Positions 1 through 64,000 of a stretch of DNA of 64,000 nucleotides are shown one piece after another. Origin of the DNA: a virus. The stretch lies in the IMG/VR virus record IMGVR_UViG_2939786809_000002, positions 3,141 to 67,140 of that record. The stretch is one strand, 5' to 3'. Position 1 is the first letter of the stretch. Each line of letters begins with the position of its first letter. The notes under the pieces were generated by a model. That model did not search any database. It saw only the letters and a program-made list of their open reading frames with translations, and had not been told where the DNA came from. Made by a program: the position numbers and the translations under genes.

Positions 1-102
1 GTCGACTTCGCCCAGACCGTAGCCGTGAGCGAGGAGCGGAATGCCCGCCGGTGGGCCGAGAAGAAGGGCCTGGAGCTGCGCAAGGCCGGGGTGACGGCAT
101 GA
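1..102 (+). CDS. partial CDS (C-terminal end), hypothetical
   Basis: Open frame 1 (VDFAQTVAVSEERNARRWAEKKGLELRKAGVTA*); its TGA overlaps the next ATG (ATGA at 99-102). Confidence 0.6.
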   Translation, partial: VDFAQTVAVSEERNARRWAEKKGLELRKAGVTA

Positions 103-365
103 AGACTCTCAACCTCTCCTGGGGCGACCGCCCGATCGAGCTGGAGACCGAGGGCAATCGCACGTTCCTGCGTCTCGGTGCCGCTCTGCGAGTCGAGGTG
201 ACGGATGCGTCGCTGGACCAGCTGGAGCAGCTGGCCCAGGTGACCGCCGACCTGGCGGACGTCAGGCGGGACCGGATCCGGGCCGCCCAGGTGGCCGACG
301 AGGTCGCGGCCGAGGACGGGTACCGGTTCGCCGGCGTTCCGTACAAGAGGCCGGTGGCGGCATGA
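99..365 (+). CDS. hypothetical phage protein
   Basis: ATGA-coupled on both sides, high GC3; MKTLNLSWGDRPIELE... Confidence 0.7.
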   Translation: MKTLNLSWGDRPIELETEGNRTFLRLGAALRVEVTDASLDQLEQLAQVTADLADVRRDRIRAAQVADEVAAEDGYRFAGVPYKRPVAA

Positions 366-622
366 CGCCCCGCACGGAGACGGTGGCCGTCTCCCACCTC
401 CTCTGCGACGACGCCCCGCCCGTCATCACCGGTGCCGTCGCCGACACCCTCGTCCGATCCCTGCGACTCGACCGCCCACGGGACCTGAACGCCGAGCGGA
501 ACTACGCGGACAGCGTCACCTCCGGGTACGTCTCCCTCCCCGCCGGCTGCTCGATCCCCGGGCCGGAGCCGACGGCGGACGAACTGAACCGCCTGTGGGC
601 CGATTTGGCGCCCACCCCGTGA
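362..622 (+). CDS. hypothetical phage protein
   Basis: ATGA overlap with upstream gene, GTGA overlap downstream. Confidence 0.65.
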   Translation: MTPRTETVAVSHLLCDDAPPVITGAVADTLVRSLRLDRPRDLNAERNYADSVTSGYVSLPAGCSIPGPEPTADELNRLWADLAPTP

Positions 623-705
623 ACGTCACCGCCACCGTCATCGGCCTCCTGTTCGGCCTGATGGCGGTGGCCCCCAGCCTCTGGACCTGGAAGGGCACGC
701 CATGA
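619..705 (+). CDS. 28-aa hydrophobic membrane peptide
   Basis: Not in the ORF track; MNVTATVIGLLFGLMAVAPSLWTWKGTP, 4-bp overlaps at both ends. Confidence 0.6.
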   Translation: MNVTATVIGLLFGLMAVAPSLWTWKGTP

Positions 706-1190
706 GCCTCACGTCCGTCATATCCCGCAGCAAGCCGAAGTCGAAGCCTGTCCGGAAGCACCGCCTCGCCACCCGGATGGAACTGAAGCGGCAGCTACGG
801 GACCAGCAGGAGCAGACGTCGCAGGCGTTCGGTCAGCTGATCGGGGCGGGCGACACCATCGCCACCCTGGAGCACCAGCTGGTCGACGTTCGGGCCAAGC
901 GGGCGGAGGCCGAGCAGGTCGTGGTGTGCCTCGCCGCCGACCTGGACGAGCGGACCGGGGAGCGCGACCAGGCCCTCGCTGAGATCGACCGGCTCCAGGC
1001 CCTCCTCGCCCCGTTCCTGGCTGCGGAGGCGAACGCCAACGCGGTCACCGTCCCGGCCCCGATCCGCGACACCGCGAAGTTCGAGGACCAGGCGACCGCC
1101 CCGATCAACGTCCGCCCCCTGTGGGAGGCGATCGGCCCCGTGGTCCGCACCGAGGGCAGCACCGACCCGGCGCACCTGCCCGCCGCATGA
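702..1190 (+). CDS. coiled-coil hypothetical protein
   Basis: Heptad-rich middle region, coupled start, hairpin after stop. Confidence 0.7.
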   Translation: MSLTSVISRSKPKSKPVRKHRLATRMELKRQLRDQQEQTSQAFGQLIGAGDTIATLEHQLVDVRAKRAEAEQVVVCLAADLDERTGERDQALAEIDRLQALLAPFLAAEANANAVTVPAPIRDTAKFEDQATAPINVRPLWEAIGPVVRTEGSTDPAHLPAA

Positions 1191-1298
1191 GACCCGCCGG
1201 GCCGCGCGGATGACACCGGTCGCCGGCCCGGCGCACCAGAACACCCCGCGAGTCGAAGTCGCGGGGCGTCCACCACCAGCATCCCAGAGAAGGACGCC

Positions 1299-2186
1299 AT
1301 GAACACCAAGTCGACACCGACCCAGCGGGCCGCTCACCTTCGAGCCCAGCGTGAGGCGAACGGCGAGAACGTCAGCCACCTGTCCGACCTCGACCTCCTC
1401 AACGACCACATCGAGCAGCGCGCCGCCGAACAGACCGACACCCGGGACCGGTACATGGGGCTGCTGCGGGACCAGCGGCTGAATGAAGACCGGGTGCGCG
1501 CCTCGGCGAACCAGACGTTCAAGGAGCGCATCCAGGTCATCGCGGCCGGCGCGGTGGAGCGGCAGCTGCGGGAGATGGGGCGTCTGGTCTCCGCGGTGGA
1601 GGCGCTGCCGGCCCAGCCGAAGCCCGAACGTATCGACGGGGTCCGCGAGGTCGCGTCCAGCGTCAAGCACATGCTGCGACTCCTGGGTGAGGACAGCGCG
1701 GAGTGGAAGCTCGACAACAACTACGACCTCGTCAACGGCGCCAGGCACGTCCTCGGCGTCCTCAAGGCCCGCGACGGCATCCCTGCCGACGAGGTGATCC
1801 GCCTGGTCGGCGAGGCGCTCACCCCGAACGGCAACCTGCGCGACCTGTTCACCGTCGCCGACACCGGCGTTCTGAAGCCCGAGTTCGCACGTCAGCAGCC
1901 GTCGTTCCTCGGCCCCGACTGGGTGGACCGCAACGGGCACTACGCCTACGAGCCGGACGGCGCCGGTGCCCGGGTCGTCGCCTTCAACCTCGGGAACGCC
2001 TGGTACCTCGACCTGTACTCGCCGACCGGCGCCCTTCTGGCCTACGGCCAGACCGCTGAGCAGCAGGTCGCTGACATCGCAGCGGTCCTGGTGGCCGCGG
2101 CCCCGGACATGGTCGGCGACGGTGCGCACGCCTGGATGCGTTTCGAGCGCACCGTCACCCGCCTGATGCAGGCGACCGCCGCGTAA
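1299..2186 (+). CDS. hypothetical phage protein
   Basis: RBS (agaaggac) upstream, 295 aa, high GC3. Confidence 0.75.
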   Translation: MNTKSTPTQRAAHLRAQREANGENVSHLSDLDLLNDHIEQRAAEQTDTRDRYMGLLRDQRLNEDRVRASANQTFKERIQVIAAGAVERQLREMGRLVSAVEALPAQPKPERIDGVREVASSVKHMLRLLGEDSAEWKLDNNYDLVNGARHVLGVLKARDGIPADEVIRLVGEALTPNGNLRDLFTVADTGVLKPEFARQQPSFLGPDWVDRNGHYAYEPDGAGARVVAFNLGNAWYLDLYSPTGALLAYGQTAEQQVADIAAVLVAAAPDMVGDGAHAWMRFERTVTRLMQATAA

Positions 2187-2214
2187 TCCACCTGCCGAAC
2201 CGAAGGGAATCCCC

Positions 2215-2388
2215 ATGTCTGACTACACCCAGCCCGCCCTGTTCGACGAGGCCGAGGTCGTCGGCACCGGTCGGCCGGTGCCGTGGCCCCACCTGGACGA
2301 GGCGACGGCGGACGTAGCCGCCCAGGCCGACAAGCCGTTCAAGATCGAGCGGCTGGACGTTCAGCTGCCCTTCGAGGACGCCGCCTGA
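2215..2388 (+). CDS. 57-aa protein with beta-clamp-binding-like motifs (QPALF, QLPF)
   Basis: RBS gaaggg; MSDYTQPALF...DVQLPFEDAA*; stop overlaps the dnaN ATG (TGATG). Confidence 0.65.
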   Translation: MSDYTQPALFDEAEVVGTGRPVPWPHLDEATADVAAQADKPFKIERLDVQLPFEDAA

Positions 2389-3494
2389 TGCGTGCCACCG
2401 CCCCCCAGCCGGAGCTGGCGGCAGCCCTGAAGGGGGTTGCCCGCCAGATCCCGGCCAAGCCCCTTCAGCCCGCCCTCCTCGGGGTGCGACTCGAAGCCAC
2501 CGACGGCCAGATCCGGGTGAGCGCCTGGGACGGCGCGACCGCGGCTCACGCCCACGTAGACGCCGATGTCGACGAGCCCGGCGTGATCATTGCGCCTGGC
2601 CAGATGCTCGCCGACGTCATCGGCAGCCTCGCCAAGGCGGACGTTGCGCTGGAGGCCCGCGAGGAGCTCCACGTCCACACCGACCGGGCGGAGTTCTTCC
2701 TCCCGACATCATCCGCCCACGACTACCCGACGCTGCCTGCCCTGCCCGACACCCAGGGCACTGTCGACGGGGCCGAGTTCGGGGCCGCATACAAGCGGAT
2801 CAAGGCCGCCATCAGTCGTGACGCGCAGGGCCCCACCGTCGGAATGCGTGGGGTTCGGATCGTCGTCGACGACGGCGAAATGCAGCTGGCGGCCACCGAT
2901 CGGTACCGCATCGCCATCGCCTACCTCCCATGGCAGGGCGACACCATCAGTCCGGCCATGGGCGTCGTCCCCGGCAAAGTGCTCGCCGACAACGCCGCAG
3001 TGTTCACCGGCAAGCTGCGCGTCGGACTCCCGGCCAACGGGTCCGGGGTCGCCGCGCTGATCGGGGACAGGCAGTTCGTGTCCACCACGCTCATGGACTG
3101 GGGGACGTTCCCGCCGGCTCTGGACTCCGTCATTCCGAACGGTGACGCGATCACCGGCACCCTCATCGTCGCCGCCGAGGATCTCAAGGCTGCCGTTGAG
3201 TCCGCCACGGCGGTCGGTGTACCCAGGCACATCTTCCTGACCATCACCGGCGACCGCATCGCAGTCCGCGGCGAGGGCGAGGGTCGCAGCCGGCTGCAGG
3301 TCGACGCCAGCTACGACGGCGACCTCGACAGCATCGAGCTGAGGGTCAACCCGCTCTACCTGCTGGATGCGATCAACCAGTTCACGGGGCCCATCCACTT
3401 CGAGCTGACGACCCCGACCAGGCCCTTCCTGCTCCACCAGCCCGACGACACCACCTACCGGCACGTCGTCATGCCGCTCCAGCCACTCAGCTGA
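2388..3494 (+). CDS. dnaN: DNA polymerase III beta sliding clamp, phage-encoded
   Basis: 368 aa with DnaN hallmarks: LLGVRLEA, DYPTLP, AATDRYRIA, VNPLYLLDA, C-terminal VVMP. Confidence 0.88.
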   Translation: MRATAPQPELAAALKGVARQIPAKPLQPALLGVRLEATDGQIRVSAWDGATAAHAHVDADVDEPGVIIAPGQMLADVIGSLAKADVALEAREELHVHTDRAEFFLPTSSAHDYPTLPALPDTQGTVDGAEFGAAYKRIKAAISRDAQGPTVGMRGVRIVVDDGEMQLAATDRYRIAIAYLPWQGDTISPAMGVVPGKVLADNAAVFTGKLRVGLPANGSGVAALIGDRQFVSTTLMDWGTFPPALDSVIPNGDAITGTLIVAAEDLKAAVESATAVGVPRHIFLTITGDRIAVRGEGEGRSRLQVDASYDGDLDSIELRVNPLYLLDAINQFTGPIHFELTTPTRPFLLHQPDDTTYRHVVMPLQPLS

Positions 3495-3568
3495 CCCGCC
3501 TCACGTGAAGCGCCCCCGCCGAGGCAAGCGGCGGGGGCACCCACCAGCAATCATCCCAGGAGAACCCC

Positions 3569-4198
3569 GTGATCACGATCGCCGACCACTCTCTCAGCCG
3601 AATCGTCGCGCAGACCAAGCCCCACATGGGGGGCCGCGACGACTCCGAAGCCGTCCAGGTCATCACCTTCGAGTTCACCGACGGCCACCTCTACACCTGG
3701 GCCACCAACCGGTACACCCTCGCGGTAGCCCGCACCCAGGCCAAGGGGGGCGACAAGCCGTGGGTGGCGGTCATGGGCCGTCAGCAGATGCCCGAGCTGG
3801 CAGCGGCAATCCGCCTCCTGGACGCCATGCCGATCAGCGTGGAACGCGAAGAGGGCCACCTGATTCTGTCCGGTGCATCTGGCAGCCGCATCGCCATCGA
3901 GCTGCAGGACAACCGGCAGTTGCTCGACTGGCGCAAGGTCGTCGCCGCCGCCGTCGAACGGCCCAGCGCCGCCAAGCCCATGGCTCTCAACCCGAAGTTC
4001 TTCGCGGCATGGAGGAACCTTCCGGGACCGGTGCAGATGTGGTCGTCCGGCGACCAGAAGGCCGGGGTCATCATCGCCGCGGACTTCATCGGCCTGCAGA
4101 TGCCGATCAACCCGAGCCCTGAGGCGGCCAACAGTCTCCAGCGCGAGCTCGACAGCTGGAAGCCGGCCGAGCCGGCCCCGCTGGCCGCAGCCGCCTGA
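3569..4198 (+). CDS. truncated beta-clamp-like protein
   Basis: WATNRYTLAVA, LLDWRKVV, LNPKFF and GLQMPI match the middle and C-terminal DnaN motifs in only 209 aa. Confidence 0.7.
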   Translation: MITIADHSLSRIVAQTKPHMGGRDDSEAVQVITFEFTDGHLYTWATNRYTLAVARTQAKGGDKPWVAVMGRQQMPELAAAIRLLDAMPISVEREEGHLILSGASGSRIAIELQDNRQLLDWRKVVAAAVERPSAAKPMALNPKFFAAWRNLPGPVQMWSSGDQKAGVIIAADFIGLQMPINPSPEAANSLQRELDSWKPAEPAPLAAAA

Positions 4199-4294
4199 CC
4201 CACCGACCGGCAGGCGTGTGAGCCCGGCTCCGTCTGCCCGCTGCGGGCCGCCCCCCCCTGGCGGCCCGCAGCAACCCCGAACCAGGAGAACCAC

Positions 4295-4399
4295 ATGATC
4301 GCCTGCGTCCGCTGCGACGACACCAACGGACCCTTCAGCCGCGAACCCGAAGGCCCCGTCTGCGAGAAGTGCCTCGACGAACAGGACGGCCAGCGATGA
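4295..4399 (+). CDS. 34-aa CxxC...CxxC zinc-finger micro-protein
   Basis: RBS aggaga; MIACVRCDDTNGPFSREPEGPVCEKCLDEQDGQR; ATGA overlap with the RecE-like gene. Confidence 0.6.
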   Translation: MIACVRCDDTNGPFSREPEGPVCEKCLDEQDGQR

Positions 4400-5271
4400 C
4401 CACCACCCTCGAACCCCCGGTCACCGAGGCCCCCGCGCTGGGCATCCACACCGACCTGTCGAACACCGACTACCACGCCGATAAGACGTCCCTCTCCTCC
4501 TCCGGCGCCCGGAAGCTCCTCGCCCCGTCCACCCCCGCCCACTTCCGGTACGAGCAGGACAACCCGCAGCCGGCGACGAAGACGTTCGACTACGGCAACG
4601 CCGCCCACAAGCTCGTCCTCGGCAACGGGCCCGAACTCGTCGTCATCGAGCACGACATGTGGAACACCAAGGCCGCCAAGGCTGAGGTCACTGAAGCCCG
4701 CAACCGCGGCGCCATCCCGCTCAAGCAGCGCGAGATGGACATGGTCACCGGGATGGCCGCCGCGATCCGCCAGCACCCCCTGGCTGCGGCGCTCCTCGAC
4801 CCCGCCTACGGGGCCCCGGAGCAGTCCGGGTTCTGGATCGACGGGCCGACCGGCATCCGCCGCCGGGTGCGCTTCGACTGGCTGCCGTCCATCCAGTCCG
4901 GTCGGCTGATCATCCCCGACTACAAGACGGCCGATGACGCCTCCGAGGAGGCCATGCAGAAGGCCATCGCCAAGTACGGCTACAACATGCAGGCCGACTG
5001 GTACGAAACGGCCGCCCGCGAGCTCGGGCTCGGTGGCCAGGACGCCGAACTCCTCCTGGTCGTACAGGAGAAGAAGGCCCCATACCTGATCAACGTCATC
5101 GGCATCGAGTTCGGGTCCCGCGTCATCGCCGGCGCCAAGAACCGGGCCGCAATTGAGAAGTTCGCCGAGTGCATGTCCACCGGCCACTGGCCCGGCTACG
5201 CCGACGACGAACCCAACTACCTCCCCCTCCCCGCCTACGCAGAGAACCGCGACAAGGAGACGTACCTGTGA
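4396..5271 (+). CDS. recE: RecE/exonuclease VIII-like PD-(D/E)xK exonuclease
   Basis: DYHA..SLSSSGARKLL, GNAAHKLVL, RVRFDWL, DYKT, YGYNMQADWY motifs. Confidence 0.85.
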   Translation: MTTTLEPPVTEAPALGIHTDLSNTDYHADKTSLSSSGARKLLAPSTPAHFRYEQDNPQPATKTFDYGNAAHKLVLGNGPELVVIEHDMWNTKAAKAEVTEARNRGAIPLKQREMDMVTGMAAAIRQHPLAAALLDPAYGAPEQSGFWIDGPTGIRRRVRFDWLPSIQSGRLIIPDYKTADDASEEAMQKAIAKYGYNMQADWYETAARELGLGGQDAELLLVVQEKKAPYLINVIGIEFGSRVIAGAKNRAAIEKFAECMSTGHWPGYADDEPNYLPLPAYAENRDKETYL

Positions 5272-6152
5272 ACTTCCCCGCCCAGATGCCCACCGCACCC
5301 GGAGCCGACCGCATCGGCCAGGGCACCGCCGTCGAGCAGTCCCGTGCCGTCGCCGAGGTCCAGGCCGCCATCTACGTGGCCCGCCAGTTCCCCCGCGAGA
5401 TCGGCCGGGCCCGCAACACCATGCAGGCTGCCTGCCAGTCCATGGCCCTCGCCGGGAAAGCGTTCTACCGGTTCCCGCGGGCTGGCGGCGCCGTCGAAGG
5501 CTCCACCATCCACCTCGCCAAGGCCCTCGCCCAGTCCTTCGGGAACCTCCAGTACGGGGTCACCGAACTCCGCCGCGACGACGACTACCGCCAGTCCGAA
5601 ATGCAGGCGTGGGCGTGGGACGTCGAGAACAACACCCGCCACGTCCTCACCTTCATCGTCCCGCACGCCCGGTTCGCGAAGGGCAAGGTCGAAGCGCTCA
5701 TCGACCTGCGGGACATCTATGAGAACAACGCCAACAACGGGGCGAGGCGTCTCCGCGAGGCGATCTTCGCGACGCTGCCGGACTGGTTCATCGAAGAGGC
5801 CGAAGGTATTTGCCGCCAGACCCTGAACAACGGCGACGGCAAGCCGCTCCCGGAGCGCATCGAAGGCGCCGTCCAGGTCTTCGCCGGCCTCGGCATCACC
5901 GCGGACCGGCTGGAGCAGAAGCTCGGCCGGAAGCGCGACCAGTGGACCGGCCCGGACATCGCCCAACTGCTGATCACCCACAAGTCGATCCAGCGCCGCG
6001 AGATCGCCGTCGAGGACGAGTTCCCCCAGGCCCGCATCACCGCCGCGGAGATCAAGGGCAAGGCCCCGACGAAGACCGGTGGCAACACCTCGCCGCCGGA
6101 CGACGACCCGTGGGCCGGACAGGAAGTCCGCAAGCCCGGCTCCGGCAACTAG
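5268..6152 (+). CDS. RecT-like ssDNA annealing protein (actinophage type)
   Basis: GQGTAVEQSRAVAEVQAA...FPR, FYRFPRAGGAVEGSTIHLA; coupled to the RecE-like gene. Confidence 0.75.
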   Translation: MNFPAQMPTAPGADRIGQGTAVEQSRAVAEVQAAIYVARQFPREIGRARNTMQAACQSMALAGKAFYRFPRAGGAVEGSTIHLAKALAQSFGNLQYGVTELRRDDDYRQSEMQAWAWDVENNTRHVLTFIVPHARFAKGKVEALIDLRDIYENNANNGARRLREAIFATLPDWFIEEAEGICRQTLNNGDGKPLPERIEGAVQVFAGLGITADRLEQKLGRKRDQWTGPDIAQLLITHKSIQRREIAVEDEFPQARITAAEIKGKAPTKTGGNTSPPDDDPWAGQEVRKPGSGN

Positions 6153-6215
6153 CCCGCACACAACAGGCCGCCCCCGCGGGCAATGCGGGGGCGGCCCACC
6201 GGAAGGAAACCACAG

Positions 6216-6788
6216 ATGACCACCGAACAGGCCGAGCCCGAGACCACGTCCACCACTCTCCAGGACATGCGGGACGTCAACACCCTGCTCCGCCGCCGCA
6301 ACAGCGCCATGCAGGAACTGATCGCCACCCACATCGCGAAGGCGCTCGACAGTCGCAAGAAGGAGCGATGGGACGCTGCCATCGAACTCGTCGAGGCCCT
6401 CAACGACGCCGACGTCAGCGTCTACCCGCTCGTCGACAAGTGGCTCGCCGACAACGGCTGGGACCCGAGGGCCGCATACAAGCCTCTGGCCGGCAGTGGC
6501 GGATGGATTGGGTCGATGGCTAACGCCGACGACCCGTACACGGCGGCGGAGAAGGCTTTCGCCCGTGAACCGTGGGGCCCCGGCGTCACCCGAGACCAGG
6601 CCATGGCCAACGTCGTCACCCCTCACCTCGCCGAAGCGCTCCTCGACGGCAAGAGCGAGGAAGTCCGCGCCTGGGCCCGAGGCCTCGCCCACGAGCTGAA
6701 GCGCGAGCGCATCGACCTGCTCGACGACATCGGCCGCCACATGCAGCGCATGGCCCTTGGCGAACCCAGCAGCGAGATCCCGTCCTAG
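6216..6788 (+). CDS. hypothetical phage protein
   Basis: RBS gaagga after a hairpin; MTTEQAEPE... Confidence 0.7.
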   Translation: MTTEQAEPETTSTTLQDMRDVNTLLRRRNSAMQELIATHIAKALDSRKKERWDAAIELVEALNDADVSVYPLVDKWLADNGWDPRAAYKPLAGSGGWIGSMANADDPYTAAEKAFAREPWGPGVTRDQAMANVVTPHLAEALLDGKSEEVRAWARGLAHELKRERIDLLDDIGRHMQRMALGEPSSEIPS

Positions 6789-6858
6789 CCCACCCGCACT
6801 TCGGGGCAGCCCCGTACCCGATATACGGGGCTGCCCCACCCGAGAAGGGAACCACGCC

Positions 6859-7224
6859 ATGGCCCGCCTGTCCGTCGCCGAACGTCACGCCGCCGCCACC
6901 AAAGACCTCCTCCTCACCGACATAGCTAGCCAGTCCGCCTGGGACCAGTTCCTCGTCGAGCAGGCCGTGTACGCCGTCGCCCTCAACGAGCAGGACTTCA
7001 GCTGCAACCTGCTCCGAGACCTCCTCCCCGAGCTCGGCCACGGCTTCCTCGGCGCCGCGATCAACGCCATGCGGCAGGGCGGGCTCATCGAGCACACCGG
7101 CCAGTACGTGCCGTCCACCAGCCAGGCCACCCACGGGCACCCCATCGCGGTGTGGCGGATGTCGATCAAGGGTTCCGAGGTTGCCGCCCAGCGGCGGGCC
7201 CGAGCCCAGGGGGGGGCGGCATGA
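6859..7224 (+). CDS. hypothetical protein, possible winged helix
   Basis: RBS gaaggg; MARLSVAERHAAA...FSCNLLRDLLP... Confidence 0.7.
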   Translation: MARLSVAERHAAATKDLLLTDIASQSAWDQFLVEQAVYAVALNEQDFSCNLLRDLLPELGHGFLGAAINAMRQGGLIEHTGQYVPSTSQATHGHPIAVWRMSIKGSEVAAQRRARAQGGAA

Positions 7225-7670
7225 ACGGCCCCTACCTCGCCCTCGTCCTCGGCCTGGGCTCCCGCGCGTGGACCGACCGCACCGCCATCGACACCGCCCT
7301 CACCGAGGTGTGGCACGACGCCCGCCAGGACGGCTACAGCGGCATCGAAGTCATGGAAGGCACCGCACCGGGCGCCGACCGCATGTGCGGCGACTGGGCG
7401 AAGGCCCGCTTCGAGCACGGCGTCGGCCACCTCCCCGTCGAAGCCGACTGGGAAGGCCCCTGCCCCGACAGCTGCCCGCCCGGCCACCGACGGACCCGGC
7501 GCGACGACACCGAGTTCTGCCCGCTCGCCGGACACCGCCGCAACCAGAACATGGTCGACCGCCGCCCGCTCATCGCCCTGGCCTTCCAGGTGGGGGAGTC
7601 CACCGGCACCGCCGACTGCCTCCGCCGGCTGAAGAAGGCCGGCATCCCCACGAGGCGGTGGCCGGCATGA
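7221..7670 (+). CDS. SLOG superfamily (YspA/DUF2493-like) protein
   Basis: GSRAWTD, EGTAPGADRMCGDWA, RRNQNMVD, AF...STGTADC are characteristic SLOG motifs. Confidence 0.8.
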   Translation: MNGPYLALVLGLGSRAWTDRTAIDTALTEVWHDARQDGYSGIEVMEGTAPGADRMCGDWAKARFEHGVGHLPVEADWEGPCPDSCPPGHRRTRRDDTEFCPLAGHRRNQNMVDRRPLIALAFQVGESTGTADCLRRLKKAGIPTRRWPA

Positions 7671-7825
7671 CCCTCTGGACGCTGGCCACCCTCCTCATCT
7701 GGGCCGCCACCCTAGGCGCCCTCATCGTCACCGCCACCAAATGGGCCCTGTTCGCGGCCGTCGCCTACTGGGCCCTCCACCTCGGCACCCACCTGGCCGT
7801 CCGTGCCATCGGGAGGCGGACGTGA
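7667..7825 (+). CDS. small membrane protein
   Basis: MTLWTLATLLIWAATLGALIV...; hydrophobic, 4-bp overlaps. Confidence 0.65.
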   Translation: MTLWTLATLLIWAATLGALIVTATKWALFAAVAYWALHLGTHLAVRAIGRRT

Positions 7826-8019
7826 AGCCCCGAGACAAACCCCGCCAGCGCGGCGAGCTCGGCACCCCACGCGAAGTCGCCGCCGACCAATGGCTCGCCG
7901 CCATCCGCAACATCCCCGCCGCCCCCGACAACTGGGCCGGCACCGACCTGGACACCGCCAGACGCTGCGAACACATCTGGGACACGCCCGCCAACAACGC
8001 CCACAAGGAGGGCCGATGA
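7822..8019 (+). CDS. hypothetical protein
   Basis: GTGA/ATGA-coupled, high GC3. Confidence 0.6.
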   Translation: MKPRDKPRQRGELGTPREVAADQWLAAIRNIPAAPDNWAGTDLDTARRCEHIWDTPANNAHKEGR

Positions 8020-8807
8020 CCACCGACCAAGCACTTCGCGAAGCCACCTGCCGATGGGCGCGACGCCGCAACCGGCTCATCGCATACGGCCAGTGGCAGC
8101 CGTTCGTCGACGCCGAACCCGCCCGCCAGCACGTCCTCACCATCCGCGCCAACACGGGCATGTCGCTCGCGAATCTCGCCGCGGTCACCGGGGTCGGCAT
8201 CGGAACCCTTCAGCACCTGATCTACGGCTGCACTGGCTACCCGCCCGCCAGGCAGATTCGCCCCGAGAGCTCCACGGCCCTCCTCGACTACTGGCCCACC
8301 CTCGACGACTACATCAACGGTGCCGTAGTCGACGCAACCGGAACCCGGCGCCGCATGCAGGCTCTGGCGACCATGGGCTGGGTCTCGGCCGCCGTGCAGA
8401 AACGAATCGACTTCATCAGCGTCAGAGCCGTCTCCAACCTCAAAGGCAGAGACCTGGTGACAGCGCGCGTCGCCCGAGCCGTCAGGGACTTCTACCAGAC
8501 AGTCTGCGGCAGTCCGGCAGAAGCGCACGGCGTCGCGCCGGCCGTAGCCAAGCAGGCCAGGAGTCACGCCCGGAAGAACCAGTGGGCCGGGCCAAGCACC
8601 TGGGACGACGACACCATCGACGACCCGCAGGCCACCCCTGAGTGGACGGGGCACTGCGGCACGATGCGCGGCTGGAAAGCCCACCGGGAGCAGGACATCC
8701 CGATGTGCGCAGCCTGCCAAGCCGCCTGCGACCGGAAGCAGGAGCGGGAGCAGGCCAGGGCCCTGTGCGGGGCGGCTTCCTCCCTCGATGGGCAGGTGGC
8801 GGCATGA
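8016..8807 (+). CDS. HTH DNA-binding protein with C-terminal Cys/His motif
   Basis: GMSLANLAAVTGVGIGTLQHLIYG HTH; C-terminal HCGT..GWKAH...CAAC. Confidence 0.7.
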   Translation: MTTDQALREATCRWARRRNRLIAYGQWQPFVDAEPARQHVLTIRANTGMSLANLAAVTGVGIGTLQHLIYGCTGYPPARQIRPESSTALLDYWPTLDDYINGAVVDATGTRRRMQALATMGWVSAAVQKRIDFISVRAVSNLKGRDLVTARVARAVRDFYQTVCGSPAEAHGVAPAVAKQARSHARKNQWAGPSTWDDDTIDDPQATPEWTGHCGTMRGWKAHREQDIPMCAACQAACDRKQEREQARALCGAASSLDGQVAA

Positions 8808-9037
8808 GCGACAACCCGAAGTGGTGGGAGTCCGCCCTCTGCGCCCAGACCGACCCGGAAGCCCACTTCCCCGAGGCCGGCAACAGCAGCCGGGATGCGA
8901 AGAAGACCTGCGGGGCGTGCGAGGTGCGCCCCGAATGCCTGGCCTACGCCCTCAGCAGCGGCCAGCGCTACGGGGTGTGGGGCGGGCTCGGGCAGCAGGA
9001 ACTCCGCCGGGCCGCAGCGCGCAAGCAGACCGCATGA
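8804..9037 (+). CDS. whiB: WhiB-family Fe-S transcription factor
   Basis: C-x22-C-x2-C-x5-C spacing with GVWGG turn (ALCAQTDPEAHFP...CGACEVRPEC...YGVWGG). Confidence 0.92.
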   Translation: MSDNPKWWESALCAQTDPEAHFPEAGNSSRDAKKTCGACEVRPECLAYALSSGQRYGVWGGLGQQELRRAAARKQTA

Positions 9038-9041
9038 CAAC

Positions 9042-9068
9042 GGGCGGGCCACCACACGTGGCCCGCCC
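9042..9068. terminator. GC hairpin between convergent whiB and Phd-like genes
   Basis: GGGCGGGCCAC / GTGGCCCGCCC perfect 11-bp stem. Confidence 0.6.
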
Positions 9069-9120
9069 ACAGGCACGACAAAACCCCGCCGCGGCGGGGG
9101 AGGGAGGAGGGGACGTGACG

Positions 9121-9555
9121 TCAGTCCTCGGCGGCCGGCTTCTTGCGGCGGACGACGATCTTGCGCTTCTTCGGCGTGAAGTCCGGGTCCGTCTTGGGGC
9201 CCTCGGCTGCAGCAAGAGCTTCGCTAAGGATGCGCGCCTGGGACTTGACGTCGGGCTTGTCGCCGGCTTCGAGCTTGCGGACGCGTTCGCGCAGCGCATC
9301 AAGTGTTGCGGCGTCGTGAGCGGCCTGTTCGTAGAAGTCGGGCGTGACGACGTAGGCCTGGCGGGCTCCGCGTTCGGTGAAGGCGCCGACCTTTCCGCCG
9401 TACCTGACCTCGCGAATGAGGCTGGTCAGCAGTGCTCGCGCGTCGGTCATGCCGACGGTCGCGACGCCGTCGTCTGCGGTCTCGATGCCCTTCCCAGTAG
9501 CCATGGCCAGAGTGTAAGCCATCTCCAGAACTTCCTTCCTGTTCATCCTCGCCAA
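9121..9555 (-). CDS. Phd/YefM-like antitoxin-domain protein (orphan)
   Basis: VGMTDARALLTSLIREVRYGGKVGAFTERGARQAYVVTPDFYE fits the Phd/YefM N-terminal DNA-binding pattern; no adjacent toxin. Confidence 0.65.
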   Translation of the reverse strand: MARMNRKEVLEMAYTLAMATGKGIETADDGVATVGMTDARALLTSLIREVRYGGKVGAFTERGARQAYVVTPDFYEQAAHDAATLDALRERVRKLEAGDKPDVKSQARILSEALAAAEGPKTDPDFTPKKRKIVVRRKKPAAED

Positions 9556-9693
9556 CCTTTAAAGAAGTGTGGCAGAGTAGACCCCAGGAACGCCAGACCT
9601 AGCCGACTGCGGATCACGAAAGAAGAGGCCCACAAGGGCCTGGTTCCGTGCGCCCACTCGGCCCCCGCCACCCGTTCCGCGAGAGGGATCGAA

Positions 9694-10137
9694 ATGACCA
9701 TCGCCGACGACCTGAACCTCATCGGAAACGACCAGCTGAAACGGCGTGTACGCGCCGCCGAATCCGTCGCCTGGCAGGCACTCAACATCACCCCCAACCC
9801 CGGCGAGACCGCCACCGAAGTCCTCGCCCGCATCCGCTACTCCGCCGAGCGCGACCACCCCGAACTGATCCTCCGGCGTGAGCACAGCCGCCAGGAGATC
9901 CTCCCCATCGCCGACGACTGCGGCTGCGACCCGAACAGCGACGGCTACGACGACGACCACTGCGAATCCGGCGAAGCAGGCGAGTACCTGTGTGCCCGCC
10001 GCCACCTCGGCTGGGTCTGCGGCACCTGCATCAATAAGGGCGACGACGGCCCCAGCTGGCGACCCGACCGCTACGAGTGGCCCTGCCCCACCGTGACCGC
10101 CCTCGACGTCGGCGATTCACAGGACGGCAAGCGATGA
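9694..10137 (+). CDS. Cys-rich hypothetical protein
   Basis: RBS gagggg-like; MTIADDLNLIG...CGC...C...C..C...WPC; ATGA-coupled to the methyltransferase. Confidence 0.65.
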   Translation: MTIADDLNLIGNDQLKRRVRAAESVAWQALNITPNPGETATEVLARIRYSAERDHPELILRREHSRQEILPIADDCGCDPNSDGYDDDHCESGEAGEYLCARRHLGWVCGTCINKGDDGPSWRPDRYEWPCPTVTALDVGDSQDGKR

Positions 10138-11150
10138 CCAACCTCAGCCTCTGCTCCGGCTACGGCGGACTTGATCTTGCCGTCGAGCAGATCACCGGCA
10201 ACAAGACCCTCGTCTACGCGGAAAGCGACCCCTACGCCTCCGAGGTCATGGCCGCCCGCTTCCCGTGGGCCGTCAACCTCGGCGACATCAAGACGGCCGA
10301 CTGGGCCGGTCTCGCCCATAACAACACCTTCACCACCATCACCGCCGGCTTCCCGTGCCAGGACATCTCCTCGGCCGGCCGCAGGAAAGGAATCACCGGT
10401 GCCCGCTCGGGAATCTGGAAAAACGTCGCTCAAGCTGTGGGCGTCATTCGACCGCGCTACGTCTTCCTGGAAAATGTGGCGGCCATCAAAGCGCGCGGCC
10501 TCGACGTCGTCATCGCCGACCTGGCCCAAATCGGGTATGACGCGCGCTGGACATGTCTACGAGCTGGCGACCCCGCGGTCGGCAACCCGACGCCGCGCGA
10601 CCGGTGGCTCTGCATCGCCTATCCCGCTGCTCAAGACCCCGACAGCGCAGCTTGGCGTGAACGGTGGGCCACAGCACCCGGACAAGCGGAAAGCGGGCGG
10701 GCACGGGCCGACCTTGGAGGACGAAGTGGTGTTCCTGCTTCCGACACCAACGGCACGGCTGGGCGACTCGACCTCGCGGGGAGCGGACCCCGCCCGGTAC
10801 AAGGGGCCGAAGTCACTGAACGGCAGGCGCAGCAACCTGGACGACTGCGTGGCGGCAGTGGAGGCGAAGTCCCCCTGGCTTGGGGTGCTTTTGAACCCGC
10901 CATCCGACGCTGGGAAGCCGTCATCGGGCGCCCCGCACCCGCCCCTACGGAGCCCGGGATCCGAGGAAACCGCCGCCTGACGCCGCTCTTCGTCGAGTGG
11001 CTTATGGGCTGCGACGAGGGATGGGTCACCGACCTCGACCTGCCACGGAACAAGCAGCTGAAGATCCTCGGCAACGGCGTAGTCACCCGCCAGGCCGTCG
11101 AAGGCTACCGCCGGCTGCTGTGCGCCGACATTGAGGCGATGACCGCGTGA
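10134..11150 (+). CDS. orphan DNA (cytosine-5) methyltransferase
   Basis: Motif I LCSGYGGLD, motif IV AGFPCQ, motif VI ENV, motif IX/X-like VEWLMG...LGNGVV; no cognate endonuclease adjacent. Confidence 0.9.
   Translation: MTNLSLCSGYGGLDLAVEQITGNKTLVYAESDPYASEVMAARFPWAVNLGDIKTADWAGLAHNNTFTTITAGFPCQDISSAGRRKGITGARSGIWKNVAQAVGVIRPRYVFLENVAAIKARGLDVVIADLAQIGYDARWTCLRAGDPAVGNPTPRDRWLCIAYPAAQDPDSAAWRERWATAPGQAESGRARADLGGRSGVPASDTNGTAGRLDLAGSGPRPVQGAEVTERQAQQPGRLRGGSGGEVPLAWGAFEPAIRRWEAVIGRPAPAPTEPGIRGNRRLTPLFVEWLMGCDEGWVTDLDLPRNKQLKILGNGVVTRQAVEGYRRLLCADIEAMTA
10537..10980 (+). CDS. nested out-of-frame ORF inside the methyltransferase (LL[K/P]TPT repeat protein)
   Basis: Alternative frame stays open from 10171; MTRAGHVYEL...LLKTPTAQLGVNGGPQHPDKRKAGGHGPTLEDEVVFLLPTPTA looks protein-like. 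Confidence 0.55.
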   Translation: MTRAGHVYELATPRSATRRRATGGSASPIPLLKTPTAQLGVNGGPQHPDKRKAGGHGPTLEDEVVFLLPTPTARLGDSTSRGADPARYKGPKSLNGRRSNLDDCVAAVEAKSPWLGVLLNPPSDAGKPSSGAPHPPLRSPGSEETAA

Positions 11151-11244
11151 CGCCCCGCCCGGACCCCGCCCCCACCTGACCCGACCGCGGGCCCCACACC
11201 GCTGACAGCCCGTACCTATCCGTACCGCCAGAAGGAAGACATCC

Positions 11245-12162
11245 GTGGGTATTCGCCTGTTCGTCGAGGTGCTGGAACACGCACCCGACTCCTTGACGTG
11301 GCGTGAGCGGTACGTCCTTTCCGTGCTGGCGGAGAACGCCAACGACGGCACCCGCGAGTGCTGGCCCGGCATCGAGGACGACCCGGTGATCGCCCGCCGT
11401 ATGCGTATCCCGGGCCGCTCCAGCCGCTACGAGGTGCTGCGCGCACTGCGGGAGAAGAAGGCCCTGGAGACCGTCTCCGCCGGCCGCCGCGGGCACCGAG
11501 CCGTCTACCGCATCCCCACTCTTGGCCCCGCTTTGGGTCCGGGAACTACGGACCCTAACGTCTCCACAGGGTCCGGAAACTCCGGACACAGCGTCCAGGA
11601 ACCCCGGACCCTAACCGCAGAAAAGGGTCCGGAAACCACGGACCCTAACTCTGAGAAAGGGTCCGGGAACGACGTAGTTAGGGTCCGGGAACGACCGCTA
11701 CAGGGTCCGGAAACCACGGACCCCTTCCCCTCAGTCCCCTCAGTCCCCTCAGCTAGCAAGCAAGAGGGCCCGGTCGAAACGTTCGGCATCCCGGAAGCTG
11801 CCCGCCCCCTCGTAGACGGTGTGACCGCAGCCGGAGTAACTGTCCGCTGGCCCTTCCGCGGCAACAGCTGGTTCCCAGTTCTCGCCATGATCAGCAAATC
11901 CGGCGTGAACGCCATGGTCGAACACGCGATCACCGCCGCCAGCCGAACGCGCGTCGAGTCAGCGAACTACTTCCTCAAGGGCTGGGGCGAACTACCGCCC
12001 CTCCCGCCCCCAGGCGCCCAACGGCCCGCGCTCCGCTCCGTGCCCGCCACCCGCTCCACCACCGACGAACGCGTCGCCCAGGGCCAAGCCCTTGCCGCGA
12101 AGTTCCGCGAAGAAGAACGCCGAGCCCTCGAAGCCGGCCACCACCCCCAGGAGACCGCGTGA
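11245..12162 (+). CDS. phage replication initiator (N-terminal HTH, lambda O-like layout)
   Basis: N-terminal HTH (RERYVLSVLAENAND...CWPG), central low-complexity iteron region, followed by loader and helicase genes. Confidence 0.75.
   Translation: MGIRLFVEVLEHAPDSLTWRERYVLSVLAENANDGTRECWPGIEDDPVIARRMRIPGRSSRYEVLRALREKKALETVSAGRRGHRAVYRIPTLGPALGPGTTDPNVSTGSGNSGHSVQEPRTLTAEKGPETTDPNSEKGSGNDVVRVRERPLQGPETTDPFPSVPSVPSASKQEGPVETFGIPEAARPLVDGVTAAGVTVRWPFRGNSWFPVLAMISKSGVNAMVEHAITAASRTRVESANYFLKGWGELPPLPPPGAQRPALRSVPATRSTTDERVAQGQALAAKFREEERRALEAGHHPQETA
11535..11752. repeat. iteron array, probable replication origin
   Basis: GGGTCCG-N7-CGGACCC at 11535, 11625, 11703; variants at 11569, 11591; half-sites at 11659, 11681; then a CCCCTCAG triplet. 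Confidence 0.75.
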
Positions 12163-12401
12163 CCCTCGCCGAAACGGCAGACCTTCTGTCCATCGCCGCC
12201 GGAATCGACCAGCGAACCATCGGCGAATCCGACGTCCGGGCCTGGCAGATGGTCCTCGACGACATCCCGTTCCACGCCGCCCATAGCGCCCTTCGCGACC
12301 ACTACCGGTCCACCACCCGGCGCCTCACTCCAGCCGACATCGTCCAGCGCACCAACCCTCGCGGCGGCTACGAAGCCAACGCCGAGAAAGGGATCTTCTA
12401 A
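12159..12401 (+). CDS. helicase loader/inhibitor-like protein (G39P-like)
   Basis: AWQMVLDDIPFHAAHSALRDHY...TPADI; sits between initiator and helicase. Confidence 0.65.
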   Translation: MTLAETADLLSIAAGIDQRTIGESDVRAWQMVLDDIPFHAAHSALRDHYRSTTRRLTPADIVQRTNPRGGYEANAEKGIF

Positions 12402-13742
12402 GTGATCGCCGACCAGTACGCGCCCGAAGACACCAACGTCCTCGAAGGGACCGTCTTCGAGCGCACCCCGCCCAACGACATCGCCGCCGAGATGTGCGTC
12501 CTCGGCTCCTGCATCCTGTCGCCGATCGCCTGCCGCCTGGTCCTCGACATCCTCGACCCCGCAGCGTTCTACCGGCCGGCGCACACCGTGATCCTCCTCG
12601 GCATCGCCGAAATGCACGCCGCCAAGCAGCCCATCGACCCGGTCACCCTCAGCAAGCACCTCGCCGACCGCGGCGACCTCGACCGGGTCGGTGGCTGGCA
12701 GTACCTCACCGAACTCGTCAAGGCCGTCCCCACCGCGGCGAACGCCGACTACTACGCCGACATCGTCCAAGACCGCCACCTGCGTCGCGCCCTCATCGGC
12801 ATCGGTACCGCCCTCGTTCAGATGGGCTACGCCGCAGACGACGCCACCGCCGAGCTTGTTGAGCGGGCCGTCACTCTCACCCGCGAGCTCCGCGACCAGG
12901 GCATGGCCACCGAAGACCTTCCCACCGAAGACATCCTCGACTTTGTCCAGCACGAGGACACCCACGACTGGATCGTCCCCGGTCTCCTGGAGCGCCAGGA
13001 CCGGCTGATCCTCACCGCCTCCGAGGGCGGCGGGAAGTCCACCCTGCTCCGGCAGCTGTCCGTCACCCTCGCCGCAGGCATCCACCCCTTCCGTACCTGG
13101 GAAACCATCAAGCCGATCAAGGTGCTCACCCTCGACTGTGAGAACGGGGCACCCGCCTCCCGCCGCAAGTTCCGGCCCCTCCTCGACTCCGCCGCGGCTC
13201 TGGAACTCCCCGTACAGCGAGGCCAGTTCCACATCGAATGCAAGCCCGAAGGGCTCGACCTCACCCGCCCCCAGGACCGGGCGTGGATGATGCGCCGCGT
13301 AGAAAAGCTCAACCCCGACCTGCTGATCATCGGCCCGATCTACCGGCTCCACGCGGGCGACCCCAACAGCGAAGAACTCGCACGCAAGGTCAGCGTCGTC
13401 ATCGACGAAGCCCGCGGCACCGCCGGCTGCGCCGTCCTCATGGAAGCCCACGCCCCCCACCACAACGGCATGGGCCAGCACCGCAACCTCCGCCCCCTCG
13501 GCTCCTCGCTGTGGATGCGGTGGCCCGAGTTCGGCTTCGGCCTTCGCCCCGTCGAGGACGAGAAGTCCGCGGCCAACGCCGAAGGTGCCCGCGGCCGGCG
13601 CGTCGTCCCCTGGCGCGGTATGCGGGACGAGCGGGACTGGCCCCAGTTCATCAAGCAGGGCGAGAAGTGGCCCTGGACCTCGTACACCCCCATCGACGCC
13701 GACCAGTACAGCGGCTTCTCCCCGACAGGAGCGATCTGGTGA
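12402..13742 (+). CDS. DnaB-like replicative helicase (DnaB N-domain plus RecA-type ATPase)
   Basis: PPNDIAAEMCVLGS...FYRPAH...PIDPVT; Walker A ASEGGGKST; MRWPEFGFGL. Confidence 0.85.
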   Translation: MIADQYAPEDTNVLEGTVFERTPPNDIAAEMCVLGSCILSPIACRLVLDILDPAAFYRPAHTVILLGIAEMHAAKQPIDPVTLSKHLADRGDLDRVGGWQYLTELVKAVPTAANADYYADIVQDRHLRRALIGIGTALVQMGYAADDATAELVERAVTLTRELRDQGMATEDLPTEDILDFVQHEDTHDWIVPGLLERQDRLILTASEGGGKSTLLRQLSVTLAAGIHPFRTWETIKPIKVLTLDCENGAPASRRKFRPLLDSAAALELPVQRGQFHIECKPEGLDLTRPQDRAWMMRRVEKLNPDLLIIGPIYRLHAGDPNSEELARKVSVVIDEARGTAGCAVLMEAHAPHHNGMGQHRNLRPLGSSLWMRWPEFGFGLRPVEDEKSAANAEGARGRRVVPWRGMRDERDWPQFIKQGEKWPWTSYTPIDADQYSGFSPTGAIW

Positions 13743-14485
13743 CCATCCAAGACGACTGGCACAACTGGACCGTCGGTGAGGCCGTCGAGACGGCCATGCA
13801 CCAGCAGATCACCCGCGCGGGCCACGTCCCAGGCCAGCCCGGTGCGCTCGACGGTGGCATGACGATCGAGGCGCTCCCCACCTGGTACGGCGGGACAACG
13901 TTCCGGTCCGCCCTGGAAGCGTCCTGGGCCGCGACCCTCGACACCCTCCGCATCGCCTGGGAGTACGAGCCCGAGACGGTGACCTTGCCGTCCGGGGCCA
14001 CGTACATCCCGGACTTCAAGCTCCCCGACATCGGAGCCTGGCTGGAGGTCAAAGGCACCGGCGTACCGCGGGTCGAGAAGGCCATCGAGTTCGGGAAGTC
14101 CCTCGCCTGCGACTGCGACTTCCGCTCCTGCGCCTGCTGGTGGCGTGGCGGCGAGCTCGTCGTCATCGGCCACCCGCCGGCCCCGTACAGCGCATGGTCC
14201 GACCCGCAGTTCGCCGACGTCGAGAACATCAACTACCGGGCGATGGCCAACGCTCAGCGGCGCCACGGCGGCCACCCCAACTGGACGTCCACCCGCGGCC
14301 GAACCCTGTGGCTGACCCGCTGCCAGGACTGCAACCGCGGCACATGGTTCGACTGGGGGCAGTGCCGCGCCTGCCACGGCCCGCTCGCTGGCACCCGGGG
14401 CTACCGGCCCGGCGAGGCCGGCGTCGAGTTCCGGCGGATCACCGGGCCGAAACCCGCAGGTGACGAGTCTGCGGAGGCCGCCTGA
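13739..14485 (+). CDS. PD-(D/E)xK endonuclease with C-terminal Cys cluster
   Basis: IEALPTWYGGTTFRSALEASWA...WEYEPE...YIPDF...WLEVKG. Confidence 0.75.
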   Translation: MTIQDDWHNWTVGEAVETAMHQQITRAGHVPGQPGALDGGMTIEALPTWYGGTTFRSALEASWAATLDTLRIAWEYEPETVTLPSGATYIPDFKLPDIGAWLEVKGTGVPRVEKAIEFGKSLACDCDFRSCACWWRGGELVVIGHPPAPYSAWSDPQFADVENINYRAMANAQRRHGGHPNWTSTRGRTLWLTRCQDCNRGTWFDWGQCRACHGPLAGTRGYRPGEAGVEFRRITGPKPAGDESAEAA

Positions 14486-14548
14486 TGCGCACGTTGAACC
14501 CCGACTCGGCGGGGGACCGGTCGTCGGGTGGGGCGCGGGCGCGAGGCC

Positions 14549-14734
14549 GTGACGCCCCCGTCGCGGGCCAGAACGCGGCCTCTCGCGGCCGAACAGGCTT
14601 CCAGCGCCCCGGAGTCCCAGTGGGGCGGAGAGCGCCAGGGAGACGCCCAGCGGGCCGATCCGACCTCAGAGCAGATCCCCGGGCAGACCGAACTGCCCCT
14701 CGTCTACCGGCAACCAACCCTCTGGAGCTTGTGA
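14549..14734 (+). CDS. hypothetical protein (C-terminal QIPGQTELPL)
   Basis: Higher GC3 than the competing 14485 frame; TGATG-coupled to the next gene. Confidence 0.5.
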   Translation: MTPPSRARTRPLAAEQASSAPESQWGGERQGDAQRADPTSEQIPGQTELPLVYRQPTLWSL

Positions 14735-14937
14735 TGAACACCAGCCTCGCCCCTGCTCCCGTGAAGGCCACGAACGGCGGCAGCGACCTCGACCACATCT
14801 ACTGCTGCGACCCGGACCTGGCCCTGTGCGGCACGGACGTGAGCGACGTCCCGGAGATCGACGCCGACAGCGACATCAACTGCGTCGTGTGCGCCGACCT
14901 CGACGGCGGGCCGTGCTCGCCGAACTGCACCCCGTGA
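14734..14937 (+). CDS. small Cys-rich protein
   Basis: HIYCCDPDLALCG...CVVC...C...C. Confidence 0.6.
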   Translation: MNTSLAPAPVKATNGGSDLDHIYCCDPDLALCGTDVSDVPEIDADSDINCVVCADLDGGPCSPNCTP

Positions 14938-15011
14938 ACGCAGTACCGGCTGCCCCCGTTGGACCCGGGGGCAGCCGGCCCGCCCACCGTACCGATCACC
15001 TGGAGCCCCTG

Positions 15012-15938
15012 ATGCCCAACCCCACCCCCGCCGACCTGCTGCGCGCCGCCGCCGTGCGTGCCCGGCGGACCGGCGACCCTCTGCAAACCGACCTGGCCCT
15101 CCTGCTGGAGGCGGTCTCCAACTCGGACGACGAGACGCTGAACGACCCGTGGTCCGACCGGCACGACGGGTGCGGCCGGGAGTACTGCGTACCCGCCGCT
15201 GCCCTGGCGGTGGCCCGGCAGCTCCTCGGCACCACGAGTGAGGACGACCGGGCCGCGACCGAGAAGAAGCTGGGGGCCCTCCAGCGGCGCCGTGACGAGG
15301 TGGGCGCAGAGTGCAGGCGGCGTGGCAGGCGGGTGCTGGAGCAGTCCGAGCAGATCCTCGCTCTGGAGCGGTCCCTTGACGAGGTCCGGCGGCAGTTGGG
15401 CCAGGAGATCCTGCGGGCGGGCGAGGCTGAGGCTGCGCTGAACGCCGCCCCGCCCGCGCCTGCCGACCGGGCCGCGATCGAGGCGCTGGCCGCCGAGTGG
15501 GAGAAGCGCGGCGAGTACGGCGACTCCAGCATCACCGACCGCGCACGGGAGCTCCGGGCCGTGCTGGCCGGTGAGGCTGCCGCCGGGGTGCAGCCGCCCA
15601 CCACCACCGCCGACCGTGCCGCCGCGCTCGGCATGACCCCCACCGAGTACCGGCAGCACAGCCACACCACCGCCGTCCAGCAGATCCAGGCCGCCGCCCA
15701 GGGCCTGTTCGCCGGGACCGCGATCCGGGTCGCGGACGCCCTGAAGGAGCCGGACGAGAACGAGGCGGAGCCCGAGCCGCTGACCGAGGAGCAGCTCATC
15801 CGGCAGCACGTCACCACCGTGCACCTCATCGGCGACCAGCTCGCGAACGTCGAGTCGTGGCTGTGGCAGCAGCTGGCCGACGCACGCGACACCACCCCGC
15901 CCGCTGCCCCTGCCGCGCCCGAGGAGCCCACACGATGA
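15012..15938 (+). CDS. mosaic hypothetical phage protein with coiled coil
   Basis: RBS ggag; high GC3; ATGA-coupled downstream. Confidence 0.7.
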   Translation: MPNPTPADLLRAAAVRARRTGDPLQTDLALLLEAVSNSDDETLNDPWSDRHDGCGREYCVPAAALAVARQLLGTTSEDDRAATEKKLGALQRRRDEVGAECRRRGRRVLEQSEQILALERSLDEVRRQLGQEILRAGEAEAALNAAPPAPADRAAIEALAAEWEKRGEYGDSSITDRARELRAVLAGEAAAGVQPPTTTADRAAALGMTPTEYRQHSHTTAVQQIQAAAQGLFAGTAIRVADALKEPDENEAEPEPLTEEQLIRQHVTTVHLIGDQLANVESWLWQQLADARDTTPPAAPAAPEEPTR

Positions 15939-16210
15939 CCACGCCCGAGGTGCGGCCCCTGTCCTGCACCAGGTGCGGTGGTCAGTGCGGGGTCGTCGAG
16001 GACTACACGCTGCGAAGCGACCTGGGCCCCGCCGTCATCAACGAGGACGGCGTCATCCAGCCTCAGTCGCCCGACACCGACGAGGAGTTCGGCTACAAGC
16101 TCGACCCGCGCCTGATCCGTTCCCGCGCCTACTGCCTCAACCGAGCCTGCGGCCACTGGTGGACGCTGCGCCGCCGAGTCGACCCCACCCCCGCCCCTGC
16201 TGCCGGGTGA
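15935..16210 (+). CDS. zinc-ribbon protein
   Basis: CTRCGG...CLNRACGHWW. Confidence 0.65.
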   Translation: MTTPEVRPLSCTRCGGQCGVVEDYTLRSDLGPAVINEDGVIQPQSPDTDEEFGYKLDPRLIRSRAYCLNRACGHWWTLRRRVDPTPAPAAG

Positions 16211-16235
16211 TCCCGGCCCACCGAGGAGACACCAC

Positions 16236-16490
16236 ATGACCCAGCTCGCCGCCACCCTGCACCGCGCCGCCGACCTCGCCGAAACCCACTGGACCCCGGA
16301 CCCGAACGGCCCCGGCATCTGCTCCCTGCTGAGCCAGGCCGCGCCCAGCGACGGAAGCCGCCCCGACGAGACCGACCTCTGGGACGCCGTCGTCACCCAC
16401 CTCGGCGAGGAGATGACCGTCGCCTGGGAGCAGCAGCCCGGCAGGACCCGAGCCGACGTCGCGGCGATGCTCCGCGCAACCGCCGTCTGA
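16236..16490 (+). CDS. hypothetical phage protein
   Basis: RBS gaggag; ends WEQQPGRTRADVAAMLRATA. Confidence 0.65.
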   Translation: MTQLAATLHRAADLAETHWTPDPNGPGICSLLSQAAPSDGSRPDETDLWDAVVTHLGEEMTVAWEQQPGRTRADVAAMLRATAV

Positions 16491-16554
16491 CGCCCCTGCC
16501 CCTGTGGGTGGCCGCCCCACCCGGCGGCCACCCCTGACCGGAAGGACCACGACC

Positions 16555-16812
16555 GTGGCCAGCACCCACACCCGTACCCACGTCACCACCACCTTCGCGA
16601 ACCCCTACCTCGTCTGCTCCCCCTGCCGCCAGACGGCCACCGGCTTCCACCAAGGGGACCCCAGCGCCTGCGGCTGCGAGACCGGGGACTGGCTCGTCCC
16701 GTGCCGCCACGCCGCCGAGGCCATCGACATCTGCTGGTCGTGGTCCCCGGCCAACGGCTGCCAGTGCCCCAACGGGCCCGCCGACCACGCGAGCCCCACC
16801 CCCGCCGCCTGA
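16555..16812 (+). CDS. Cys-rich hypothetical protein flanked by homologous linkers
   Basis: RBS gaagga; CSPC, CGC, PCRH, C..WS...GCQC. Confidence 0.6.
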   Translation: MASTHTRTHVTTTFANPYLVCSPCRQTATGFHQGDPSACGCETGDWLVPCRHAAEAIDICWSWSPANGCQCPNGPADHASPTPAA

Positions 16813-16874
16813 CGCCCCTGCTGTGTGGCCGCCCCGGGTGGGGCGGCCACCCCAACCCGGAAGGACCACCCGCC

Positions 16875-17063
16875 ATGGCCAAGACCGCCGAGTTCACCGT
16901 CACCGCCGACCGAGGCCCCTGCGTCATCTACGCCTCCAGCACCGGCGACGCCATCACCCTCGTCGACCAGATGGTCGTCTCCGACCCTCGCGAGCGGGCC
17001 ATCTGCCGGGCGCTCCTCGTCCACGCCCTGGCCCTGCTCGACGCCACCGAGGGGGCCCGGTGA
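16875..17063 (+). CDS. hypothetical protein
   Basis: RBS gaagga; coupled to the next gene. Confidence 0.6.
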   Translation: MAKTAEFTVTADRGPCVIYASSTGDAITLVDQMVVSDPRERAICRALLVHALALLDATEGAR

Positions 17064-17329
17064 CCACCCAGCCCGCCGAGCTCGACCACCTCCTCGACCG
17101 GGCCGACCGCAACGTCCTCCTCCCCGAGGAGGCCGCCCGGCTCCGCACCCTCGTCGGCCACCTCGTCGCCGCCCAGTGCACCGACCGCCGCGACATCTGC
17201 GACCGCTACCACCTGCCCCCGGTGGCCGGCTGCCCGTACCCCCGATGCCGGGCCGCACGCGGCGACCAGCCCACCCCGGCACCACGCACCCCCGGGGTGA
17301 TCGACCTCCCCGACATCAGCAACGCCTGA
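17060..17329 (+). CDS. hypothetical protein
   Basis: GTGA overlap; ELDHLLDRADR... Confidence 0.6.
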   Translation: MTTQPAELDHLLDRADRNVLLPEEAARLRTLVGHLVAAQCTDRRDICDRYHLPPVAGCPYPRCRAARGDQPTPAPRTPGVIDLPDISNA

Positions 17330-17380
17330 CCCTGGGCGCGCAGCCACCGCCTGACCCCGCCCCACCCACAGGAGAACCAC

Positions 17381-17545
17381 ATGATCCGCCCACTCACCGT
17401 CCGCCTCACCCCGGACACGTCCCGACTGCTCCGCCTGTACCGCGGCCAGCCACCGGCCACCGTCCTCGGCCGGGCCATGCGGATGCTCGCGCAAGCCGAC
17501 GGGCACCTCGACCCCGCCGGCAACATCAAGCAGCAGCGGCCATGA
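17381..17545 (+). CDS. small ribbon-helix-helix-like protein
   Basis: RBS aggaga; MIRPLTVRLTPDTSRLL...VLGRAMRML; ATGA overlap. Confidence 0.55.
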   Translation: MIRPLTVRLTPDTSRLLRLYRGQPPATVLGRAMRMLAQADGHLDPAGNIKQQRP

Positions 17546-17874
17546 ACACCCTGTCGCCCCGGCAGCGCACCATCCTCTGGCACCGCGCCCAAGGCCTGTC
17601 CGGCCCGCAGATCGCCCACACCATGCACCTCGCCGTGGCCACGATCAGCTACCACGAAAAGGTCATCTGCCACACCCTGCGGGCCACGAACATCACCCAC
17701 GCCGTCCACCTCGGCCACCTCCACCACCTCATCGGCAGCCGGCCCGACTGCGGGGATCGGGCCGCCTACCTCCGGCACCTCCGCCGCGACGAACCGACCT
17801 GCCCCGCCTGCAAAGCCGCCAACGCCGAACACGCTGTTGCGCAACGCGCCGGCCAACTGAAAGAGGCAGCATGA
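17542..17874 (+). CDS. LuxR-type HTH regulator with C-terminal Cys/His motif
   Basis: LSPRQRTILWHRAQGLSGPQIAHTMHLAVATISYH; CGDRAAYLRHLRRDEPTCPAC. Confidence 0.8.
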   Translation: MNTLSPRQRTILWHRAQGLSGPQIAHTMHLAVATISYHEKVICHTLRATNITHAVHLGHLHHLIGSRPDCGDRAAYLRHLRRDEPTCPACKAANAEHAVAQRAGQLKEAA

Positions 17875-18407
17875 GCGACACGATCACCGCCCCGTGGACC
17901 AGCGAACAGGTCGCCGCCCTCGAAGCGTTCCAGACCGCCAGCGGCATGCATCCGTTCACCTGCGGCGGCGACCAGCACAGCCTCCCGCCGACCCTGGTCC
18001 CGTCCCACTCCGGGTGGTACTGCCCCGACCCCGCCTGCGACTACCAGCAGGACTGGGCGCACACGTTCATGACCAACCCGTCAGCCTGGCCGAAGCCGTT
18101 CGGGGAGCGGCACGGGCCGACACCGGAGGAGGCCCGCGACGCCGTCCTCGCCGCCATCAGCAACCAGTCCGCCGCCAACATCCCGGGTGCCACCACGGAG
18201 CAGCTCCCCGCCGACGTGCTGGCCCTCCTCGACACCGGCCGGTACCTGTCGACCGCCTGCGAAACCGGGCGGCTCCTCGACGGGGCCGTCATCCGCAACC
18301 CCGACCGCGGCGACCTGCCCGGGTGGCGGGACCGGCTGCACACTAGGTGCCGGCTCAATCAGAAATTCACTGGGGAGACCTGTTCCTGCTCGTGCCACCA
18401 CCGCTGA
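17871..18407 (+). CDS. mosaic hypothetical protein
   Basis: HPFTCG...GWYCPDPACDYQQDWAH; last gene before a hairpin. Confidence 0.7.
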   Translation: MSDTITAPWTSEQVAALEAFQTASGMHPFTCGGDQHSLPPTLVPSHSGWYCPDPACDYQQDWAHTFMTNPSAWPKPFGERHGPTPEEARDAVLAAISNQSAANIPGATTEQLPADVLALLDTGRYLSTACETGRLLDGAVIRNPDRGDLPGWRDRLHTRCRLNQKFTGETCSCSCHHR

Positions 18408-18420
18408 CCCCGGACGCACC

Positions 18421-18450
18421 GCGGCCCCCACCCAGACGGGTAGGGGCCGC
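18421..18450. terminator. hairpin at the convergence of the early operon and the leftward block
   Basis: GCGGCCCC...GGGGCCGC stem between convergent genes. Confidence 0.55.
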
Positions 18451-18457
18451 AGTCATG

Positions 18458-18769
18458 TCAGCCGTCCACCAGGTCGTTCCGGAAGGGTGACTCGATCGCC
18501 ATCCCGCCCGGCAGGAGGCGCTTCAGCGTGTTCGCGAGTTGCAGGCACGGCTCGTAGCAGGTGCCGTCACCCGCAGCCACAATCCGCAATCCGATGATTG
18601 CCGCCTCCAACTGCGCCGCCCCCACGGTCACACCCGGCCCCGACGGGCCGTCAAGCAGCCCCCACATGTGCGCCTCCAGCTTGTCGATCGGAGGCGCGTG
18701 AAGGGCCGGCAGGTGCTCATCGAACCCAGACAGGTCGACGGCTGCTCCAGATGCTGTGTCAACGGTCAT
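18458..18769 (-). CDS. hypothetical protein
   Basis: MTVDTASGAAVDLSGFDEHLP...; start uncertain. Confidence 0.55.
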   Translation of the reverse strand: MTVDTASGAAVDLSGFDEHLPALHAPPIDKLEAHMWGLLDGPSGPGVTVGAAQLEAAIIGLRIVAAGDGTCYEPCLQLANTLKRLLPGGMAIESPFRNDLVDG

Positions 18770-18824
18770 GCCCCAGTAACTCGACAGGTCGCTCCCGGTT
18801 ACGCAGCCGATGGGGCCACGGCCC

Positions 18825-19061
18825 TCAGAACCGCATCGCCGGATGACACCGCTGGCACAACGTCGTCGTCGGCAGGCCGTCATGGCCGGTTGTCTCCCGC
18901 CGGCGCGTCACCTCGTCACAGTCCGCATCCCCGCAGTACGCCACCGTCTCCCAGCCCTGCGGCCTCGACCCGTTCCGGCCTTCCTCCTCCAGGCGCCCCC
19001 ACGAGTCCTGGTACGGCTTGTGCGGGCCCGGACGCCCGGCGAGCTGCATCCACCCGCTCAC
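18825..19061 (-). CDS. hypothetical protein
   Basis: Short ORF in a minus-strand run; Cys pairs. Confidence 0.4.
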   Translation of the reverse strand: MSGWMQLAGRPGPHKPYQDSWGRLEEEGRNGSRPQGWETVAYCGDADCDEVTRRRETTGHDGLPTTTLCQRCHPAMRF

Positions 19062-19093
19062 GATGGCGTCCGCGCCCTCCAGGGGGCGGCGAG

Positions 19094-19387
19094 CTACGGC
19101 GTGGGCGGGTTGATCGTGAAGGAGAGACCGACATCGATGGTGGCCGCGATGCCCATATCGCTCCTATAGCCCGACTCGGTGTAGACGTGGTTGTACTCCG
19201 CGTGGAAGAAGACGGCCTCCATCCGGGTGCCGCACAGGCCGTTCTTGTCGCTATCCATCGTGGTTGACGCCCACGCCACGACCTGGTGTTCCTCGTCAGG
19301 GTGTTTGCCGTCCGCCCACTCCACAGTGACCGTCCACCCCGGCTGGGCAGCAGCAAGGGCCGTGACGTTGCCCGGTGCCAGATTCAT
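19094..19387 (-). CDS. hypothetical protein
   Basis: RBS ggagg upstream on the minus strand; MNLAPGNVTALAAAQPGWTV... Confidence 0.65.
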   Translation of the reverse strand: MNLAPGNVTALAAAQPGWTVTVEWADGKHPDEEHQVVAWASTTMDSDKNGLCGTRMEAVFFHAEYNHVYTESGYRSDMGIAATIDVGLSFTINPPTP

Positions 19388-19455
19388 CAGATACCTCCAT
19401 CGTTCACCGCGGGAACCGGGTCAGCCAGTCCGGCAACGGCTTCCCCTCCCGGGCG

Positions 19456-20121
19456 TCAGTTCCAGGAGGTGCACGCACCCGTCGGCACCAGATAGAAGAT
19501 CTCCGTGGACGCCCTTACGGCCTTGACAGGGTCCGAGTCGCCGAAGTCGAACCACTCTCCGACCATCTGCCTATCAACGAAGCGCCTGTGCAGGTGGGCC
19601 TCCAGCTCTGCGCCACCGCCGAACGACCACAGCACCCGCAGCTCGTAAGCAGACCCAGTCTGGAGGCCGCTCAACCGCCGTTGAAGATTCGATGTAGTCC
19701 CGATCTTCACCACCCCGCTCCGGCCGTCGCCGATCACATACACGACGTTCCCCGCTCCCCGGCGAGGCAAGTGATGAGGACCCCGCTCGGCGACACTCCA
19801 GGAATGCGGCACATCAGTGACCTCCAGCACCGTGTAGAAGACCCCCGAGTTCGCTCGCATCCGCAGGCGCCGCATGTAACCCGCGCCCTCCAGCTCCGAG
19901 AACAGCGCCCGCATCGCGCGCCGCCCCTCACCGGCCGCGTCCCCGCGTGCCTGGCGGGCAGCCCGCGACAACTCGTCGGCGTTGGCCTCCCAGCCCTCCG
20001 GCCGGGCAAGAACGTCCAGCAGCAGCCCGCGCGCCGCATAGGTCAACCGGTCGTCCAGCGCCAAGGCCGCCGGAACGGACAGGCCACCCGCCGAGGCTGA
20101 CCGGTAGATGCGCATAGCCAT
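19456..20121 (-). CDS. HTH (replication-protein-like) fused to GIY-YIG/T5orf172 nuclease domain
   Basis: N-terminal RLTYAARGLLLDVLARPEGW; C-terminal VYVI...VKIGTT...RRLSGLQTG...LEAHLHRRF...GEWF. Confidence 0.8.
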   Translation of the reverse strand: MAMRIYRSASAGGLSVPAALALDDRLTYAARGLLLDVLARPEGWEANADELSRAARQARGDAAGEGRRAMRALFSELEGAGYMRRLRMRANSGVFYTVLEVTDVPHSWSVAERGPHHLPRRGAGNVVYVIGDGRSGVVKIGTTSNLQRRLSGLQTGSAYELRVLWSFGGGAELEAHLHRRFVDRQMVGEWFDFGDSDPVKAVRASTEIFYLVPTGACTSWN

Positions 20122-20187
20122 TGAAACCCCCACGTCGAAGAAGAGGCCGGGCAGCTGGTGCTGCCCGGCCGTGAGAAACCGCAGGGG

Positions 20188-20625
20188 CTAGCGGGCGGCC
20201 CGCACCATCGCCCGCACCTTCTGCGCCACCGCAACCAGGCCGTCAGCGAACGCGTCAGCCCCATCCAGCGGCACGAACGCGTCGAACCCGCCGCCATCCG
20301 CCACATACAGATGCGGCTTCCGCAACTCCGGGTTCGAACTACCCGGCTCACACGACACCTGGACGTGGGCGAGGAGTTGCACCTCGCCATCCAGATCCGT
20401 CAACGTCACGTCCGCCATCTCGCTGCCGTGATCCAGATCCGCGAGATGCTTCACCGACGACGCCACATGATCCTCGACGCAGAACGCGGGGCACTCAACC
20501 CAGATGCGAACACCGTCAACCAAGGCGGGGCGGAGACGAGGAGCCAGCGGCGGGGGCGGAACCGGGGCCGACAGGACCGGGGCGGGGGAGGGCAGCACCG
20601 ACGACTTGTTTTCGGTTACGCTCAT
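20188..20625 (-). CDS. conserved actinomycete mobile-element protein (DUF6907-like)
   Basis: ECPAFCVEDH...LDH motif; RBS gaagaagg. Confidence 0.6.
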   Translation of the reverse strand: MSVTENKSSVLPSPAPVLSAPVPPPPLAPRLRPALVDGVRIWVECPAFCVEDHVASSVKHLADLDHGSEMADVTLTDLDGEVQLLAHVQVSCEPGSSNPELRKPHLYVADGGGFDAFVPLDGADAFADGLVAVAQKVRAMVRAAR

Positions 20626-20687
20626 GACGAGACCTTCTTCCTGGACGGAGACGGTTGAAGACCAGACGGGTGGTGCCGCTGGTCACA

Positions 20688-20718
20688 GGCCGGGCGGATG
20701 ATGACCGCCCGGCCTTTT
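20688..20718 (+). terminator. intrinsic terminator-like hairpin
   Basis: GGCCGGGCGG...CCGCCCGGCC followed by TTTT. Confidence 0.55.
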
Positions 20719-21355
20719 GACGTCCCCGGGGCGGTGAACCCCGAGGTGCTGCAGCGCCGGCTGGTGAGGCCGACGACGTGAGAAGAACGCTAGATCAGGC
20801 CAGGGGAGGCCTGTGCTGCATTGAGACTCCGGTGCGGCCTCCGTAATTCTCAGCACTGGGAATTCGCTGAGCCTCTACGCCGCAGGTCAGGTCAGTTCTT
20901 CCTTGTCGAAGCGATCCAGCGGACCTCTCTGACCTCGAACAACTCCCCGGCCCGAGCAACCTTTCTCGCGAGAAACCTTGCTCTCCGGCTCAGGCAAAAG
21001 CCCCATAACCAACTCCGAGACTCTGGCCAAAAACGACCAGTCCACATCAGCCGTCACGCAACATCCGCAAGGCCACGGACTGGCCGCTGCCCCCACCTAG
21101 ACCAACGGACGGAACAAGCGCCGGGTTATGCACGACCAGTCCCCTCTGCCGACCGCCGAGACGACGCTAGAACAAGCCGCCAGGGACAGGACGGGAAGCG
21201 GACACCGTTCAGCGGCAACCGCAACACGTTAGCGTATTGAGAAGGACACCTTTCCGCAGGTCAGTGACCTGGTGAAGGATCCTGCACCCCTCGGGGAAAC
21301 GTGCGCCGAAACGGGCAAAGCGGGCAAAACGAGGGGTTGGAAAACGTGGCCGGAA

Positions 21356-21982
21356 CTAAGTTGCCGGGTTCCGTCGCCCATGGGGGCGCAGCCGGTTCTC
21401 CGGGTCGGTCACGAACAGGCCGAAGCCGTGCAGGAGGGTCAGCCGGCCTTCCCGTCGAAGGATTCGAATGGCGTGGGTGGCGACTGTCTTCCCTGTGCCC
21501 GTGGCTTCGCCGAGCGCGCGGCAGTTGGGAATCCTGGACCCCGGCGGCCATCTGTCCGAGGTGATCTCCAGGCGGATCAGGTCGGCGAGCTTCTCCGCCC
21601 TGCCGCCGCGCCCAGGAAGCTGGGGCCAAGTCTCGGGATCGAACGGCGCCAGGGTGTAGTTGTGGGCCCCGTTGAATCGGGGAGCCTCCGCTCGGATGGC
21701 GATCTCCTCGGCGGCGAAGGCTGCGTCCCGGGATGGAAGCCACTCCACGCGGCTCCTGGCCACATCGGGCCACCAGGCGCGGAACATCTTGTGGCGCTCC
21801 CAGCGGGCCTCGGGGTTGTTGCTGATCCCGATGTAGAGCAGCCGTTCGTCGGTGCCGTAGAGGCGGTAGAGCGCGGTGCGCTCGGGTGGTTCGGCCCCCG
21901 CGTCCTTTCGATCCGGGAGGGCCTGGAGGCTCGGGTGGCCGGTGGGGCGAGGAGTGCTCAAGGCGTACTTTCCTTTCGGCAC
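21356..21982 (-). CDS. GIY-YIG nuclease domain fused to GntR-type winged helix
   Basis: ALYRLY...LLYIGISNNP..RW..H...WW...AEEIAI..E.P.FN, then LADLIRLEI...WPPGSRIP...G...FV. Confidence 0.8.
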   Translation of the reverse strand: MPKGKYALSTPRPTGHPSLQALPDRKDAGAEPPERTALYRLYGTDERLLYIGISNNPEARWERHKMFRAWWPDVARSRVEWLPSRDAAFAAEEIAIRAEAPRFNGAHNYTLAPFDPETWPQLPGRGGRAEKLADLIRLEITSDRWPPGSRIPNCRALGEATGTGKTVATHAIRILRREGRLTLLHGFGLFVTDPENRLRPHGRRNPAT

Positions 21983-22044
21983 GCATGGTGACCATCGCGA
22001 TTCACGCGGTTGCTCCGTGTTGTCGCACGCCCACCGTGACCTAT

Positions 22045-22058
22045 CTCCTTCGAAGGAG
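22045..22058. promoter_or_regulatory. putative Kor/GntR operator O1
   Basis: Perfect 14-bp palindrome CTCCTTCGAAGGAG between the divergent GIY-YIG-GntR and GntR genes. Confidence 0.75.
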
Positions 22059-22143
22059 TCAAGGGCTTCGCGGGTTTCGCCCACTTCGCGCGCCAGATCG
22101 GGGGGTGGCTAACATCTTCGAAGGGGTCGATTTAGGAGGAGTT

Positions 22144-22896
22144 TTGGCACCACGCAAGGGAGAACCCGGGCGGTTCCTGTACAAGGAGCTCGCGGCGGAG
22201 TTTCGGGCGCAGATCCAGTCGGGTGCGCTGGCCCCTGGCGACGCGCTGCCAAGTGAGGCTGCCCTGATGGAGGGGCGCGGTCTCGCGCGGTCAACTGTTC
22301 GCCAGGCATACGACCTCCTGAAGGCCGAAGGCCTGGCGACGGCCAAGCAGGGCAAGGGTGTCTTCGCGCTCAACCCCAAGAAGGTCATCCGGAACGCGCA
22401 GAAGCGGCTGTCCCGAGAGGTCTGGGAGTCTGGGCGGTCGATCTGGAGCGTTGACCTCGAAGGGCGTGATCCAGACGCCGAGGTCGAAGTTGACGCGGAG
22501 ATCGAAGCTCCGGAGTACATCGCGGGGGTGTTGGATAGCCGCCGCGTATGTCGCCGGCGCCGGGTCTTCTCCCTCGATGACCGTACCCTCCAGGTCGCAA
22601 CCTCCTACCTGGATGCCAGCCTTGCGGCTGCTGCTGGCATCGGGCAGGTCGACACCGGGCCCGGGGGGATGTACGCGCGGCTTGCGGACATCGGGCGCGC
22701 GCCCGTGGCTGCGAAAGAGCGCATCAGGAGTCGTGTGGCCATGCCGGACGAGGTGGACGTCCTTGAGGTGGGTGTCGGCTCGTGCGTCATCGTCATCGAG
22801 CGCACGGTCACTGATGCCGAGGGTCGAATCTTGGAGGTCAACGAGATGACGCTCGATGCTGCTCGCTACATCCTGGAGTACGACTTCAACCTCTAG
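22144..22896 (+). CDS. korSA: GntR/UTRA (HutC-type) repressor, KorSA/KorA/TraR-like
   Basis: RBS aggagg plus TTG; LYKELAAEFRAQIQSGALAPGDALPSE...STVRQAY...GKGVF; UTRA C-terminus; heads a tra/spd operon. Confidence 0.85.
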   Translation: MAPRKGEPGRFLYKELAAEFRAQIQSGALAPGDALPSEAALMEGRGLARSTVRQAYDLLKAEGLATAKQGKGVFALNPKKVIRNAQKRLSREVWESGRSIWSVDLEGRDPDAEVEVDAEIEAPEYIAGVLDSRRVCRRRRVFSLDDRTLQVATSYLDASLAAAAGIGQVDTGPGGMYARLADIGRAPVAAKERIRSRVAMPDEVDVLEVGVGSCVIVIERTVTDAEGRILEVNEMTLDAARYILEYDFNL

Positions 22897-22910
22897 CGTC
22901 GCCATTCATC

Positions 22911-22943
22911 GGGCCCCGCAGGCACTGCCTGTGGGGCCCTTTT
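22911..22943 (+). terminator. Rho-independent terminator after the kor gene
   Basis: GGGCCCCGCAGGC-ACT-GCCTGTGGGGCCC-TTTT. Confidence 0.8.
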
Positions 22944-22984
22944 GCGTGCCCGGAAACTCTGCGAACTCTGACCGCTGAGCAAGC

Positions 22985-23041
22985 TTGACAACTCCTTCGA
23001 AGGAGGCCATGGTTAACCCATCGCCTTCTCCTTCGAAGGAG
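22985..23041 (+). promoter_or_regulatory. transfer-operon promoter with two Kor operators (O2, O3)
   Basis: TTGACA at 22985; CTCCTTCGAAGGAG at 22992-23005 (in the spacer) and 23028-23041; candidate -10 CATGGT at 23008. Confidence 0.78.
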
Positions 23042-23067
23042 TCAACCGGCTAGCTATTGGAGATCGA

Positions 23068-23310
23068 ATGACGACCGACACCAGGAGCCACGAGCCCACC
23101 CCGGGCGATGAGCTGCTGACCGCTAAGCAGATCGCCGAGATCATGAAGGTCCACGTGGCGACCGTCTACCGCCTCGCGGACAGCGGCGAGCTGCGCGCCA
23201 TGCGGTTCGGCCGGGGAGAGAGTCGGCGGCGAGGCTTCCGGTGCTGGAAGTCAGTCGTCCTGGACTTCATGCGCGACTCGGAATACCCCGCCGAGGAGGC
23301 TGCGGCATGA
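23068..23310 (+). CDS. excisionase-like HTH_17 DNA-binding protein
   Basis: LLTAKQIAEIMKVHVATVYRLADSGELRAMRFG. Confidence 0.8.
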   Translation: MTTDTRSHEPTPGDELLTAKQIAEIMKVHVATVYRLADSGELRAMRFGRGESRRRGFRCWKSVVLDFMRDSEYPAEEAAA

Positions 23311-23546
23311 CCCCGCCGATCACCCCCGCTGAGCGTGTGGCTGCTGTTCGCCGGTTTGGCACCCCGGCCGGCCCGGAGGTGATCGCCGAGGCGGTTGCCC
23401 TCCTGGAGGCTCTCCTTGCTGCTGCTACCGGGCACGGTGTGACCTTGGCCGACTTCGACGATGCGATCGACCTTCCCGGCGGGTGCCTCGACGTGGTGGT
23501 CGGTATCGCCCGGCAGGCTGAGCGTGCCGCCGAAAGGCGGCGGTGA
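23307..23546 (+). CDS. hypothetical protein
   Basis: ATGA/GTGA-coupled. Confidence 0.6.
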   Translation: MTPPITPAERVAAVRRFGTPAGPEVIAEAVALLEALLAAATGHGVTLADFDDAIDLPGGCLDVVVGIARQAERAAERRR

Positions 23547-23686
23547 CCGTGCTCGGGTCCGCTGACCTCTGTATCGCCGACCAGGCCACGAAGCGCGCCA
23601 TACACCGGGCCGCGCAGGCCGCGAAGGACGCCGAGGCCGCTAAGGCTCGCCGTGAGGCCGCCGAGAAGGCGCGCAAGACCCACTGA
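23543..23686 (+). CDS. small basic helical protein
   Basis: MTVLGSADLCIADQATKRAIHRAAQAAKDAEAAKARREAAEKARKTH; coupled start. Confidence 0.55.
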   Translation: MTVLGSADLCIADQATKRAIHRAAQAAKDAEAAKARREAAEKARKTH

Positions 23687-23782
23687 CCGCCGTGCTGGCG
23701 GGTTGACCAACCCCCGCGGTCCCCGCCAGCACGGCTTCCTACCCCCCTCAACACCCCCACCACTTACTCGAAGGGCACTTCC

Positions 23783-24085
23783 ATGTCTCCTTACGTCTCG
23801 AACGTGACCAGCCTGTTCTCCGGCGACCTCGCCACCGTGTCCGCGTCGATCCGGGACGCCGGCCGGGACATTCTCAACGCCGACATCGACCTGGCCCGCC
23901 AGGAGGCGGACGGCATCGACGCGGCGGAGATCGTCACCCACTACGTGGCGGCCCGCGGCAACTACGGCATCCGGCACTGGCTGCGGTCTCTGGCGGCCGA
24001 GTACGACGCGGCGCAGCCGTTCGGGCCGCGGCTCGTGGACGAGCTCGACCAGCTGGACGGCGTGCACACCCTGGCCGCCGCCTGA
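23783..24085 (+). CDS. hypothetical protein
   Basis: RBS gaaggg; high GC3. Confidence 0.65.
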   Translation: MSPYVSNVTSLFSGDLATVSASIRDAGRDILNADIDLARQEADGIDAAEIVTHYVAARGNYGIRHWLRSLAAEYDAAQPFGPRLVDELDQLDGVHTLAAA

Positions 24086-24189
24086 TGCGCGCCCGAATCC
24101 GGCGCACACTTCGCGCCCTCGCCTGGCTCTGCGGCAACTGCAACACGAACAACCCGAGTGAAGAGCCCGTTTGCCTCACCTGCAGCTGA
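24085..24189 (+). CDS. 34-aa protein with RanBP2-type zinc-finger signature
   Basis: TGATG-coupled; MRARIRRTLRALAWLCGNCNTNNPSEEPVCLTCS fits W-x-C-x2-C-x3-N-x6-C-x2-C. Confidence 0.6.
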   Translation: MRARIRRTLRALAWLCGNCNTNNPSEEPVCLTCS

Positions 24190-24282
24190 CCCCGGCCCGC
24201 TCTGTCGTCCCCAGCCCCCACAGCTGGTGGCGGCAGAGAGGCCCGGGAGTCACCCGGACCCGAACTCAGGTTGGAGGCCCCC

Positions 24283-24483
24283 ATGGGCCGATTCAGGAAG
24301 ACCGCCGAAGAGAAGAAGGCCGTCGCCAAGATGAAGGCCGCGGACGCCGCCCTCAACGAGAACTCGGACCGGGAGTTCAGGGCCGGGATCCGGGAGGAGA
24401 CCCCCGAGTACCAGCGGCTCAACGGTGCGGCGAACGAGGCCGCGGCGGAGGTGTCGTGGTGGCACGGCGGTACCGGGCGCTGA
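24283..24483 (+). CDS. hypothetical protein
   Basis: RBS ggagg; MGRFRKTAEEKK... Confidence 0.65.
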   Translation: MGRFRKTAEEKKAVAKMKAADAALNENSDREFRAGIREETPEYQRLNGAANEAAAEVSWWHGGTGR

Positions 24484-24511
24484 CCCAACCCCGAACCGGA
24501 AGGACTCCTCC

Positions 24512-24592
24512 GTGAGCGACACCGAGCCGATCTTCGCGAGTGACGACAACGGACTGCGCGGCGCGACCGAAGACGAGGACACCGACGACTGA
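24512..24592 (+). CDS. 26-aa acidic peptide
   Basis: RBS gaagga; MSDTEPIFASDDNGLRGATEDEDTDD; coupled to the next ATG. Confidence 0.45.
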   Translation: MSDTEPIFASDDNGLRGATEDEDTDD

Positions 24593-24792
24593 TGTGCCAG
24601 TGCCCCGACAGCAACGCCCGCCGGGGTGACCCGTGCGCGAACCACTGCCCGCAGGAACTCGACCACGAGCACTACTTCGCCCAGGACCGGCCCGCACCGT
24701 GCGGGTGCACTCCCATCACCAGGCAGCCCGGCCGTATCCGGCGGGCACTCACCCGAAAGGACCGCCATGGGCCTGTTCACCCGGATCACTGA
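24592..24792 (+). CDS. small Cys/His-rich protein
   Basis: MCQC...C..HC...H..PCGC; TGATG coupling. Confidence 0.5.
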   Translation: MCQCPDSNARRGDPCANHCPQELDHEHYFAQDRPAPCGCTPITRQPGRIRRALTRKDRHGPVHPDH

Positions 24793-25015
24793 CACCGCGA
24801 CCGAGGTCACCGGCCACGCCAGCCTGACCAGGGATATCCGCAAGGCCGTCAAGGGCGGCGACCAGGAGGCTGCGGCCACGTTCCGGACCGGCACCCTGGC
24901 GGCTGCGCTGACGACCAAGGGCTGCCATGCCCGCGGTCAGGAGGTTGTGGCCTACGTCGAGCAGGTTGTTGCCGCGGACGGCGACGGCCGGCGCACCGGC
25001 TGGCTGAACCGCTGA
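24767..25015 (+). CDS. hypothetical protein
   Basis: RBS aaagga; MGLFTRITDTA... Confidence 0.6.
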   Translation: MGLFTRITDTATEVTGHASLTRDIRKAVKGGDQEAAATFRTGTLAAALTTKGCHARGQEVVAYVEQVVAADGDGRRTGWLNR

Positions 25016-25107
25016 CCTATCAGCCCCGGCCCAGCCGTGAGGCGCCCGATCTAACCGGGCCCGGGGCGCTTCCCGCACCACCCGTCGAGCCCAGAAGGGC
25101 GCACCCC

Positions 25108-25302
25108 GTGAAGAAGCTGATGTTGATCGCCGCAGCCCTGGTGCTGCTGGTCCTGTTCCCCAACCTCGCGCAGGCGGTGGCCACCGTGCTGTCCGCGACC
25201 GTGCAGTTCGTGGCCGCCCAGCCGGTCCTCATCGGGTTCGCGCTCGGCGTCGCCACCTTCGCCCACCTCCGCGGCAAGAACCCCGCCACCGCCCGCATCT
25301 GA
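25108..25302 (+). CDS. small two-TM membrane protein (Spd-like)
   Basis: MKKLMLIAAALVLLVLFP...VLIGFALGVATF; lies in the tra operon. Confidence 0.65.
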   Translation: MKKLMLIAAALVLLVLFPNLAQAVATVLSATVQFVAAQPVLIGFALGVATFAHLRGKNPATARI

Positions 25303-25318
25303 CCGAGAGGACACCGCC

Positions 25319-25594
25319 ATGGACGCCGACACCCTGATCTACCAGTCGAAGAGGGCCCTGGATGGGGACCACCCCCGGCACGGCTTCCTCATCAAGGACG
25401 GGGCCGAGCAGGCATCGGCGCGCGCCCTCGTCGCCCTCGCCGAGCAGCAGCAGGAGACGAACCGTCACCTCGCCAGCATCGCCGAGAGCCTCGCCACGCT
25501 GGCCGACGCATCCACCAACCGCCCGAGCGCCCCGGCCACCGACCCCGAGCCGAAGCGCCGCCTCTGGCTCCCCACCCGCCGCAAGAACGCCTAG
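25319..25594 (+). CDS. hypothetical protein
   Basis: RBS gagagga; short coiled coil. Confidence 0.65.
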   Translation: MDADTLIYQSKRALDGDHPRHGFLIKDGAEQASARALVALAEQQQETNRHLASIAESLATLADASTNRPSAPATDPEPKRRLWLPTRRKNA

Positions 25595-25650
25595 TCGCAC
25601 CACAGAGCCGAACCCACTCGCCCCCACCCGTCCCGGAAGGACACACCGTC

Positions 25651-27000
25651 ATGAGTGCCGACTACCGTTCCTGGGAGGAGCGTGAGGCCACCGCCAAGAA
25701 GACCCGCGCCGAGGCAGAACGTATCGCCGCCGAGGCCGAAGCCGCCCGTACCGCCAGCGCCCAGGCTGCCGAAGCCGGCGCGGCGAGGACCGCCACCGAT
25801 CTTCTCGCCGAGCAGGTCAAGCAGGCCGGGCTGAAGAAGAGGCTCGACGCCGTCGCCGAAGCCGCCAAGGACGAGAAGGCGGAGCACAAGGCCCGGCGCC
25901 GCGAGGCGAGCGCCGACAACGGCACCGCTTTCAAGCGCATCGTCAACGTCGCCGTCGTCCTCGGCCTCCTCGCCGCACTCCCCGCCCAGCTGTCGTACTT
26001 CCTCACCCTCCACAAGGAAGGCGAGAAGAACCCTGGTACCGCGTGGCTCCTCGGGCCGATCCCGTTCTTCCTGGAGCTCCTCGCCTGGGTCGGTGTCCTC
26101 GGTACCCGATGGGCACACCGCAAGGGTCTGCCCCGGTGGCCGTTCTGGATCCTGACCGCGTCGCTGGCCTCGGTCGCCGGATACATCAACCTCGCCCACG
26201 GCACCGACGAGTACGGGATCGTCGCCGGCGTCGCCCTGGCCGCCACGTCGGTGATCGGCCCGGTCCTTGCGGAGGTCCGCGACTTCCTCGAAGGGCGGGC
26301 CGCCGCCGACACCCGAAGCCTGGAGCAGCGGGCTGCCGCGAAGGCCGCAGCGAAGAAGCAGGCCCGAGAGCAGCGGGCGCTCGCGAAGGTACACGCCACC
26401 GAGGACAGGCGGCGCAAGGAACTGTTCAAGCACGAGTTCGCCGAGTACCAGCGGATCATCGTCGCGCACCCCACCGGCGCCATCAGCCGCGAGGCCGCGT
26501 GGCAGCAGGCGTGGGACAACATCCACCTCCTCCCGCTCGCCACAACCGCAGACACGCTCGCCGGCCGCGAGGAAGCCCGCGCCGCGATCAACGCGGTCCT
26601 GTCGAACGCCGACCGCACCCCCGAGAGCGAAGCAGTCGACCGGCTCCTCGCCGAAATCTTCCGCCCCGACGGCGGCGACAGCGGACCTTCCCAGAAGCCC
26701 ACAGAGGGCGGGCCCAAGGGTGGTGGGGGGGGAGGGTCACGGGCCCGCCGACCGGCCGACCCGAAGAAGCCTGGAGCCCTTGGGGGGATTGGCAACCGGC
26801 CCTCTGGTCGCGCCCCCCGAACCGATGCTGTAGAGCCCCTCCGAAGTGAGGACATCGAAGCGGCGAAGAAGCTTCGCGACGCCGTGCCCGCCGACCAGTT
26901 CTCCACTCCCGCCGTTGCCAAGCTCCTCGGCCGCAGCAAGGTCTACGCCCGCCGAGTCCGCGACGCCGTACAGCCCGACGCCACCCAGGAGCAGAAGTGA
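25651..27000 (+). CDS. SpdB2-like integral membrane spread protein
   Basis: N-terminal coiled coil, about 4 hydrophobic helices, Gly/Pro linker, basic HTH-like C-terminus; directly upstream of and coupled to traB. Confidence 0.7.
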   Translation: MSADYRSWEEREATAKKTRAEAERIAAEAEAARTASAQAAEAGAARTATDLLAEQVKQAGLKKRLDAVAEAAKDEKAEHKARRREASADNGTAFKRIVNVAVVLGLLAALPAQLSYFLTLHKEGEKNPGTAWLLGPIPFFLELLAWVGVLGTRWAHRKGLPRWPFWILTASLASVAGYINLAHGTDEYGIVAGVALAATSVIGPVLAEVRDFLEGRAAADTRSLEQRAAAKAAAKKQAREQRALAKVHATEDRRRKELFKHEFAEYQRIIVAHPTGAISREAAWQQAWDNIHLLPLATTADTLAGREEARAAINAVLSNADRTPESEAVDRLLAEIFRPDGGDSGPSQKPTEGGPKGGGGGGSRARRPADPKKPGALGGIGNRPSGRAPRTDAVEPLRSEDIEAAKKLRDAVPADQFSTPAVAKLLGRSKVYARRVRDAVQPDATQEQK

Positions 27001-29222
27001 GCATCGAGACCACCCCCGCCAGCACACCGGATCCCGAGTGGGACAAGCTCGTCTCCGGCTTCTCCGCCGACCCGGCCGAGAAGTCCGCCGGCCCCGTCCT
27101 CCAGAAGACGACCGACGTCCCCGTCAACCGCCCGGACCTCCTCGGCGACATGCCCCTCACGCCGCAGTGGGCGCGGACGTCGACGGGGTGGAGGGCGCGC
27201 GCCGCCGTCGGCAAGGTGAACTCCGTCCGGGCGTTCCGCCGGTGGGTGCGCCGGCAGAACACCGAGCACGGGCACACCGCCCAGGTCTTCCGCGGGATGC
27301 GGCGCACGTTCCTGTGGGTGCAGGGCACCGAAGGCGTCCAGGTCGCCACCGCCCGCCGTGAAGTCCAGCAGGCCCAGGCCGACTACAAGACGGCGAAGTG
27401 GCACCACGGCAAGCGGCTCATCCCCGACAAGGAGAAGGGCAGGCGGCGGACCGAGATGGAGAAGGCGTTCGGTGGATCCGTCACCGCCATGGGCAGGTAC
27501 AAGTCTGCCCAGCGGGACGCCCGGACACGGCGTGCGGTCCGCGGCACGCTCGCCGCCGCGGCCGTCGCAGTGCCGGAGGGCGCCGGGATCTACCTGATCG
27601 GCGGCACCGGCGGTGTCATCGCGACTGGGTCCGCCCTCCTCGCGTTTGCCCTGATCGGCCGGCGCACCACGGGTGGCGAGGTGTACACCGATCGGGACGC
27701 GAAGATCGGTGACGGCGACCGGATGACCGACGACATGATCGACCGGGCGTTCCGCGACGCCGGAATCATCCGCGGCGACCAGGCCGTCGTGTTCCGCTCC
27801 CCGGTCATCCAGGACGGGCGGGCCTGGCTCGCCCACCTGGAGATCACCGGCGGTGTCGAAGTCGCCGACGTCCAGAAGAAGACCGGGCCCCTCGCCTCCG
27901 CCCTCGGCATCCCGAAGCACCAGATGGACATCCGCCACGAAGGACGCGAAGACCACCTCAGCCTCTGGGTATCCATGACCGACCCGTTCGGCCGGACCAT
28001 CACCAACCCGCTCATCGGCACTACCGACAAGGTCAACGCCTGGCGCGACGGGCTCCCGCTCGGCTTCGACAAGCGCGGCAGCATCGTCCTCGCCACCATC
28101 TCCGACTACTCGCTGCTCGTCGGCGGCACCACCCGCTCCGGCAAGGGCATGGCCGTCGCGAACATCCTCGTCGGCGCCATGCTCGACCCCCGCATCCGTG
28201 TCCGCCTCTTCGACGGCAAAGGCACCGGCGAGTACGTCGGTATCGCCCCCGCCCTCGACACGTTCGTCCGCCGCAACCCCGAACGGCTCCGCGACTTCCT
28301 CAAAGTCCTTGTCGCCGAACTGGAACGGCGGACCGAGATCCTCGTCGACCTCGGCGTATCGAAAGCCACCGAGGAGCTCCTGGAGCAGCTCGGCGGCATC
28401 GAGCTCCTCATCGTCGACGAGCTCGCCACCTACACCGTCAAGGGCGGTCTCAACGGCCAGTACGCCGAAGAGATCGTCGAACTCCTCGCCCAGACCGCCG
28501 CGGTCGGCGCCGCAGTCGGGATCATCCTCGTCCTCGCCACCCAGCACCCCAAGGTCGACGTCATCCCGTCCCGGCTCCGCGGCAACTGCAACGGCCGGTG
28601 GTCGATGCGCGTCGAGTCCGCGACCGCGTCGAACACCATCCTCGGGGACGGCGTCGCCGGGGACGGATACGACGCCAGCGACATCAAGAACAGCAAGTCG
28701 ACCCGAGGGCGCGGGTGGCTCACCACCCCCGACACCGGGTTCATCGAAGCCCGCTCCCTGTTCGTCGACGTCGAAGGCGGCGACCTCCGTAAGGCCGCCA
28801 AGGCGGGCATGGCACTTCGTAAGGCCATAGGCCGCCTGCCCTTGCACTGCCCGGACCCGATCGAAGACCAGCTCAAGGCCGACACCGGCATCAGCATGGT
28901 CGCCGGCGGTCCCACCGGAAAGGGCACCCTGGTCCAGGCCGAGGCGGAGCCGACGATCCTCGACCACATCATCAAGGCCGTCACCGCCACCGGCCGCAGC
29001 GAAGCGACCCGCGGCGAGGTCTTCGCCTACATGGCCTCGGTCGACGAGCGGTACGAGCGGGGCGACTCGGAAAGCGACGCCCAGTACGGGTCCCGTGCCG
29101 GGAAGCTCCTGGCCGCCGACTTGGAGGCCGACGACTTCGAGTTGAAGGCCGTGAAGGTGTCGACCGCGGACGGCAGGGAGGGACGCGGGTTCAGGCTCGC
29201 CGACCTCCATGCCGCCCTATAG
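26997..29222 (+). CDS. traB: TraB/TraSA-type FtsK/SpoIIIE conjugal DNA translocase
   Basis: Two TM segments, Walker A GGTTRSGKG, Walker B LLIVDE, ATQHP, C-terminal winged-helix-like region. Confidence 0.9.
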   Translation: MSIETTPASTPDPEWDKLVSGFSADPAEKSAGPVLQKTTDVPVNRPDLLGDMPLTPQWARTSTGWRARAAVGKVNSVRAFRRWVRRQNTEHGHTAQVFRGMRRTFLWVQGTEGVQVATARREVQQAQADYKTAKWHHGKRLIPDKEKGRRRTEMEKAFGGSVTAMGRYKSAQRDARTRRAVRGTLAAAAVAVPEGAGIYLIGGTGGVIATGSALLAFALIGRRTTGGEVYTDRDAKIGDGDRMTDDMIDRAFRDAGIIRGDQAVVFRSPVIQDGRAWLAHLEITGGVEVADVQKKTGPLASALGIPKHQMDIRHEGREDHLSLWVSMTDPFGRTITNPLIGTTDKVNAWRDGLPLGFDKRGSIVLATISDYSLLVGGTTRSGKGMAVANILVGAMLDPRIRVRLFDGKGTGEYVGIAPALDTFVRRNPERLRDFLKVLVAELERRTEILVDLGVSKATEELLEQLGGIELLIVDELATYTVKGGLNGQYAEEIVELLAQTAAVGAAVGIILVLATQHPKVDVIPSRLRGNCNGRWSMRVESATASNTILGDGVAGDGYDASDIKNSKSTRGRGWLTTPDTGFIEARSLFVDVEGGDLRKAAKAGMALRKAIGRLPLHCPDPIEDQLKADTGISMVAGGPTGKGTLVQAEAEPTILDHIIKAVTATGRSEATRGEVFAYMASVDERYERGDSESDAQYGSRAGKLLAADLEADDFELKAVKVSTADGREGRGFRLADLHAAL

Positions 29223-29232
29223 ATCACTTTTG

Positions 29233-29418
29233 CACCCTGCCCCGACCCTGCCCGGACCCGCATCACCGCAGGTCAGCAGGTCGGGCTCCCTGCCCCGACC
29301 CTGCCCCGCGCGGGCAGGGTCACCCCACCCCGGAACGACACCCAGCCCACCTGGGCAGGGTGCGGGCAGGGTCGCCACCTGCGGAAACGCCAGCGCCGGA
29401 CACGGTCCAGGCAGGGTC
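29233..29418. repeat. clt-like locus with TraB recognition repeats
   Basis: (G/C)(A/T)CCCTGCCC at 29233, 29244, 29286, 29297; inverted copies at 29312, 29353, 29364, 29409; paired copies have an 11-bp period. Confidence 0.78.
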
Positions 29419-29451
29419 CGGCACCCCCTCACCGCCACCTAGGAGTCCCGC

Positions 29452-29655
29452 ATGCCGATCACGTTCCGCAAGAGCTTCCGGATCTTCCCCGGGGTCCGGC
29501 TCAACATCAACCGAATGTCCTGGTCGATCACCCTCGGAGCCGGCCGCGGCCCCCGGCACACCATCAGCAGCACCGGCCAGCGCACCACATCGCTCGACCT
29601 ACCCGGCCCCCTCGGCTGGCGCAGGACCCGAACCCGCCGCAACCGCAACCGCTAG
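29452..29655 (+). CDS. DUF4236-family protein
   Basis: ITFRKSFRIFPGVRLNIN...; RBS aggag. Confidence 0.8.
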   Translation: MPITFRKSFRIFPGVRLNINRMSWSITLGAGRGPRHTISSTGQRTTSLDLPGPLGWRRTRTRRNRNR

Positions 29656-29664
29656 GAGGCCGCC

Positions 29665-29850
29665 ATGGAGCGCTACCACTCCCTCTACTTCGTGTCGATC
29701 ATCGGCCCCGCCGTTCTCGGCTTGATCGCCCTCGCTCTCATCGCGCTGCCTGGCGATCCGAGCACCGCCCGCATGCTCATCGGGCTTGCCGTCTATCTCG
29801 CTGTCGTCGTCGGCGGCGGGGTCGTCATGACTCGACGGCTCGACCGGTAA
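29665..29850 (+). CDS. two-TM membrane protein (Spd-like)
   Basis: RBS aggagg; two hydrophobic helices. Confidence 0.7.
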   Translation: MERYHSLYFVSIIGPAVLGLIALALIALPGDPSTARMLIGLAVYLAVVVGGGVVMTRRLDR

Positions 29851-29883
29851 CTGAAGACCACCTCGACAACTAGGAGCCTCCTC

Positions 29884-30390
29884 ATGCAGCTGCCCGAGCA
29901 GCCCGTCGCCGGGCAGCCCACCGACAACCCCCTGGCGCAAGCCGTCAATGAAGCCATCACCAAAGAGCTCGCGAAGACCTACCACCGGGACACCGCCCCG
30001 CTGCCCGTCACCGGATCGGCCCCGCCCGTCGCGCAGCCTGGCCGGGCAGCCATGAGCCAGCGGGCCGTCGACCGCAACACGACCATCCTCACCAGCAGCA
30101 TCCTCACCGCCGTCGCCGGAGGGGCCGTCAGCCTCGTCCTCTGGACTTCGGGCCACGCCAACGAGACGGTCATCGCCTGGATCTGCGGCGGGATCGTTGG
30201 AGTGCCCGTCGTCCTCACGCTGCCCGTGCTGGCCCTGAAGGGACTGATGAAGAGCGTCAAGGAGGCCGCTGAGGCAGCGCCGGCGCCGGTCACCAACCAC
30301 TTCCACGGCCCCGTCCACCACAACAGGCGCACCGTCACCAGCACCACCCGCGGCGTCATCGCCAACACTCGGAACCAGCAAGCCCACTGA
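29884..30390 (+). CDS. SpdD-like membrane protein
   Basis: Pro-rich N-terminus, two TM helices, C-terminal PVTNHFHGPVHH. Confidence 0.6.
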   Translation: MQLPEQPVAGQPTDNPLAQAVNEAITKELAKTYHRDTAPLPVTGSAPPVAQPGRAAMSQRAVDRNTTILTSSILTAVAGGAVSLVLWTSGHANETVIAWICGGIVGVPVVLTLPVLALKGLMKSVKEAAEAAPAPVTNHFHGPVHHNRRTVTSTTRGVIANTRNQQAH

Positions 30391-30415
30391 CTGCCCACCA
30401 CATGCAGGAGATGAT

Positions 30416-30703
30416 GTGGCGATGACGAAGAAGTCGAAGCCCACCCTCGATGAACACCAAGACCTCGGACGGCGCCTCGCCAGCATTCGGGACGAACTGA
30501 GCCGCATCCAGGTTCAGCTGTCAGGCGCCTACCCTCAGACGGGATCAGCTTCCCTGCCCGCGCGGAAGCTGATCAAGGCCCGTGAGGCGATTGACGAAGC
30601 CCGCTCTGCACTGGACAACGCGGTGTTCGCCGAGCACCCGGAGGGCGCCGAAACCACCGTGTACTACCCGCACCCCGAAGATCGGGTACCTCCCGGCAAG
30701 TAG
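30416..30703 (+). CDS. hypothetical protein
   Basis: RBS aggag; last gene of the tra/spd operon. Confidence 0.7.
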   Translation: MAMTKKSKPTLDEHQDLGRRLASIRDELSRIQVQLSGAYPQTGSASLPARKLIKAREAIDEARSALDNAVFAEHPEGAETTVYYPHPEDRVPPGK

Positions 30704-30707
30704 CAGC

Positions 30708-30890
30708 TCACCGCACGACAAGGCCCCGGACCGTCTGGTTCGGGGCCTTCCGTGTCGCACGGGCGATCCAGCTGCCGCCGAGGGAGTTCGTCGGGAACAG
30801 CGTCACCCGCACGTCCAGCAGCCGGCCGAGTTCATCCAGGGCGTCCTGGCACTCCTGCCGGGTGCTGCCGTGGACCGTGTACCTCGCCAT
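30708..30890 (-). CDS. hypothetical protein
   Basis: MARYTVHGSTRQECQDALDELGRLL... Confidence 0.55.
   Translation of the reverse strand: MARYTVHGSTRQECQDALDELGRLLDVRVTLFPTNSLGGSWIARATRKAPNQTVRGLVVR
30720..30749. terminator. hairpin ending the tra/spd operon
   Basis: AAGGCCCCGGACC-GTCT-GGTTCGGGGCCTT. Confidence 0.7.
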
Positions 30891-30934
30891 GACCGCATTC
30901 TGCCGGGGGAGTGGTGGCGGTGGGGTGGGAACGG

Positions 30935-31441
30935 TTAAGGCCGCCGCTCCCGGAGTTCGTCGAGCAGCGACGGGTTGACGATGTTGATGATGGCCTCGAT
31001 GTCCCGGTCCTCGGCGGCCTGCCACAGGATGTCCCGGGCCGCCCGGTACTTCCTGGCCAGCCGGGTCCGCTTCTCCTCGGGAAGCTGTGCGGCCCGGTCG
31101 GGGCGGCTGTTGTGCGCGTTGTCGGCGATCTTCACGAGGGTGGCGTCGCTACTCGTCATGATGCGGCGGATCTTCTCCTCGTAGGGCACGCCCTTCTGGT
31201 TGGTCACCGCCTCGACAGCGGAGACGACGCGGTCTGGGAGACCGTGCTCACGCAGCTGCACGGCGGTCCAGTCAGTGTCCTCGATGACGTCATGCAGCAG
31301 CCCAGCCATCACCAGCTCGTCCCCGAACGGGACCAGCCCGGCGGCGACGGCACGGACGTGCTCGATGTACGGGACGCCGATCTTGTCGAACTGGCCGGCG
31401 TGCGCGGAGGCGGCTAGGGCGTCGACCTCGGCGACGTTCAT
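30935..31441 (-). CDS. HD-domain small alarmone hydrolase (SpoT/Mesh1-like)
   Basis: AHAGQFDKIGVPYIEH...AGLLHDVIEDT...VKIADNAHN are RSH hydrolase motifs; no synthetase domain. Confidence 0.85.
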   Translation of the reverse strand: MNVAEVDALAASAHAGQFDKIGVPYIEHVRAVAAGLVPFGDELVMAGLLHDVIEDTDWTAVQLREHGLPDRVVSAVEAVTNQKGVPYEEKIRRIMTSSDATLVKIADNAHNSRPDRAAQLPEEKRTRLARKYRAARDILWQAAEDRDIEAIINIVNPSLLDELRERRP

Positions 31442-31734
31442 GAGGCGCTCCCGGTGCTGGTGGACTTCAGGGCTTCCTTGCGGGCGCGAGCCAGTTCGGC
31501 GCGGCTCTGGTAACGCGGGTCGACGGGGATGTCGTTGGCGTCGCGGATGCGGCGGAAGGTCTCGGCGGACTCGCCGGTGAGCTCGGCCAGCTGTGCGGGG
31601 TTCGCGCCCTTCCGGAGGGCGTCGAGCGCGATGGTGCGGGTCTCGGGCTTCAACTCCTTCTCGGTCTTCCTGGCCTGCTTGTAGCGGGCGAGGGTGCGGG
31701 CCTCTTCCTCGGTGGGGGTCCAGTCGCTGGTCAT
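31438..31734 (-). CDS. small HTH repressor
   Basis: ALRKGANPAQLAELTGESAETFRRIR HTH; divergent from the 31873 operon and coupled to the SAH gene. Confidence 0.7.
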   Translation of the reverse strand: MTSDWTPTEEEARTLARYKQARKTEKELKPETRTIALDALRKGANPAQLAELTGESAETFRRIRDANDIPVDPRYQSRAELARARKEALKSTSTGSAS

Positions 31735-31781
31735 GCCTGCATTCTGACACGCCTTGTAGTGCTCGGCATAGTGCACGCATC

Positions 31782-31830
31782 AGTACACATGCGAGGACTC
31801 TTGACAGTGCTCACATGTGGACTGCATGAT
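31782..31830 (+). promoter_or_regulatory. promoter flanked by an inverted pair of 18-bp operators
   Basis: TTGACA at 31801, CATGAT at 31825; AGTACACATGCGAGGACT (31782) and AGTGCTCACATGTGGACT (31806) match 15/18 in inverted orientation. Confidence 0.7.
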
Positions 31831-31872
31831 GAGGTCATCGCCAAGCCGCACAGCACCACCCGAGGGGGACCC

Positions 31873-32277
31873 GTGATCGCCAGCAACCGCACCCGCCGCG
31901 CCACACTCCGCACCATCGCCGCCACCCACCGCGCCGCCCGCCACACGGCGAAGGCCCTCCGCTACCGGTGCCTCTCCGGCCTCATCGCCGTCGCCGTCGA
32001 CGCCGGCACCCTCATCAAGACTGGCGACATGCTCGACCGGCTCGGCGCCGACGACCTCAAGGACGGGTACAAGTCCTGGTACGGCCGGCACGTCAAGAAG
32101 GCGTACATCGCCGCGAACGGGCAGCCCCCGGTCATGGTGTGGGCGCAGCACCGCACCACCGGGAAGTGGATTCACGTCGCCGCCTATACCCCCCTGGATC
32201 GGGCCCTGTTCGTCGGCCTCGCCACGTACAAGCAGACCCGGCACCTGGTCGCCGCCGACTTCGCGAGGTGCGCCTAG
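31873..32277 (+). CDS. hypothetical phage protein
   Basis: RBS gagggg; high GC3. Confidence 0.7.
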   Translation: MIASNRTRRATLRTIAATHRAARHTAKALRYRCLSGLIAVAVDAGTLIKTGDMLDRLGADDLKDGYKSWYGRHVKKAYIAANGQPPVMVWAQHRTTGKWIHVAAYTPLDRALFVGLATYKQTRHLVAADFARCA

Positions 32278-32301
32278 ACCAACTTCCGAGCAGGAGACGC
32301 C

Positions 32302-32538
32302 ATGAGCGCAACCGCCGGCTTCTTCGAGGCCGACCGCACCTACCAGCGTCGTCGCTGGATTTTCCAGTGCCTCGCAGTCGCTCCGAGCCCCTTCGATCAG
32401 GAGATTCGAGCAGTCGGCTTTCTCTACCGCCCCGGTGAGCCCGCCACTGCAACTGCCCTGGATCCGGAGGACTGGGAGCTCGACGAGTGGAAGCCCACGC
32501 CCACCGCCCCGGCCCTGTCTCCGGAAGGCCCCCGATGA
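32302..32538 (+). CDS. hypothetical phage protein
   Basis: RBS aggaga; FFEADRTYQR...IFQCLAV. Confidence 0.7.
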   Translation: MSATAGFFEADRTYQRRRWIFQCLAVAPSPFDQEIRAVGFLYRPGEPATATALDPEDWELDEWKPTPTAPALSPEGPR

Positions 32539-32711
32539 CCGACAAGAGCAGCGAGGAGCCCCGCTTCGTCGTGGAGCAGCACGGTCGGCGCAGCTTCTAC
32601 GTCTTCGACAGGGGCACCGGTCTCAGCCGCTACCCGAGCTTCACCCGCCGTGGCGCCCAGAAGATCGCCGACCGGAAGAACGCCGAGCACACCGCTGGAG
32701 GTACCCGATGA
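32535..32711 (+). CDS. hypothetical protein
   Basis: ATGA-coupled on both sides. Confidence 0.65.
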   Translation: MTDKSSEEPRFVVEQHGRRSFYVFDRGTGLSRYPSFTRRGAQKIADRKNAEHTAGGTR

Positions 32712-33259
32712 CCGACACCCCGATGACCCCGGACCGTGACCCGTCCCGCCGTGAGGAGCTGCTGTTCATGCTGCTCCACGGTGGGGCCCGCTCCGAGGCC
32801 ATTGCCCAGCGGGTCGTTGACCTTGCACTGGCCGAGGCGCGCGCCGAGAAGAAGACCGAGGTCGACCGGCTACGGAAGGCCCTGTCCGACGCGACTGGCC
32901 AGGTTGCCGAGCTGGAGGACGGACTCGGTCAGGCCAGTGCCGAGAACGCTGCATTGAGGGAGCGCATCCGTGAAGCGGCACGCCCCTCCCGGTTCAGTGC
33001 CACCCCCGCCCAGGTCGACGCGTTCCTGCGCCAGCACTTTGCCGAGGACACCTACCTGGGCTTCCAGCAGGCCATCGGCGCCCACGCCCTCGAAGAGGCA
33101 GTAGAGGACGCGGGCGCGGTAAGGGCCTCGGCGGACAACGACGGGCTCTACAACACCGACTGGCGTGAGGGCTGGGACGACGCGATCGAACGCGTGGACC
33201 CCGACCGGAACGGGCCGACCCCGGTGCAGCTGATCCAGTTCGGCGAGGCCACCCCGTAA
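32708..33259 (+). CDS. hypothetical protein with coiled coil
   Basis: Coupled start; MTDTPMTPDRDPSRREELL... Confidence 0.7.
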   Translation: MTDTPMTPDRDPSRREELLFMLLHGGARSEAIAQRVVDLALAEARAEKKTEVDRLRKALSDATGQVAELEDGLGQASAENAALRERIREAARPSRFSATPAQVDAFLRQHFAEDTYLGFQQAIGAHALEEAVEDAGAVRASADNDGLYNTDWREGWDDAIERVDPDRNGPTPVQLIQFGEATP

Positions 33260-33303
33260 CTCCGCTCCGCTGCCCCAACCGCGCAACCACAGAAGGAAGC
33301 CCG

Positions 33304-33720
33304 ATGACCGACGTCACTGCCGTGACCCGCAGCCAAGACGAAATCCTTGCCCGCGCCCAGGCCGCCGACGACATGTTCGGCTTCGCGCAGGAAGTCCTCC
33401 TGCCCTACCTGGACTTCGAGCACGCCAAGCCCCTCCTCAACGACGGAGTCGACGCCGACCAGTGGGCCGAGTACGCAAACGACCCGGCAGCGGTACAGAG
33501 CGAGGCGCGCGAGTACTACCTCTTCGCCCTCGGGAAGATCGAAGACCGGCGGGGCCTCTCCGCCGAACGGTCCGTGGTCAAGCTGCGGGAGTACGCCTGG
33601 CTGATGGGCCGGGACGACGTCATCGCCGCCATGGATACCGCCCGGTACTCGCCTTACGGGGAGCCGAAGGTGTCCGCGTTCGCCGCCGGCTTCGGCTTCG
33701 CGCCGGACGGCACCCCGTGA
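33304..33720 (+). CDS. hypothetical phage protein
   Basis: RBS gaagga; RSQDEILARA...DMFGFAQEVL. Confidence 0.7.
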   Translation: MTDVTAVTRSQDEILARAQAADDMFGFAQEVLLPYLDFEHAKPLLNDGVDADQWAEYANDPAAVQSEAREYYLFALGKIEDRRGLSAERSVVKLREYAWLMGRDDVIAAMDTARYSPYGEPKVSAFAAGFGFAPDGTP

Positions 33721-33833
33721 CCCCGCCGTCTGCCCCGGCCCCGTTGCCGCCGTGGGAGGACACCGCACGCGAAGTAGCCCAGGCCGACGACCGGCACTGG
33801 GACGCTCGATACGACAACGAGGACCCCGAATGA
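33717..33833 (+). CDS. small hypothetical protein
   Basis: GTGA/ATGA-coupled. Confidence 0.5.
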   Translation: MTPPSAPAPLPPWEDTAREVAQADDRHWDARYDNEDPE

Positions 33834-34336
33834 TCAGCACCACGTACAAGGGCCGCCCCATCAAGATCCTGGCCGCCCGAGGCAACCCGCACCAGCGGAA
33901 GCTCGTCATCAACGGCCGCACCGTCAGCCACGGTTTCCAGGGCGACGACGTGGCCGCCCTGGGCTGGTTCCGCCTCATCATCGACAAGATCGACAGCAAC
34001 GGTGGGGCCGGAACCGTCGCCATGCTCATCCCCGGCCAGTACACCGAAGCCCACTGGTACGAGCCCGGCACCATCGACATCAACCCCGCCCACCACGCCA
34101 CCAAGCCCGGCGGGGTCTGCGCGTGCAGCCTGTGCATCATCGACGACACCAACGGCAGCCGATCCCGACACATGCCCCTCCACCCGGACGCCTGCCAGCA
34201 CTGCCACCAGGTCCGCGACGGCCACCGCCACGACATCGACTTCCTCAACCCGCACCCCTACACCGAACCCACCATCACCCAGCGGGCCGGACGGCAGAAC
34301 GCTGTCACCGCCCCGGCACCCAGGAGCGCAGCCTGA
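33830..34336 (+). CDS. Cys/His-rich hypothetical protein
   Basis: MISTTYKGRPIKIL...CACSLC...CQHC. Confidence 0.7.
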   Translation: MISTTYKGRPIKILAARGNPHQRKLVINGRTVSHGFQGDDVAALGWFRLIIDKIDSNGGAGTVAMLIPGQYTEAHWYEPGTIDINPAHHATKPGGVCACSLCIIDDTNGSRSRHMPLHPDACQHCHQVRDGHRHDIDFLNPHPYTEPTITQRAGRQNAVTAPAPRSAA

Positions 34337-34671
34337 TGCCCGAGAAGCTGATCCGCGACTACATCCCAGAGATCGCAGCCAGCCACGGGCGGCGCCTGAC
34401 AGTACGAACCGCTACACCGGCAGAGCTCCCCAACCTGCTGCTTTCCAAGCTCCTCGAAGAAGCCGACGAAGCAGCCACCGCCGAGGACGGCGAACTCCTG
34501 GAGGAATTGGCTGACGTGCTGGAGGTTGTATACGCCCTAGCCGCCCATCACGGGCACAGCGTTGAAGACCTTGAGCGGATTCGGGCTGTAAAGGCAGGCG
34601 GCCGTGGCCGGTTTACGCGCCACCTCGTCATGCAGATCCCTGCCACCAGCCACTCAAAGGAATCCGCCTGA
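34336..34671 (+). CDS. MazG-like / PRA-PH-like nucleoside triphosphate pyrophosphohydrolase
   Basis: KLIRDYIPEI...KLLEEADE...EELADVLEV...K...RGRF. Confidence 0.85.
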   Translation: MPEKLIRDYIPEIAASHGRRLTVRTATPAELPNLLLSKLLEEADEAATAEDGELLEELADVLEVVYALAAHHGHSVEDLERIRAVKAGGRGRFTRHLVMQIPATSHSKESA

Positions 34672-34922
34672 TGACCACAACAGTCCCCAACGGCTGCCGA
34701 CACTGCGGTATCGCGGAACGCCCCCACGCCCGCCAGTGGACCGAAGAAGCCGGCTGGCACTCCTGGACTCAGCCCACCACGGGACAGATCAAGGACCGGA
34801 TGCGTGCCCGGCGGCTGGCCCGCACGGAACGCATCCGGCACTCCGGGCCCGACACCAAGTTCTGCGTCCTCTGCCTGTCAGGGGAACACCAGCGCACCGA
34901 CGCCACCGACGACGAGGAGTAG
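34671..34922 (+). CDS. Cys-containing hypothetical protein
   Basis: PNGCRHCG...HARQW...IKDRMRARR. Confidence 0.65.
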   Translation: MTTTVPNGCRHCGIAERPHARQWTEEAGWHSWTQPTTGQIKDRMRARRLARTERIRHSGPDTKFCVLCLSGEHQRTDATDDEE

Positions 34923-34926
34923 ACCG

Positions 34927-35091
34927 ATGCCCATCACGCCCATCTACCAGGTCCAGTGCGATGTCTGCTTCGGGTTCATGGACGGCGACTACGAGAGCCG
35001 CGAGGACGCACAGGAGGCCCGCAAGCGGCTCGGCTGGGAGGACACCGACGGCCGCACCGCCTGCCCTGAGCACAACACGACGACCACCTGA
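34927..35091 (+). CDS. small zinc-finger protein
   Basis: RBS aggag; CDVC...GW...CPEH. Confidence 0.65.
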   Translation: MPITPIYQVQCDVCFGFMDGDYESREDAQEARKRLGWEDTDGRTACPEHNTTTT

Positions 35092-35144
35092 CCGCCCCTG
35101 GGCTGCTGTGTACGGCACGGCGGCCCACAACCCGAAGGAGCACC

Positions 35145-35372
35145 ATGTTCATCGTCGACGACATCGAGTTCTTCGGCCGCGCCGCCGACGCAGGCGACAT
35201 GACACGTGACGCAGCCATCCGAGCCTTGGCCGCCGCCAGTGGGGGCAGCCTCACCGAGCTCGGCGCCGCGTCACTCATCGACAACTGGCAAACCGCCCGC
35301 GCCGACTACGAAGCGGCCTACGAGACCGCCGCCGACAACCTCCGCAAGTGGACCCAGGAGCCCCCGCGATGA
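35145..35372 (+). CDS. hypothetical protein
   Basis: RBS gaaggag. Confidence 0.7.
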   Translation: MFIVDDIEFFGRAADAGDMTRDAAIRALAAASGGSLTELGAASLIDNWQTARADYEAAYETAADNLRKWTQEPPR

Positions 35373-35433
35373 TCCAGCCCGGACAGACCCGCGACGGGGC
35401 GCGCTGGCGCACCGGATACGTCCTGGAGGGCAC

Positions 35434-35667
35434 GTGAACATCACCCGCTACGTCTGGTGCTTCAGTCACGGCGCGCTCCACACCTTCCGTGAAGGCGACA
35501 CCCCCTGGTGCACCGCCACCTGGATCGCCTTCACCGCCACCACCAAAGCCGAGGCCCTCGCCGCCAAGCACGCCGCCTACGGTGACGCCCAGTTCCTCCA
35601 CGACCTCCCCGCCGACAAGCAGATCGAGGTCATCGAAATAGCCGAAGCCCGAACCGGCCAGCTGTAG
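35434..35667 (+). CDS. hypothetical protein
   Basis: RBS ggaggg; MNITRYVWCFSHG...; preceded by a coupled 22-aa ORF at 35369-35437. Confidence 0.65.
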   Translation: MNITRYVWCFSHGALHTFREGDTPWCTATWIAFTATTKAEALAAKHAAYGDAQFLHDLPADKQIEVIEIAEARTGQL

Positions 35668-35681
35668 ACCACCCCCACCCT

Positions 35682-35710
35682 GGGCCCGCCCTGAACCATC
35701 AGGCGGGCCC
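35682..35710 (+). terminator. hairpin ending the accessory operon
   Basis: GGGCCCGCCCTGA-ACCA-TCAGGCGGGCCC. Confidence 0.6.
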
Positions 35711-35772
35711 GAGGCGTTGGTGCGGGGCGGCAGCGGGAACACTCCAGACGGGACCAACGAACGGAGAACCCC

Positions 35773-35937
35773 ATGGCCAGGCAACGCGGCAAGGTCCGAT
35801 CCCGGGCGCAATACAGGTGGATGTACGCGGCGAAGATGCCCTTCCGGAAACGTTGGTCGCAAGCCCGGAAGCGCAGCCACGGCAAGACCACTGGCTACCG
35901 CACACTCCCCGCCCGACGCGGCACCCGCCGCCGCTAA
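35773..35937 (+). CDS. 54-aa Arg/Lys-rich protein
   Basis: Not in the ORF track; RBS ggaga; MARQRGKVRSRAQYRWMYAAKMPFRKRW...LPARRGTRRR. Confidence 0.6.
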   Translation: MARQRGKVRSRAQYRWMYAAKMPFRKRWSQARKRSHGKTTGYRTLPARRGTRRR

Positions 35938-36134
35938 GCCGCGCGCGAACCCCCACCCACCAAACGAAGACCGTCGAACTCCTCGGCAGGCTTGAAGAAG
36001 CCGCACCCCTCCAGCCGACACGACCAGCCGAACCGCGTCGGATGCTTCACCAACACATGGTGGTGATCAGCAACCCGAGGTGTCGCCTGCGCCATCGCGT
36101 ACAGCGCGCTGTCCATGTGGTGATAGCCGCTCAC
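35934..36134 (-). CDS. small His/Cys protein
   Basis: GTGA overlap with the portal stop; HHHVLV...CRLEGC. Confidence 0.55.
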   Translation of the reverse strand: MSGYHHMDSALYAMAQATPRVADHHHVLVKHPTRFGWSCRLEGCGFFKPAEEFDGLRLVGGGSRAA

Positions 36135-37801
36135 GCCGCCCTCAACTCCGATGCATCGGGGTCCTCTTCCTGACCTTCGTCGTACCCGGGCTCCACCTCG
36201 TCGTCCGGCTGCCCCTCGTTCGGCTCCCCGCCACCAGTGTTGAACGGGTCCCCGGCCGGCGTTGCCTGCGCCTTGTCGTCTCGAATCCGCCGCACCTCCG
36301 CCAGCACCTCCGCCTCGTCCCACGATGGCTCCCGCATCTTCACTTTCATGTACGTCGAGATCGCCCCAGCCGCGTCCAGCAGCGACAGCGAGCGCGCGGT
36401 GGCCTCCGGGTCCGGCTGCACCGCCTGCGGCCACGACGCGGTCAGCTCCGCCGCCGGATCCACACCCTTCGCCCCGCAGTGCCTCACGTCGACCATCATC
36501 AGAGTCGTCAGATGCTCCAGCAACGCCGGCCGCTGGTACAGGATCTTCAGGCCGCGGGTCGTGAGGGATTCTTCCTTGCGGGCTGCGACCTCGGTAGCGG
36601 TCACCGCCACCGACCCCTCCTCGCCGTAGGACTGGGCGGAGTAGCCGGCCGACGCCAGGATCTGGCGCCGCAGCGCCTTCGTCGTCGCCTCATGCTCCTC
36701 GACCCGAATCTTGAACTGGATCTCGGTGAGCGAGTCCTTCATCGTCTCCGCGCCGATCAGGCCACCCAGCGCGACGACAACCTCCCTGTCCAGGTCGAAC
36801 GTCGACCCCGAGCCGGCGCCGTCCGTTTCCAGCATCGACTGGGGCACCACGATTTTCGCCTTGCCGAGACGCAGATCGCGCATCCAGGACGTCCAGGACT
36901 CATCCAGGGCATCCATCATCGGCTCGATGCCCGCGAAGTCGCTGCGCCCCAGTGGGGCCGTGTCCGGCACCCCGTCCCAGATCCGGTTGGGCAGCACGTT
37001 CGGCAGGTGTGTGATCAGCAGCCGGTCGACCCCTGTCGCCTGACGACCCTGGCTGTCGGTGCGCTTCACCAGGAACTCGGTCTCGTGGTGGTCGACGAAC
37101 CCCATCTGCATGCCGAGGGTGCTGCCGTCACCCTTGTACACCCCGTACTCGATCGCCCCCGGGGTGTGGTACTCCAGCAGCCGCCACACACCACTGTCCT
37201 CGTCTAGCGGCTCAAGCTCCCGCCACACTGTCGCCGCCGCCAGCATGCCCCACCGCCATTCCGGCACCACGGCGTTCGCCAGGATCACGTCCGACCACGG
37301 GCGCGGGCGCAGCGTCGTGTCCCACACGGCGCGCAGGTATACGTTGGACAGCCCAGCCGTCAGCTCGGCCGCTTCCCGCATCTTGGCGTGGCCGCGGTCA
37401 TCGAGGTACCGGCCGATCTGGGCCTGGGTGGTCTTCGCCGTGGCCTTGTCGGTTGAGTCGCCGTCGACCGTCACCGTGGGGACGTCCGCCCAGAGGAGGT
37501 TCGCGGACATCTCCGCAATGTCCCCGCCGATCGGGACGTGCAGTTTGGCTGCCTGCTGGCCCGGTGACGGCTCCTGACCCCAGAACATGCGCAGCTCATC
37601 ACCACCCACAGCCCGGCGCTTGTCTACTTCGAAGAACGCGCGGGCCACACCGTTCCGGGTGTAGCTGGCCGGCCCCCCGTACACCTGAGCCAAATGCCCG
37701 GTGTCGCCCGCGTACCAGGCCCGCCACATGTCCATGTCGGCGTGCGGAATCTCCAGACGAGGCGGCGGCCACGGTGTGTTCCCAGACGGGGGCAGCGGCA
37801 T
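36131..37801 (-). CDS. portal protein (SPP1-like)
   Basis: 556 aa directly after terL; MPLP...PWPP, LGRSDFAGIE..MDALDESWTSW. Confidence 0.88.
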   Translation of the reverse strand: MPLPPSGNTPWPPPRLEIPHADMDMWRAWYAGDTGHLAQVYGGPASYTRNGVARAFFEVDKRRAVGGDELRMFWGQEPSPGQQAAKLHVPIGGDIAEMSANLLWADVPTVTVDGDSTDKATAKTTQAQIGRYLDDRGHAKMREAAELTAGLSNVYLRAVWDTTLRPRPWSDVILANAVVPEWRWGMLAAATVWRELEPLDEDSGVWRLLEYHTPGAIEYGVYKGDGSTLGMQMGFVDHHETEFLVKRTDSQGRQATGVDRLLITHLPNVLPNRIWDGVPDTAPLGRSDFAGIEPMMDALDESWTSWMRDLRLGKAKIVVPQSMLETDGAGSGSTFDLDREVVVALGGLIGAETMKDSLTEIQFKIRVEEHEATTKALRRQILASAGYSAQSYGEEGSVAVTATEVAARKEESLTTRGLKILYQRPALLEHLTTLMMVDVRHCGAKGVDPAAELTASWPQAVQPDPEATARSLSLLDAAGAISTYMKVKMREPSWDEAEVLAEVRRIRDDKAQATPAGDPFNTGGGEPNEGQPDDEVEPGYDEGQEEDPDASELRAA

Positions 37802-37816
37802 GACAGATCCTTTCGG

Positions 37817-39067
37817 TCAGGCGGCCAGGGCGAGCTGGCGCTGCCACAGGGCACGGGTAGTGAAGATCGCGTAGCGGAGGGCGTCGACACCGTGGTCGGC
37901 GACCTTGATGGGGCGCTCCTCGCCGCGGAGGGCGGCCTGGTCGTCCCAGGAGTAGCCGCCGATCTCCGTGATCAAGTCCTTGCAGGAGGCGTGGACGAGG
38001 AGCTTGTTCGCGGCCAGGAGGGAGCTGACCGTGCGGATGCCGTCCATGACGTCGTTCTTCGCCGCAGTCGGGGTGAGCTTGTCCCGGCGCAGCTGAGTGC
38101 TGAACGATGCGGCGGACGGGTCGACGGTGACGAACTGCGGGCGTACCGGGCCGATCCCCGGGACGTTGCCGAGCCAGGCCCGCATCCGCTGCGAGTATTC
38201 GGCATCAGTGAGCTGCCGTCTCTGCTGCCGGGAGTCGTACCGCCAGTCGGCCGCCGCGTACAGCTTCCGGTCCGCGCCCAGGCCGAGGAGGACAGCGTGG
38301 AACGGGTTCTTCGTGCCGTAGTCCACGCCCAGGCTGATCCACCGGTGGATGCCCGCCTTCGGAAGCGCGGTGACGATGTGCCGCTCACGGTCCCACGAGT
38401 CGTAGATCGCACCCTCGGCTGCAACCCACTCGCCCAGAATGAACCGGCGGTAGAACAGGCCCTCATGCATTGCCTTGATGTCCCGAACGTAGTCCGGGTC
38501 AAGGTACGGGTTGTCGTCGATCGTGAACGAGAATCGACGCAGAGGTTTCTTGCCCTCCTGTGACAACCAGTCCCGCATGAACCAATGCGCCGGATTATCG
38601 GGGTTCGTCGTACAGAAAAGCTGCGCACCCTTCACCGACATACGCCCTAGCAGCTGCTCGAAGAACACCTGCGGGACGAGTGTCACCTCGTCGACGTAGG
38701 CGCCACACAGAGTCATGCCTCGAATCTTCGGCTCCGCCTTGGCGTCGTTGGCGCCAATGACGTGCACGAGACGCCCGAGGATGATCGCGGTCGGGGCGCC
38801 CGGTGTGTAGTGAACGAGCTTGGCGATCGGCCCGAACAAAGCCTCATCCTGAAGCGGCAAAAAAAGGTTACGGTGCGCCGTTTGGCTGGTCTTCGCGATG
38901 ACAACAAGTTCCCCCGTCGTCGGCGCATTCGCCACAAAGACCAGCCACCGCAACAGCGACGCAATCGTTTTCCCTGAACGGATAGCGCCTTCCCAGCAAG
39001 AAATCTTCGTCGTCGAATCGACAACAGACCTGATCTGCTTGCGGGAAAGAGGCAGCGTATCCAGCAC
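37817..39067 (-). CDS. terL: terminase large subunit (PBSX-type)
   Basis: Walker A EGAIRSGKT, Walker B GAYVDE, TTNPD, LGVDYG, DHGVDALRY. Confidence 0.93.
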   Translation of the reverse strand: MLDTLPLSRKQIRSVVDSTTKISCWEGAIRSGKTIASLLRWLVFVANAPTTGELVVIAKTSQTAHRNLFLPLQDEALFGPIAKLVHYTPGAPTAIILGRLVHVIGANDAKAEPKIRGMTLCGAYVDEVTLVPQVFFEQLLGRMSVKGAQLFCTTNPDNPAHWFMRDWLSQEGKKPLRRFSFTIDDNPYLDPDYVRDIKAMHEGLFYRRFILGEWVAAEGAIYDSWDRERHIVTALPKAGIHRWISLGVDYGTKNPFHAVLLGLGADRKLYAAADWRYDSRQQRRQLTDAEYSQRMRAWLGNVPGIGPVRPQFVTVDPSAASFSTQLRRDKLTPTAAKNDVMDGIRTVSSLLAANKLLVHASCKDLITEIGGYSWDDQAALRGEERPIKVADHGVDALRYAIFTTRALWQRQLALAA

Positions 39068-39069
39068 AG

Positions 39070-39585
39070 TTACTCGCCGCCGTCGTCCGACGGGGTCTCG
39101 TCGCCTGCCTGTGCGGTCAGGAACGTCATGATGTCGCCCAGCATCGACTTGCCGGCCTCGATGTTCGCGCCGGTCTCTGCCGGGGCGAGCTTGAGGGACT
39201 TGTCCGTGGCGACCCCTGCTGCGGAGACGAGCGCGCGGCGTTCCGCAGCCGGCGCTTCGTCGAAGGTGTGCTCCTCGTAGGTGTTCTGCGACCCGCCGAA
39301 CGCGTACACCGTGGTCGGCTGGTAGACCCGGTCGAGGGAGTCTTCTGCGACGTCGGTGAACTTCACGGCGATGACGCTGCGCCGCTCCGCAAGGTCCGCC
39401 AGTCGGGCTGCGGTTGCTGCCTGGATCGCCGTGCGGTCGAAGGTCAATCCAAGGTGTTCGGCGGTCCGGGATACGCAGCCGGTGGCTATGCCCATCTCGC
39501 GGGCGATGACGTTCCGCCCCTTTCCTTCGGCATGCAGGTCGCGGAGTTCGTCCCACCGATCCTCGGCCATCACTCCATGGGGCAT
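39070..39585 (-). CDS. terS: terminase small subunit
   Basis: N-terminal HTH (GKGRNVIAREMGIATGCVSR), helical body, immediately upstream of terL. Confidence 0.75.
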   Translation of the reverse strand: MPHGVMAEDRWDELRDLHAEGKGRNVIAREMGIATGCVSRTAEHLGLTFDRTAIQAATAARLADLAERRSVIAVKFTDVAEDSLDRVYQPTTVYAFGGSQNTYEEHTFDEAPAAERRALVSAAGVATDKSLKLAPAETGANIEAGKSMLGDIMTFLTAQAGDETPSDDGGE

Positions 39586-40460
39586 CAGGCCCTCCGATCA
39601 GCTCGTGCGTACTGGCGCAGCAGTCTTGGCAGTGGAGTGCCGTCGACACGCCAGGCGGGGGAGTAGGGGATGATCCAGCACCGGCAGTGTGGGTGCAGCG
39701 GTGGCCCTTTGGGTGCGGTGGCGAACACTGTGTGCCTCGGGTCGAGGGAGAGCGCGGCGGGGAACCGCCGGCCGGTGATGACGCTGCGCCCTGCGTAGGC
39801 GGCGCAGGCGGGGCAGGCTCCGGGTTCGGCGACCCACAGGAGCCGGGTGGTGGGCCCGATCGCGCGGGCGACCGCGGCGGCGACGTGCGAGGCAGCACTG
39901 GTGACGGCGACGGCGGCATGCCGGGCGATGCGGGTTATGGCACGTCTGGCCCGGTTGAACACACCGGTCAGGCCTGCGAATCCGAGGGCGGTGAGGCTGG
40001 CCGCGGTGAGCAGCGCCAGGGCGTGGTGGTGTTCTTCCTCGACGGCTGCGGGTGTGGCGTCGGCTGCTGCGGTGGCGTCGGGGCCGATGACGGGCTGGAT
40101 CGGCGGGGTGGGTGTTCCGCTCATTGCGGCGGCGAGCGCAGAGGCCTGCCGGGCGCTGAGCTGGGCGGAGTTGTAGGCGGCGATCCGGATGGTGTCGGCG
40201 GCCAGCTTGCCCTTGCCGCGGAACGCTTCGGCGAGCAACTGCTTGATGACCTTGATGAGCCGGTCCAGGGCGCCGGGTGACGGCATGGCCTGCCGGTCAG
40301 TGGCGTGGATCCACTGTCGCGTGGCCGCGTCCTGTGCTGCTGCGAGGGCTTGGGCGAGGGGCTGCCCGGCATCGCGGGCGGCTTGCTGTTCGATGCGGCG
40401 GATGACGGCGGACTGGTTCCGTGCCGCTGCTGCGATTTGGTTGCTACTGGCTGCCACCAC
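39585..40460 (-). CDS. MuF-like minor head protein
   Basis: C-terminal WVAEPGACPACAAYAG...PPLHPHCRC. Confidence 0.8.
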   Translation of the reverse strand: MVAASSNQIAAAARNQSAVIRRIEQQAARDAGQPLAQALAAAQDAATRQWIHATDRQAMPSPGALDRLIKVIKQLLAEAFRGKGKLAADTIRIAAYNSAQLSARQASALAAAMSGTPTPPIQPVIGPDATAAADATPAAVEEEHHHALALLTAASLTALGFAGLTGVFNRARRAITRIARHAAVAVTSAASHVAAAVARAIGPTTRLLWVAEPGACPACAAYAGRSVITGRRFPAALSLDPRHTVFATAPKGPPLHPHCRCWIIPYSPAWRVDGTPLPRLLRQYARADRRA

Positions 40461-40473
40461 CCACCCCCTTGAT

Positions 40474-40519
40474 CCTTGGATTCTAAGGACATCTTGCGCT
40501 ATGACCTTTGATTGTGCAG
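40474..40519. promoter_or_regulatory. divergent late control region with paired 15-bp operator-like sites
   Basis: CCTTGGATTCTAAGG (40474) and CCTTTGATTGTGCAG (40505) in an AT-rich gap between divergent packaging and head operons. Confidence 0.55.
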
Positions 40520-40611
40520 CATTGTGGTGGGTTCAGGGTTAACATCTGGGCTAACACGCCAGCGGACAAGGCGCCGCCAACCGCGTGTAGGCCGCCCAAG
40601 GAGGCACCGAG

Positions 40612-41388
40612 ATGACGACCCCCGCCCCCGCCACACCCGAGGGAACGACGACGGACCCCGGCACCCAGCCGGCCACCCCGCCCGCACCCCCGGCCGCACC
40701 GACTCCGCCAGAGCCGGCCGCACCCGCCACCGAACCGATAGAGCCCGCCACCGAACCCAAGGGGAAGTCCCCGACGTTCGAAGGCGACTTCGACCCGGCC
40801 AAGTTCCAGAAGCTCGTCGAGAACCTCCGTGGCGACGTCGAAGCCGAGAAGGCCAAGCGAACCGCCGCAGAGAAGAAAGCCGCAGACGATCAGGCCGCCT
40901 TCATGAAGAAGGTCGCCGGAGCGTTCGGCATCGAGACCGACGAGCAGAAGCCGCCCACCCCCGAAGAGCTCAGCGCGCAGCTGGCTGAGGCGCAGACCCG
41001 GACCAAGGCGTCCGACGATCGCGCCCGCCAGACGCAGGTGGAGCTCGCCGTGTACAAGACGGCCGGGACGCACGGCGGCGACCCCGACGCACTCCTCGAC
41101 TCGCGCCAGTTCGCCAACGCCATCGCCAAGCTCGACCCGGCCGACACCGGGTTCGACGAGGCGGTCGGCAAGGCGGTCAAGGCGGCAGTCGACTCCAACA
41201 GGAAGCTCGCGGCCAAGGCGCCGGAGCCGAAGGAGCCGGAGCCCACCCCCGCAGGTGGCGCACCGATGGACGGGGCCGGGAACGGCAAGCGGCAGCTGGG
41301 CGAGGCGGACCGCAAGCGCATGTCCCCCGAAGAGATCGACAAGGCCACCAGGGAGGGGCGTTTCAACGCCTATCTCGCCGGCGGCTAA
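40612..41388 (+). CDS. capsid scaffolding protein
   Basis: Pro-rich N-terminus, coiled coil, DPDALLDSRQF; precedes the major capsid gene. Confidence 0.8.
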   Translation: MTTPAPATPEGTTTDPGTQPATPPAPPAAPTPPEPAAPATEPIEPATEPKGKSPTFEGDFDPAKFQKLVENLRGDVEAEKAKRTAAEKKAADDQAAFMKKVAGAFGIETDEQKPPTPEELSAQLAEAQTRTKASDDRARQTQVELAVYKTAGTHGGDPDALLDSRQFANAIAKLDPADTGFDEAVGKAVKAAVDSNRKLAAKAPEPKEPEPTPAGGAPMDGAGNGKRQLGEADRKRMSPEEIDKATREGRFNAYLAGG

Positions 41389-41407
41389 TGCCCCCTAGGA
41401 GCCTCCG

Positions 41408-42265
41408 TTGTCCATCGCCAACTTCAAGCCGGAGATCTGGAGCGCCCTGACGCTCACGGCGCTCCGTAGCAGCCTCGTGTACGCGCAGCCGCAGCTCGTG
41501 AACACCAACTACCAGGGCGAGATCACCTCCCAGGGACAGTCGGTGCACATCACGACGATCGGCGACCCGACGATCTTCGACTACGCGTCCGGCGACACCA
41601 TCAACTACGAGGACGTCGAGACCGCGGGCACCGACCTCGTCATCGACCAGGGCAAGGCCTTCGCGTTCAAGATCGACGACGTGGACAAGGCGCAGGCCCT
41701 CGTGTCGCCCATGCAGGAGATGGCGCAGAACGCCGCCTACGGTCTCCGCGACAAGGCCGACGCCTACGTCGCCTCCCTCTACACCGGGGTCGCCGCAGCG
41801 AACACCCTCGGCTCCACCGGCGCCCCGATCAACACGTACACGTCGCCGACCGACGCCTACAACAAGGTGCTGGTGCCGCTCCGCACGAAGCTGAACCGGG
41901 CCAACGTCCCCTCCGAGGGTCGGTACCTGGTCGGCTCCCCGGAGTTCATCGGCTCCCTCCTCTCCGACGACCGGTTCGTCCGCGCCGACGCCTCCGGCAC
42001 CACCGAGGGTCTCCGCAACGGTTTCGTCGGACGGGCCGCCGGATTCGACATCCTCGAATCCAACAACACCCCCAACCCCACCGGTGACATCCAGGTCGTC
42101 CAGGCCGGCTACCCGGGCGCGATCACCTACGCCGAGCAGATCCTGGAGACCGAGGCGCTGCGCCTCCAGTCGACGATCGCCGACGCGATCCGTGGTCTCC
42201 ACGTGTACGGCGCGAAGCTCCTGCGGCCCACCGGGATCGCGGTCGCCTTCATCGACCCCGCGTAA
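41408..42265 (+). CDS. major capsid protein
   Basis: RBS aggag plus TTG; FKPEIWS...YQGEI...IDQGKAFAFKIDDVDKAQ...RGLHVYGAK. Confidence 0.88.
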   Translation: MSIANFKPEIWSALTLTALRSSLVYAQPQLVNTNYQGEITSQGQSVHITTIGDPTIFDYASGDTINYEDVETAGTDLVIDQGKAFAFKIDDVDKAQALVSPMQEMAQNAAYGLRDKADAYVASLYTGVAAANTLGSTGAPINTYTSPTDAYNKVLVPLRTKLNRANVPSEGRYLVGSPEFIGSLLSDDRFVRADASGTTEGLRNGFVGRAAGFDILESNNTPNPTGDIQVVQAGYPGAITYAEQILETEALRLQSTIADAIRGLHVYGAKLLRPTGIAVAFIDPA

Positions 42266-42292
42266 CCCCACGACTCGACCCGGGAGACTCCC

Positions 42293-42670
42293 ATGCCTCG
42301 CACCGCAGTTCCGTACACGCCGTTCGTCCCGAACGGGGCGCTCGCCGACCCGGCGGGCACCACCATCGACTCCACCCTCGTCACCAACGGCGTCGTCATC
42401 AACAACGTCGACCCCGAGCGCACCCTCATCCGCGTCACCAACAGCGCCGGCACCGACAAGGTCGTCACCGTCAAGGCAGGCACCGGCAACCAGGCGTGGA
42501 TGGGCGGCCAGGGCGACAGCGCCACCACCGTGGCGGCGACGACCGGGAAGCAGTTCCTGGGCCCGTTCACCTCCGCCCGGTTCCAGCAGAAGGGCTCGAA
42601 GCTGTACGTCGACTTCGCGTCCGGCACCACGGGCACGATCACGGTGTTCAAGCTCCCGAAGGCGTACTGA
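42293..42670 (+). CDS. capsid decoration-like protein
   Basis: Beta-rich 125 aa directly after the MCP gene. Confidence 0.55.
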   Translation: MPRTAVPYTPFVPNGALADPAGTTIDSTLVTNGVVINNVDPERTLIRVTNSAGTDKVVTVKAGTGNQAWMGGQGDSATTVAATTGKQFLGPFTSARFQQKGSKLYVDFASGTTGTITVFKLPKAY

Positions 42671-42671
42671 C

Positions 42672-43259
42672 ATGGGGCGCCGCGAGTACATCGGCACGGG
42701 TGGGCTTCGGCTCCACCTGGATGACCCGCCGACCGGGGAGATGGCCAAGCAGGTCGCCCGCGGCTACCTGGTCCCGGCCTCCGGCAGCGCCCCGGACGTC
42801 CCGGACGGCGACAAGTCTCTTGTCGTAGTCGACGGGGCCGAGGCGACCACGGCGGACCGGATCGGCACGAAGCCCCCGGTGGGCGAAAGGCCTGGTGACG
42901 ACGGCACGGCGAAGCAGTGGGCAACCTACGCCGTCACCCTGGGCCTCCTCGGCGACCACGCCTACTCCCTCACCGTCACCCAGCTCCAGGAGTGGGTGGC
43001 CGCCCACGAGAAGGCCCTCGGCGAGGGCACCCCGGCACCGGTCCCGAACCTGGACCCGGAGTCCCCGGCCACGCCCGCCAGCGAGCACCCGGACCGGCCT
43101 GCGGCGAACGCGAAGGTTGCCGACTGGCGGGAGTACGCAATCGCCCTGGGCATGGACCCGGATCAGGCGAAGGACGCCACCAAGCAGGAGTGCCAGGACT
43201 ACGCCCAGGTCGTCGAGGACTCCCGCGAGACCGCCGTCGACCCCGAGGGCCAGGAGTAG
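42672..43259 (+). CDS. head-region protein with duplicated helical motif
   Basis: RP..D...QWATYAVTLG and RP..N...DWREYAIALG internal repeats. Confidence 0.65.
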   Translation: MGRREYIGTGGLRLHLDDPPTGEMAKQVARGYLVPASGSAPDVPDGDKSLVVVDGAEATTADRIGTKPPVGERPGDDGTAKQWATYAVTLGLLGDHAYSLTVTQLQEWVAAHEKALGEGTPAPVPNLDPESPATPASEHPDRPAANAKVADWREYAIALGMDPDQAKDATKQECQDYAQVVEDSRETAVDPEGQE

Positions 43260-43262
43260 CCG

Positions 43263-43634
43263 GTGCCCTACGCGACCGTCCCCGAACTCACGGCATGGCT
43301 GGCCCCCGAGCCGGCCCCGCCGAACGCCGTGCGCCTGCTGACGTTGGCGTCACAGCGGATCGACCGCGCCCTGCTCGGGGCGTGGTACGACCGCGATGAC
43401 GCCGAGGTTGTGGAGGTGTTGCGGCAGGCGACGGTCCAGCAGGTGCACTGGATGCTGGAGCGCGGCGACGAGACCGACGCCGAGTCGGACCTCCAGTCGA
43501 TGTCGACGGGGCAACGGTCGTTCACGAAGCGGGCGCTCCGGGATGGGGAGCAGCCGCAGCGGCTCGCCTCGTCCGTCGGGGACCTGCTGCGTACCTGCGG
43601 GTTGTTCCGTTTCGATCCACTGGTGGTGGGCTGA
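43263..43634 (+). CDS. head-tail adaptor
   Basis: YATVPEL...LLTLASQRID; position in the operon. Confidence 0.75.
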   Translation: MPYATVPELTAWLAPEPAPPNAVRLLTLASQRIDRALLGAWYDRDDAEVVEVLRQATVQQVHWMLERGDETDAESDLQSMSTGQRSFTKRALRDGEQPQRLASSVGDLLRTCGLFRFDPLVVG

Positions 43635-43972
43635 TGCCTGGCCACATCGGACGACAGACCGTCGTGCTCGTCGATGCCCCTCTGGTCGACGGGGACTACA
43701 ACACCGAGGTTCGGGACTGGGCTCACGCCACCCGCACCCCCGTGTACGGGTGCACCGTCGACTACGTGTCCTCCACGGAATCCCGGGAGGCGCGCGACCA
43801 GACGGCCACCGCCGCCCAGCTGGACATGCCACGCCGCGCCCCCCGGGTGACGGAGTGGCAGCGCGTCGAATGGGACGGCCGCACCTGGGAGGTCGACGGG
43901 ATTCCGCGCGACGTCCAGGAGGCCGGTCCGCTGTCGGGGCAGACGGTGCGGCTGCTGGAGGTGGCCGGATGA
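43634..43972 (+). CDS. head-tail stopper/closure protein
   Basis: RVEWDGRTWEVDG; position in the operon. Confidence 0.75.
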   Translation: MPGHIGRQTVVLVDAPLVDGDYNTEVRDWAHATRTPVYGCTVDYVSSTESREARDQTATAAQLDMPRRAPRVTEWQRVEWDGRTWEVDGIPRDVQEAGPLSGQTVRLLEVAG

Positions 43973-44295
43973 ACGACATTCGTGTCGACCTTGATGAGGA
44001 CGCCATCGCCGGACTGGTCCTGCACCCCGATGTGCAGAACGACTTTCGGGGTCGCATGAAGAAGGTCGAGGAGGTCGCGATCGCGACAGCCCCGGTCTAT
44101 TCGGGCGAGTTCCAGGAGTCGATCCACCTCGTCGACCACCCCGACGCAGACGGCACTTGGCACGTCGATGCGGACGCCCCGCACTCGTACTTCGTGGAGC
44201 ACGGGACCCGACAGACGGACCGCAACGGCCATTCGATCCACCCGCCCCGCTACACGATGTCCCACGCTCTCGACGCCGCAGGAGGCGACCACTGA
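43969..44295 (+). CDS. HK97 gp10-like neck protein
   Basis: APVYSGEFQESI...YFVEHGT. Confidence 0.75.
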   Translation: MNDIRVDLDEDAIAGLVLHPDVQNDFRGRMKKVEEVAIATAPVYSGEFQESIHLVDHPDADGTWHVDADAPHSYFVEHGTRQTDRNGHSIHPPRYTMSHALDAAGGDH

Positions 44296-44507
44296 TGTCC
44301 AACGACACCGTGAAGATGAAGCTCACGTTCCCCCGGGGCAAGCAGATGCCCGGCGAGACCGTCGAGGTGGCGGCCGACGAGGTCCACCGCTGGAAGGGCT
44401 ACGCCGAGCTGGTCGAGGACACTCCGAAGGCCGACGAGGCCGCCAAGACGGCAGGCGACAAGAACCCGACCACGGGCAGCGTGCCGCAGAAGGCCGCAGG
44501 CAAGTAG
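44295..44507 (+). CDS. small virion-associated protein
   Basis: TGATG-coupled; PGETVEV motif. Confidence 0.65.
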   Translation: MSNDTVKMKLTFPRGKQMPGETVEVAADEVHRWKGYAELVEDTPKADEAAKTAGDKNPTTGSVPQKAAGK

Positions 44508-44509
44508 CC

Positions 44510-44941
44510 ATGGCCGAGCTGCTGGTCCTCCCTGACGGCAAGAAGGTCGCCATCGACCTTCTGAGCCTCGCCATGCCCGACGCCTATGTGACGTCGAAGC
44601 TCCCCGAGGGTAAGGCGCTGAACGCCAAGCTCCCGGCGGTCAGGGTCCTGAGGGTCGGCGGCACCAGCACCATGCGCGGCTGGTCCGACCCGGCCACCAC
44701 CGACCGGCCCCGCTTCTCGATCGACTGCTACGCCGCTGACGAGGGCGCGGCCATGGGCCTCGCGCGGCGGGTCTGCGCCGAGTGGGAGCTGCTCCCGAAC
44801 CAGTCCACGGAGGACGGCATCGTCTCGGGGATCTCGCAGGAGACCGGCCCGCAAGACCGACCAGAAGAGCCCAACACCGGCATCGCACGCGTCGGCATGA
44901 TCCTGGGGATGAGCGTCCGCCCACCCCTCCCGAGCAGCTAG
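44510..44941 (+). CDS. tail terminator protein
   Basis: VRVLRVGG...PRFSIDCYA; precedes the major tail gene. Confidence 0.75.
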   Translation: MAELLVLPDGKKVAIDLLSLAMPDAYVTSKLPEGKALNAKLPAVRVLRVGGTSTMRGWSDPATTDRPRFSIDCYAADEGAAMGLARRVCAEWELLPNQSTEDGIVSGISQETGPQDRPEEPNTGIARVGMILGMSVRPPLPSS

Positions 44942-44951
44942 GAGGCCCGTC

Positions 44952-45539
44952 GTGGGCGACTCAACCAACATCATCGTGGGCACGGCGGGCAAGGCATACG
45001 CCGCCGCCGTCGGCACCACCTTCCCCGTCGGACCGGAGGTCGCCTGGCCTGCCGGTTTCGCCGACATGGGGTTCATCACCCCGGACGGTCTCGAAGAGGC
45101 TCTGGCGGAGGAGCGCACCCAGCTCGACGCGTGGGGTGAGGACGCACCCGTCGTCGACCTCGCGAAGAAGCGAAACCAGACGTTCAAGCTCGTTTTCCGG
45201 GAGACGACCGCACAGCTGCTGGCCCTGTACTACCAGGTGCAGATGGACAACATGACCAGCACCGCTTCGGCGGTCGGCCCCCCGGCGACGAAGCAGTTCC
45301 TGTCCTTCGGCTCCGGATCCACCCAGGACACGGTGGAGATCGCCCTGGGCCTGGATGTCATTTACGGCGGCAAGCGCCACCGCATCATGGTCGCCCGCTG
45401 CGGCGTGTCCGACCGCGGCGCCCGCAAGCACTCGGCCGACGACAGCTCGAACTACGAGTTGACGTTCACCGCCTTGTCCGCCCCGGGTGGCGCCCAGTCC
45501 GTCCAGCACATGATCACCGAGGTCACCCTTCCTGCCTGA
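44952..45539 (+). CDS. major tail protein
   Basis: GFITPDGL...LDAWG...FRET...YELTFTAL. Confidence 0.85.
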   Translation: MGDSTNIIVGTAGKAYAAAVGTTFPVGPEVAWPAGFADMGFITPDGLEEALAEERTQLDAWGEDAPVVDLAKKRNQTFKLVFRETTAQLLALYYQVQMDNMTSTASAVGPPATKQFLSFGSGSTQDTVEIALGLDVIYGGKRHRIMVARCGVSDRGARKHSADDSSNYELTFTALSAPGGAQSVQHMITEVTLPA

Positions 45540-45640
45540 CCCACGACTGGTGATCCGCTGCGCCCATCTCCCGGGCGGGGGCGGCACAGCGGATCACCTG
45601 CAAGCCCCCGCCCCGCCCCTGCCCGCGAAGGAACCACACC

Positions 45641-46069
45641 ATGTCGAAGCCGAACCGCAAGGTCATCCGCCTCCAGGAGATGCGCGCCCAGATCGCGCAG
45701 AAGGCCGGGGTCAAGCACGTCGACCTCGTCTTCGAGGTCCCCAGCGACACCGAGGGCGAGGTCAGTGAGCACACCTGCTCGTTCCTCACCCAGGACTACT
45801 GGCCCCTCGCCGTCGTCAAGGCCGTCGAAGCGGAAGGTGACAGCAACAACCTCGGCGTCCTCCGGAAGATCGCAACCCCGCCCGAGGCGTTCGACCAGCT
45901 CATCGAGACCGCCCAGCTTACCGTCGGTGAACTCACCGAACTTCTCAAGGACATCAGCGGGGAGGCGGGCACCGACACGGGGGAAGGCTCCGGCTCCTCC
46001 AGCTCCTCGAAGAGCACTCCGGAGCCCTCCGCGCCGACCTCATCCGCTACTACCCCGGTCGCCGCCTAG
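45641..46069 (+). CDS. tail assembly chaperone (G-like)
   Basis: Between the major tail and tape measure genes; slippery site near the 3' end. Confidence 0.8.
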   Translation: MSKPNRKVIRLQEMRAQIAQKAGVKHVDLVFEVPSDTEGEVSEHTCSFLTQDYWPLAVVKAVEAEGDSNNLGVLRKIATPPEAFDQLIETAQLTVGELTELLKDISGEAGTDTGEGSGSSSSSKSTPEPSAPTSSATTPVAA

Positions 46070-46473
46070 ACGAGTTCTGGGCCATGTCCTGGGGCGAGGG
46101 GTCAATGAATTGGGCTGAACTCCGGGACCTGGTCGAGCACCTACCGGAGGACTCCGCGACGAAGGCGGCGGTGGGTGGGGACGTGGACGGGCGGCGGTGG
46201 ACACAGGGCACCTACATCCAGGCCGCCCAGTACAACGCCCTCCTCCTCATGATCCGCGTCCTCTGGGCCGCCCACCTCAAGGGCGAACCACCGGACATGC
46301 CGCCCGTCGAATCACCCGCCACGGAGGTCGACGAACAGCAAGCCGAACTCGAAGCCGCCGGTGCGGCGTACAGCGAGGCGCTCCTCAACCAGTTCTCACC
46401 CGGCACCACGGTCAACCAGGCGGAAGTTGACCACTGGGCCGACAAGCTCCGCGAACTCGAAGCAGCACGGTAG
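45641..46473 (+). CDS. tail assembly chaperone frameshift product (G-T-like)
   Basis: -1 frame continuous from 45982 to the stop at 46473. Confidence 0.8.
45979..45985 (+). other. -1 programmed ribosomal frameshift site GGGGGAA
   Basis: ACG GGG GAA; the -1 frame reads GRLRLLQLLEEHSGALRADLIRYY... without a stop into ORF 46084-46473. Confidence 0.85.
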
Positions 46474-46487
46474 GAAGGGAGGGCAGC

Positions 46488-49400
46488 ATGGCCGAGCCGA
46501 CACTCGTCGGATCCACCCGGGTGAGTCTCATCCCGGACACATCCAGCTTCGGCGACCGGCTCCGCATTGAGCTGCCCTCCGCTATCCGCCAGCCCGCCAA
46601 GCTCGCCGGCGAAGTCGCCGGGGATCAGATCCTCGACGGAATCCGGCGGAAGCTTGCCGCCGCCACGCCCACCGTGCGGGTCGGCGTCGACCTCCTGACA
46701 ACGGTGGCCGAGGCCAAGCTCACCAAACTCACCAAGGCCCGCACGATCAAGCTCACGGCAGAGCTCGACGACAAGGCTGCCACCACCGCACTGACCCGCC
46801 TTACGCGCGACCGCACCGTCAAGGTGCGGGCCGAACTTGATGACACCGCCGCCAGGACAGGGCTCGGCAGGCTCACGGACCAACGCACCGTCAAGGTCAC
46901 TGCCCAGCTGGAGGACACTGCAGCGAAGGCGGCGCTCGGGAAGCTGAACGCCGACCGCACCGTCAAGATCACAGCCCAGGTCGACGACACCGCCGCCAAA
47001 GCGCGCCTCGCCGGTTTCGGGCAGACCACCGTTGACATCGTCGCGAAGATCCAAGACGCAGCGTACAAGCGCGTCGAGAAGGCCCTCGCCAAGCTCACCG
47101 CTGACCGCTTCGTTCAAATCAGGGCCACGCTCGACACCCGCGTCGCCGCCAACGAGCTGCGCGGCCTCACCCAGCGGCAGCGCGTTCGCATCGGTGTCGA
47201 CGTCGACACCCGCGTTGCCGCCGACGACATCAACAACCTCACCCGCAGACGCACCGTTCGCGTCGCCGCCCAAGCCGACACCGCAGCGGCGAACACTGCA
47301 CTCAACCACGTCGCACGAGACCGCACCGTCAACATCCGCACCCGCCTATTCGGGCTCGCCGGAATCACCTCCGCACTCGGCAGCTTCGGCGGTAGCGGCG
47401 GCAGCGCATCCGCCCAGGCCGGGATCCTCTCCGGCCGAATAGCGAAAATTGCTGCCGCCGCACTCCTGGCCACACCGCAGCTGTCGGCGATGGGGTCGGC
47501 CATCGGGCAGCTCGGCCCGCTCGCCGCCGTCGCAGCACCCGGCATCCTTACCCTCGTCTCCGCGTTCGCCGCGATCAAGCTCGGCACCTCAGGGGTTGGC
47601 GACGCCATCAAGGCCGCCTTCACCCCGGCGCCCGCTGAGGCGAAGGCGGCGGTGACCGCCGCGCGGCAGGTGGAGTCGGCGCAACGGTCCCTCGCCAACG
47701 CCCAGCGCGGCGTGGCCGATGCGGAACGAAACTTGTCCCAGGCCCAGCGGGCCGCACGCCAGGCGCAGCAGGAGCTGTCTGTTGCCCGACGGCAGGCCAT
47801 TCGCGACCTGGAGGACATGAACCAGCGCCTCCGCCAGGGCGCGCTGGATCAGAAGCAGGCTGCCCTCGACATCGAGCAGGCCGAACTCGACCTGGCCAAG
47901 ACCCGCTCCGACCCGACCGCCACCCAACTTCAGATTCAGCAGGCCGACCTTGCCGTACAGCGGGCGCGTGCCGCGGCCGAGGAGCAGAAGCGGCAGCACA
48001 AGCGCCAGCAGGTCGACACGGCCGCCGCGAACAAGGCGGGGGTCGCCGGCTCTGACGCGGTTGTGCAGGCGCAGGAACGAATTCGGGCGGCAAGCGAGCA
48101 GGTTGCCGACCAGGAACGCGGTCTTGCCGACGCCCACCGGGCGGTCGCTGACGCGGCCCGTGCCGTGGCGGACGCCCAGACGAGCGCTGCCACGCAGACC
48201 ACGAAGCTCAACGACGCCATCAGTAAGCTGTCGCCGAACGCCCGCGGCTTCATCGGCATCCTCCAGGAGATGGCGCCCGCCTGGCGGGCCATGAAACTCG
48301 ACGTCCAGGACAGCTTGTTCGCCGGGCTCGGCACCCGCCTCCGGGAGGTCGGCGGACGGATCCTGCCTACCGTTCGGGCTGGCCTCGTGGGCGCTGCGGG
48401 CGAGCTCGGCAACATGGCGAAGAACGCCCTCACCGCGGTCGGGAACCTCGAAAAGTCCGGGCAGCTCAAGGGCACCTTCGACGTCATCCGCAACGGCCTC
48501 GGCAACCTCAACAAGATCCCCGGCCAAGTCCTCACCGGACTGTCTCAGCTCACCATCGCCGCCGGCCCCGCCTGGGACCGGATTACTGGCGGTGCGGGCG
48601 AGGCCATGGACCGGGTCATGGGCAAGCTGGCCAAGGGTTTGGAGAACGGGCGCCTCGAAGAAGCGATCAACACCGCCCTCGATGTCGCCGTGTCCTTCGG
48701 CGGGGTCCTCGCGGACCTCGGCGGCATCATCAAAAACGTTTTCGGGGCGGCAGCCGAAGGGGGCGGCGACTTCTTCGCCGTCGTCGGCGAGGCGCTGAAG
48801 GAGATCCGCAGGGTGACCGCCCTGCCGGAAGTGCAGGAGTCCCTGAAGGCGATCTTCTCCGCTGTTCAGGCTGTCGCCAGCCTCATCGCCGGGGCGCTGG
48901 GTTCTGCGCTCCAGGCGGTTCTGCCGATCCTTGCCGCCCTGGCGCCGTCAGTGATCCAGATTTCGAAGCTCCTCGGGCCTGCCATCCGTGAGCTGATGGA
49001 GTCGCTCGGTGGGGCGTTGCTCCCCATTGCTCAGGCGCTCGGCCCGGTGCTGGTGGTGGCGGCGCAGGCCATCATCGCGTTGGTCAAGGCCGTGTCACCC
49101 CTGCTGCCGGTCCTTGGGAAGCTCATCGCCGATCTTCTGCCGCTGGTCGTTCCGATCTTCGACATGCTGATCAGTGTTTTCAACGACCTCGTACCCGTCG
49201 TCACGAAGATTGCGGGCATGCTCGGGCCGATCCTGTCCCCGATCATCGAAGGACTGTCCGCGGTCATCGCCGAGCTGGCCGGCCAGTACGCGGCGGCGTT
49301 CATGCGAGTGCTGCAGGCGCTCCTGCCGATCATCCCGATGCTCGTGCCGCCGCTCATGCAGCTCGGGAAGAGCATCGGCGACATCCTCCTCGCCCTGGCG

Positions 49401-52352
49401 CCGCTTCTCCCTCAGTTGGCGCTGCTGGGGACTGAGTTTCTGATCCAGTTGCTGCCTGCGATCCTGCCGTTGTTGCCGCCGCTGATTCAGTTCTCGATGC
49501 TCATGACGCAGCTGGCCACGGCGGTCATCCTGAAGATCGTCATTCCGGCGATGAAGATGTTCATCAAGTCGATGACGGACCTCCGCAAGGACATCCAGCC
49601 CGGTGTCGACGCGGTGAAGTGGCTCACCGACAAGATCGCCAAGGCCTTCGAGTGGCTATACGACTTCCTTCTTGGCCACTCCGTCATCCCCGACATTGTG
49701 AACGGTGCGATCCGCTGGTTCACCAGCCTCCGCGACCGCGCCCTCCTGATCTTCAACTGGATCAAGGAAAAGGTCTCCGGGGCCTGGAGCAGCCTCTGGA
49801 CGAACATCAAGACCACCGCCACAGGCGCCTGGGGCTCCGTCCGCCGCGGCTTCGACACCTTCGCCGAGAAGCTGTCCGGCGCGTTCGAGACCCTCAAGAA
49901 GGGCCTCGGGAAAATCTGGGCCGGGCTCAAGGATCTCGTCAAGGCCCCCGTGAAGTTCTGGATTGAGACGGTCTACAACCAAGGCATCCGAAAAGTCTGG
50001 AATGCCACGGCTGCGAAGATCCCGGGCGTCGACGACATGAAGTCGATGCCGCTCCCCAAGGGTTTCGCCCGGGGCGGGATCCTCCCCGGCCAGTCCTCGT
50101 GGCGGCAGGGCGACGACCAGCTCGTCCCCATGCGCCGCGGTGAAGGCGTCTACGTCTCCGAGGCCATGCAGGACCCGTATGAGCGGGCCCGGCTCCACGC
50201 CGTCAACCAGGCAGCCATGCAGGGACGCAGCCTCCGCCGGTTCCGCGGCTTCGCCGAGGGCGGCATCTTCGACGGCATCACCAACGCCGTCGGCAGCGTC
50301 CTCTCCAAGGGCGCCGACGTCGCCCGCGGCGGCCTCGCCGACCTGGCCGAGTCGGCTTTCTCCCCAGTGAAGAAGGGCATCACCAAGGCCCTCGGGAAGA
50401 ACAAGGGCACCTGGCCCGGCCTCGTGGCCCAGGCCCCGATCGGGCTCATCAACAAGGCCATCGACTACATCCGCGGCAAGGACATCGTCGAAGGCACCGG
50501 GCAGTGGCTCAAGCCCGTCTCCGCCCCCTACGGCACCCCGTTCGGGAAGGCCGGGCTGATGTGGTCGTCCGGCAGGCACACCGGTCTGGACTTCCCGGCG
50601 AAGGGCGGCACGCCGATCCGGGCCGTTGACTCCGGCATCGTCCGGCAGGCCGTCGATTCGGGGCCCTACGGCAAGCACATCGAGATCAACCACGGATCCG
50701 GCCTGTCATCCCTGTACGCCCACATGTCCGCCATGCTCGCCAAAGCGTCCGACACGGTGAAGCGCGGCCAGCAGATCGGCCGCGTTGGCGCCACCGGCAA
50801 CACCACCGGCCCCCACCTCCACCTCGAAGCCCGCATCAACGGCAAGACCGTCGACCCCATGCGCTACCTCGAAGGCGGCACCGGGGGAGAAGCCGGGGCC
50901 GGAGTCGAACGGTTCCGCGGCGTGGTGACTCAGGCACTGGGGCAGGTCGGCCAGTCCTTGTCCTTGGTGAACACCACGCTCCGCCGAATGAACCAGGAGA
51001 GCGGCGGCAACCCCCGCGCGGTCAACCGCAACGACATCAACTGGATCAACGGAACGCCCAGCGTCGGGTTGATGCAGGTCATCGAGCCCACGTTCAACGC
51101 CCACGCCGGGAAGTACCGCAAGACCGGGCCCAAGCTGTACGGCGTGTCCGTCGACCCGATGGCGAACATCTACGCCTCCATGCGGTACGCCCTCAGTCGG
51201 TACGGATCCCTGTCGGCGGCGTACAACCGGATCGGCGGGTACGCCCAAGGCGGCATCGTCGGCGGCGGAGTGCAGATCTACACCGGCTTCCGGCGCGGCG
51301 CCGGCTACGCCACCGGTGGCATCATCCGGGTCGGCGGGAAGAACATCGACACCGGACCCATTGCAGCGTCGGTCGGCGCGAACTTCCTGAAGGCGTTGGC
51401 CGGAACAGCGTCCGCGATCGACAAGGCCATGACGACCGTGGCCACCGCGGTGAAGAACGCCTTCAAGGGCGTGAAGACGACCCTCGACGACAGGCTGATC
51501 AAGAACCTCAACGCCCAGAACAAGACCCTGCAAGCCTTGGCCGTCAAGCGCGATGCCCTCACCGCGAAGATCGCACAGGCCAAGGCGTTCGCCACCGAAA
51601 CCACCACAGCGGCGGGCAGCTTCGCCTCCCTCACAGGCCTCCCGAACTCCGGTCTTCCGTTCGGTGCGGACGGCATCCTCAACGGCCTCAAGGTCCGCCT
51701 CGGGCAGCTCCAGGCGTTCTCCTCCAACCTGGCCGTCCTCGGGAAGAGGGGTCTGTCGAAGGAGTTCCTCGGCCAGCTCATCGCCGCTGGCCCCGACCAG
51801 GGCGCGCCCTACGCGGCAGCACTGGTGAAGGCCACGGACGCACAGCTGAAGTCCATCAACGCGACTCAGGTGCAGATCGGGAAGGCGGCCACCGCCTACG
51901 GACAGTCCGCGGCCGACGTCATGTATGACGCCGGTGCCATGTCCGGCAAGGGGTTCCTGACCGGCCTGGTCGCCCAAGAGAAGTCGATCATCAAGGCTCT
52001 GGCTGACTTGGCGAAGAAGATCCAGAAGACCCTGCGGGTCGAGCTGAAAATTTTCAGCCCGTCCAAGGTCGCCGACCAGCTGGGCCGCTTCTTCGGCGGC
52101 GGCTTCGAAGGCGGCATCCGGGCCAGCATCCCCGGCGCAGCCGACGCAGCTGCAGCCATGGCCCGCACCGTTCGCTCGTCTGCGGCGGCCACCATGTCAC
52201 GCACCGAAACCCGCACCGTCAACAACACCAGCGGAGACCGGGTCCTCAACTACAACGCCCGCGTCACCGAGGTCGCCTCGAAGCGAAGCATCCTCGACGC
52301 CCTCGCCGCTGACGAAATGCTCCACGCCCCCGTCATGAGCGGAGCCGGCTGA
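46488..52352 (+). CDS. tape measure protein with M23 peptidase and SLT transglycosylase domains
   Basis: 1954 aa; HTGLDF...YAHMS...GPHLHLE (M23); QESGGNP...GLMQVI (SLT); N-terminal ~22-aa repeats. Confidence 0.93.
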   Translation: MAEPTLVGSTRVSLIPDTSSFGDRLRIELPSAIRQPAKLAGEVAGDQILDGIRRKLAAATPTVRVGVDLLTTVAEAKLTKLTKARTIKLTAELDDKAATTALTRLTRDRTVKVRAELDDTAARTGLGRLTDQRTVKVTAQLEDTAAKAALGKLNADRTVKITAQVDDTAAKARLAGFGQTTVDIVAKIQDAAYKRVEKALAKLTADRFVQIRATLDTRVAANELRGLTQRQRVRIGVDVDTRVAADDINNLTRRRTVRVAAQADTAAANTALNHVARDRTVNIRTRLFGLAGITSALGSFGGSGGSASAQAGILSGRIAKIAAAALLATPQLSAMGSAIGQLGPLAAVAAPGILTLVSAFAAIKLGTSGVGDAIKAAFTPAPAEAKAAVTAARQVESAQRSLANAQRGVADAERNLSQAQRAARQAQQELSVARRQAIRDLEDMNQRLRQGALDQKQAALDIEQAELDLAKTRSDPTATQLQIQQADLAVQRARAAAEEQKRQHKRQQVDTAAANKAGVAGSDAVVQAQERIRAASEQVADQERGLADAHRAVADAARAVADAQTSAATQTTKLNDAISKLSPNARGFIGILQEMAPAWRAMKLDVQDSLFAGLGTRLREVGGRILPTVRAGLVGAAGELGNMAKNALTAVGNLEKSGQLKGTFDVIRNGLGNLNKIPGQVLTGLSQLTIAAGPAWDRITGGAGEAMDRVMGKLAKGLENGRLEEAINTALDVAVSFGGVLADLGGIIKNVFGAAAEGGGDFFAVVGEALKEIRRVTALPEVQESLKAIFSAVQAVASLIAGALGSALQAVLPILAALAPSVIQISKLLGPAIRELMESLGGALLPIAQALGPVLVVAAQAIIALVKAVSPLLPVLGKLIADLLPLVVPIFDMLISVFNDLVPVVTKIAGMLGPILSPIIEGLSAVIAELAGQYAAAFMRVLQALLPIIPMLVPPLMQLGKSIGDILLALAPLLPQLALLGTEFLIQLLPAILPLLPPLIQFSMLMTQLATAVILKIVIPAMKMFIKSMTDLRKDIQPGVDAVKWLTDKIAKAFEWLYDFLLGHSVIPDIVNGAIRWFTSLRDRALLIFNWIKEKVSGAWSSLWTNIKTTATGAWGSVRRGFDTFAEKLSGAFETLKKGLGKIWAGLKDLVKAPVKFWIETVYNQGIRKVWNATAAKIPGVDDMKSMPLPKGFARGGILPGQSSWRQGDDQLVPMRRGEGVYVSEAMQDPYERARLHAVNQAAMQGRSLRRFRGFAEGGIFDGITNAVGSVLSKGADVARGGLADLAESAFSPVKKGITKALGKNKGTWPGLVAQAPIGLINKAIDYIRGKDIVEGTGQWLKPVSAPYGTPFGKAGLMWSSGRHTGLDFPAKGGTPIRAVDSGIVRQAVDSGPYGKHIEINHGSGLSSLYAHMSAMLAKASDTVKRGQQIGRVGATGNTTGPHLHLEARINGKTVDPMRYLEGGTGGEAGAGVERFRGVVTQALGQVGQSLSLVNTTLRRMNQESGGNPRAVNRNDINWINGTPSVGLMQVIEPTFNAHAGKYRKTGPKLYGVSVDPMANIYASMRYALSRYGSLSAAYNRIGGYAQGGIVGGGVQIYTGFRRGAGYATGGIIRVGGKNIDTGPIAASVGANFLKALAGTASAIDKAMTTVATAVKNAFKGVKTTLDDRLIKNLNAQNKTLQALAVKRDALTAKIAQAKAFATETTTAAGSFASLTGLPNSGLPFGADGILNGLKVRLGQLQAFSSNLAVLGKRGLSKEFLGQLIAAGPDQGAPYAAALVKATDAQLKSINATQVQIGKAATAYGQSAADVMYDAGAMSGKGFLTGLVAQEKSIIKALADLAKKIQKTLRVELKIFSPSKVADQLGRFFGGGFEGGIRASIPGAADAAAAMARTVRSSAAATMSRTETRTVNNTSGDRVLNYNARVTEVASKRSILDALAADEMLHAPVMSGAG

Positions 52353-53287
52353 TGCCGATCCTCGTAGCCTCAGCCCCAGTAGAGCCGCAGCCGCCGTGGG
52401 AGTGGCCGCAGCGCCTTGTCGAAATGCCCCTGGTCTCCTTTACCGACCCGGGTGGCGTGACGACGCTCCTCACCGACTGGGAGCGCGGCTGGGCAGTCCA
52501 GCCCGGCGCCAAGGGCCTGGACATGCCCGGGTACGCCATGGCGACCGACGAGTCACCGGGCATCGACGGGTACGAGGTGCGGCAGGTTCGCGCCGGAGGA
52601 AAGACGATCACTCTCCCGATCGCGTTCTGGGCCAACGACAGCCGGGTCGCCTACAAAGCCCGCCGTCGGGCGTTCATCCGCTCCCTCAACCCCAAGCGCG
52701 GGCAAGGCACGCTCACCCTCACCGAACCCGACGGGGTGCAGCGCAGCATCGGCGTCCTCTACCAGGACGGGATGGAAGGCGACGAATCCCGCGACGCCGC
52801 CGGCGCCCGCTGGTGCATCAGCGCCCTGGTGTTCGCTGTCCCGTCCCCGTACTGGTCCGGGGGAGAGGTGACCACCACCTGGAGGACGGACCCGGGCGGG
52901 GATTTCTTCCCGTTCCTTCCGCTCGTCGTCGGCGACTCCCAGGTGCTCGGTGCGGTCACCGTCGACAACGACGGCGACGACGACGCCTTCCCCGTATGGA
53001 CCATCACCGGCCCGGCCACCACCGTCACCCTCACCAACGTCACCACTGGGCAGACCTTGGTCCTGACCCGCACGATCACTGGCGCGGACGAGATCGTCAT
53101 CGACACCCGGGAACGGCAGCAGACCGCCCTGCTCAACGGGATCACCAACCTGTGGCCGGACCTCTCCGACGACTCCGCCCTGTGGCCATTGGAGACCGGC
53201 ATCAACGAACTCACGTTGACCGTCGCCGGATCCACAGCCGACACGTCGGTCCGCATGACGTACCAGCCCCGCTACCTGGCCGCCTGA
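52352..53287 (+). CDS. distal tail (Dit-like) protein
   Basis: Directly after the TMP gene; TITGPAT...LWPL..G.N. Confidence 0.8.
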   Translation: MPILVASAPVEPQPPWEWPQRLVEMPLVSFTDPGGVTTLLTDWERGWAVQPGAKGLDMPGYAMATDESPGIDGYEVRQVRAGGKTITLPIAFWANDSRVAYKARRRAFIRSLNPKRGQGTLTLTEPDGVQRSIGVLYQDGMEGDESRDAAGARWCISALVFAVPSPYWSGGEVTTTWRTDPGGDFFPFLPLVVGDSQVLGAVTVDNDGDDDAFPVWTITGPATTVTLTNVTTGQTLVLTRTITGADEIVIDTRERQQTALLNGITNLWPDLSDDSALWPLETGINELTLTVAGSTADTSVRMTYQPRYLAA

Positions 53288-53300
53288 GAGGAGGACCCCT

Positions 53301-54470
53301 ATGAGCACCGCGCTTCGTGTCTACGTCCGCAATCCCGCCCTGGAGCGCATCGGGCAGATCGACGACTACACGAGCCTCACCGTCATCCCCCGCTACAACG
53401 CGATCGGGTCCTTCGTCCTGGAAATTTCCGCCGACTCAGGGAAGGCGAACCTGCTGGCCGAGGGTAACGGGCTGATCATCCGCACCGCTGACGGCACCCT
53501 TGTCGACTCCGGGCCGATTCGTACCGTCGACTGGTCCCGCTCCAAGGACGACTCCGGCGCCGGGAAGCTGACGGTCGGCGGGGTTTCCGACACCGAGGTG
53601 CTGGCCCGCTACACCTGCTGGCCCGCCCCGGGCAGCGCCATCGGGTCACAGGCGGACACGGTGTACAAGATCAGCGGCGCAGTCACCGAAACCGCAATGC
53701 GCACCCTCGTCAACGCCAATGCTGGACCCGGGGCGCTGGCGTCCCGGAAGAACCCGCTGCTCACCCTCGCCGCAAACGGCCTGCACGGTCCGACCATCAC
53801 CAGGCAGCTCAACCAGTTCGAAAGTCTCCTCGCCGTCCTCACCGACCTGGCCAACACGGCCGGCCTCGGTTTCCGTGTCGTCCAGGTGGGCTCAGGGCTG
53901 CAGTTCCAGGTGTACGAGCCCACCGACCGCAGCGGCACCGCCCGGTTCGCGTTCCGGCGGGGGAACCTCACCGACGCCAACTACACCACCACGCCACCCA
54001 CCTGCACCCGGGCCCTCGTCGTCGCCGGCGGGCAGTCCACGCCACGGGCGTGCAAAACCGTCGACCGGGCCGACCCTCTGTTCCCCGGGCTGATCATCGA
54101 GCAGTTCGTCGACCTCACCTCCGTCGATACCGCGTCCGTCGACCTGGTGGCACAGATGGACCAAGCCGCCGAAGAGGCCCTCACCACGGGGGCCGGACAG
54201 GGTTCCCTGTCGATCAGCCCGATCGACATTCCGCAGCTCCGCTATGGGCGGGACTACCAGGTCGGCGACACCGTCTCCGCGATGGTCCGCGAATCATGGA
54301 TGACCGACATCGTCCGCGAAGTGACTCTCACCTGCACCGCCAGCGAAGGCACGACGGTGAAGGCCGCCGTCGGATCGAGCGACGGCGACGGAACGGTTGC
54401 CCGCATCTACAAGTACCTCGCCCAGGTCAAGAAGGACGTTGGGCGCCTGAAGACAAGGAAGGCCGCCTGA
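53301..54470 (+). CDS. minor tail / baseplate hub protein (ReqiPepy6 Gp37-like)
   Basis: RYNAIGSFVLEI...YGRDYQVGDTV. Confidence 0.8.
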   Translation: MSTALRVYVRNPALERIGQIDDYTSLTVIPRYNAIGSFVLEISADSGKANLLAEGNGLIIRTADGTLVDSGPIRTVDWSRSKDDSGAGKLTVGGVSDTEVLARYTCWPAPGSAIGSQADTVYKISGAVTETAMRTLVNANAGPGALASRKNPLLTLAANGLHGPTITRQLNQFESLLAVLTDLANTAGLGFRVVQVGSGLQFQVYEPTDRSGTARFAFRRGNLTDANYTTTPPTCTRALVVAGGQSTPRACKTVDRADPLFPGLIIEQFVDLTSVDTASVDLVAQMDQAAEEALTTGAGQGSLSISPIDIPQLRYGRDYQVGDTVSAMVRESWMTDIVREVTLTCTASEGTTVKAAVGSSDGDGTVARIYKYLAQVKKDVGRLKTRKAA

Positions 54471-54471
54471 T

Positions 54472-55476
54472 ATGGCCGAGTTCAGTGCGCCGTTCGACAC
54501 CTCCCCGATCGCCACCCAGTCTCAGTGGTCACGCATGGCCCGCCGGTGGGGACTCGACGGCGTCCACGCCTCCGACGCCGCCAGTACCAGCCTGAAGGTC
54601 ACCGGGAACGGCACCGGCAACGTCGTCCTGCAGCCCGGGGAGGCGTTCGTCAACGGCTTCTACTACCTCAACGACGCCGTGAAGAACATCCCGGTCACTG
54701 CGAACGCCGGCTCCACCACGAGGGTCGACACCGTCATCCTCCGCGCCTCCATGAGCGCCAAGTCCGTCGTCTCCGCCTACAAAACCGGGGGCAGCAGCGC
54801 CCCGGCCCTCACCTCGGACGAGAACGGCATCTACGAAATCCCGCTCGCCCAGTGCACCGTCGCGGCAGGGTCCTCCGTTGTTACCGCCGTCAACGTCGTC
54901 GACTGCCGCTGGTTCACGGACCGCGGTGTCATGCCCAGCATCCCGGGAGCGCGACGGCCCAGCATTCGAGGTCAGCTCCTCGTCGAGGGCACCACCCTGT
55001 ACGTCGGTGACGGGGCCGCTTGGTTGTGGCTCGGGTCTGCAGGCCAGGACGACACCACGTACACCCCGGCATGGACCGCGGGGTCTACCGCCATCAGCTG
55101 GGGAGCCGGATCCCAGAATGTGGGCCGGTTCCAGGTGCGCGGGAAGCGCGTCGACGTGACGATCCAACTGTCCCCGACGGGCAACCCGGGGAACATCAAC
55201 TCGCCGCTGATGGTGACGCTCCCGCCCGGGTACCCGGCCACGCCTGCCATGCGATCCATCTTCACGTGGACGTACACGTCGACCGGGTCTCAGGGGTCCG
55301 GCCTGGGCTCCGGCATCGTTTTCCCGGACCAGTCGGCTACGAAGATCGGCGCCCTGCGGTACGCGCTGCCATCCGGGACCACATCCTCCAGCACCCACAC
55401 GATCACCAACGGCATTCCGTGGGACATCCAGGACGGATCAGTCCTCACCATCGACGGCTCCTACTGGCTCGCCTAA
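54472..55476 (+). CDS. minor tail protein
   Basis: VVLQPGEAFVNGFYY...RVDTVILR...YEIPLAQ; variable C-terminus. Confidence 0.75.
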   Translation: MAEFSAPFDTSPIATQSQWSRMARRWGLDGVHASDAASTSLKVTGNGTGNVVLQPGEAFVNGFYYLNDAVKNIPVTANAGSTTRVDTVILRASMSAKSVVSAYKTGGSSAPALTSDENGIYEIPLAQCTVAAGSSVVTAVNVVDCRWFTDRGVMPSIPGARRPSIRGQLLVEGTTLYVGDGAAWLWLGSAGQDDTTYTPAWTAGSTAISWGAGSQNVGRFQVRGKRVDVTIQLSPTGNPGNINSPLMVTLPPGYPATPAMRSIFTWTYTSTGSQGSGLGSGIVFPDQSATKIGALRYALPSGTTSSSTHTITNGIPWDIQDGSVLTIDGSYWLA

Positions 55477-55494
55477 TCCCCGAAAGGAATCACC

Positions 55495-57270
55495 ATGCGT
55501 CACCTCTTCGGGGGCACCACCTCGGACTACGCCATGCAGCAGGTCGGGAACCAGCTCCTGCTCCGCCCCGGTGCGATCGGCCAGGTATGGAACGCGATCG
55601 TTGGCGGTGTGCAGCTCACCGACCTGACCGACACCACCGGAGTGCCGATCACCAGCGTGATCGCCGCCTCCGACGGGGCCGTGGCCTTCTATGGCCCAGA
55701 GGACGTCACCGAATGCTTCATTGACTTCGGGTTCGGCCGCCGGTACACCCTGATCGCCTCCGACATTGCCAGCACAGTCTCCGCACGCCTCGACGGCCTG
55801 GTGGCTGCAGCTGCTGACGACGCCACGACGAAGGCCAACGCCGCGGGGGCTGGGGCTGTTGCCACGGCGGCGTCTTCGGCATCTGTCCTCTATCTCCCGA
55901 ACGCCATCACCACCGTGGACAGCATCATCAGCCCCGCGACTCCGGCGGCTCCTGTGTACTTCGCTCATCGGGGCGGCGGCATGGTGCGCCCGGAGCACAC
56001 GCTCGTCGGCTATCGGGCTGCCGCAGCCATGCGTTACCCGCTTGAAATCTCCGTCAACGTTGACGCGTCCGGCGAGCTGTGGTGTCTGCACGACGCCACG
56101 CTGGATCGGACGACGAACCGGACCGGGAACCTCAACGGGTACACCACGGAGGAGGTCGGGCAGCAGGTCCAGACGAACAGCCGGTCTCTGCTGGGCGCCG
56201 GCTGGGCGGAGCAGCGCCTGGTGCCGTTGAGGCAGGTGCTGGACGAGTTCCTGGGCAAGGTGCCGATCCTGCTGGAGCCGAAGGCCAACGACGCTGTGGT
56301 GCCGACGCAGCAACTGCTGGACGCCTCGTACCCGCACGCCCCGCGGTCTGTGATCTGGAAGGCGCACATCGGGACCCTGTCGCTGCCGTGGGCGAAGACG
56401 CGCGGCTACCGGACGTGGGTCTACCTGGACTCGGGCACCAGCGACGCGACGATGGACGCGAAGGACGCTGACGTCGACTACTGGGGTGTGAACACCACGT
56501 TCACCGACCTGCGGATCACCCAGGTCGTGGCCCGTGGCAAGCCCGTCTTTGCGTGGGCGGTGTACAGGCGCTCCCAGGTCGCCCGCCTCACGGGGCTGGG
56601 CGTGGTCGGCATGATGTCGTCCGACCCCCGGTACGTGTCGACCGCGGCCCCGATGCGGACGGCTTCTCGCTGGGATCTCCAGATCAAGGAACCGGGCTGC
56701 ACGCCGACGATTGACTACGACCCCGACTACGCCCTGGCGTTCGCCCCGACCCCGGACGTGGGCTGGGTGTCGGTGCCGGCGCTGCCATTCCAGTCGGTTG
56801 GGTTGGGCACGTATTGCCCGATCGCTGTTGGCGCAGGCGGTTACCGCATCAGCTTCGACATGAAGTTCAAGGTGCTGCCTGCGTCAACGCTGCACGGCGG
56901 GATCTACTTCGGGAAGCAGTCGGACGACGCGTACAGGTTCAGCCAGTCGAATGCGACGGGCGGGTATCACCTGGTGATGCGGGCGAACGGGCAGATGCAG
57001 CTGAACCGGCATACGGCTGGGGTGACGTCCGGGACAACGCTGGGCTCGGCAATCGCGACGACGGCCCCAGTGGCGGATGCGGCGATGAGTTTCCAGGTGG
57101 ATGTGACGCCGACGACGGTAGAGGTGCGGCGCACGGACGGGGTGGGTTGGACGACGGGTGCGTTGGCGGATACGACGTACCGGGGCGGGTACTTCGGGTT
57201 GTCGAACGGGTCGATCACGGATGTGGCGACTCGGCCGTACTGGCGGAACCTGGTGGTGACCCAGCTGTGA
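55495..57270 (+). CDS. tail fibre/spike with glycerophosphodiester phosphodiesterase (GDPD) domain
   Basis: Tail-adaptor N-terminus (RHLFGG); AHRGG...PEHTL...HDATLDRTT, EPK, D GDPD motifs; beta-sandwich-like C-terminus. Confidence 0.82.
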   Translation: MRHLFGGTTSDYAMQQVGNQLLLRPGAIGQVWNAIVGGVQLTDLTDTTGVPITSVIAASDGAVAFYGPEDVTECFIDFGFGRRYTLIASDIASTVSARLDGLVAAAADDATTKANAAGAGAVATAASSASVLYLPNAITTVDSIISPATPAAPVYFAHRGGGMVRPEHTLVGYRAAAAMRYPLEISVNVDASGELWCLHDATLDRTTNRTGNLNGYTTEEVGQQVQTNSRSLLGAGWAEQRLVPLRQVLDEFLGKVPILLEPKANDAVVPTQQLLDASYPHAPRSVIWKAHIGTLSLPWAKTRGYRTWVYLDSGTSDATMDAKDADVDYWGVNTTFTDLRITQVVARGKPVFAWAVYRRSQVARLTGLGVVGMMSSDPRYVSTAAPMRTASRWDLQIKEPGCTPTIDYDPDYALAFAPTPDVGWVSVPALPFQSVGLGTYCPIAVGAGGYRISFDMKFKVLPASTLHGGIYFGKQSDDAYRFSQSNATGGYHLVMRANGQMQLNRHTAGVTSGTTLGSAIATTAPVADAAMSFQVDVTPTTVEVRRTDGVGWTTGALADTTYRGGYFGLSNGSITDVATRPYWRNLVVTQL

Positions 57271-57274
57271 TGAC

Positions 57275-57335
57275 TTGCCTGGATCCCCGACTTTTCCGCC
57301 TGAGGAAAGTTGCGATCCAGGCAACTTTTCGAAAA
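57275..57335. terminator. bidirectional terminator between convergent tail and accessory operons
   Basis: TTGCCTGGATC (57275) / GATCCAGGCAA (57314) with an inner ACTTTTCC/GGAAAGT stem, then TTTTCGAAAA. Confidence 0.7.
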
Positions 57336-57382
57336 CGAGCCCCTCGACGGCGCCTATGGGGAGCGCCTCACGGAGCGGGTGG

Positions 57383-57814
57383 CTAGTCGATGTAGTCCCG
57401 CCAGTTCATGCCGCGGGGGAGCGTGCCCGGGTCTACTGGCGGGCTCTGCATAGTGATGGTGCCGTCGTCGTTGATGCTGGTGGCGGTTCCGTGGGCGAGG
57501 ATCTCCCCGTTCGTGCCGACAAGGATGACGTCCACGGGCGGCTGGAGGGCGTGGGGCTTCCCGGCGGCCGGGCACGGCTGTGTGGGTTCACCCCAGGGCG
57601 TCTTGTGCCCTTCGTCGCGCGCTTGGGCGCAGAGATCGAGGGATTGGGCGCCGGAGGCGAAGGACGGTTCTCTGTGGGGTTCGTCAGGGTCTCGGGCGAC
57701 GATCCAGTCGGGCCCGGCGGCTTCGATGCGGACGCAGTGGTAGTGGTCGCGGCCGAAGGCGCCGTAGGCGAAGCCGTGGATGATGTCCCCGACGGCTAGC
57801 GGGCGGGCTGTCAT
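57383..57814 (-). CDS. hypothetical protein
   Basis: MTARPLAVGDIIHGFAYGAFGRDHYHCVRIEA; ATGA-coupled. Confidence 0.7.
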   Translation of the reverse strand: MTARPLAVGDIIHGFAYGAFGRDHYHCVRIEAAGPDWIVARDPDEPHREPSFASGAQSLDLCAQARDEGHKTPWGEPTQPCPAAGKPHALQPPVDVILVGTNGEILAHGTATSINDDGTITMQSPPVDPGTLPRGMNWRDYID

Positions 57815-58230
57815 CGGTTCCTCGCGATCTCGCAGCGCCCGGTTTCGGTGTGCATCTCCGAGCACTCGGGGCCGCAGCTCGACTGCTTCCTGCGCCCGCT
57901 GTACCAGGGCAGGGCGAGCCCGTCGTTCGCGGCCCTGGGCACGAGGTGCAGGTGCAGGTGGAAGACGCTTTGGGTCGCCTCCGCACCCCGGCTGGTGATG
58001 AGATTCATGGGCCGGTCCGTCTGCTGCATGAGCTGGGCGGCGCGCCGCATCGTGCTGGCGGAGACGGTCGGGTCGCTCGCGAAGTCCGCGACGTGGGTCT
58101 TCGGGATGACGAGGGTGTGACCCTCGACGACGGGGTTGAGGGGGACGATCGCGATGGCGTCGGACCACTCGCGCACGAACTCGGCGGGTGCACGGCCTTC
58201 GTTGATCTCGCAGAACGGGCAGGTGGTCAC
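57811..58230 (-). CDS. HIT-family hydrolase
   Basis: CPFCEI...PLNPVVEGHTLVIPKTH...QSVFHLHLHLVPR histidine triad. Confidence 0.9.
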   Translation of the reverse strand: MTTCPFCEINEGRAPAEFVREWSDAIAIVPLNPVVEGHTLVIPKTHVADFASDPTVSASTMRRAAQLMQQTDRPMNLITSRGAEATQSVFHLHLHLVPRAANDGLALPWYSGRRKQSSCGPECSEMHTETGRCEIARNR

Positions 58231-58811
58231 GGGGCCTCCTGGCCGTCGAGCGCCTTGATGGTGTCGCAGGGGTGCACGGTGGGCGGGTTGTCGGTGCTGC
58301 CGTTGCCCCATGCGGAGCACTCGACGCAGATGGTGCGGCCCCGGTGCTCGACCGGGCGGTGTAGGTCGCGGACGCGCCGCACGGTGGCGTCCACCATGCC
58401 CTGGGCGAAGGGGGCGACCTTGCCCTCTGCGTCGATGATTCCGGTGCCGCGCAGCCGGGCGACAAGAGAGGCAAGTTCCCTGGCCGAGGCCTCCGCTATC
58501 TCAACCCGCTCGCGTAGCTCAATCTCGTCGCGGTCGAGGCCGTCTACGTACTCGCGCAGGTTGTGCTCGTCGATGGCGTGATCCACGAGGCTGAGGATGT
58601 ACTCGGCGTTGTTGATGTCCCGGTCGACGCAGCGGTTGGCCATGAAGCGGAGCAGCTTCAAGGCGGCAGCCGGGACGGTAGGCGGCTCGTCGTCACGCCG
58701 CTTCTGTTCGGCTTCCTGAAGGGCGGCGTCGATGAGTTCGTCGGCCCGCTCCTCAGTCATGTAGAGGTGGTTGTGGACCATCTCCCGGCGCAGCTCTTCG
58801 CGGGCGGTCAC
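58227..58811 (-). CDS. mosaic hypothetical protein
   Basis: Coupled; C-terminal RVRDLHRP...CVEC...PCDTIKAL. Confidence 0.7.
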   Translation of the reverse strand: MTAREELRREMVHNHLYMTEERADELIDAALQEAEQKRRDDEPPTVPAAALKLLRFMANRCVDRDINNAEYILSLVDHAIDEHNLREYVDGLDRDEIELRERVEIAEASARELASLVARLRGTGIIDAEGKVAPFAQGMVDATVRRVRDLHRPVEHRGRTICVECSAWGNGSTDNPPTVHPCDTIKALDGQEAP

Positions 58812-59197
58812 GGTGTCTCCCTGAGTTGAAGGTCGAGTTCGTCCCGCAGCCGCAGAAGTCGCTCCCACGGCCAGCACATGGTGTGCGCCTTCTTCACGGC
58901 CGCTTCGACGAGCGGGTCCGTGGTCTGGTAGCCGGCGGCAAGCACCCGCAGCCAGTCCCGGTCGACCCAACTCGTACCACTGTGGCAGCAGGGGAGCTTG
59001 GCCGGTTGGTGACGGGTGGTGGGGCAGCCGATTCGGACGAGCGGGGAGGAGAAGGCGCCAATGATGAGGTCGCAGTGGGGGTGTCCTTCGATCCCGGCCG
59101 CGACGGCTTCTTCGGCGCCTTCGGGGCGGTGCCAGTCCCGGTCGACGACGATGGCCGGGTCGTGGGACAGGCACAGGACACGGTAGGTGCTGCTCAC
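58808..59197 (-). CDS. Cys/His-rich hypothetical protein
   Basis: MSSTYRVLCLSHDPA...HPHCDL...GCP; coupled. Confidence 0.7.
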   Translation of the reverse strand: MSSTYRVLCLSHDPAIVVDRDWHRPEGAEEAVAAGIEGHPHCDLIIGAFSSPLVRIGCPTTRHQPAKLPCCHSGTSWVDRDWLRVLAAGYQTTDPLVEAAVKKAHTMCWPWERLLRLRDELDLQLRETP

Positions 59198-59216
59198 GGC
59201 GTCTCCTCGCGGTGGG

Positions 59217-59567
59217 TTAGCTGAAGTAGCGGGTGCGGAACTCGTGTCCGTCGCTGATGAACCAGTCGTCGCTGGCGCGGCGGTCATGGGGGTCGGGTTC
59301 GGCGTGGCTGCGGAGTTCCTTTTGGCTGTGGATGAGGTCCAGCAGGTCGGCGAGGGAGTGAACTCTCCCGCCCTCGTCGATGATCACGCCGCTCATAGCG
59401 AGCTTCATCCACTCGATGAAGCCATTCAGTGACCCCTAGCCGGGCTGAGCTTGGAAGCTGAAGCGCCAGCCCATGCCGCTCTTGCCGAGGTGGATGCGCT
59501 CGCTGGCTGAGCAGTGCTCGCAGGCCTCGGGGCAGGGTTCGGTCTGAACGTAGTAGTTGTTGCTCAC
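59217..59567 (-). pseudogene. phage gene interrupted by one in-frame amber stop
   Basis: MSNNYYV..C..C.HC...IHLGKSGMGWRFSFQAQPG-TAG(59436-59438)-GSLNGFIEWMKLAMSG... continues in the same frame to 59217. Confidence 0.7.
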
Positions 59568-59686
59568 GGGCTCCTCCTCGTACTGATCCACGGCGCTTTC
59601 CGCAGGGCCAGCCGCCCATCGGGCATCCGCTCCCACCAGTACGGCTTGCCGAACAGCCAGACGGTGCGCAGGGTTTCAGTCGTCAT
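59564..59686 (-). CDS. small hypothetical protein
   Basis: MTTETLRTVWLFGKPYWWERMPDG...; coupled. Confidence 0.55.
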   Translation of the reverse strand: MTTETLRTVWLFGKPYWWERMPDGRLALRKAPWISTRRSP

Positions 59687-59942
59687 CTGCTGCCGCCATG
59701 GCTCGCATGCGGGTCTGGACGAAGTCGAGGAGCCCCATGACCCGGTGGTGGGGAATTGCGCCACCACCGCTGGGGAGGAGGGTCCCGACCTGGGTGATGC
59801 CGTCGCCGTCCTCGTCGAAGCGTTGGGATGCGGCGATCACCACCCACTCGGTGAGGACACCTTGGTATCCCTCCAGGCGGCAGACTTCCTCGACTGCTGC
59901 TTCCAGCCGCTGGTAGGCGGCCTTCTCCTGGGCGTCAGGCAC
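59676..59942 (-). CDS. hypothetical protein
   Basis: RBS aggaga; AYQRLEAAVEEV...LTEWVVI. Confidence 0.7.
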   Translation of the reverse strand: MPDAQEKAAYQRLEAAVEEVCRLEGYQGVLTEWVVIAASQRFDEDGDGITQVGTLLPSGGGAIPHHRVMGLLDFVQTRMRAMAAADDD

Positions 59943-60435
59943 GGTTGGTCTCCTCGGTGTTGACCCCCGAAACTTTGCGCACCGACGCCAGGTATCTGGC
60001 GACGGCGCCCCCCAGCGCGTCCGTGTCGGCAAGCATTTGGTGGGTGTGGATGATGTGAGCCAGCTCGGGCCAGCGAGGGAGGCGCGAGTACCCTCTGCCC
60101 AGCTCGACGCGCTCACGTCGAACCCCACGGAGCTGATCCGGACGGGACACGTGACGCACCTTCGGGTCGCGCGGTCGCCGCTGGTTGTTCCGGCACCACG
60201 CCTCGAAGTCCCGGACTGTTTCTGCGATCACGTGCACGGGGCGGAGGTCTGGGTCCATCTGCTCTGCGAGCCGACTGAGCATGGCGGCTCTTTCCGGTGC
60301 TGCTGTGCCCGCTTGGTCTCGGCAGTCGCGGGCTAGATCGCGGCAGAAGGGGATTGCGAACCGGTATGCCTCGGCTGCGCCGTCCTGGCGTATCAGCCGT
60401 TCCGTGAACGCCTCGAACGTCGTCTCAAACGCCAC
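59935..60435 (-). CDS. hypothetical protein
   Basis: MAFETTFEAFTERLIRQ...; overlaps neighbours. Confidence 0.6.
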   Translation of the reverse strand: MAFETTFEAFTERLIRQDGAAEAYRFAIPFCRDLARDCRDQAGTAAPERAAMLSRLAEQMDPDLRPVHVIAETVRDFEAWCRNNQRRPRDPKVRHVSRPDQLRGVRRERVELGRGYSRLPRWPELAHIIHTHQMLADTDALGGAVARYLASVRKVSGVNTEETNRA

Positions 60436-60823
60436 GGACGACCTCCACGTCGGCGTTGTCTTCGTCGTCGAGTCCGTAGCCCTCGGCGAGGGCGAGGATG
60501 GTGGGGCAGTTCCCGCGCCCTTCGGTGTCCGTGCCGCCGTACTCGTCTGCGGTGACGTGGCAGGTGATGCACCCGAAGTCGGCGCCCTTGGTCCGGTAGA
60601 TGGGGCTGACAACCTCGTTGGTGTACGGGTGCGCTTCGAGGATCTTGCGGTGGGCGGCACACCACCGGTCCTCTACCGACCCGATCTCGGCTGCCGCCTG
60701 CGCCTTGTCGAGGAGGCCGCCGATCCAGTCGTGGAGGCCGGGCGTGACGTCGAACGCCACCAAGTCGTAGTTGGCATCGGGGTCGCGCCGGAGGTCGGCC
60801 AGGCTCAGCTTCTCCACTCTCAT
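60425..60823 (-). CDS. hypothetical phage protein
   Basis: HRKILEAH...C..C...C.TILALAEGYG. Confidence 0.7.
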   Translation of the reverse strand: MRVEKLSLADLRRDPDANYDLVAFDVTPGLHDWIGGLLDKAQAAAEIGSVEDRWCAAHRKILEAHPYTNEVVSPIYRTKGADFGCITCHVTADEYGGTDTEGRGNCPTILALAEGYGLDDEDNADVEVVRGV

Positions 60824-60975
60824 GTCCCACCTCCGATGTTGGCGACGATGACGGCTTTCGTCAGGTCCAGGGCTTGCTGTTCGGTGAACCCGGCGTCGAC
60901 GTAGGCCTGGTACATCTCGTGGAGTTGGGCGGATGCGGCAGCAAGCTCGGTCATGGGGTCGGTTGGCTCAGGCAT
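60820..60975 (-). CDS. small hypothetical protein
   Basis: Not in the ORF track; MPEPTDPMTELAAASAQLHEMYQAYVDAGFTEQQALDL...; coupled. Confidence 0.65.
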   Translation of the reverse strand: MPEPTDPMTELAAASAQLHEMYQAYVDAGFTEQQALDLTKAVIVANIGGGT

Positions 60976-61579
60976 CGGGGCGCTCCTCGCGGAGTACGGC
61001 CAGTACTGCTGTGGCTACGTGCCCGCCCATGTCGCCGGGGAGATCCTGGTTCAGCACGGTGCGCACGGCGGTAGCGACGCGGGCATGGGTGGGGTCGCCG
61101 TCCTCGTCGAGGGCGGCGTCGATGATGTCGGCTACGGGATCCCAGGTGCACGTGGTGGCACGGATGTAGGCAGAGGCGTCGCGTACCCGCCGGAGGGTGG
61201 CTTCGGCCTGCTCGGCGCGGGCCACGGCCTGGGCGCGCTCGAACTCGGGCAGGTTCGCCGTCGTGGGGGTGGTCACGTCCATGTGGATGCGCGCCGTGGC
61301 GACCACGGGCGGCTCGGATGCTGGCGGGGCGAAGGTCTCTATCTCGCCCATCGCCCGGAGAACCTCCAGAACGGCCAGGACGTGGTGCACGGGCACCCCA
61401 GGGCGGGCCTGGTGGATGCGCCTCGCTGTGGCGACGTCGGCCGCATGGTCATCGGCGAGTTCCTGGGGCGTGGGGCGCGCGCCCGCGATGACGGCGAGCT
61501 GATCCCGCAGGCGAGAGAGGGCCCGCTCCAGTGCCACGACGTCGGACGGCGGGGCGGAGGGGCGTTGAGCGTCAGGCAT
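60968..61579 (-). CDS. hypothetical protein
   Basis: RBS ggagg; RAEQAEATLRRVR coiled segment. Confidence 0.7.
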   Translation of the reverse strand: MPDAQRPSAPPSDVVALERALSRLRDQLAVIAGARPTPQELADDHAADVATARRIHQARPGVPVHHVLAVLEVLRAMGEIETFAPPASEPPVVATARIHMDVTTPTTANLPEFERAQAVARAEQAEATLRRVRDASAYIRATTCTWDPVADIIDAALDEDGDPTHARVATAVRTVLNQDLPGDMGGHVATAVLAVLREERPDA

Positions 61580-61985
61580 CGGGGCCCTCCTCCGTGATCA
61601 GCCGTATGCCGAGGATGCGGGCTGTCGGGGCGAGGAACGTCTGCACGCCGCGCAGGTAGAACGCAGTCCAGGTTTCGCCAGTGTCGACCGTGCCTGCATT
61701 GACCGAGTGCGTGAGGCCGCCGTCCACGGTCACCTCGTACACCGGGTCGCGCTCCTCGATGGTGTCCTCCGCCTCAGGGTCGTTCGACAGCATCCGCTCG
61801 GGGGTCACACCGAAGACCTCGGCGAACTGGGCGAGGTCGTTGACGGTGACCCGTCGCCGCCCAACTTCCAGCCCCCAGATGCGGTTCTCGGAGGCGCCCG
61901 AGTTGGCAGCCAGCTCGGCTTGTGTCCAGCCGCGTCGGGTGCGGAGCAGCTTCAGGTTCGCAGCCACCCGCTCAGCGGGAGTCAC
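61572..61985 (-). CDS. XRE-family HTH regulator
   Basis: NLKLLRTRRGWTQAELA...IWGLEVGRRRVTVNDL...FGVTP. Confidence 0.85.
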   Translation of the reverse strand: MTPAERVAANLKLLRTRRGWTQAELAANSGASENRIWGLEVGRRRVTVNDLAQFAEVFGVTPERMLSNDPEAEDTIEERDPVYEVTVDGGLTHSVNAGTVDTGETWTAFYLRGVQTFLAPTARILGIRLITEEGPDA

Positions 61986-62536
61986 GACGCGCCCCTCCAT
62001 GCCTGCCGGGCGAGCCAGCGACGCACGGTCTGATTGTGGCGGGCGTCCGCCAGCGCGTTGTGCTCGCCGGACTCCTGCTTCGGCAGGTCGTCCCAGTTGA
62101 ACCCGAGGCGCCGAGCTTCCTGCTGAATGTCGTGGGTGAACATGGGCACCCCCTCCGGCAGGGCGATCATCGGCCCCCAGAGCTGGGCGAGCGCCACGTG
62201 GTCGTAGGCCCCGTAGTTCGCCCACAGCTCCACGTCGTCGGTGGCCTGTATGAACGCGGCCACCTCGGCGGCGATGGTCTTACGGGTCTTCACGCGCGGA
62301 TCGCCGTAGTGGAACAGCCAGCGCTTCGACATGCTGTTCCGCAGGTCGCCGTGCCCTCTGGGCAGGTGCGGGACGACGTTCTCCATGAGCCACGCGTGCT
62401 TCCGGATTCGCCGCACAGGCATGTCCCGGTTTGCCGCGTAGTACTCCCGGCCGTCGTCGCAGACCATGCCGATGGAGATCAGCTCGATGGTGCGGCCGTC
62501 TTCCAGGAACTCAAGGTCGTAGTCGATAGCGGTCAT
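61982..62536 (-). CDS. DEDD 3'-5' exoribonuclease (RNase AS/Rv2179c-like)
   Basis: YDLEFLEDG.TIELISIG, WANYGAYDHV, HNALADA. Confidence 0.88.
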   Translation of the reverse strand: MTAIDYDLEFLEDGRTIELISIGMVCDDGREYYAANRDMPVRRIRKHAWLMENVVPHLPRGHGDLRNSMSKRWLFHYGDPRVKTRKTIAAEVAAFIQATDDVELWANYGAYDHVALAQLWGPMIALPEGVPMFTHDIQQEARRLGFNWDDLPKQESGEHNALADARHNQTVRRWLARQAWRGAS

Positions 62537-62652
62537 GTCCGCCTCCGGTGCGGGTGGGTGCGGGTTGGGGTGGCTGGCCTAGACCCGCACGGCCAGGCCA
62601 GCCACCAGAGGTCGCCTCGCGGCAACGACCTAGGTGCACCATAACCCCTGAG

Positions 62653-62699
62653 CCTTGGAATCGTAGGCATATGCGAATAGAAAGCCTATGATTCAAAGG
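62653..62699. promoter_or_regulatory. divergent control region with paired 15-bp operator-like palindromes
   Basis: CCTTGGAATCGTAGG (62653) and CCTATGATTCAAAGG (62685); the same motif occurs at 40474/40505. Confidence 0.62.
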
Positions 62700-62746
62700 T
62701 CAACGGTCGATGCGGGCCAGCACCCCGCCACCCCGCAGGAGACACC

Positions 62747-63700
62747 ATGGCCACACCACTCACAGCAGACCGGCTCCTCAAAGCCCTCCGTGACGAAGGC
62801 CTCCACGTCATCGAGCACCGCAACTGGCGCACGAACAACCGCAACCACAAAGGCCCCTGGGGCCCGACGCACGGCGTGATGATCCACCACACCGTCACCA
62901 GCGGCACCGCCAACAGCGTCGAGCTCTGCTACAACGGCCACAGCACACTCCCCGGGCCCCTCTGCCACGGCGTCATCGACAAGACCGGTGCCGTGCACCT
63001 GGTGTCCGCCGGGCGAGCCAACCACGCAGGCCTGGGCGACGACGATGTGCTGCGCGCCGTCATGTCCGAGCAGGAGCTCCCGCCGGACAACGAGGCCAAC
63101 ACCGACGGCAACCGCGCCTTCTACGGCTTCGAGGCCGTGAACCTCGGGGACGGAAAGGATCCATGGCCGCCCGCGCAGCTGCTCGCGATCGAGCGGGCGG
63201 CGGCAGCCATCTGCCGGGCGCATGGCTGGTCCGTGCGATCCGTACTCCGACACCTCGACTGGCAGCCCGGAAAGATCGACCCCCGAGGCGTCGACTGGAC
63301 CGCCATGCAAGCCCGCATCGCTAAGCGCCTGACCCCGGATCCGGCCCCGACCAAGCCGCCCGCCACGAAGCCCCCCACCCCGGCCAAGCCCAACCCGCCG
63401 AAGGCGCCGGTCGTCGACCTCTCAAAGCTCATCGCCGCCGCCCGCTCCAACCCGAAGGTCAAGGGCACTCCCGTCACCTACGCCGGGGTCCGCATCGTCG
63501 AAACCGCCCTCGTCGACGCCGGCCTGCTGGCCAAGCCCCTTTCTGACGGGCACTACGGCACCAGCACCGTCACCGCCTACTCCCGCTGGCAGAAGTCCAA
63601 GGCCGGCGGCAGCTACACCGGGAAGGCCGCCGACGGCATCCCCGGCAAGGACTCCCTCACCCGGCTCGGCAAACGTGCCGGGTTCACCGTCACCCCCTGA
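62747..63700 (+). CDS. endolysin, N-acetylmuramoyl-L-alanine amidase plus peptidoglycan-binding domain
   Basis: VMIHHT, CH, NH, GFE, RH..W...KIDP; Pro linker; DGHYG...DGIPG. Confidence 0.9.
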   Translation: MATPLTADRLLKALRDEGLHVIEHRNWRTNNRNHKGPWGPTHGVMIHHTVTSGTANSVELCYNGHSTLPGPLCHGVIDKTGAVHLVSAGRANHAGLGDDDVLRAVMSEQELPPDNEANTDGNRAFYGFEAVNLGDGKDPWPPAQLLAIERAAAAICRAHGWSVRSVLRHLDWQPGKIDPRGVDWTAMQARIAKRLTPDPAPTKPPATKPPTPAKPNPPKAPVVDLSKLIAAARSNPKVKGTPVTYAGVRIVETALVDAGLLAKPLSDGHYGTSTVTAYSRWQKSKAGGSYTGKAADGIPGKDSLTRLGKRAGFTVTP

Positions 63701-63720
63701 CCTCACCGAAGGAATCCACC

Positions 63721-63978
63721 ATGACTCACTTCCCTCTCCCCGACACGCAGACCGTCATCAAGAGCGCGAGCACCTACGCCCGGGACCTCGCCGAGCGAGT
63801 TGCCGCAACGTTCCTTCAGGCGTTCGTCGGTGGGGCCGTGCTCACCCAGCCGTTCGACATCGGCATGTGGCAGGCAGCCGGTGTCGCAGGCGTTGCCGCA
63901 GCCGCATCCCTCGTCAAGGGAATCGTCGCCCGGTGGCGCGACGTCACCAACAGCGCATCCTTCGCCAAGGGAGTCTGA
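63721..63978 (+). CDS. holin (r1t-like)
   Basis: DLAERVAATFLQAF...GVAAAASLVKG; follows the endolysin. Confidence 0.8.
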   Translation: MTHFPLPDTQTVIKSASTYARDLAERVAATFLQAFVGGAVLTQPFDIGMWQAAGVAGVAAAASLVKGIVARWRDVTNSASFAKGV

Positions 63979-64000
63979 TGCGGCAGGCGGCCCGGCGGCT
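63978..64000 (+). CDS. partial CDS running off the window edge
   Basis: TGATG coupling to the holin stop. Confidence 0.4.

Follow-up and report, generated by a model that had tools for sequence, protein, structure and literature searches.

Why should a temperate phage in which no replicative polymerase can be found encode a complete beta sliding clamp, and why should that clamp be flanked by a very small acidic protein on one side and by a shortened clamp relative on the other? In bacteria, polymerases, repair enzymes and regulators reach DNA by way of one hub, the partner cleft of the beta clamp, which is also a validated antibiotic target, for instance of griselimycin. The locus considered here lies in a 64,000-nucleotide stretch of a Streptomyces prophage (the window; positions 3,141 to 67,140 of IMG/VR record IMGVR_UViG_2939786809_000002), where the listing of open reading frames places three adjacent genes on the plus strand: a 57-aa ORF, dnaN and a 209-aa mini-clamp. 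The region they span and their motifs are those given in the initial annotation. That annotation had also noted that the window holds no polymerase or clamp loader; the provirus record was searched in full (77.9 kb) for the Pol III alpha, Pol A, clamp-loader delta' and DnaB families, and none was found. At the DNA level there was no match among the phage records searched, and a scan of the plus strand for promoter and terminator consensus sequences gave nothing informative.

The clamp genes are best read as the clamp portion of an operon for early replication and recombination in a temperate phage of Streptomyces. Downstream (4295..6152, +) are encoded a 34-aa CxxC...CxxC protein, a DUF3799/ExoVIII-type exonuclease and a phrog_3657 protein, the last of which occupies the place of RecT in relatives; the region is syntenic with one carrying YqaJ and RecT in two related loci (L003 and L004). 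Upstream is a 295-aa protein of unknown family (1299..2186, +), for which searches of Pfam, PHROG and NCBIfam returned no match and the Atlas no usable one. Folding predicts two strong GC-rich hairpins 3' of the mini-clamp gene (4209..4272, +; minimum free energy -51.5 kcal/mol, z -5.2, none of 200 shuffles equally stable) and another GC-rich hairpin, with a 10-bp stem, in the gap between dnaN and the mini-clamp gene (3512..3538, +; z-score -1.8). All lack a T tract, and the hairpin in the gap is not conserved, the gap being only 13-16 nt in related loci.

The central gene (2388..3494, +) encodes a full-length phage DnaN of 368 aa, as first annotated, and is the sole dnaN of the record. Three consecutive clamp domains fall within the usual span of about 360-380 aa, each scoring above its Pfam cut-off (PF00712, 1.6e-16, 61 bits; PF02767, 7.4e-11, 42.8 bits; PF02768, 2.6e-12, 47 bits), and the protein matches phrog_947 at 3.9e-51. 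Its partner cleft reads T D R Y R I ... P ... V V M P, corresponding to E. coli T172, D173, R176, P242, V360, M362 and P363. The elements [ST]DRYR and MP are common to 36 phage DnaNs and three host Streptomyces DnaNs, and the phage cleft is of the host Streptomyces type ([ST]DRYR[IF], P242, MPVRL), being host-like at every position compared.

Directly upstream, at 2215..2388 (+) and behind its own ribosome site (AAGGGA), is the ORF of an acidic micro-protein of 57 aa (MSDYTQPALFDE...DVQLPFEDAA; net charge about -8). Both motifs reported earlier are there: an N-terminal QPALF at residues 6-10 (2230..2244, +) and a second, weaker QLPF at residues 50-53 (2362..2373, +). QPALF has the Q-x-x-[LM]-F pattern of clamp-binding-motif (CBM) ligands and fits the beta-clamp-binding consensus QL[SD]LF (PMC12867686). 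Among homologues, the peptide of L017 reads QLSLF and those of L003, L011 and L021 read QLALF, as in AcQLALF, the ligand crystallised with E. coli beta (entry 4k3p in the structure-match listing).

The peptide belongs to a family of 190 unnamed Streptomyces clusters, 37-71 aa in length. In an alignment of 18 homologues the Q6, L9 and F10 anchors of the motif are the only invariant residues, the remainder being poorly conserved. LF is present in all of the best 120 family members and Q..LF in 109 of them, at residues 3-10 (mean length 43 aa, mean net charge -9), and in a codon comparison across the family the codons for Q, L and F show synonymous changes, whereas the two x positions are free to vary. 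It is because of this invariance, the universal LF and the synonymous codon variation that we take the motifs, on sequence grounds, to be more than chance. The only other Q..LF among the gene-like ORFs of the window lies inside the tape-measure protein, where we consider it a chance occurrence. The alignments thus support a real, conserved micro-protein whose core is a putative clamp-binding pentapeptide, set near the start of a low-complexity acidic protein of ~43 aa that is probably disordered, judged by composition alone. The C-terminal motif is less widespread: QL[AP]F or LAF recurs near the C-terminus in some homologues (L003, L007, L011, L021 and L025), most family members have a single motif only, and the second is not present in the commoner of the two classes into which the family divides by a semi-conserved middle segment after the motif. 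These classes, GTGRPxPWP and the commoner GYAQPEP, are unrelated and, in a comparison of loci, showed no consistent relation to DnaN clade or to the presence of a mini-clamp.

The micro-protein is tied to the clamp at its other end. Its TGA overlaps the ATG of dnaN as TGATG (2386..2390, +), with GAGGA ~10 nt 5' of the overlap. In all 37 related loci an acidic micro-protein of 38-58 aa has its end on the start codon of a phage dnaN; the 12 that were read base by base all have an ATGA, GTGA or TGATG overlap, the peptide ORF of each of the other 25 distinct loci stops where DnaN begins, and across the 37 the peptide was never seen without a phage DnaN. The peptide and dnaN are an obligate unit. 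It is a recurrent unit yet an undescribed one, and a literature search found no paper describing the pair. It also appears to be specific to the Streptomyces prophage DnaN clade, because the DnaN of mycobacteriophage DS6A has no motif-bearing small ORF 5' of it.

The third gene (3569..4198, +), with a GTG start behind AGGAGAA, encodes a 209-aa protein that contains ATNRY, LNPKFF and LQMPI, the motifs by which it was originally recognised, and that can be described as one and a half clamp domains with the partner cleft kept. It matches phrog_12598 at 5.5e-13 over residues 2-204; the label of that family, 'RusA-like resolvase', is unsupported by fold or sequence. The single sequence found no match in the PDB, and its PF02767 match is below threshold (16.9 bits against a cut-off of 27); the family profile, searched against the PDB, led to DnaN domain II. 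In the profile-profile alignment ATNRYTL falls on ATDGHRL, WRKV on the 242-247 linker and QMP on VMP. The AlphaFold model (pLDDT 79.8) superposes on solved beta clamps with Z 17-18.6 and an rmsd of 2.3 Å over 174 aligned residues, model residues 1-182 corresponding to E. coli beta 127-366 with about 60 residues missing. The model supports a clamp fold, on which the earlier reading of this protein hung, and retention of the partner cleft.

As modelled, the mini-clamp is DnaN domain II joined to the second half of domain III. Residues 1-111 (3569..3901, +) align with E. coli 127-~240, have the beta-alpha-beta3 secondary structure twice over and carry the cleft strand A45-T-N-R-Y-T-L51. A linker helix, W121-R122-K-V-V (residues 121-129; 3929..3955, +), is the predicted counterpart of the cleft wall at E. 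coli P242-V247, and the second half of a domain-III-like unit (residues 138-182; 3980..4114, +), aligned with E. coli ~317-366, ends in F173-x-G175-x-Q-M178-P179. The best-conserved positions across 144 distant representatives, whose pairwise identity is at most 50%, are exactly these cleft elements. T46, N47, R48 and T50 are invariant in the close family and conserved among the distant representatives; W121 and R122, again invariant in the close family, occur in 79-81% of the 144, and F173, G175, M178 and P179 in 82-92%, so that A-T-[DN]-R-x-T, W-R and F-x-G-x-x-M-P are kept in 77-92% overall. Confidence in the monomer model is lower, and only moderate, over the half-domain (pLDDT 52-80), which may need a partner. 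Beyond it is a family-specific C-terminal helix with low pLDDT (residues 184-197, with E193 and W197 invariant) and an Ala-Ala-Ala tail (4118..4195, +).

The protein has no domain I, and in the profile alignment about E. coli 264-304 is without a counterpart, so the ORF at 3569-4198 carries neither the three clamp domains of a DnaN nor the ring-closing interface. In a complete clamp that interface is formed by domain I and the segment of domain III around I272/L273 and 298-305. The structure matches include entry 3pwe, a clamp cross-linked through R103C and I305C, which bears on the same interface. The initial annotation had proposed that the short protein could act as a decoy or dominant-negative subunit; a dominant-negative role in the ring is unlikely, since the canonical ring-closing interface is missing in both its halves.

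Nor is the mini-clamp an internally deleted copy of its neighbour, as had been supposed. Compared by BLASTP, it shares with the adjacent DnaN a single 17-residue patch (E 0.019), on which we reject a recent paralog, and what is absent is all of domain I and the first half of domain III. By sequence the mini-clamp belongs to an older, separate phage family: 82 homologues of about 207-216 aa were found, and a family profile search reached 244 representative clusters, all matching from the N-terminus. The family always begins at the start of domain II, and its members stand alone or carry a C-terminal helical domain; modelled from the fused distant mini-clamps at pLDDT 81.5, this domain found no Foldseek match in the PDB at E <= 0.001, no Pfam or PHROG family and no homologue in the window. 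Linkage to the other two genes is loose. Only 5 of the 21 loci found through DnaN have a mini-clamp, L059 has none although its peptide is 82% identical, and conversely mini-clamps occur without DnaN or peptide in L015, L019, L026, L027, Gordonia phage Horus and about 30 distant loci. The three genes are therefore not the single cassette first envisaged: the mini-clamp is an optional, independently mobile unit beside an obligate pair.

How might these components work together? On balance we think it probable that the locus is a clamp module of a prophage dependent on the host replisome, with the peptide as a ligand of the cleft and the mini-clamp as a cleft-only receptor or decoy. The analysis shows the gene structure, the fold, the conservation pattern, the coupling and the co-occurrence, whereas all of the binding events and the direction of their effect are inferences. 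The phage would borrow the replisome of its host, because none of the polymerase, clamp-loader and helicase families searched for was found in its record. A short, disordered and strongly acidic micro-protein would be made just before DnaN by coupled translation, and its Q-x-x-L-F would most likely dock in the hydrophobic cleft where beta clamps receive their partners. The phage clamp, translated from the same mRNA, is the leading candidate; the host clamp would probably be bound too, because the phage DnaN cleft is host-like. The peptide may then serve as a competitive occupant that controls the access of partners to the clamp, and the peptide of the window, with its second QLPF, could engage both clefts of a dimer. 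On its side the mini-clamp, which keeps every builder of the cleft (domain II strand, linker and C-terminal strand), has lost the ring-closing interface carried by domain I and the first half of domain III, and so would most likely act away from the canonical ring, as a decoy or adaptor that binds proteins with the motif. Its clients could be host polymerase or repair proteins, and possibly the neighbouring peptide. The host-like phage cleft is awkward for a simple helper role of the peptide, as it would put the peptide in competition with the host polymerase for the phage's own clamp.

An alternative closer to the earlier proposal, unlikely in our view but deserving of attention, is that the peptide is a poison, plugging the clefts of the host clamp to halt host replication and repair, while the co-translated phage DnaN replaces the host clamp and the mini-clamp absorbs displaced partners or excess peptide. 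The strict association of the peptide with a phage DnaN is what would be expected if the clamp were an antidote or bypass, and the two motifs of the window peptide could make it bivalent. Small proteins that poison DnaN are known, such as Gp168 of phage Twort (PMC8565349) and RipA (PMC12795458), and overexpression of the phage Mu protein MuC is toxic through the clamp, being lethal through its CBMs (PMC12867686). Yet most members of the peptide family have one motif only and, since the DnaN clefts are host-like at all compared positions, we see no basis on which the phage clamp could escape the peptide; the suggestion that it is spared finds nothing in the cleft to indicate immunity. An elaboration of the same idea, which we hold to be quite improbable, is a three-way circuit in which the peptide plugs host clefts and stalls replication and repair, the phage DnaN serves phage DNA, the mini-clamp either buffers the peptide or takes up host polymerase that has been displaced, and Clp turnover of the components that end in Ala-Ala sets the timing.

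The last element of that circuit is weakened by the tails themselves. A conserved C-terminal Ala-Ala degron, needed for degradation, makes sigma-AntA a substrate of ClpXP (PMC7142297), and the Ala-Ala tail of the mini-clamp is at least 90% conserved in 27 mini-clamps and found also in gp57 of Gordonia phage Horus, but 13 of the 72 gene-like ORFs of the window end in Ala-Ala. The Ala-Ala of the peptide cannot be read as a degradation signal because it falls within the dnaN ribosome site and start overlap.

A second unlikely but credible alternative concerns the mini-clamp alone, which could be a true DNA clamp of unusual assembly: two half-domains would pair to give an open three-domain arc with two clefts, and a closed ring of six domains could be built from four copies. 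Since each clamp domain is an internal duplication, a pair of identical halves could in principle make up a whole one, and the half-domain is where confidence in the monomer model drops. Conserved basic residues at helix positions of the mini-clamp, R11, R71 and R82, align opposite E. coli R137, R197 and R205, which line the clamp channel. These same arginines would fit DNA contact in some oligomer, a point that sits uneasily with a soluble decoy. Against such an assembly, the C-terminal helix with its invariant E193 and W197 could cap the exposed face instead, and in many relatives a large C-terminal helical domain sits there.

Quite improbable as well is the view that the peptide is a tether: a separable tail that docks on the clamp and brings to it a second phage protein, which is either bound through the middle segment of the peptide or fused to it. 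In five clusters (P0355, P0356 and P0358-P0360) a homologue of the 295-aa protein does continue in frame into the peptide, so that the motif comes to lie towards the C-terminus of a larger protein, where ordinary clamp clients have it, and a semi-conserved segment follows the motif; but the 295-aa gene lies 5' of the peptide in only a minority of loci, the fused forms retain an internal ribosome site and ATG from which the separate peptide may still be made, and the middle segment, of two unrelated classes, does not track DnaN clade. Finally, it is scarcely credible that the small ORF is a mere leader that brings ribosomes to the dnaN start and has a functionless product: the stop/start overlap and embedded ribosome site are universal in the 12 loci read and conservation outside the motif is poor, as a leader would allow, but the protein sequence keeps Q, L and F unchanged over synonymous codons while their neighbours vary, and a leader would need no motif that fits a known functional consensus.

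If the host-replisome-dependent reading is right, a widespread micro-protein family pared down to little besides a docking motif and always co-translated with a phage clamp would amount to a small natural device for directing traffic on the clamp, and the pair could show how temperate phages that have no polymerase commandeer the replisome of the host. The mini-clamp, with about 244 clusters, some of them with the helical-domain fusion, would offer a minimised docking site for finding the host partners that phages target. Were the three-way circuit to prove true, it would represent a new class of phage replisome-takeover system, and the peptide a natural lead against the griselimycin target site.

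Set beside known systems, the peptide resembles the CBM-bearing clients of bacterial beta clamps (Pol II, III, IV and V, Hda, MutS/L and delta), in which Q-x-x-L-F lies in an unstructured terminal segment, as the motif of the peptide probably does. Unlike in those clients, the motif is nearly the whole conserved content of a 38-58 aa protein that has no enzymatic or DNA-binding domain, and its gene is always joined to a phage dnaN by stop/start overlap. Small proteins from mobile elements that act on DnaN form a second point of reference, by description and not by sequence. SocB is reportedly one of these, a small protein from a phage or mobile element. Gp168 is another, a helical dimer that sits in the DNA channel rather than the cleft (PMC8565349), and RipA is described as a DnaN-targeting toxin through which depletion of ClpX acts in pneumococcus (PMC12795458). 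A phage protein of similar arrangement is MuC, of the Mor/C family, which has an N-terminal CBM at residues 2-6, a second near its C-terminus and demonstrated clamp binding (PMC12867686), so that, like the window peptide, it carries a motif at either end. MuC activates transcription, measures about 140 aa and relies on the host clamp, whereas the peptide is highly acidic, apparently without a folded domain and accompanied by the phage's own clamp, and no homology was detected between the two.

The extra clamp genes invite comparisons of their own. The griselimycin cluster is said to include GriR, an extra dnaN copy that confers self-resistance, and here too an additional DnaN in a Streptomyces genome stands beside a peptide predicted to be directed at the cleft; the differences are that the window peptide is ribosomal and linear and that the phage DnaN cleft has not diverged from that of the host at the positions compared. 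E. coli reportedly makes beta*, an internally initiated, UV-induced form of DnaN comprising domains II and III, two complete domains for which a trimer ring has been proposed. Like beta*, the mini-clamp is a natural clamp derivative that starts at about domain II; unlike beta*, it lacks a further half domain and forms a separate gene family. It is of the same kind as the short polIII-beta homologues of phages (phrog_12598) that Kazlauskas and Venclovas noted in 2011 and set aside, unanalysed, as likely dispensable (PMC3201878). New with respect to that work is the refined architecture, in which domain II is followed by the second half of domain III alone and the partner cleft forms the conserved core.

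The locus is best read as a clamp module in two units, carried by a prophage that relies on the replisome of its host, with binding steps that we infer throughout, and its main interest lies in the pairing of a 57-aa peptide with the phage DnaN. The genes lie within an early-gene run on the plus strand of a 77.9 kb provirus record (G+C about 69%; bases 3141-67140 in the window), whose named close homologues are all from Streptomyces and in which a 1954-aa ORF of tape-measure size indicates a tailed phage. The initial annotation had described three consecutive genes, and all are present as described; in particular DnaN (368 aa, 2388-3494, +) is full length, matches all three Pfam DnaN domains and phrog_947, and is the only clamp in the record. 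The accompanying remark that no polymerase or clamp loader is in the window agrees with a search of the whole record for the Pol III alpha, Pol A, clamp-loader delta' and DnaB families, none of which was detected.

The peptide gene (2215-2388, +) has its own ribosome site, and in its product QPALF occupies residues 6-10 and QLPF residues 50-53. The TGA of the gene shares bases with the dnaN ATG in a TGATG overlap, with GAGGA about 10 nt upstream. Loci gathered by three routes, through the 209-aa mini-clamp, the peptide and DnaN, came to 37 different ones whose phage DnaN belongs to this clade, and in 37/37 an ORF of 38-58 aa with a good ribosome site terminates where DnaN starts (in 12 of them the overlap, as ATGA, GTGA or TGATG, was checked base by base). 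For mycobacteriophage DS6A, which has a related DnaN, no motif-bearing small ORF was found upstream of it. A profile search expanded the peptide family to 190 clusters of 37-71 aa, none of them named; among the best 120 of these, LF is present in all 120 and Q..LF in 109, the motif starts mostly at residue 3-5, and length and net charge average 43 aa and -9. In an alignment of 18 sequences the sole invariant residues are Q6, L9 and F10, with G19 nearly so. Since the leucine is encoded by CTG, CTC or TTG, the phenylalanine by TTC or TTT and the glutamine by CAG or CAA, and many different amino acids occupy the two x positions of Q-x-x-L-F, selection acts on the peptide and not on the RNA. The motif agrees with the bacterial clamp-binding consensus QL[SD]LF (PMC12867686), homologues include QLSLF and QLALF, and a crystal structure (entry 4k3p) has AcQLALF in the cleft of the E. 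coli clamp, the partner-docking pocket between domains II and III. It is followed by GTGRPxPWP here, or GYAQPEP in most members, and then by a variable acidic tail; the second, QL[AP]F-like motif near the C-terminus recurs in a subset only. The terminal E-x-A-A arises because the dnaN ribosome site and overlapping start are embedded there. Strict co-occurrence, translational coupling and conservation reduced to three anchor residues together suggest that the micro-protein would act as a ligand of the cleft whose function is linked to that of the phage clamp.

The mini-clamp (209 aa, 3569-4198, +; GTG start behind AGGAGAA) has a match to phrog_12598 at 5.5e-13, a weak one to the central domain of DnaN, and 82 close homologues of 207-216 aa. 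The family profile matches solved beta clamps starting exactly at the first residue of domain II. An AlphaFold model (pLDDT 79.8) comprises a complete beta-alpha-beta3 x2 domain (1-111), a linker helix (121-129) and a half domain (138-177), followed by one further helix (184-197). Foldseek matched this model to beta clamps only, and VIA-align superposed 174 residues on them with Z 17-18.6 and rmsd 2.3 A. Its proposed identity as an internally deleted clamp paralog thus stands as regards the fold, but not as a recent deletion derivative of the adjacent DnaN, to which the BLASTP match is limited to the ATNRY patch. Model residues 1-182 correspond to E. coli 127-366, so that about 60 residues are missing; in a profile-profile alignment the gap falls at about E. 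coli 264-304, the first half of domain III. Domain I and the segment at about 264-304 form the ring-closing interface of the clamp.

The mini-clamp has kept the parts that make up the partner cleft: A45-T-N-R-Y-T-L51 aligns on E. coli A171-T-D-G-H-R-L177, W121-R-K-V on the 242-247 linker and F173-x-G-x-Q-M-P179 on the C-terminal V-M-P strand. Searching the whole library with the family profile gave 244 representative clusters; across 144 of these the top conserved positions are L41, A45, T46, D/N47, R48, T50, R55, W121, R122, F173, G175, M178 and P179. That the best conserved positions are precisely cleft elements indicates that the cleft is the functional core of the family. As it cannot form a canonical ring, the mini-clamp would most likely be a cleft-only module, a decoy or adaptor to which partners carrying the motif bind. 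A rival reading, in which it is oligomeric and contacts DNA, draws on conserved basic residues on the helices and on the lower model confidence of the half domain.

In 19 of the 23 close-subfamily loci the mini-clamp follows DnaN and the peptide; in L015, L019, L026 and L027 it occurs without either, and only 5 of the 21 loci found through DnaN have it. One locus (L059) encodes a peptide 82% identical to that of the window, yet has an unrelated 134-aa gene at the mini-clamp position. Where both genes share a locus, the mini-clamp is the better conserved, at 51-89% against 31-48% for the adjacent DnaN, and the values for L007, 89% and 35%, show mosaic exchange. In L007, a scaffold of Streptomyces sp. 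OR43, the intact gene is directly followed by part of a second copy in inverted orientation (residues 136-171; 5642-5749, -; 89% identical), which may reflect a rearrangement or an artefact of assembly. In about 30 distant relatives from IMG/VR (L029-L057, e.g. L029:4001-5026 and L035:3995-5182; 22-31% identity), with no DnaN within 4 kb, the mini-clamp is fused to an all-helical domain of 150-200 aa that is well conserved and contains motifs such as LLRQTLRST and ESGEIGEWAWD...AGHNPQ.WHDDYEAH; this domain matched no family in Pfam or PHROGs and no fold in the PDB. Databases label the family sliding clamp or RusA-like resolvase: the lone mini-clamp of Gordonia phage Horus, gp57 (NC_048039.1; phrog_12598), which adjoins cro, is a 'RusA-like Holliday junction resolvase' in RefSeq and PHROGs but a sliding clamp in GenBank. 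We judge the resolvase label wrong, fold and profile evidence supporting a clamp relationship only. Five such short homologues had been noted and then set aside (Kazlauskas and Venclovas, 2011; PMC3201878).

After the mini-clamp stop, two adjacent, very stable GC-rich hairpins without a T tract (4209-4272; -51.5 kcal/mol, z -5.2) may act as a terminator of the Streptomyces type or stabilise the mRNA. Between the mini-clamp and exonuclease genes, a small CxxC...GPF...CxxC protein of 34-40 aa (4295-4399; L015:5737-5850; L027:5007-5129), conserved there in several loci, resembles a zinc ribbon; the same CxxC...GPF...CxxC motif ends a 115-aa protein in L026. The recombination pair that follows consists of a DUF3799/ExoVIII-type PD-(D/E)XK exonuclease and a phrog_3657 protein of unknown function (4369-6152). 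The early run of relatives has small HTH proteins first, then exonuclease and RecT-type genes, and because YqaJ plus RecT, or a Gp3-like protein, occupies this position there, the phrog_3657 protein may be an unrecognised single-strand annealing protein. Ala-Ala C-termini, a ClpXP degron in Streptomyces (PMC7142297), end 13 of the 72 gene-like ORFs of the whole window, including the peptide, the mini-clamp and a 295-aa protein, against a chance expectation of about 2% at an assumed alanine content of about 13%; start/stop overlaps in high-GC DNA may account for part of the excess.

The peptide could act as a host-clamp poison, a phage-clamp gatekeeper or a tether. There is a hint of tethering in the 295-aa protein of unknown family encoded upstream (1299-2186): five clusters from other Streptomyces (P0355, P0356, P0358, P0359 and P0360) have its homologue and the peptide as one in-frame fusion, which still contains the peptide's internal ribosome site and ATG; however, the 295-aa gene is located upstream in only some loci. 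DnaN itself is quite variable (31-49% identity to the window protein across loci), and at the cleft positions compared the window protein agrees with the chromosomal DnaN of three Streptomyces genomes ([ST]DRYR[IF], P242, MPVRL), with no sign of alteration or protection; such a host-like cleft should accept host partners and the peptide alike. This counts against the simple form of a scheme in which the peptide could poison the host clamp and an immune phage clamp bypass it. A second chromosomal DnaN paralogue in one Streptomyces host genome (L087; G003:C1:498578-501925) has a changed cleft C-terminus, LLMSVKQ against LIMPVRL; the prophage DnaNs are not so altered.

We found no published description of a micro-protein that consists of the motif only and is coupled to a phage dnaN. 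SocB is a DnaN-directed toxin. RipA is another (PMC12795458), and Twort Gp168 obstructs the clamp channel, not the cleft (PMC8565349). In function, the closest precedent for the peptide is phage Mu MuC, which binds the clamp and has two clamp-binding motifs, one at residues 2-6; unlike the peptide, MuC is a transcription factor with a fold of its own and makes use of the host clamp (PMC12867686).

Follow-up and report, generated by a model that had tools for sequence, protein, structure and literature searches.

Certain DNA methyltransferases of the cytosine-5 type (C5-MTases) from Bacillus phages, those of the SPR, phi3T and rho11s types, are multispecific enzymes that carry tandem, exchangeable target-recognition domains (TRDs) between the conserved motifs VIII and IX and that serve self-protection. 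Next to these single-chain enzymes, natural two-chain C5-MTases were described, the primary reports reportedly being those of Karreman & de Waard in 1990 for M.AquI and of Lee, Kam & Shaw in 1995 for M.EcoHK31I. For M.EcoHK31I (E. coli HK31, YGGCCR), the available text of two articles describes that the small chain is encoded wholly inside the gene of the large chain in another reading frame, that both chains are needed for activity and that about 42 residues at the N-terminus of the small chain, beta, are needed for the association (PMC2836561, PMC3404938). Within the same text, motifs I-VIII, motif X and the predicted TRD are assigned to the large chain, alpha, and motif IX only to beta (PMC2836561, PMC3404938). 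M.AquI (Agmenellum quadruplicatum, CYCGRG) also needs both chains and is, according to the part of the article dealing with it, divided inside the variable region, resulting in an alpha chain with motifs I-VIII and a beta chain with the distal variable region and motifs IX-X (PMC3404938). Moreover, it is stated there that monomeric C5-MTases can be separated into fragments which complement one another (PMC2836561, PMC3404938). In the literature searched, no experimental precedent was found for a TRD that is supplied in trans, and no description was found of the family-wide gene layout or of the LLPTPT motif reported in the following.

The locus analysed here is located in a stretch of 64,000 nucleotides (positions 3,141 to 67,140 of the IMG/VR record IMGVR_UViG_2939786809_000002), referred to as the window. 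The source record is a 77.9-kb Streptomyces provirus with a GC content of about 68%, in which the methyltransferase is present once. It resides in the replication module; further downstream there follow an initiator-like gene and GTG 12402, which we take to be the start codon of a DnaB-like helicase ORF. A preliminary description of this DNA had proposed a dual-coding methyltransferase, in which a second ORF is nested out of frame in the methyltransferase gene. This proposal is supported by purifying selection acting on the nested frame (frame B, +1 relative to the methyltransferase frame A), by the conservation of the layout in phages as well as in bacteria from several phyla and by a few fused relatives that carry the module in frame. 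It is close to certain that frame B is a protein-coding gene under purifying selection, and the comparison across loci demonstrates selection at the protein level for both frames. We consider it probable that the two genes encode a nested two-polypeptide C5-MTase, the product of frame B, beta, acting in trans as recognition subunit. The coordinates of all features are given in Table 1.

Table 1. Features of the nested methyltransferase locus, in coordinates of the window.
Feature	Position	Strand	Remarks
alpha gene, C5 DNA methyltransferase core, 338 aa, ATG to TGA	10134..11150	+	motifs I-VIII, linker, IX-X
motif I, LCSGYGGLDLA	10149-10181	+	frame A
motif IV, GFPCQDIS	10347-10370	+	frame A
Shine-Dalgarno-like sequence, AGGAAAGGA	10383..10391	+	7 nt 5' of GTG 10399; frame A reads R-K-G there
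putative beta gene (frame B, +1), at most 193 aa, GTG 10399 to TGA 10978-10980	10399..10980	+	nested inside 10134-11150
dually constrained zone	10447..10566	+	frame A: motifs V/VI to VII (IRPRYVFLENV...DLAQIGYDARW); frame B: leader FD..S.SWK...TWPKSGMTRAGHVYEL
motif VI, ENV	10470-10478	+	frame A
motif VIII, RDRWLCIA	10593-10619	+	frame A
frame-A 'shadow' linker, alpha residues about 163-249, G/A/R/P-rich, low complexity	10620..10880	+	not conserved as protein; predicted disordered
frame-B module 1, LLKTPTAQLG...HPDKRKAGGHGPTLEDEV, ends ...EDEV	10627..10728	+	frame-B codon periodicity, tblastn
frame-B module 2, LLPTPTARLGD...NLDDCVAAV	10735..10860	+	frame-B codon periodicity
C5 run	10871..10875	+	frame-B homology stops, frame-A homology (WGAFEPAIRRWE) picks up again
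motif IX, RLTPLFVEWLMGCDEGW	10974-11024	+	frame A; same chain as motif X
motif X, LGNGVV	11067-11084	+	frame A

Frame A encodes the alpha chain, the start codon of which overlaps the stop codon of the upstream gene (ATGA). Motifs I, IV, VI, VIII, IX and X as well as the large-domain fold of a DNA C5-MTase are present in this chain; of the motifs I-X which the preliminary description had ascribed to it, these six were located by coordinates between 10149 and 11084. PHROG methyltransferase families match alpha from end to end, and the match to Pfam PF00145 covers residues 1-170 only (E 2.4e-31). Among 45 homologues, no variation is seen at the catalytic residues P74-C75, E113-N114-V115, R155 and R157. 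An AlphaFold2 model of alpha, calculated with 45 homologues, has pLDDT values of more than 90 over residues 1-165 and 250-330, and the best Foldseek matches of this model are M.HhaI (E 3.5e-14) and M.HaeIII. For residues 180-244, i.e., the part that overlaps the frame-B modules, the pLDDT values are below 50. A folded TRD between motifs VIII and IX was not found within the alpha chain; the conserved modules of this region are those of frame B.

Frame B is free of stop codons from 10138 to 10980 and is thereby open even further upstream than from 10171 to 10980, as it was initially noticed and as it corresponds to the ORF listed by the program (269 aa, starting with TTG 10171). At 68% GC, an open alternative frame is uninformative, many alternative-frame ORFs of 130-500 aa being present in the same 4.5 kb, and the openness of frame B was rejected as evidence for coding for this reason. 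The case for coding therefore depends on homology, codon periodicity and the comparison across loci, for which 52 viral loci were collected via the frame-B segment and further 160 viral and bacterial loci via the catalytic domain. In tblastn searches, the frame-B segment matches genes annotated as DNA methylases in phages of Streptomyces, Arthrobacter and Propionibacterium, the E values going down to 4e-16. For module 1, the differences among 44 unique loci are distributed over the frame-B codon positions 1/2/3 as 4705/2528/15034, and the mean protein identity among these loci is 85% in frame B versus 47% in frame A. Module 2 was compared with two relatives (L005 and L013), yielding 15/5/54 differences at the three frame-B codon positions and a protein identity of 92-95% in frame B versus 43-46% in frame A. 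The repeated LL(K/P)TPT motif pointed out beforehand is found as LLKTPTAQ at 10627 and as LLPTPTAR at 10735. Compared in both frames across homologues, it is the nested frame that is conserved (85-95% versus 43-47%), and the suspicion that the frame-A segment between motifs VIII and IX represents low-complexity shadow sequence is confirmed by this low identity, by its G/A/R/P-rich composition and by its pLDDT below 50. The catalytic domains are 37-75% identical across the loci and thereby less conserved than the adjoining module, which suggests that modules move between enzymes.

Furthermore, selection on frame B is visible at synonymous sites of alpha. In a codon alignment of alpha from 117 unique loci, the usual diversity at fourfold degenerate sites is 0.5-0.6. 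Single codons of frame A are frozen by comparison, these being CTC at residue 127 (67 of 70 loci, diversity 0.08), GCC at A131 (79 of 79, 0.0), xTC at residue 133 (36 of 37, 0.05), GGG at G134 (96 of 97, 0.02), CTG at L112 (41 of 44, 0.13) and CGA at R106 (76 of 87, 0.23); moreover, Y135 is encoded by TAT in 36 of 44 loci versus 20% TAT elsewhere in these genes. The codons GGG, CGA and TAT are non-preferred at this GC content, and every frozen base is the base that keeps W, S, P, S, G, M and D in the frame-B leader. This conserved leader of beta reads FD..S.SWK...TWPKSGM..G.VYEL and lies over the alpha motifs V-VIII. At several leader positions, the residue of frame B is more conserved than the residue of frame A derived from the same codons.

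Beta probably starts at GTG 10399. The duplex of its Shine-Dalgarno-like sequence with the 3' end of the 16S rRNA amounts to -10.4 kcal/mol, compared to -11.0 kcal/mol for GTG 12402, -6.5 kcal/mol for the start of alpha and a background mean of -4.5 kcal/mol. An ATG or GTG occupies the same frame-B position in most relatives from Streptomyces phages; for the family as a whole, this holds for 33 of 96 members. The preliminary description had placed the start of the nested ORF at ATG 10537; the translation given for it is correct, but as the start of coding this position does not hold. ATG 10537 is not preceded by a Shine-Dalgarno sequence, and the conserved frame-B residues W-P-K-S-G, held by frozen sites, are located just 5' of it, so that nested coding begins upstream. 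As the sole start of beta, ATG 10537 is thus judged to be unlikely, and it probably represents an internal methionine or else may serve as an alternative start. In loci with low GC content, the last stop codon of the +1 frame always lies 5' of alpha residue 120. No single start codon was found to be conserved in the whole family; an ATG coincides with the GYD codons in 55% of its members, residue 89 offers a candidate start in 34%, and a TTG precedes the first module in 41%.

The beta product did not yield any match in sequence searches of Pfam, PHROGs and PDB, it has no solved relative, and its neighbours in the ESM Atlas are only unnamed clusters from viruses and Actinomycetota. It matches 624 predicted proteins in public data; among the 120 matches listed, nearly all are unnamed or 'hypothetical' and lack a Pfam domain, the name cytosine methyltransferase being given to a few. 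The arrangement of the genes was compared in 148 unique loci from phage and bacterial genomes, in which motifs I-VIII and motifs IX-X could both be placed. Relative to the frame of motifs I-VIII, 84 of the LLPTP-type modules in these loci are in frame 0, 315 in frame +1 and 6 in frame +2, counts which, as the loci are related by descent, overstate the number of independent events. The layout of the window, i.e., motifs IX-X in frame with motifs I-VIII and all modules in +1, is present in 51 of the 148 loci, among these Gordonia phage JKSyngboy gp4. In another 48, frame 0 ends behind motif VIII, and +1 contains the modules together with motifs IX-X; this split layout is seen in phiBT1, Samora and Lilbooboo, with an overlap of 32 nt between the two ORFs. 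The first module is in +1 and further modules are in frame 0 in 27 loci, and at most 3 loci have a purely single-frame appearance. Six relatives (L099, L114, L115, L168, L218 and L219) have a +1 ORF with modules and motif IX, motif X being in frame 0. Finally, fused relatives exist which carry module 1 (L020/L140 and L118) or several modules (L157) in frame between motifs VIII and IX. The modules come in arrays of one to eight and recur in varied combinations.

These layouts link the nested frame to the enzyme: the existence of fused forms ties the modules to the methylase, and the presence of motif IX or motifs IX-X on the +1 ORF of relatives shows that this ORF belongs to the enzyme. The two-frame layout recurs in most of the related loci sampled, without being annotated. 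One base added at the C5 run of the window would bring motifs IX-X into the beta frame and thereby create the split layout of the phiBT1 type. An origin of the fused forms by duplication of motifs VII-VIII was considered and is unsupported, no GYD..W motif being seen when the L157 leader is read in frame -1. The AlphaFold2 model of the fused relative L118 has a mean pLDDT of 63 and, with an alignment built from fragments, is too poor to place the module. The locus L217 on a C. difficile plasmid was excluded from the counts, being a single-frame C5-MTase of the ordinary kind that belongs to a different subfamily.

A single chain composed of motifs I-VIII, the modules and motifs IX-X might also be produced by recoding, i.e., by a +1 shift after motif VIII and a -1 shift after the modules or from a slippage-edited transcript. 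Such a joined reading would resemble the fused relatives L020 and L118, it would agree with the +1 offset in nearly all loci, and the C5 run is situated at the second junction. However, two shifts would be required, frame A of the window contains neither an X XXY YYZ heptamer nor a base run longer than 5, and a shift site common to 115 junctions was not found, the sequence and the spacing (4-88 nt) between motif VIII and the first module in +1 being variable. A conserved slippery site and a zero frame that is free to close, as features of programmed ribosomal frameshifting, are thus not observed. The latter is evident from relatives with a GC content of 42-49%. In 13 of these loci, which have motifs IX-X in frame 0, motifs VIII and IX are separated by 58-215 codons without a single frame-0 stop; the +1 frame has 0-3 stops there, mostly its terminal stop, and the +2 frame 3-14. 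In four low-GC loci with motifs IX-X in +1, the interval between motifs VIII and IX contains 3-16 frame-0 stops. Frame 0 is thus kept open only where it is needed to reach motifs IX-X, a need that frameshifting does not impose, and this, together with the missing slippery site, favours two polypeptides over frameshifting. Moreover, selection on frame B reaches about 60 codons 5' of motif VIII, where a shifted ribosome would not be in frame B. Recoding is scarcely probable at all in view of these data, and the idea of the preliminary description that specificity domains might be swapped by a frameshift found no support in frame A either.

It is also conceivable that the gene has decayed and that two compensating 1-nt indels in an ancestral single-chain methylase left frame B as a relic of the old TRD in a dead enzyme. 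The record of phiBT1 carries the note 'DNA methylase may be inactive' for the homologue gp9.1, the metagenomic variants L009, L010 and L015 have additional indels that break the pattern, and L106 has a stop codon within a module. We regard decay as very unlikely for the window, because frame B has kept its periodicity and its high identity despite the lower identity of the catalytic domains, both frames stay open also in the genomes of 42-49% GC, synonymous sites of alpha are frozen in favour of the beta leader, and all catalytic residues of alpha are intact. Alternatively, frame B might be a genuine gene that serves a separate function, e.g., in regulation, in anti-restriction or in the inhibition of alpha, and alpha would work or fail without it. 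Beta has neither a Pfam family nor a solved relative, so its role has to be deduced from its context; furthermore, some eukaryotic C5-MTases use short recognition loops, and DNMT3 chains are among the Foldseek matches of the alpha model. A separate function of this kind is nevertheless unlikely, as the same +1 ORF carries the methylase motif IX or motifs IX-X in relatives, the fused forms have the modules between motifs VIII and IX, and alpha is predicted to lack a folded part at the position of the TRD.

For the nested two-polypeptide methyltransferase, which we prefer, the following mechanism is proposed. Two overlapping genes on the same strand would give rise to one phage 'orphan' DNA C5-MTase made of two polypeptides. 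Alpha would form the catalytic core, in which motifs I-VIII and motifs IX-X are joined by a disordered linker, this linker being nothing but the beta modules read in the other frame. Beta would consist of the conserved leader followed by two LLxTPT-headed modules in the position of the TRD; it may dock on alpha via the leader and supply the sequence recognition, and the holoenzyme may methylate the phage DNA to protect it against host restriction. The modules are presumed to be target recognisers from their position between motifs VIII and IX. Going beyond the single locus, we lean towards the view that beta is the real DNA-recognition subunit in a very large C5-MTase family of phages and mobile elements from several phyla, the specificity of which would derive from a trans-acting, shuffled cassette of LLPTP-headed modules, with about 60 codons coding doubly for alpha motifs V-VIII and for the docking leader of beta.

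If beta is translated and required, the nested region of about 580 nt would be among the longer same-strand overlaps in prokaryotes and phages with selection on both frames. In that case, the annotation of most of the family genes sampled would be wrong, be it as one single 'DNA methyltransferase', the middle of which has no meaning, or as 'possibly inactive', and assignments of methylomes to genes as well as REBASE-style predictions for actinophages and prophages need to include the +1 ORF. A natural split methyltransferase with recognition on a separate modular chain would bear on how phages retarget their self-methylation against host restriction, and it would offer a scaffold for engineered targeted methylation, for which M.EcoHK31I already served (PMC2836561). 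If the reading of beta as recognition subunit is true, it would have to be re-examined whether the TRD of M.EcoHK31I is part of the alpha chain, as published.

With respect to known systems, the family resembles the multispecific MTases of Bacillus phages in having tandem module arrays between motifs VIII and IX. It differs from them in that their TRDs are part of the same polypeptide and frame, and the sequences are unrelated as far as compared. Pairs of actinophage genes annotated as 'DNA methylase' (e.g., Samora 34/35, Lilbooboo 32/33, KBurrousTX 79/80 and Polka14 74/75) are members of the protein family found in the window and share its +1 offset behind motif VIII; over the tblastn-aligned stretches, module 1 is 54-87% identical to them. 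The second ORF of these pairs was annotated because frame A stops there. In loci of the window type, in contrast, the annotation is limited to the long ORF of frame A and overlooks the nested gene, as in JKSyngboy gp4, which is recorded as one gene.

A nested two-chain C5-MTase is as such already known from M.EcoHK31I, and what would be different here is the location of the presumed recognition modules in the nested chain. The reference to M.EcoHK31I as precedent for a subunit encoded in an alternative frame, made in the preliminary description, agrees with the available text on this enzyme (PMC2836561, PMC3404938). As in M.EcoHK31I, the putative beta of the window is encoded out of frame within the alpha gene, and the N-terminus of the M.EcoHK31I beta chain needed for association would fit to the docking leader proposed for the window. 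By the published description the partition is different, since alpha of the window holds all ten motifs, IX and X included, and beta would hold the leader and the recognition modules. Motif IX on the +1 ORF with motif X in frame 0, similar to M.EcoHK31I, occurs in the six relatives named above, and modules are present on this ORF too; a tblastn search with beta of one of these (L219) against plasmids gave no Escherichia match. The partition of M.AquI is matched by the relatives in phiBT1, Samora and Lilbooboo, with their overlapping second ORF in the +1 frame. Alpha of the window differs from M.AquI in regaining motifs IX-X in its own frame, and beta is nested instead of being encoded by an overlapping gene downstream. 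Between them, the relatives of the window thus show both published partitions, that of M.EcoHK31I and that of M.AquI.

The LLxTPT-headed modules of the nested beta gene look like cassettes that are swapped among enzymes, as judged from sequence comparison. Module types were found repeatedly across the collected loci, with varying order and with one to eight modules per locus. The protein identity of module 1 to its counterpart in the window amounts to 70-86% in three related loci (L005, L034 and L049), whereas the catalytic domains of the same loci are merely 37-40% identical to that of the window. The beta leader, which precedes the modules in frame B, is superimposed on the DNA coding for motifs VII-VIII in the nested genes, whereas a similar stretch is found after motif VIII in two fused single-frame relatives (L157 and L020). 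Duplication was considered as origin of the overlap and found to be without support.

Coordinates of features discussed for the methylase locus and its relatives
Feature	Location	Strand	Description
Upstream gene	window 9680-10137	+	TGA stop overlaps the methylase ATG
C5 run	window 10871-10875		junction at which frame-B homology stops and frame-A homology restarts
Beta-leader-like stretch	L157:2441-2600		LPPSGSMASGV..., in frame after motif VIII
Beta-leader-like stretch	L020:2431-2500		MPSGTGPVETGVLE, in frame after motif VIII
Open +1 frame	L217:2101-2565		155 codons, from upstream of motif IV to slightly beyond motif VIII
phiBT1 +1 ORF	L004 (AJ550940) 1961-2542		two modules and motifs IX-X; open, conserved, without annotation in the record

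The stop/start overlap at the 5' end of the methylase gene (ATGA, 10134-10137) suggests translational coupling to the upstream gene, whose product carries a Cys-rich C-terminal part (CGCDP...C.SGEAGEYLC...WVCGTC) that may bind zinc.

An extra 1-nt indel is present in some metagenomic variants, disrupting the catalytic frame in L009 and L010 and joining motif VIII to a module in one frame in L015, and in the Megaera locus L106 the last +1 module is interrupted by a stop. These four cases may reflect decay of some copies or, alternatively, assembly errors. An ordinary single-frame C5-methyltransferase of a different subfamily, encoded by a C. difficile plasmid of 30% GC (L217), also has a long open +1 frame, which terminates in a sequence, SLLDILEDEV.EKYFLS, that may resemble the beginning of a canonical target-recognition domain. 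This open frame may have arisen by chance, or it may represent a property spread more widely among C5-methyltransferase genes.

One additional base in the C5 run at the frame junction would turn the nested layout into the split layout of the phiBT1 type, in which frame A stops after motif VIII and the modules together with motifs IX-X lie in the +1 ORF. For phiBT1 itself, the N-terminal ORF gp9.1 is the sole part of the methylase annotated in the original record, where it is described as 'DNA methylase may be inactive'.

What the first reader, a model, noticed from the sequence alone, without database searches (positions are those of the whole stretch)
21356..30749. Siphophage carrying an apparently intact TraB/clt/Spd/Kor conjugation system: a candidate dual-mode (virion plus mating) replicon
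Seen: between the replication genes and the packaging genes lies one long operon (23068-30703). It is driven by a TTGACA promoter gated by operators of an adjacent GntR/UTRA repressor. It encodes an SpdB2-like membrane protein coupled to a 741-aa FtsK/SpoIIIE ATPase, followed by an 8-10 bp repeat locus and more small membrane proteins. The phage head, tail and lysis genes also look intact. Established: Streptomyces plasmids and AICEs (pSAM2, pIJ101, pSVH1) move dsDNA with a single TraB translocase bound at clt, spread within mycelium via Spd proteins, and are controlled by Kor GntR repressors. Plasmid-phages with transfer genes (e.g. pZL12) are a known but rarely characterised precedent. Inference: the module has no integrase or RCR Rep of its own, so it looks domesticated by the phage. 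TraB would then transfer the whole excised phage circle, or the chromosome when integrated, letting the phage reach receptor-negative hosts without lysis.
Basis: partly seen in the sequence, partly recalled or inferred. Interest (0 to 1): 0.92.

Follow-up and report, generated by a model that had tools for sequence, protein, structure and literature searches.

The report
Streptomyces prophage with built-in TraB conjugation module
A 78-kb Streptomyces prophage with intact virion genes also carries, as a conserved part of its own genome, the one-protein DNA-transfer system (TraB, its binding repeats, spread proteins, repressor) that Streptomyces plasmids use for mating, and dozens of other Streptomyces prophages carry it too.

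Summary
The window is 64 kb of a 77.9-kb IMG/VR provirus with intact packaging, head, tail and lysis genes. Between its replication and packaging genes lie:
- a GntR/UTRA repressor at 22144-22896 (+). The minus-strand ORF at 21356 is a GIY-YIG protein, not the repressor.
- three perfect 14-bp palindromes;
- a same-strand gene string that includes a SpdB2-architecture membrane protein overlapping a 741-aa TraB. This TraB is 32% identical to pSVH1 TraB and has an FtsK motor fold and a C-terminal winged helix.
- a 9-copy repeat array directly after traB;
- further small membrane proteins.

No integrase, Rep or flanking att repeats belong to the block. The only integrase lies about 39 kb away, outside the window.

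The block is intact and under purifying selection in two sister proviruses. It recurs upstream of three different packaging modules in 13 viral contigs and in at least 16 of 46 usable species-level genome loci. So it is an integral phage module, not a chance AICE insertion.

Transfer itself is inferred, not shown. The idea has a tested precedent in plasmid-phage pZL12, so this is a new variant of a known kind.

One oddity is unexplained: the Walker A motif reads GKG in this whole TraB subfamily.

Other first-reader notes from this scan on the same window covered the repeats and palindromes.

The parts
21356..21982 (-). GIY-YIG nuclease domain plus winged-helix protein. It is a conserved left neighbour of the module, not the Kor repressor.
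   Evidence: Pfam GIY-YIG 2e-5 and GntR-type HTH 7e-9. The frame plot supports the minus strand. Homologues sit beside the GntR gene in L003, L020, L022, L023 and L009.
22045..22126 (.). Operator-like sites upstream of the repressor gene: a perfect 14-bp palindrome at 22045-22058 and a degenerate copy at 22113-22126.
   Evidence: exact and 3-mismatch matches; sequence read.
22144..22896 (+). GntR/UTRA (HutC-type) regulator, a TraR/Kor-like repressor candidate, 250 aa.
   Evidence: Pfam GntR 5e-17 and UTRA 1e-17. 31% identical to pSVH1 TraR over 216 aa, E 7e-19.
22911..22939 (+). Intrinsic terminator hairpin after the repressor gene.
   Evidence: 13-bp stem with 11 GC pairs and a T-run.
22985..23041 (+). 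Control region of the tra operon: TTGACA at 22985-22990 and two perfect palindromes CTCCTTCGAAGGAG at 22992 and 23028.
   Evidence: No full consensus promoter is called.
23068..23310 (+). First gene of the operon: an 80-aa HTH_17 (excisionase/MerR-type) protein.
   Evidence: Pfam HTH_17 1.8e-9. The same position is occupied in G002 and in L009, L019 and L023.
23543..25594 (+). Run of small ORFs (47, 100, 70, 66, 82, 64 and 91 aa). The 64-aa one is a membrane protein.
   Evidence: GC3-based gene calls. No Pfam or PHROG hits. TM prediction. Partly conserved in L002, L003, L016 and L020.
25651..27000 (+). SpdB2-architecture membrane protein of 449 aa: N-terminal coiled coil, 3-4 TM helices between residues 92 and 207, and a C-terminal domain. 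It is translationally coupled to traB.
   Evidence: E 4e-5 to the pZL1 protein that NCBI annotates as DUF2637, which in turn matches pSVH1 SpdB2 at E 1e-3. No direct match to SpdB2 or Pfam. dN/dS 0.11-0.29.
26997..29222 (+). TraB-type FtsK/SpoIIIE dsDNA translocase of 741 aa. Walker A is GTTRSGKG (377-384), Walker B is IVDE, and a winged helix spans residues 654-740.
   Evidence: 32% identical over 614 aa to pSVH1 TraB, E 1e-60. Pfam 2.8e-9. phrog_1358 9e-86. FtsK motor in the PDB by sequence and by fold, E 2e-15, target-normalised TM-score 0.6-0.67.
29234..29417 (.). clt-like array: 9 copies of ACCCTGCCC (6 exact), four direct then inverted, paired copies 11 bp apart.
   Evidence: Conserved at the same place in L002 and L003. 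Other TraB homologues are followed by arrays of a different word.
29452..29655 (+). DUF4236 protein, 67 aa.
   Evidence: Pfam 1.2e-16. Conserved next to traB modules in several loci.
29665..29850 (+). 61-aa protein with two TM helices (Spd-like by position).
29884..30390 (+). 168-aa protein with two TM helices, the most constant downstream partner of traB.
   Evidence: phrog_19266 2e-42. Present in 11 of 13 viral loci. Its homologue pZL12.70c lies directly after the pZL12 tra gene.
30416..30703 (+). Last ORF of the string, 95 aa, soluble.
   Evidence: ORF list, translation and TM scan. No Pfam hit.

Best explanation
The block at 22045-30703 is a complete Streptomyces-type dsDNA transfer module: a TraR/Kor-like GntR repressor with its operators, Spd-type membrane proteins, the TraB hexameric pump and a clt repeat array. 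It is a stable, selected component of a temperate siphophage genome.

Proposed mechanism:
1. In the lysogen the GntR protein sits on the 14-bp palindromes and keeps its own gene and the tra operon off.
2. When repression is relieved, the operon is expressed, starting with an excisionase-type HTH protein.
3. The winged helix of TraB loads onto the repeat array just after traB on the excised or replicating phage circle.
4. TraB pumps the double-stranded phage DNA into a neighbouring hypha.
5. The SpdB2-like protein and the small membrane proteins carry the DNA across septal cross-walls.

This would give the phage a route of spread that needs neither lysis nor a receptor, alongside virions.

Shown here: gene content, homology, fold, repeats, conservation and selection. 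Inferred: repression, loading at the array, and any transfer.
For: TraB:
- Homologous to the biochemically studied pSVH1 TraB (32% over 614 aa, E 1e-60).
- FtsK motor fold and a C-terminal alpha-beta-alpha-alpha-beta-beta winged helix in a model of mean pLDDT 80.

Repeat array:
- It sits directly after the traB stop and is unique in the window.
- It is conserved in sisters L002 and L003.
- It is replaced by arrays of other 8-9-bp words after diverged TraBs in L009 and L010. This is what is expected if each winged helix reads its own clt.

Gene order and regulation:
- The order GntR, small ORFs, SpdB2-like, traB, small membrane proteins matches pSVH1 and pZL1.
- The GntR protein is 31% identical to pSVH1 TraR.
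- Three perfect palindromes sit at its own promoter region and at the operon promoter region.

Conservation:
- Intact genes with dN/dS 0.11-0.29 in three proviruses.
- The same core sits upstream of three different packaging modules: 13 IMG/VR loci, an SPP1-portal type locus from a genome assembly (L026) and 16 of 46 usable GTDB species loci.
- Phage context is clustered on the TraB tree: 4 changes against 7.3 in shuffles, and none of 500 shuffles is as low.

Not an independent element:
- No integrase or Rep in the block and no att-like flanks.

Precedent:
- pZL12 transfers with a tra gene plus two adjacent genes and also has a phage cycle (PMC3583192, citing Zhong 2010).
Against: - No experiment or expression data: no sequencing run held more than 37% of the stretch's sampled words, and none of the holders was RNA.
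- The Walker A motif is GKG instead of GK[ST], and the basic residue of the ATQ[RK]P motif is lost, in all 120 closest homologues. ATP-driven pumping is therefore not assured.
- The 449-aa protein has no direct sequence match to SpdB2.
- Virion production by this element is unproven. No TraB or 449-aa homologue occurs in 50,697 GenBank phage records, so no isolated phage of this kind exists apart from ZL12.
- att sites and prophage ends could not be located.
Confidence: 0.6

Rival explanations
1. The module serves only spread within one mycelium. After infection or induction it moves phage genomes across septal cross-walls into neighbouring compartments, so that the whole colony and its spores become lysogenic or productive. 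It does not mediate donor-to-recipient mating.
For: - Spd-type membrane proteins dominate the block.
- Thoma et al. [quoted passage not shown]
- The module lies among early and middle genes, just before packaging, in every phage context seen.
Against: - TraB plus clt is the part that suffices for intermycelial transfer in plasmids: only the traB deletion markedly reduced pSVH1 transfer (PMC4447253).
- A repressor of the Kor type suggests control in the lysogen, as in plasmids.
Confidence: 0.2
2. The block is a leftover or hitch-hiking piece of an AICE or plasmid that phages pick up by recombination. It gives the phage nothing.
For: - The same TraB subfamily also occurs in AICE-like islands with their own integrase (L025 and the Kitasatospora clade) and on plasmids (pZL1, CP075612).
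- The flanks are mosaic.
Against: - The genes are intact under purifying selection.
- The position and core order are the same across diverged phages with three packaging types.
- Large phage-context clades appear on the TraB tree.
- There are no att-like flanks.
Confidence: 0.06
3. The GKG-type TraB is not a DNA pump here. It could act as a site-specific DNA anchor or partition device, as a growth-arrest (kil) function, or as an exclusion function against incoming plasmids, AICEs or phages.
For: - The deviant P-loop and the loss of the ATQ[RK]P basic residue are invariant across the subfamily.
- PHROGs files the family under 'moron, auxiliary metabolic gene and host takeover'.
Against: - The same P-loop is found in the tra region of a large plasmid that has the classic GntR, DUF2637 protein, TraB layout (pZL1).
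- The Lys of the P-loop, Walker B (DE) and the motor fold are all kept.
- The co-varying repeat arrays fit a clt-loading role.
Confidence: 0.09
4. The element no longer makes infectious virions. It would be a conjugative integrative element that keeps a phage-derived particle module for another use, for example a transducing or tailocin-like particle.
For: - Only known as proviruses and plasmids.
- No relative among isolated phages carries the module.
Against: - The full set of TerS-like, TerL, portal, MuF, scaffold, capsid, tail, endolysin and integrase genes is intact.
- CheckV completeness is 91-100%.
- The relative pZL12 does form phage (GenBank record 'Streptomyces phage ZL12').
Confidence: 0.05

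Closest known systems
Streptomyces plasmid-phage pZL12 / phage ZL12 (GQ919031; Zhong et al. 2010)
   Same: - A siphophage genome that also carries an FtsK-like tra gene with adjacent membrane-protein genes and a GntR regulator, placed next to the packaging and head genes.
- Conjugal transfer needs the tra gene and two neighbours (PMC3583192).
- It shares with the window the endolysin (81%), a tail protein (78%), a GDPD protein, a tyrosine integrase (36%) and the g58 homologue pZL12.70c right after tra.
   Different: - pZL12 is a 90-kb circular plasmid with ParAB. The window's element is a provirus with no ParB.
- Its tra protein, pZL12.71c, is not BLASTP-similar to the window's TraB, nor is pZL12.73c similar to the 449-aa protein.
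- The packaging and head genes are of another type.
tra/spd region of plasmid pSVH1 (NC_007431; TraR, SpdB3, Spd79, SpdB2, Orf108, TraB, clt)
   Same: - Same order: GntR regulator, small ORFs, a roughly 410-450-aa four-TM protein, TraB, then repeats at the traB 3' end, then small membrane proteins.
- TraB is 32% identical and TraR 31% identical.
- 14-bp repeats lie in the regulator's target region (PMC4447253).
   Different: - pSVH1 is a 12.6-kb rolling-circle plasmid with its own Rep.
- Its regulator is divergent rather than co-oriented.
- The repeat word differs.
- pSVH1 TraB has a canonical GAGKS P-loop and ATQKP.
AICEs (pSAM2, SLP1, pMEA300 type)
   Same: - Integrated elements that move as dsDNA by a single FtsK-like Tra protein, with Spd proteins and a GntR Kor repressor (PMC2440964, PMC3218068).
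- The same TraB subfamily occurs in AICE-like islands (L025).
   Different: - AICEs are 9-24 kb, have their own int/xis and Rep next to tra, and carry no virion genes.
- Here the block has neither int nor Rep and sits inside a 78-kb phage.
88-93-kb circular Streptomyces plasmids such as NZ_CP046906.1 (unnamed, uncharacterised)
   Same: - The whole virion module is collinear with the window at 50-90% aa identity (TerL 85%, capsid 90%), with the same divergent packaging/head layout.
- A tra-like block and a GntR gene lie at the same position.
   Different: - Plasmid, not provirus.
- The tra-like block is not homologous (976-aa P-loop protein).
SpdB2 homologues in phages phiC31 and VWB; conjugative prophage Phi1207.3 of Streptococcus pyogenes
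   Same: - The idea that a phage borrows plasmid spread or transfer functions (PMC4447253).
- A prophage capable of conjugal transfer (PMC4260502).
   Different: - As cited in PMC4447253, only SpdB2 homologues are reported for phiC31 and VWB. Neither matched the window's TraB.
- The transfer machinery of Phi1207.3 was not examined here.

Membership tests
TraB (Streptomyces FtsK-like conjugative dsDNA translocase) | Sequence homology to an experimentally characterised TraB | tested here: met
   32% identity over 614 aa to pSVH1 TraB, E 1e-60; tblastn E 2e-41.
TraB (Streptomyces FtsK-like conjugative dsDNA translocase) | FtsK/SpoIIIE motor domain fold | tested here: met
   Pfam PF01580. PDB FtsK by sequence, 7e-10. 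Foldseek to the FtsK motor, E 2e-15, target-normalised TM-score 0.60-0.67 over about 400 residues.
TraB (Streptomyces FtsK-like conjugative dsDNA translocase) | Catalytic P-loop (Walker A GxxxxGK[ST]) and Walker B | tested here: inconclusive
   - Walker B (IVDE) and the P-loop Lys are present.
- Ser/Thr is replaced by Gly (GTTRSGKG) in all 120 closest homologues and in plasmid pZL1 TraB.
- pSVH1 has GAGKS.
- Activity cannot be tested here.
TraB (Streptomyces FtsK-like conjugative dsDNA translocase) | [quoted passage not shown] | tested here: met
   The AF2 model has H654-664, E669-671, H672-682, H694-711, E719-722 and E728-733, with block pLDDT of 83-91. No separate fold search of this domain was run.
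TraB (Streptomyces FtsK-like conjugative dsDNA translocase) | N-terminal membrane-association region | tested here: inconclusive
   Long helices span 144-221 with an Ala/Gly/Ile-rich stretch at 186-221. The 19-residue hydropathy scan did not call a TM helix there, and it called none in pSVH1 TraB either.
TraB (Streptomyces FtsK-like conjugative dsDNA translocase) | Cognate clt: several 8-9-bp repeats at or just after the traB 3' end | tested here: met
   - Nine copies within 184 bp, starting 12 bp after the stop.
- Only one other exact copy in 64 kb.
- Conserved in the sisters.
- Different words follow diverged TraBs.
- Binding is untested.
SpdB2 (pore-forming spread protein) | Architecture: N-terminal coiled coil, four TM helices, C-terminal domain; gene just upstream of traB | tested here: met
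   - TM peaks at 92-110, 133-151 and 189-207, with a weaker segment near 164-182.
- pSVH1 SpdB2 has peaks between 92 and 137 (three overlapping windows) and at 189-207.
- 4-bp overlap with traB.
- SpdB2 description taken from PMC4447253.
SpdB2 (pore-forming spread protein) | Sequence similarity to SpdB2 of pSVH1 | tested here: not met
   - BLASTP E > 5 and no Pfam family for either protein.
- There is only a chain: E 4e-5 to the pZL1 DUF2637 protein, which matches SpdB2 at E 1e-3.
- It is therefore filed as 'works like', not as a proven member.
Kor/TraR (GntR repressors of Streptomyces transfer genes) | GntR HTH plus UTRA domain, adjacent to the tra/spd operon, with repeated operators at its own and the tra promoter | tested here: met
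   Pfam. 31% identical to TraR. Three perfect 14-bp palindromes at 22045, 22992 and 23028. Binding and kil-override are untested.
AICE (actinomycete integrative and conjugative element) | Own int/xis and Rep beside tra, 9-24 kb, bounded by att repeats | tested here: not met
   - No integrase, recombinase or Rep domain in 21356-30749.
- The single tyrosine integrase lies at genome 72486-73502 and there is no serine recombinase.
- The longest flanking direct repeat is 14 bp, against 12-16 bp in shuffles.
Phage-plasmid of the pZL12 type | Plasmid maintenance (ParAB) together with virion genes and tra | tested here: not met
   - No ParB domain in G000, G001 or G002.
- The records are classed as proviruses.
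- The identical TraB lies on a 365-kb contig.
- Virion genes and tra are present.
Temperate tailed phage (Caudoviricetes, siphovirus-like) | TerL, portal, major capsid, tape measure, endolysin, integrase | tested here: met
   CheckV completeness is 91%. Particle formation cannot be tested here.

The most novel reading that the evidence does not exclude
A large, so far undescribed class of Streptomyces and Kitasatospora temperate phages, with at least three different head/packaging types, routinely moves in two ways. The phages travel as virions and, through their own repressor-controlled TraB-clt-Spd module, as naked dsDNA between and within hyphae. The module is swapped back and forth with AICEs and plasmids. 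In this subfamily TraB works with a non-canonical GKG P-loop.
Probability: 0.45. Interest if true: 0.8.

Novelty: new variant of a known kind. Interest (0 to 1): 0.62.

Why it matters
If the module works as in plasmids, these phages can spread without lysis, without a receptor and past adsorption-based resistance. They could colonise a whole multigenomic mycelium from one entry point.

That would blur the line between prophage, AICE and plasmid in the main antibiotic-producing genus, and it bears on three things:
- how lysogeny is established in hyphae;
- how gene flow in Streptomyces is counted: surveys that require int, Rep and Tra close together (PMC3218068) would probably miss such elements, and phage annotation tends to treat the translocase as a moron (PHROGs category);
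- strain engineering and phage control in fermentations.

The comparative result makes the question directly testable. Strains of the S. griseus group (S. parvus JCM 4069, S. badius, S. anulatus) carry near-identical copies. Their TraB copies are 90-98% identical and the 449-aa protein is 95% identical.

The invariant GKG P-loop also raises a clean enzymological question about FtsK-family motors.

Tried and rejected
- Megablast of the block against GenBank phages found nothing; against plasmids it gave one weak hit.
- tblastn of TraB and of the 449-aa protein against 50,697 phage records found nothing.
- BLASTP of the window's TraB and 449-aa protein against the tra genes of pZL12 and of plasmid NZ_CP046906.1 gave no significant similarity, so orthology with pZL12's tra was rejected.
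- Pfam on the 449-aa protein and on pSVH1 SpdB2 matched no family, even at E 1.
- The search for att sites failed: no tRNA and no end repeats over 15 bp in the 78-kb record, and no att-like repeats around the block.
- The operator palindrome is absent from all related loci, so its conservation could not be used.
- The consensus promoter scan called no site.
- Sequencing-run search: the best holder had 37% of the sampled words and no holder was RNA.
- The Zhong 2010 pZL12 paper is not in the library. Its findings are cited second-hand.
- The careful phylogeny did not finish in time. Only the quick SH-aLRT tree is reported.
- The panel-based context survey can only give a lower bound. Loci with neither packaging genes nor an integrase in the 10-kb flanks stay unclassified.

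Full report
**Setting.** The window is bases 3141-67140 of a single 77,904-bp IMG/VR record classed as a provirus, CheckV 91% complete. GC content is about 68%. The closest protein homologues are from Streptomyces anulatus, S. badius, S. parvus and related strains. An identical TraB lies on a 365-kb contig, so the element is integrated.

ORF lists are noisy at this GC content, so I called genes by third-position GC and checked doubtful places with a frame plot.

**The phage.**
- Left part: DnaN, a PD-(D/E)XK nuclease, a DnaB-type helicase and many small genes.
- Packaging genes, on the minus strand: a MuF-like protein, a TerS-like protein (phrog_5536), TerL and portal. TerL is 417 aa (39070-37817) and 85% identical to a PBSX-type TerL.
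- Diverging on the plus strand: scaffold, major capsid, head-tail genes, a 1954-aa tape measure and tail proteins.
- An amidase endolysin lies at 62747-63700. A GDPD protein and a tyrosine integrase (genome 72486-73502) follow beyond the window.
- There is no ParB and no serine recombinase.

**The block.**
- The finding's interval begins with a minus-strand GIY-YIG plus winged-helix gene (21356-21982). This is not the repressor.
- The GntR/UTRA gene is 22144-22896 on the plus strand. It is 31% identical to TraR of pSVH1.
- The palindrome CTCCTTCGAAGGAG occurs exactly three times in 64 kb: at 22045 upstream of the regulator, and at 22992 and 23028 between a TTGACA hexamer and the first operon gene. 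A degenerate copy lies at 22113.
- A strong terminator (22911-22939) separates the regulator from the operon.
- The consensus scan finds no full sigma-70 promoter, which is not unusual for Streptomyces. The promoter is therefore plausible rather than shown.
- The string 23068-30703 starts with an HTH_17 protein and runs through seven small ORFs to a 449-aa protein. That protein's stop overlaps the GTG start of the 741-aa FtsK/SpoIIIE protein.
- After a 229-bp gap come a DUF4236 protein, a 61-aa two-TM protein, a 168-aa two-TM protein (phrog_19266) and a 95-aa protein.

**TraB.**
- The 741-aa protein aligns with pSVH1 TraB over 614 residues (32% identity, E 1e-60). It also matches 60 actinomycete plasmids.
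- An AlphaFold model built on 42 homologues (mean pLDDT 80) shows N-terminal long helices, an FtsK-type motor and a C-terminal winged helix.
- Foldseek puts FtsK motor domains first (E 2e-15), followed by the conjugation coupling protein TcpA.
- Walker B and the P-loop lysine are present, but the P-loop reads GTTRSGKG. All 120 closest homologues have G-x-T-R-x-G-K-G. The residue aligned with the Arg of FtsK ATQRP, and with the Lys of pSVH1 ATQKP, is variable and non-basic.
- The same loop occurs in the tra region of plasmid pZL1.
- I cannot tell whether this changes catalysis. It is conserved, not decay.

**clt-like array.**
- Twelve bases after the traB stop, ACCCTGCCC occurs six times exactly and three times with one mismatch within 184 bp, first direct and then inverted. 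The rest of the window has one exact copy.
- The array is kept in the two sister proviruses.
- After the diverged TraB of L010 there is an array of GCCCCTGTG/CACAGGGGC at 10-bp spacing. After that of L009 there is CTGATCGG/CCGATCAG at 11 bp.
- Different TraBs with different repeat words at the same place is the pattern known for TraB and clt in plasmids (PMC3583192).

**SpdB2-like protein.**
- The 449-aa protein has no Pfam family and no BLASTP match to pSVH1 SpdB2.
- Its layout matches the published description of SpdB2 (PMC4447253) and my hydropathy scan of it: coiled coil 1-90, hydrophobic helices between 92 and 207, and a C-terminal domain.
- It matches the pZL1 protein that NCBI names DUF2637 at E 4e-5. 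That protein matches SpdB2 at E 1e-3.
- I file it as SpdB2-like in architecture and position only.

**Is it the phage's own?**
- Nothing in the block encodes an integrase or Rep. The flanks share no direct repeat longer than chance gives.
But that integrase sits at the far end of the provirus, beyond all the virion genes. G001 and G002 likewise have one terminal tyrosine integrase each.
- Two IMG/VR proviruses of 79-81 kb (CheckV 100%) carry the core from the 449-aa gene through traB and the repeat array at 87-89% nucleotide identity, and the portal 6-7 kb further on at 83%. The regulator and small ORFs around the core are swapped.
- traB and the 449-aa gene are full length in all three, with dN/dS of 0.17-0.27 and 0.11-0.29.

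**Wider survey.**
- A profile search found 13 viral contigs with TraB at 38-90% identity. Most of them keep parts of the order GntR, Spd-like gene, traB and g58 homologue: g58 in 11 of the 13, GntR in 6, the Spd-like gene in 7. The core lies next to either the window's portal type or an HK97-type TerL/portal/S78 set.
- A third type, with an SPP1-like portal, appears in S. albogriseolus.
- Among 49 loci from species-representative genomes, 46 were long enough to judge. At least 16 of these have phage packaging genes within 10 kb downstream of traB, and 4 have an AICE-type integrase.
- On a quick TraB tree the window falls in a fully supported clade of 12 loci. Nine of them are in phage context, with all three packaging types. 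An 11-member, mainly Kitasatospora clade is AICE-like. Phage context is more clustered than in any of 500 label shuffles.
- The module is thus long resident in phages, and it is exchanged among phages, AICEs and plasmids.

**Relatives among plasmids.**
- The virion module is collinear, at 50-90% aa identity, with the 91-kb circular plasmid NZ_CP046906.1. At the same position that plasmid has a GntR gene and a different, non-homologous tra-like block.
- pZL12 (phage ZL12) has the same general layout and shares lysis and tail genes, an integrase, and the g58 homologue directly after its tra gene. Its tra protein is not similar to this TraB.

**What is known.**
- pZL12 is a studied plasmid-phage whose conjugal transfer needs a tra gene and two neighbours (PMC3583192, citing Zhong 2010; the paper itself was not available).
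- Thoma et al. noted SpdB2 homologues on phiC31 and VWB and suggested that they spread phage DNA (PMC4447253).
- My literature searches found no description of integrated prophages carrying TraB with clt, nor of their frequency. The library is incomplete, so this absence is weak evidence.

**Verdict.**
- The claim that the module is an integral, selected phage component is well supported.
- The claim that it transfers the phage is a reasonable, untested inference.
- I rate it a new variant of a known kind: an integrated counterpart of pZL12-like dual-mode elements, with a pSVH1-type TraB of a deviant P-loop subfamily.
- Its real interest lies in the breadth of the class rather than in this one locus.

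Noticed in passing
window 28125-28148 (TraB residues 377-384) and residues 514-518: The Walker A motif is GTTRSGKG (Gly instead of Ser/Thr, with an Arg inside the loop) and the ATQHP motif lacks the basic residue. The GKG loop is invariant in the 120 closest homologues and is also found in plasmid pZL1 TraB. pSVH1 TraB and the prophage TraB of L010 keep the canonical motifs.
   Followed up: partly
window 36131-57270 versus L004 (NZ_CP046906.1 27148-68815): The whole virion module is collinear with a 91-kb circular Streptomyces plasmid (TerL 85%, capsid 90% aa identity). At the same position that plasmid carries a non-homologous tra-like block with a 976-aa GVTGSGKG protein. Three further 88-93-kb plasmids share the portal.
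   Followed up: partly
window 29884-30390; L006 7970-8353 (pZL12.70c): The 168-aa two-TM protein (phrog_19266) is the most constant companion downstream of traB in viral loci. Its only match in GenBank phages is the gene directly after the tra gene of pZL12.
   Followed up: partly
window 23068-23310; G002 28981-29139: An excisionase-type HTH_17 gene leads the tra operon in the window's element (G000) and in G002. G000 has a second HTH_17 gene at genome 1212-1487. If the operon leader is the recombination directionality factor, excision and transfer would be co-regulated.
   Followed up: no
window 36131-40460 (minus) and 40612 onward (plus): The packaging genes (MuF-like, TerS-like, TerL, portal) are transcribed divergently from the scaffold/capsid/tail genes. 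This unusual layout is shared with plasmid NZ_CP046906.1.
   Followed up: partly
window 19456-20115 (-), 20188-20625 (-), 21356-21982 (-): T5orf172/MUG113, DUF6907 and GIY-YIG plus winged-helix genes form a leftward cluster beside the repressor. DUF6907 and GIY-YIG also flank the module in S. liliifuscus (L009) and other loci.
   Followed up: no
L059; P0107, P0129; P0073: Streptomyces-like spd and traB genes sit in assemblies labelled Kofleriaceae (a MAG) and Mesorhizobium sp. B2-3-3. This is probably mis-binning or contamination.
   Followed up: no
window 29439-29655: The GC3 criterion picked a minus-strand ORF here, but the plus-strand ORF 29452-29655 is a clear DUF4236 protein (Pfam 1e-16). 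This is an example of a shadow frame in high-GC DNA.
   Followed up: yes
L031 (Streptomyces parvus JCM 4069, NZ_BMRY01000007.1 208753-230936): This locus has the closest TraB in a named culture-collection strain: 90% identity over the whole protein and 97% over the motor region. Yet the panel found no 449-aa homologue and no portal within 10 kb. Its neighbourhood differs and was not examined.
   Followed up: no
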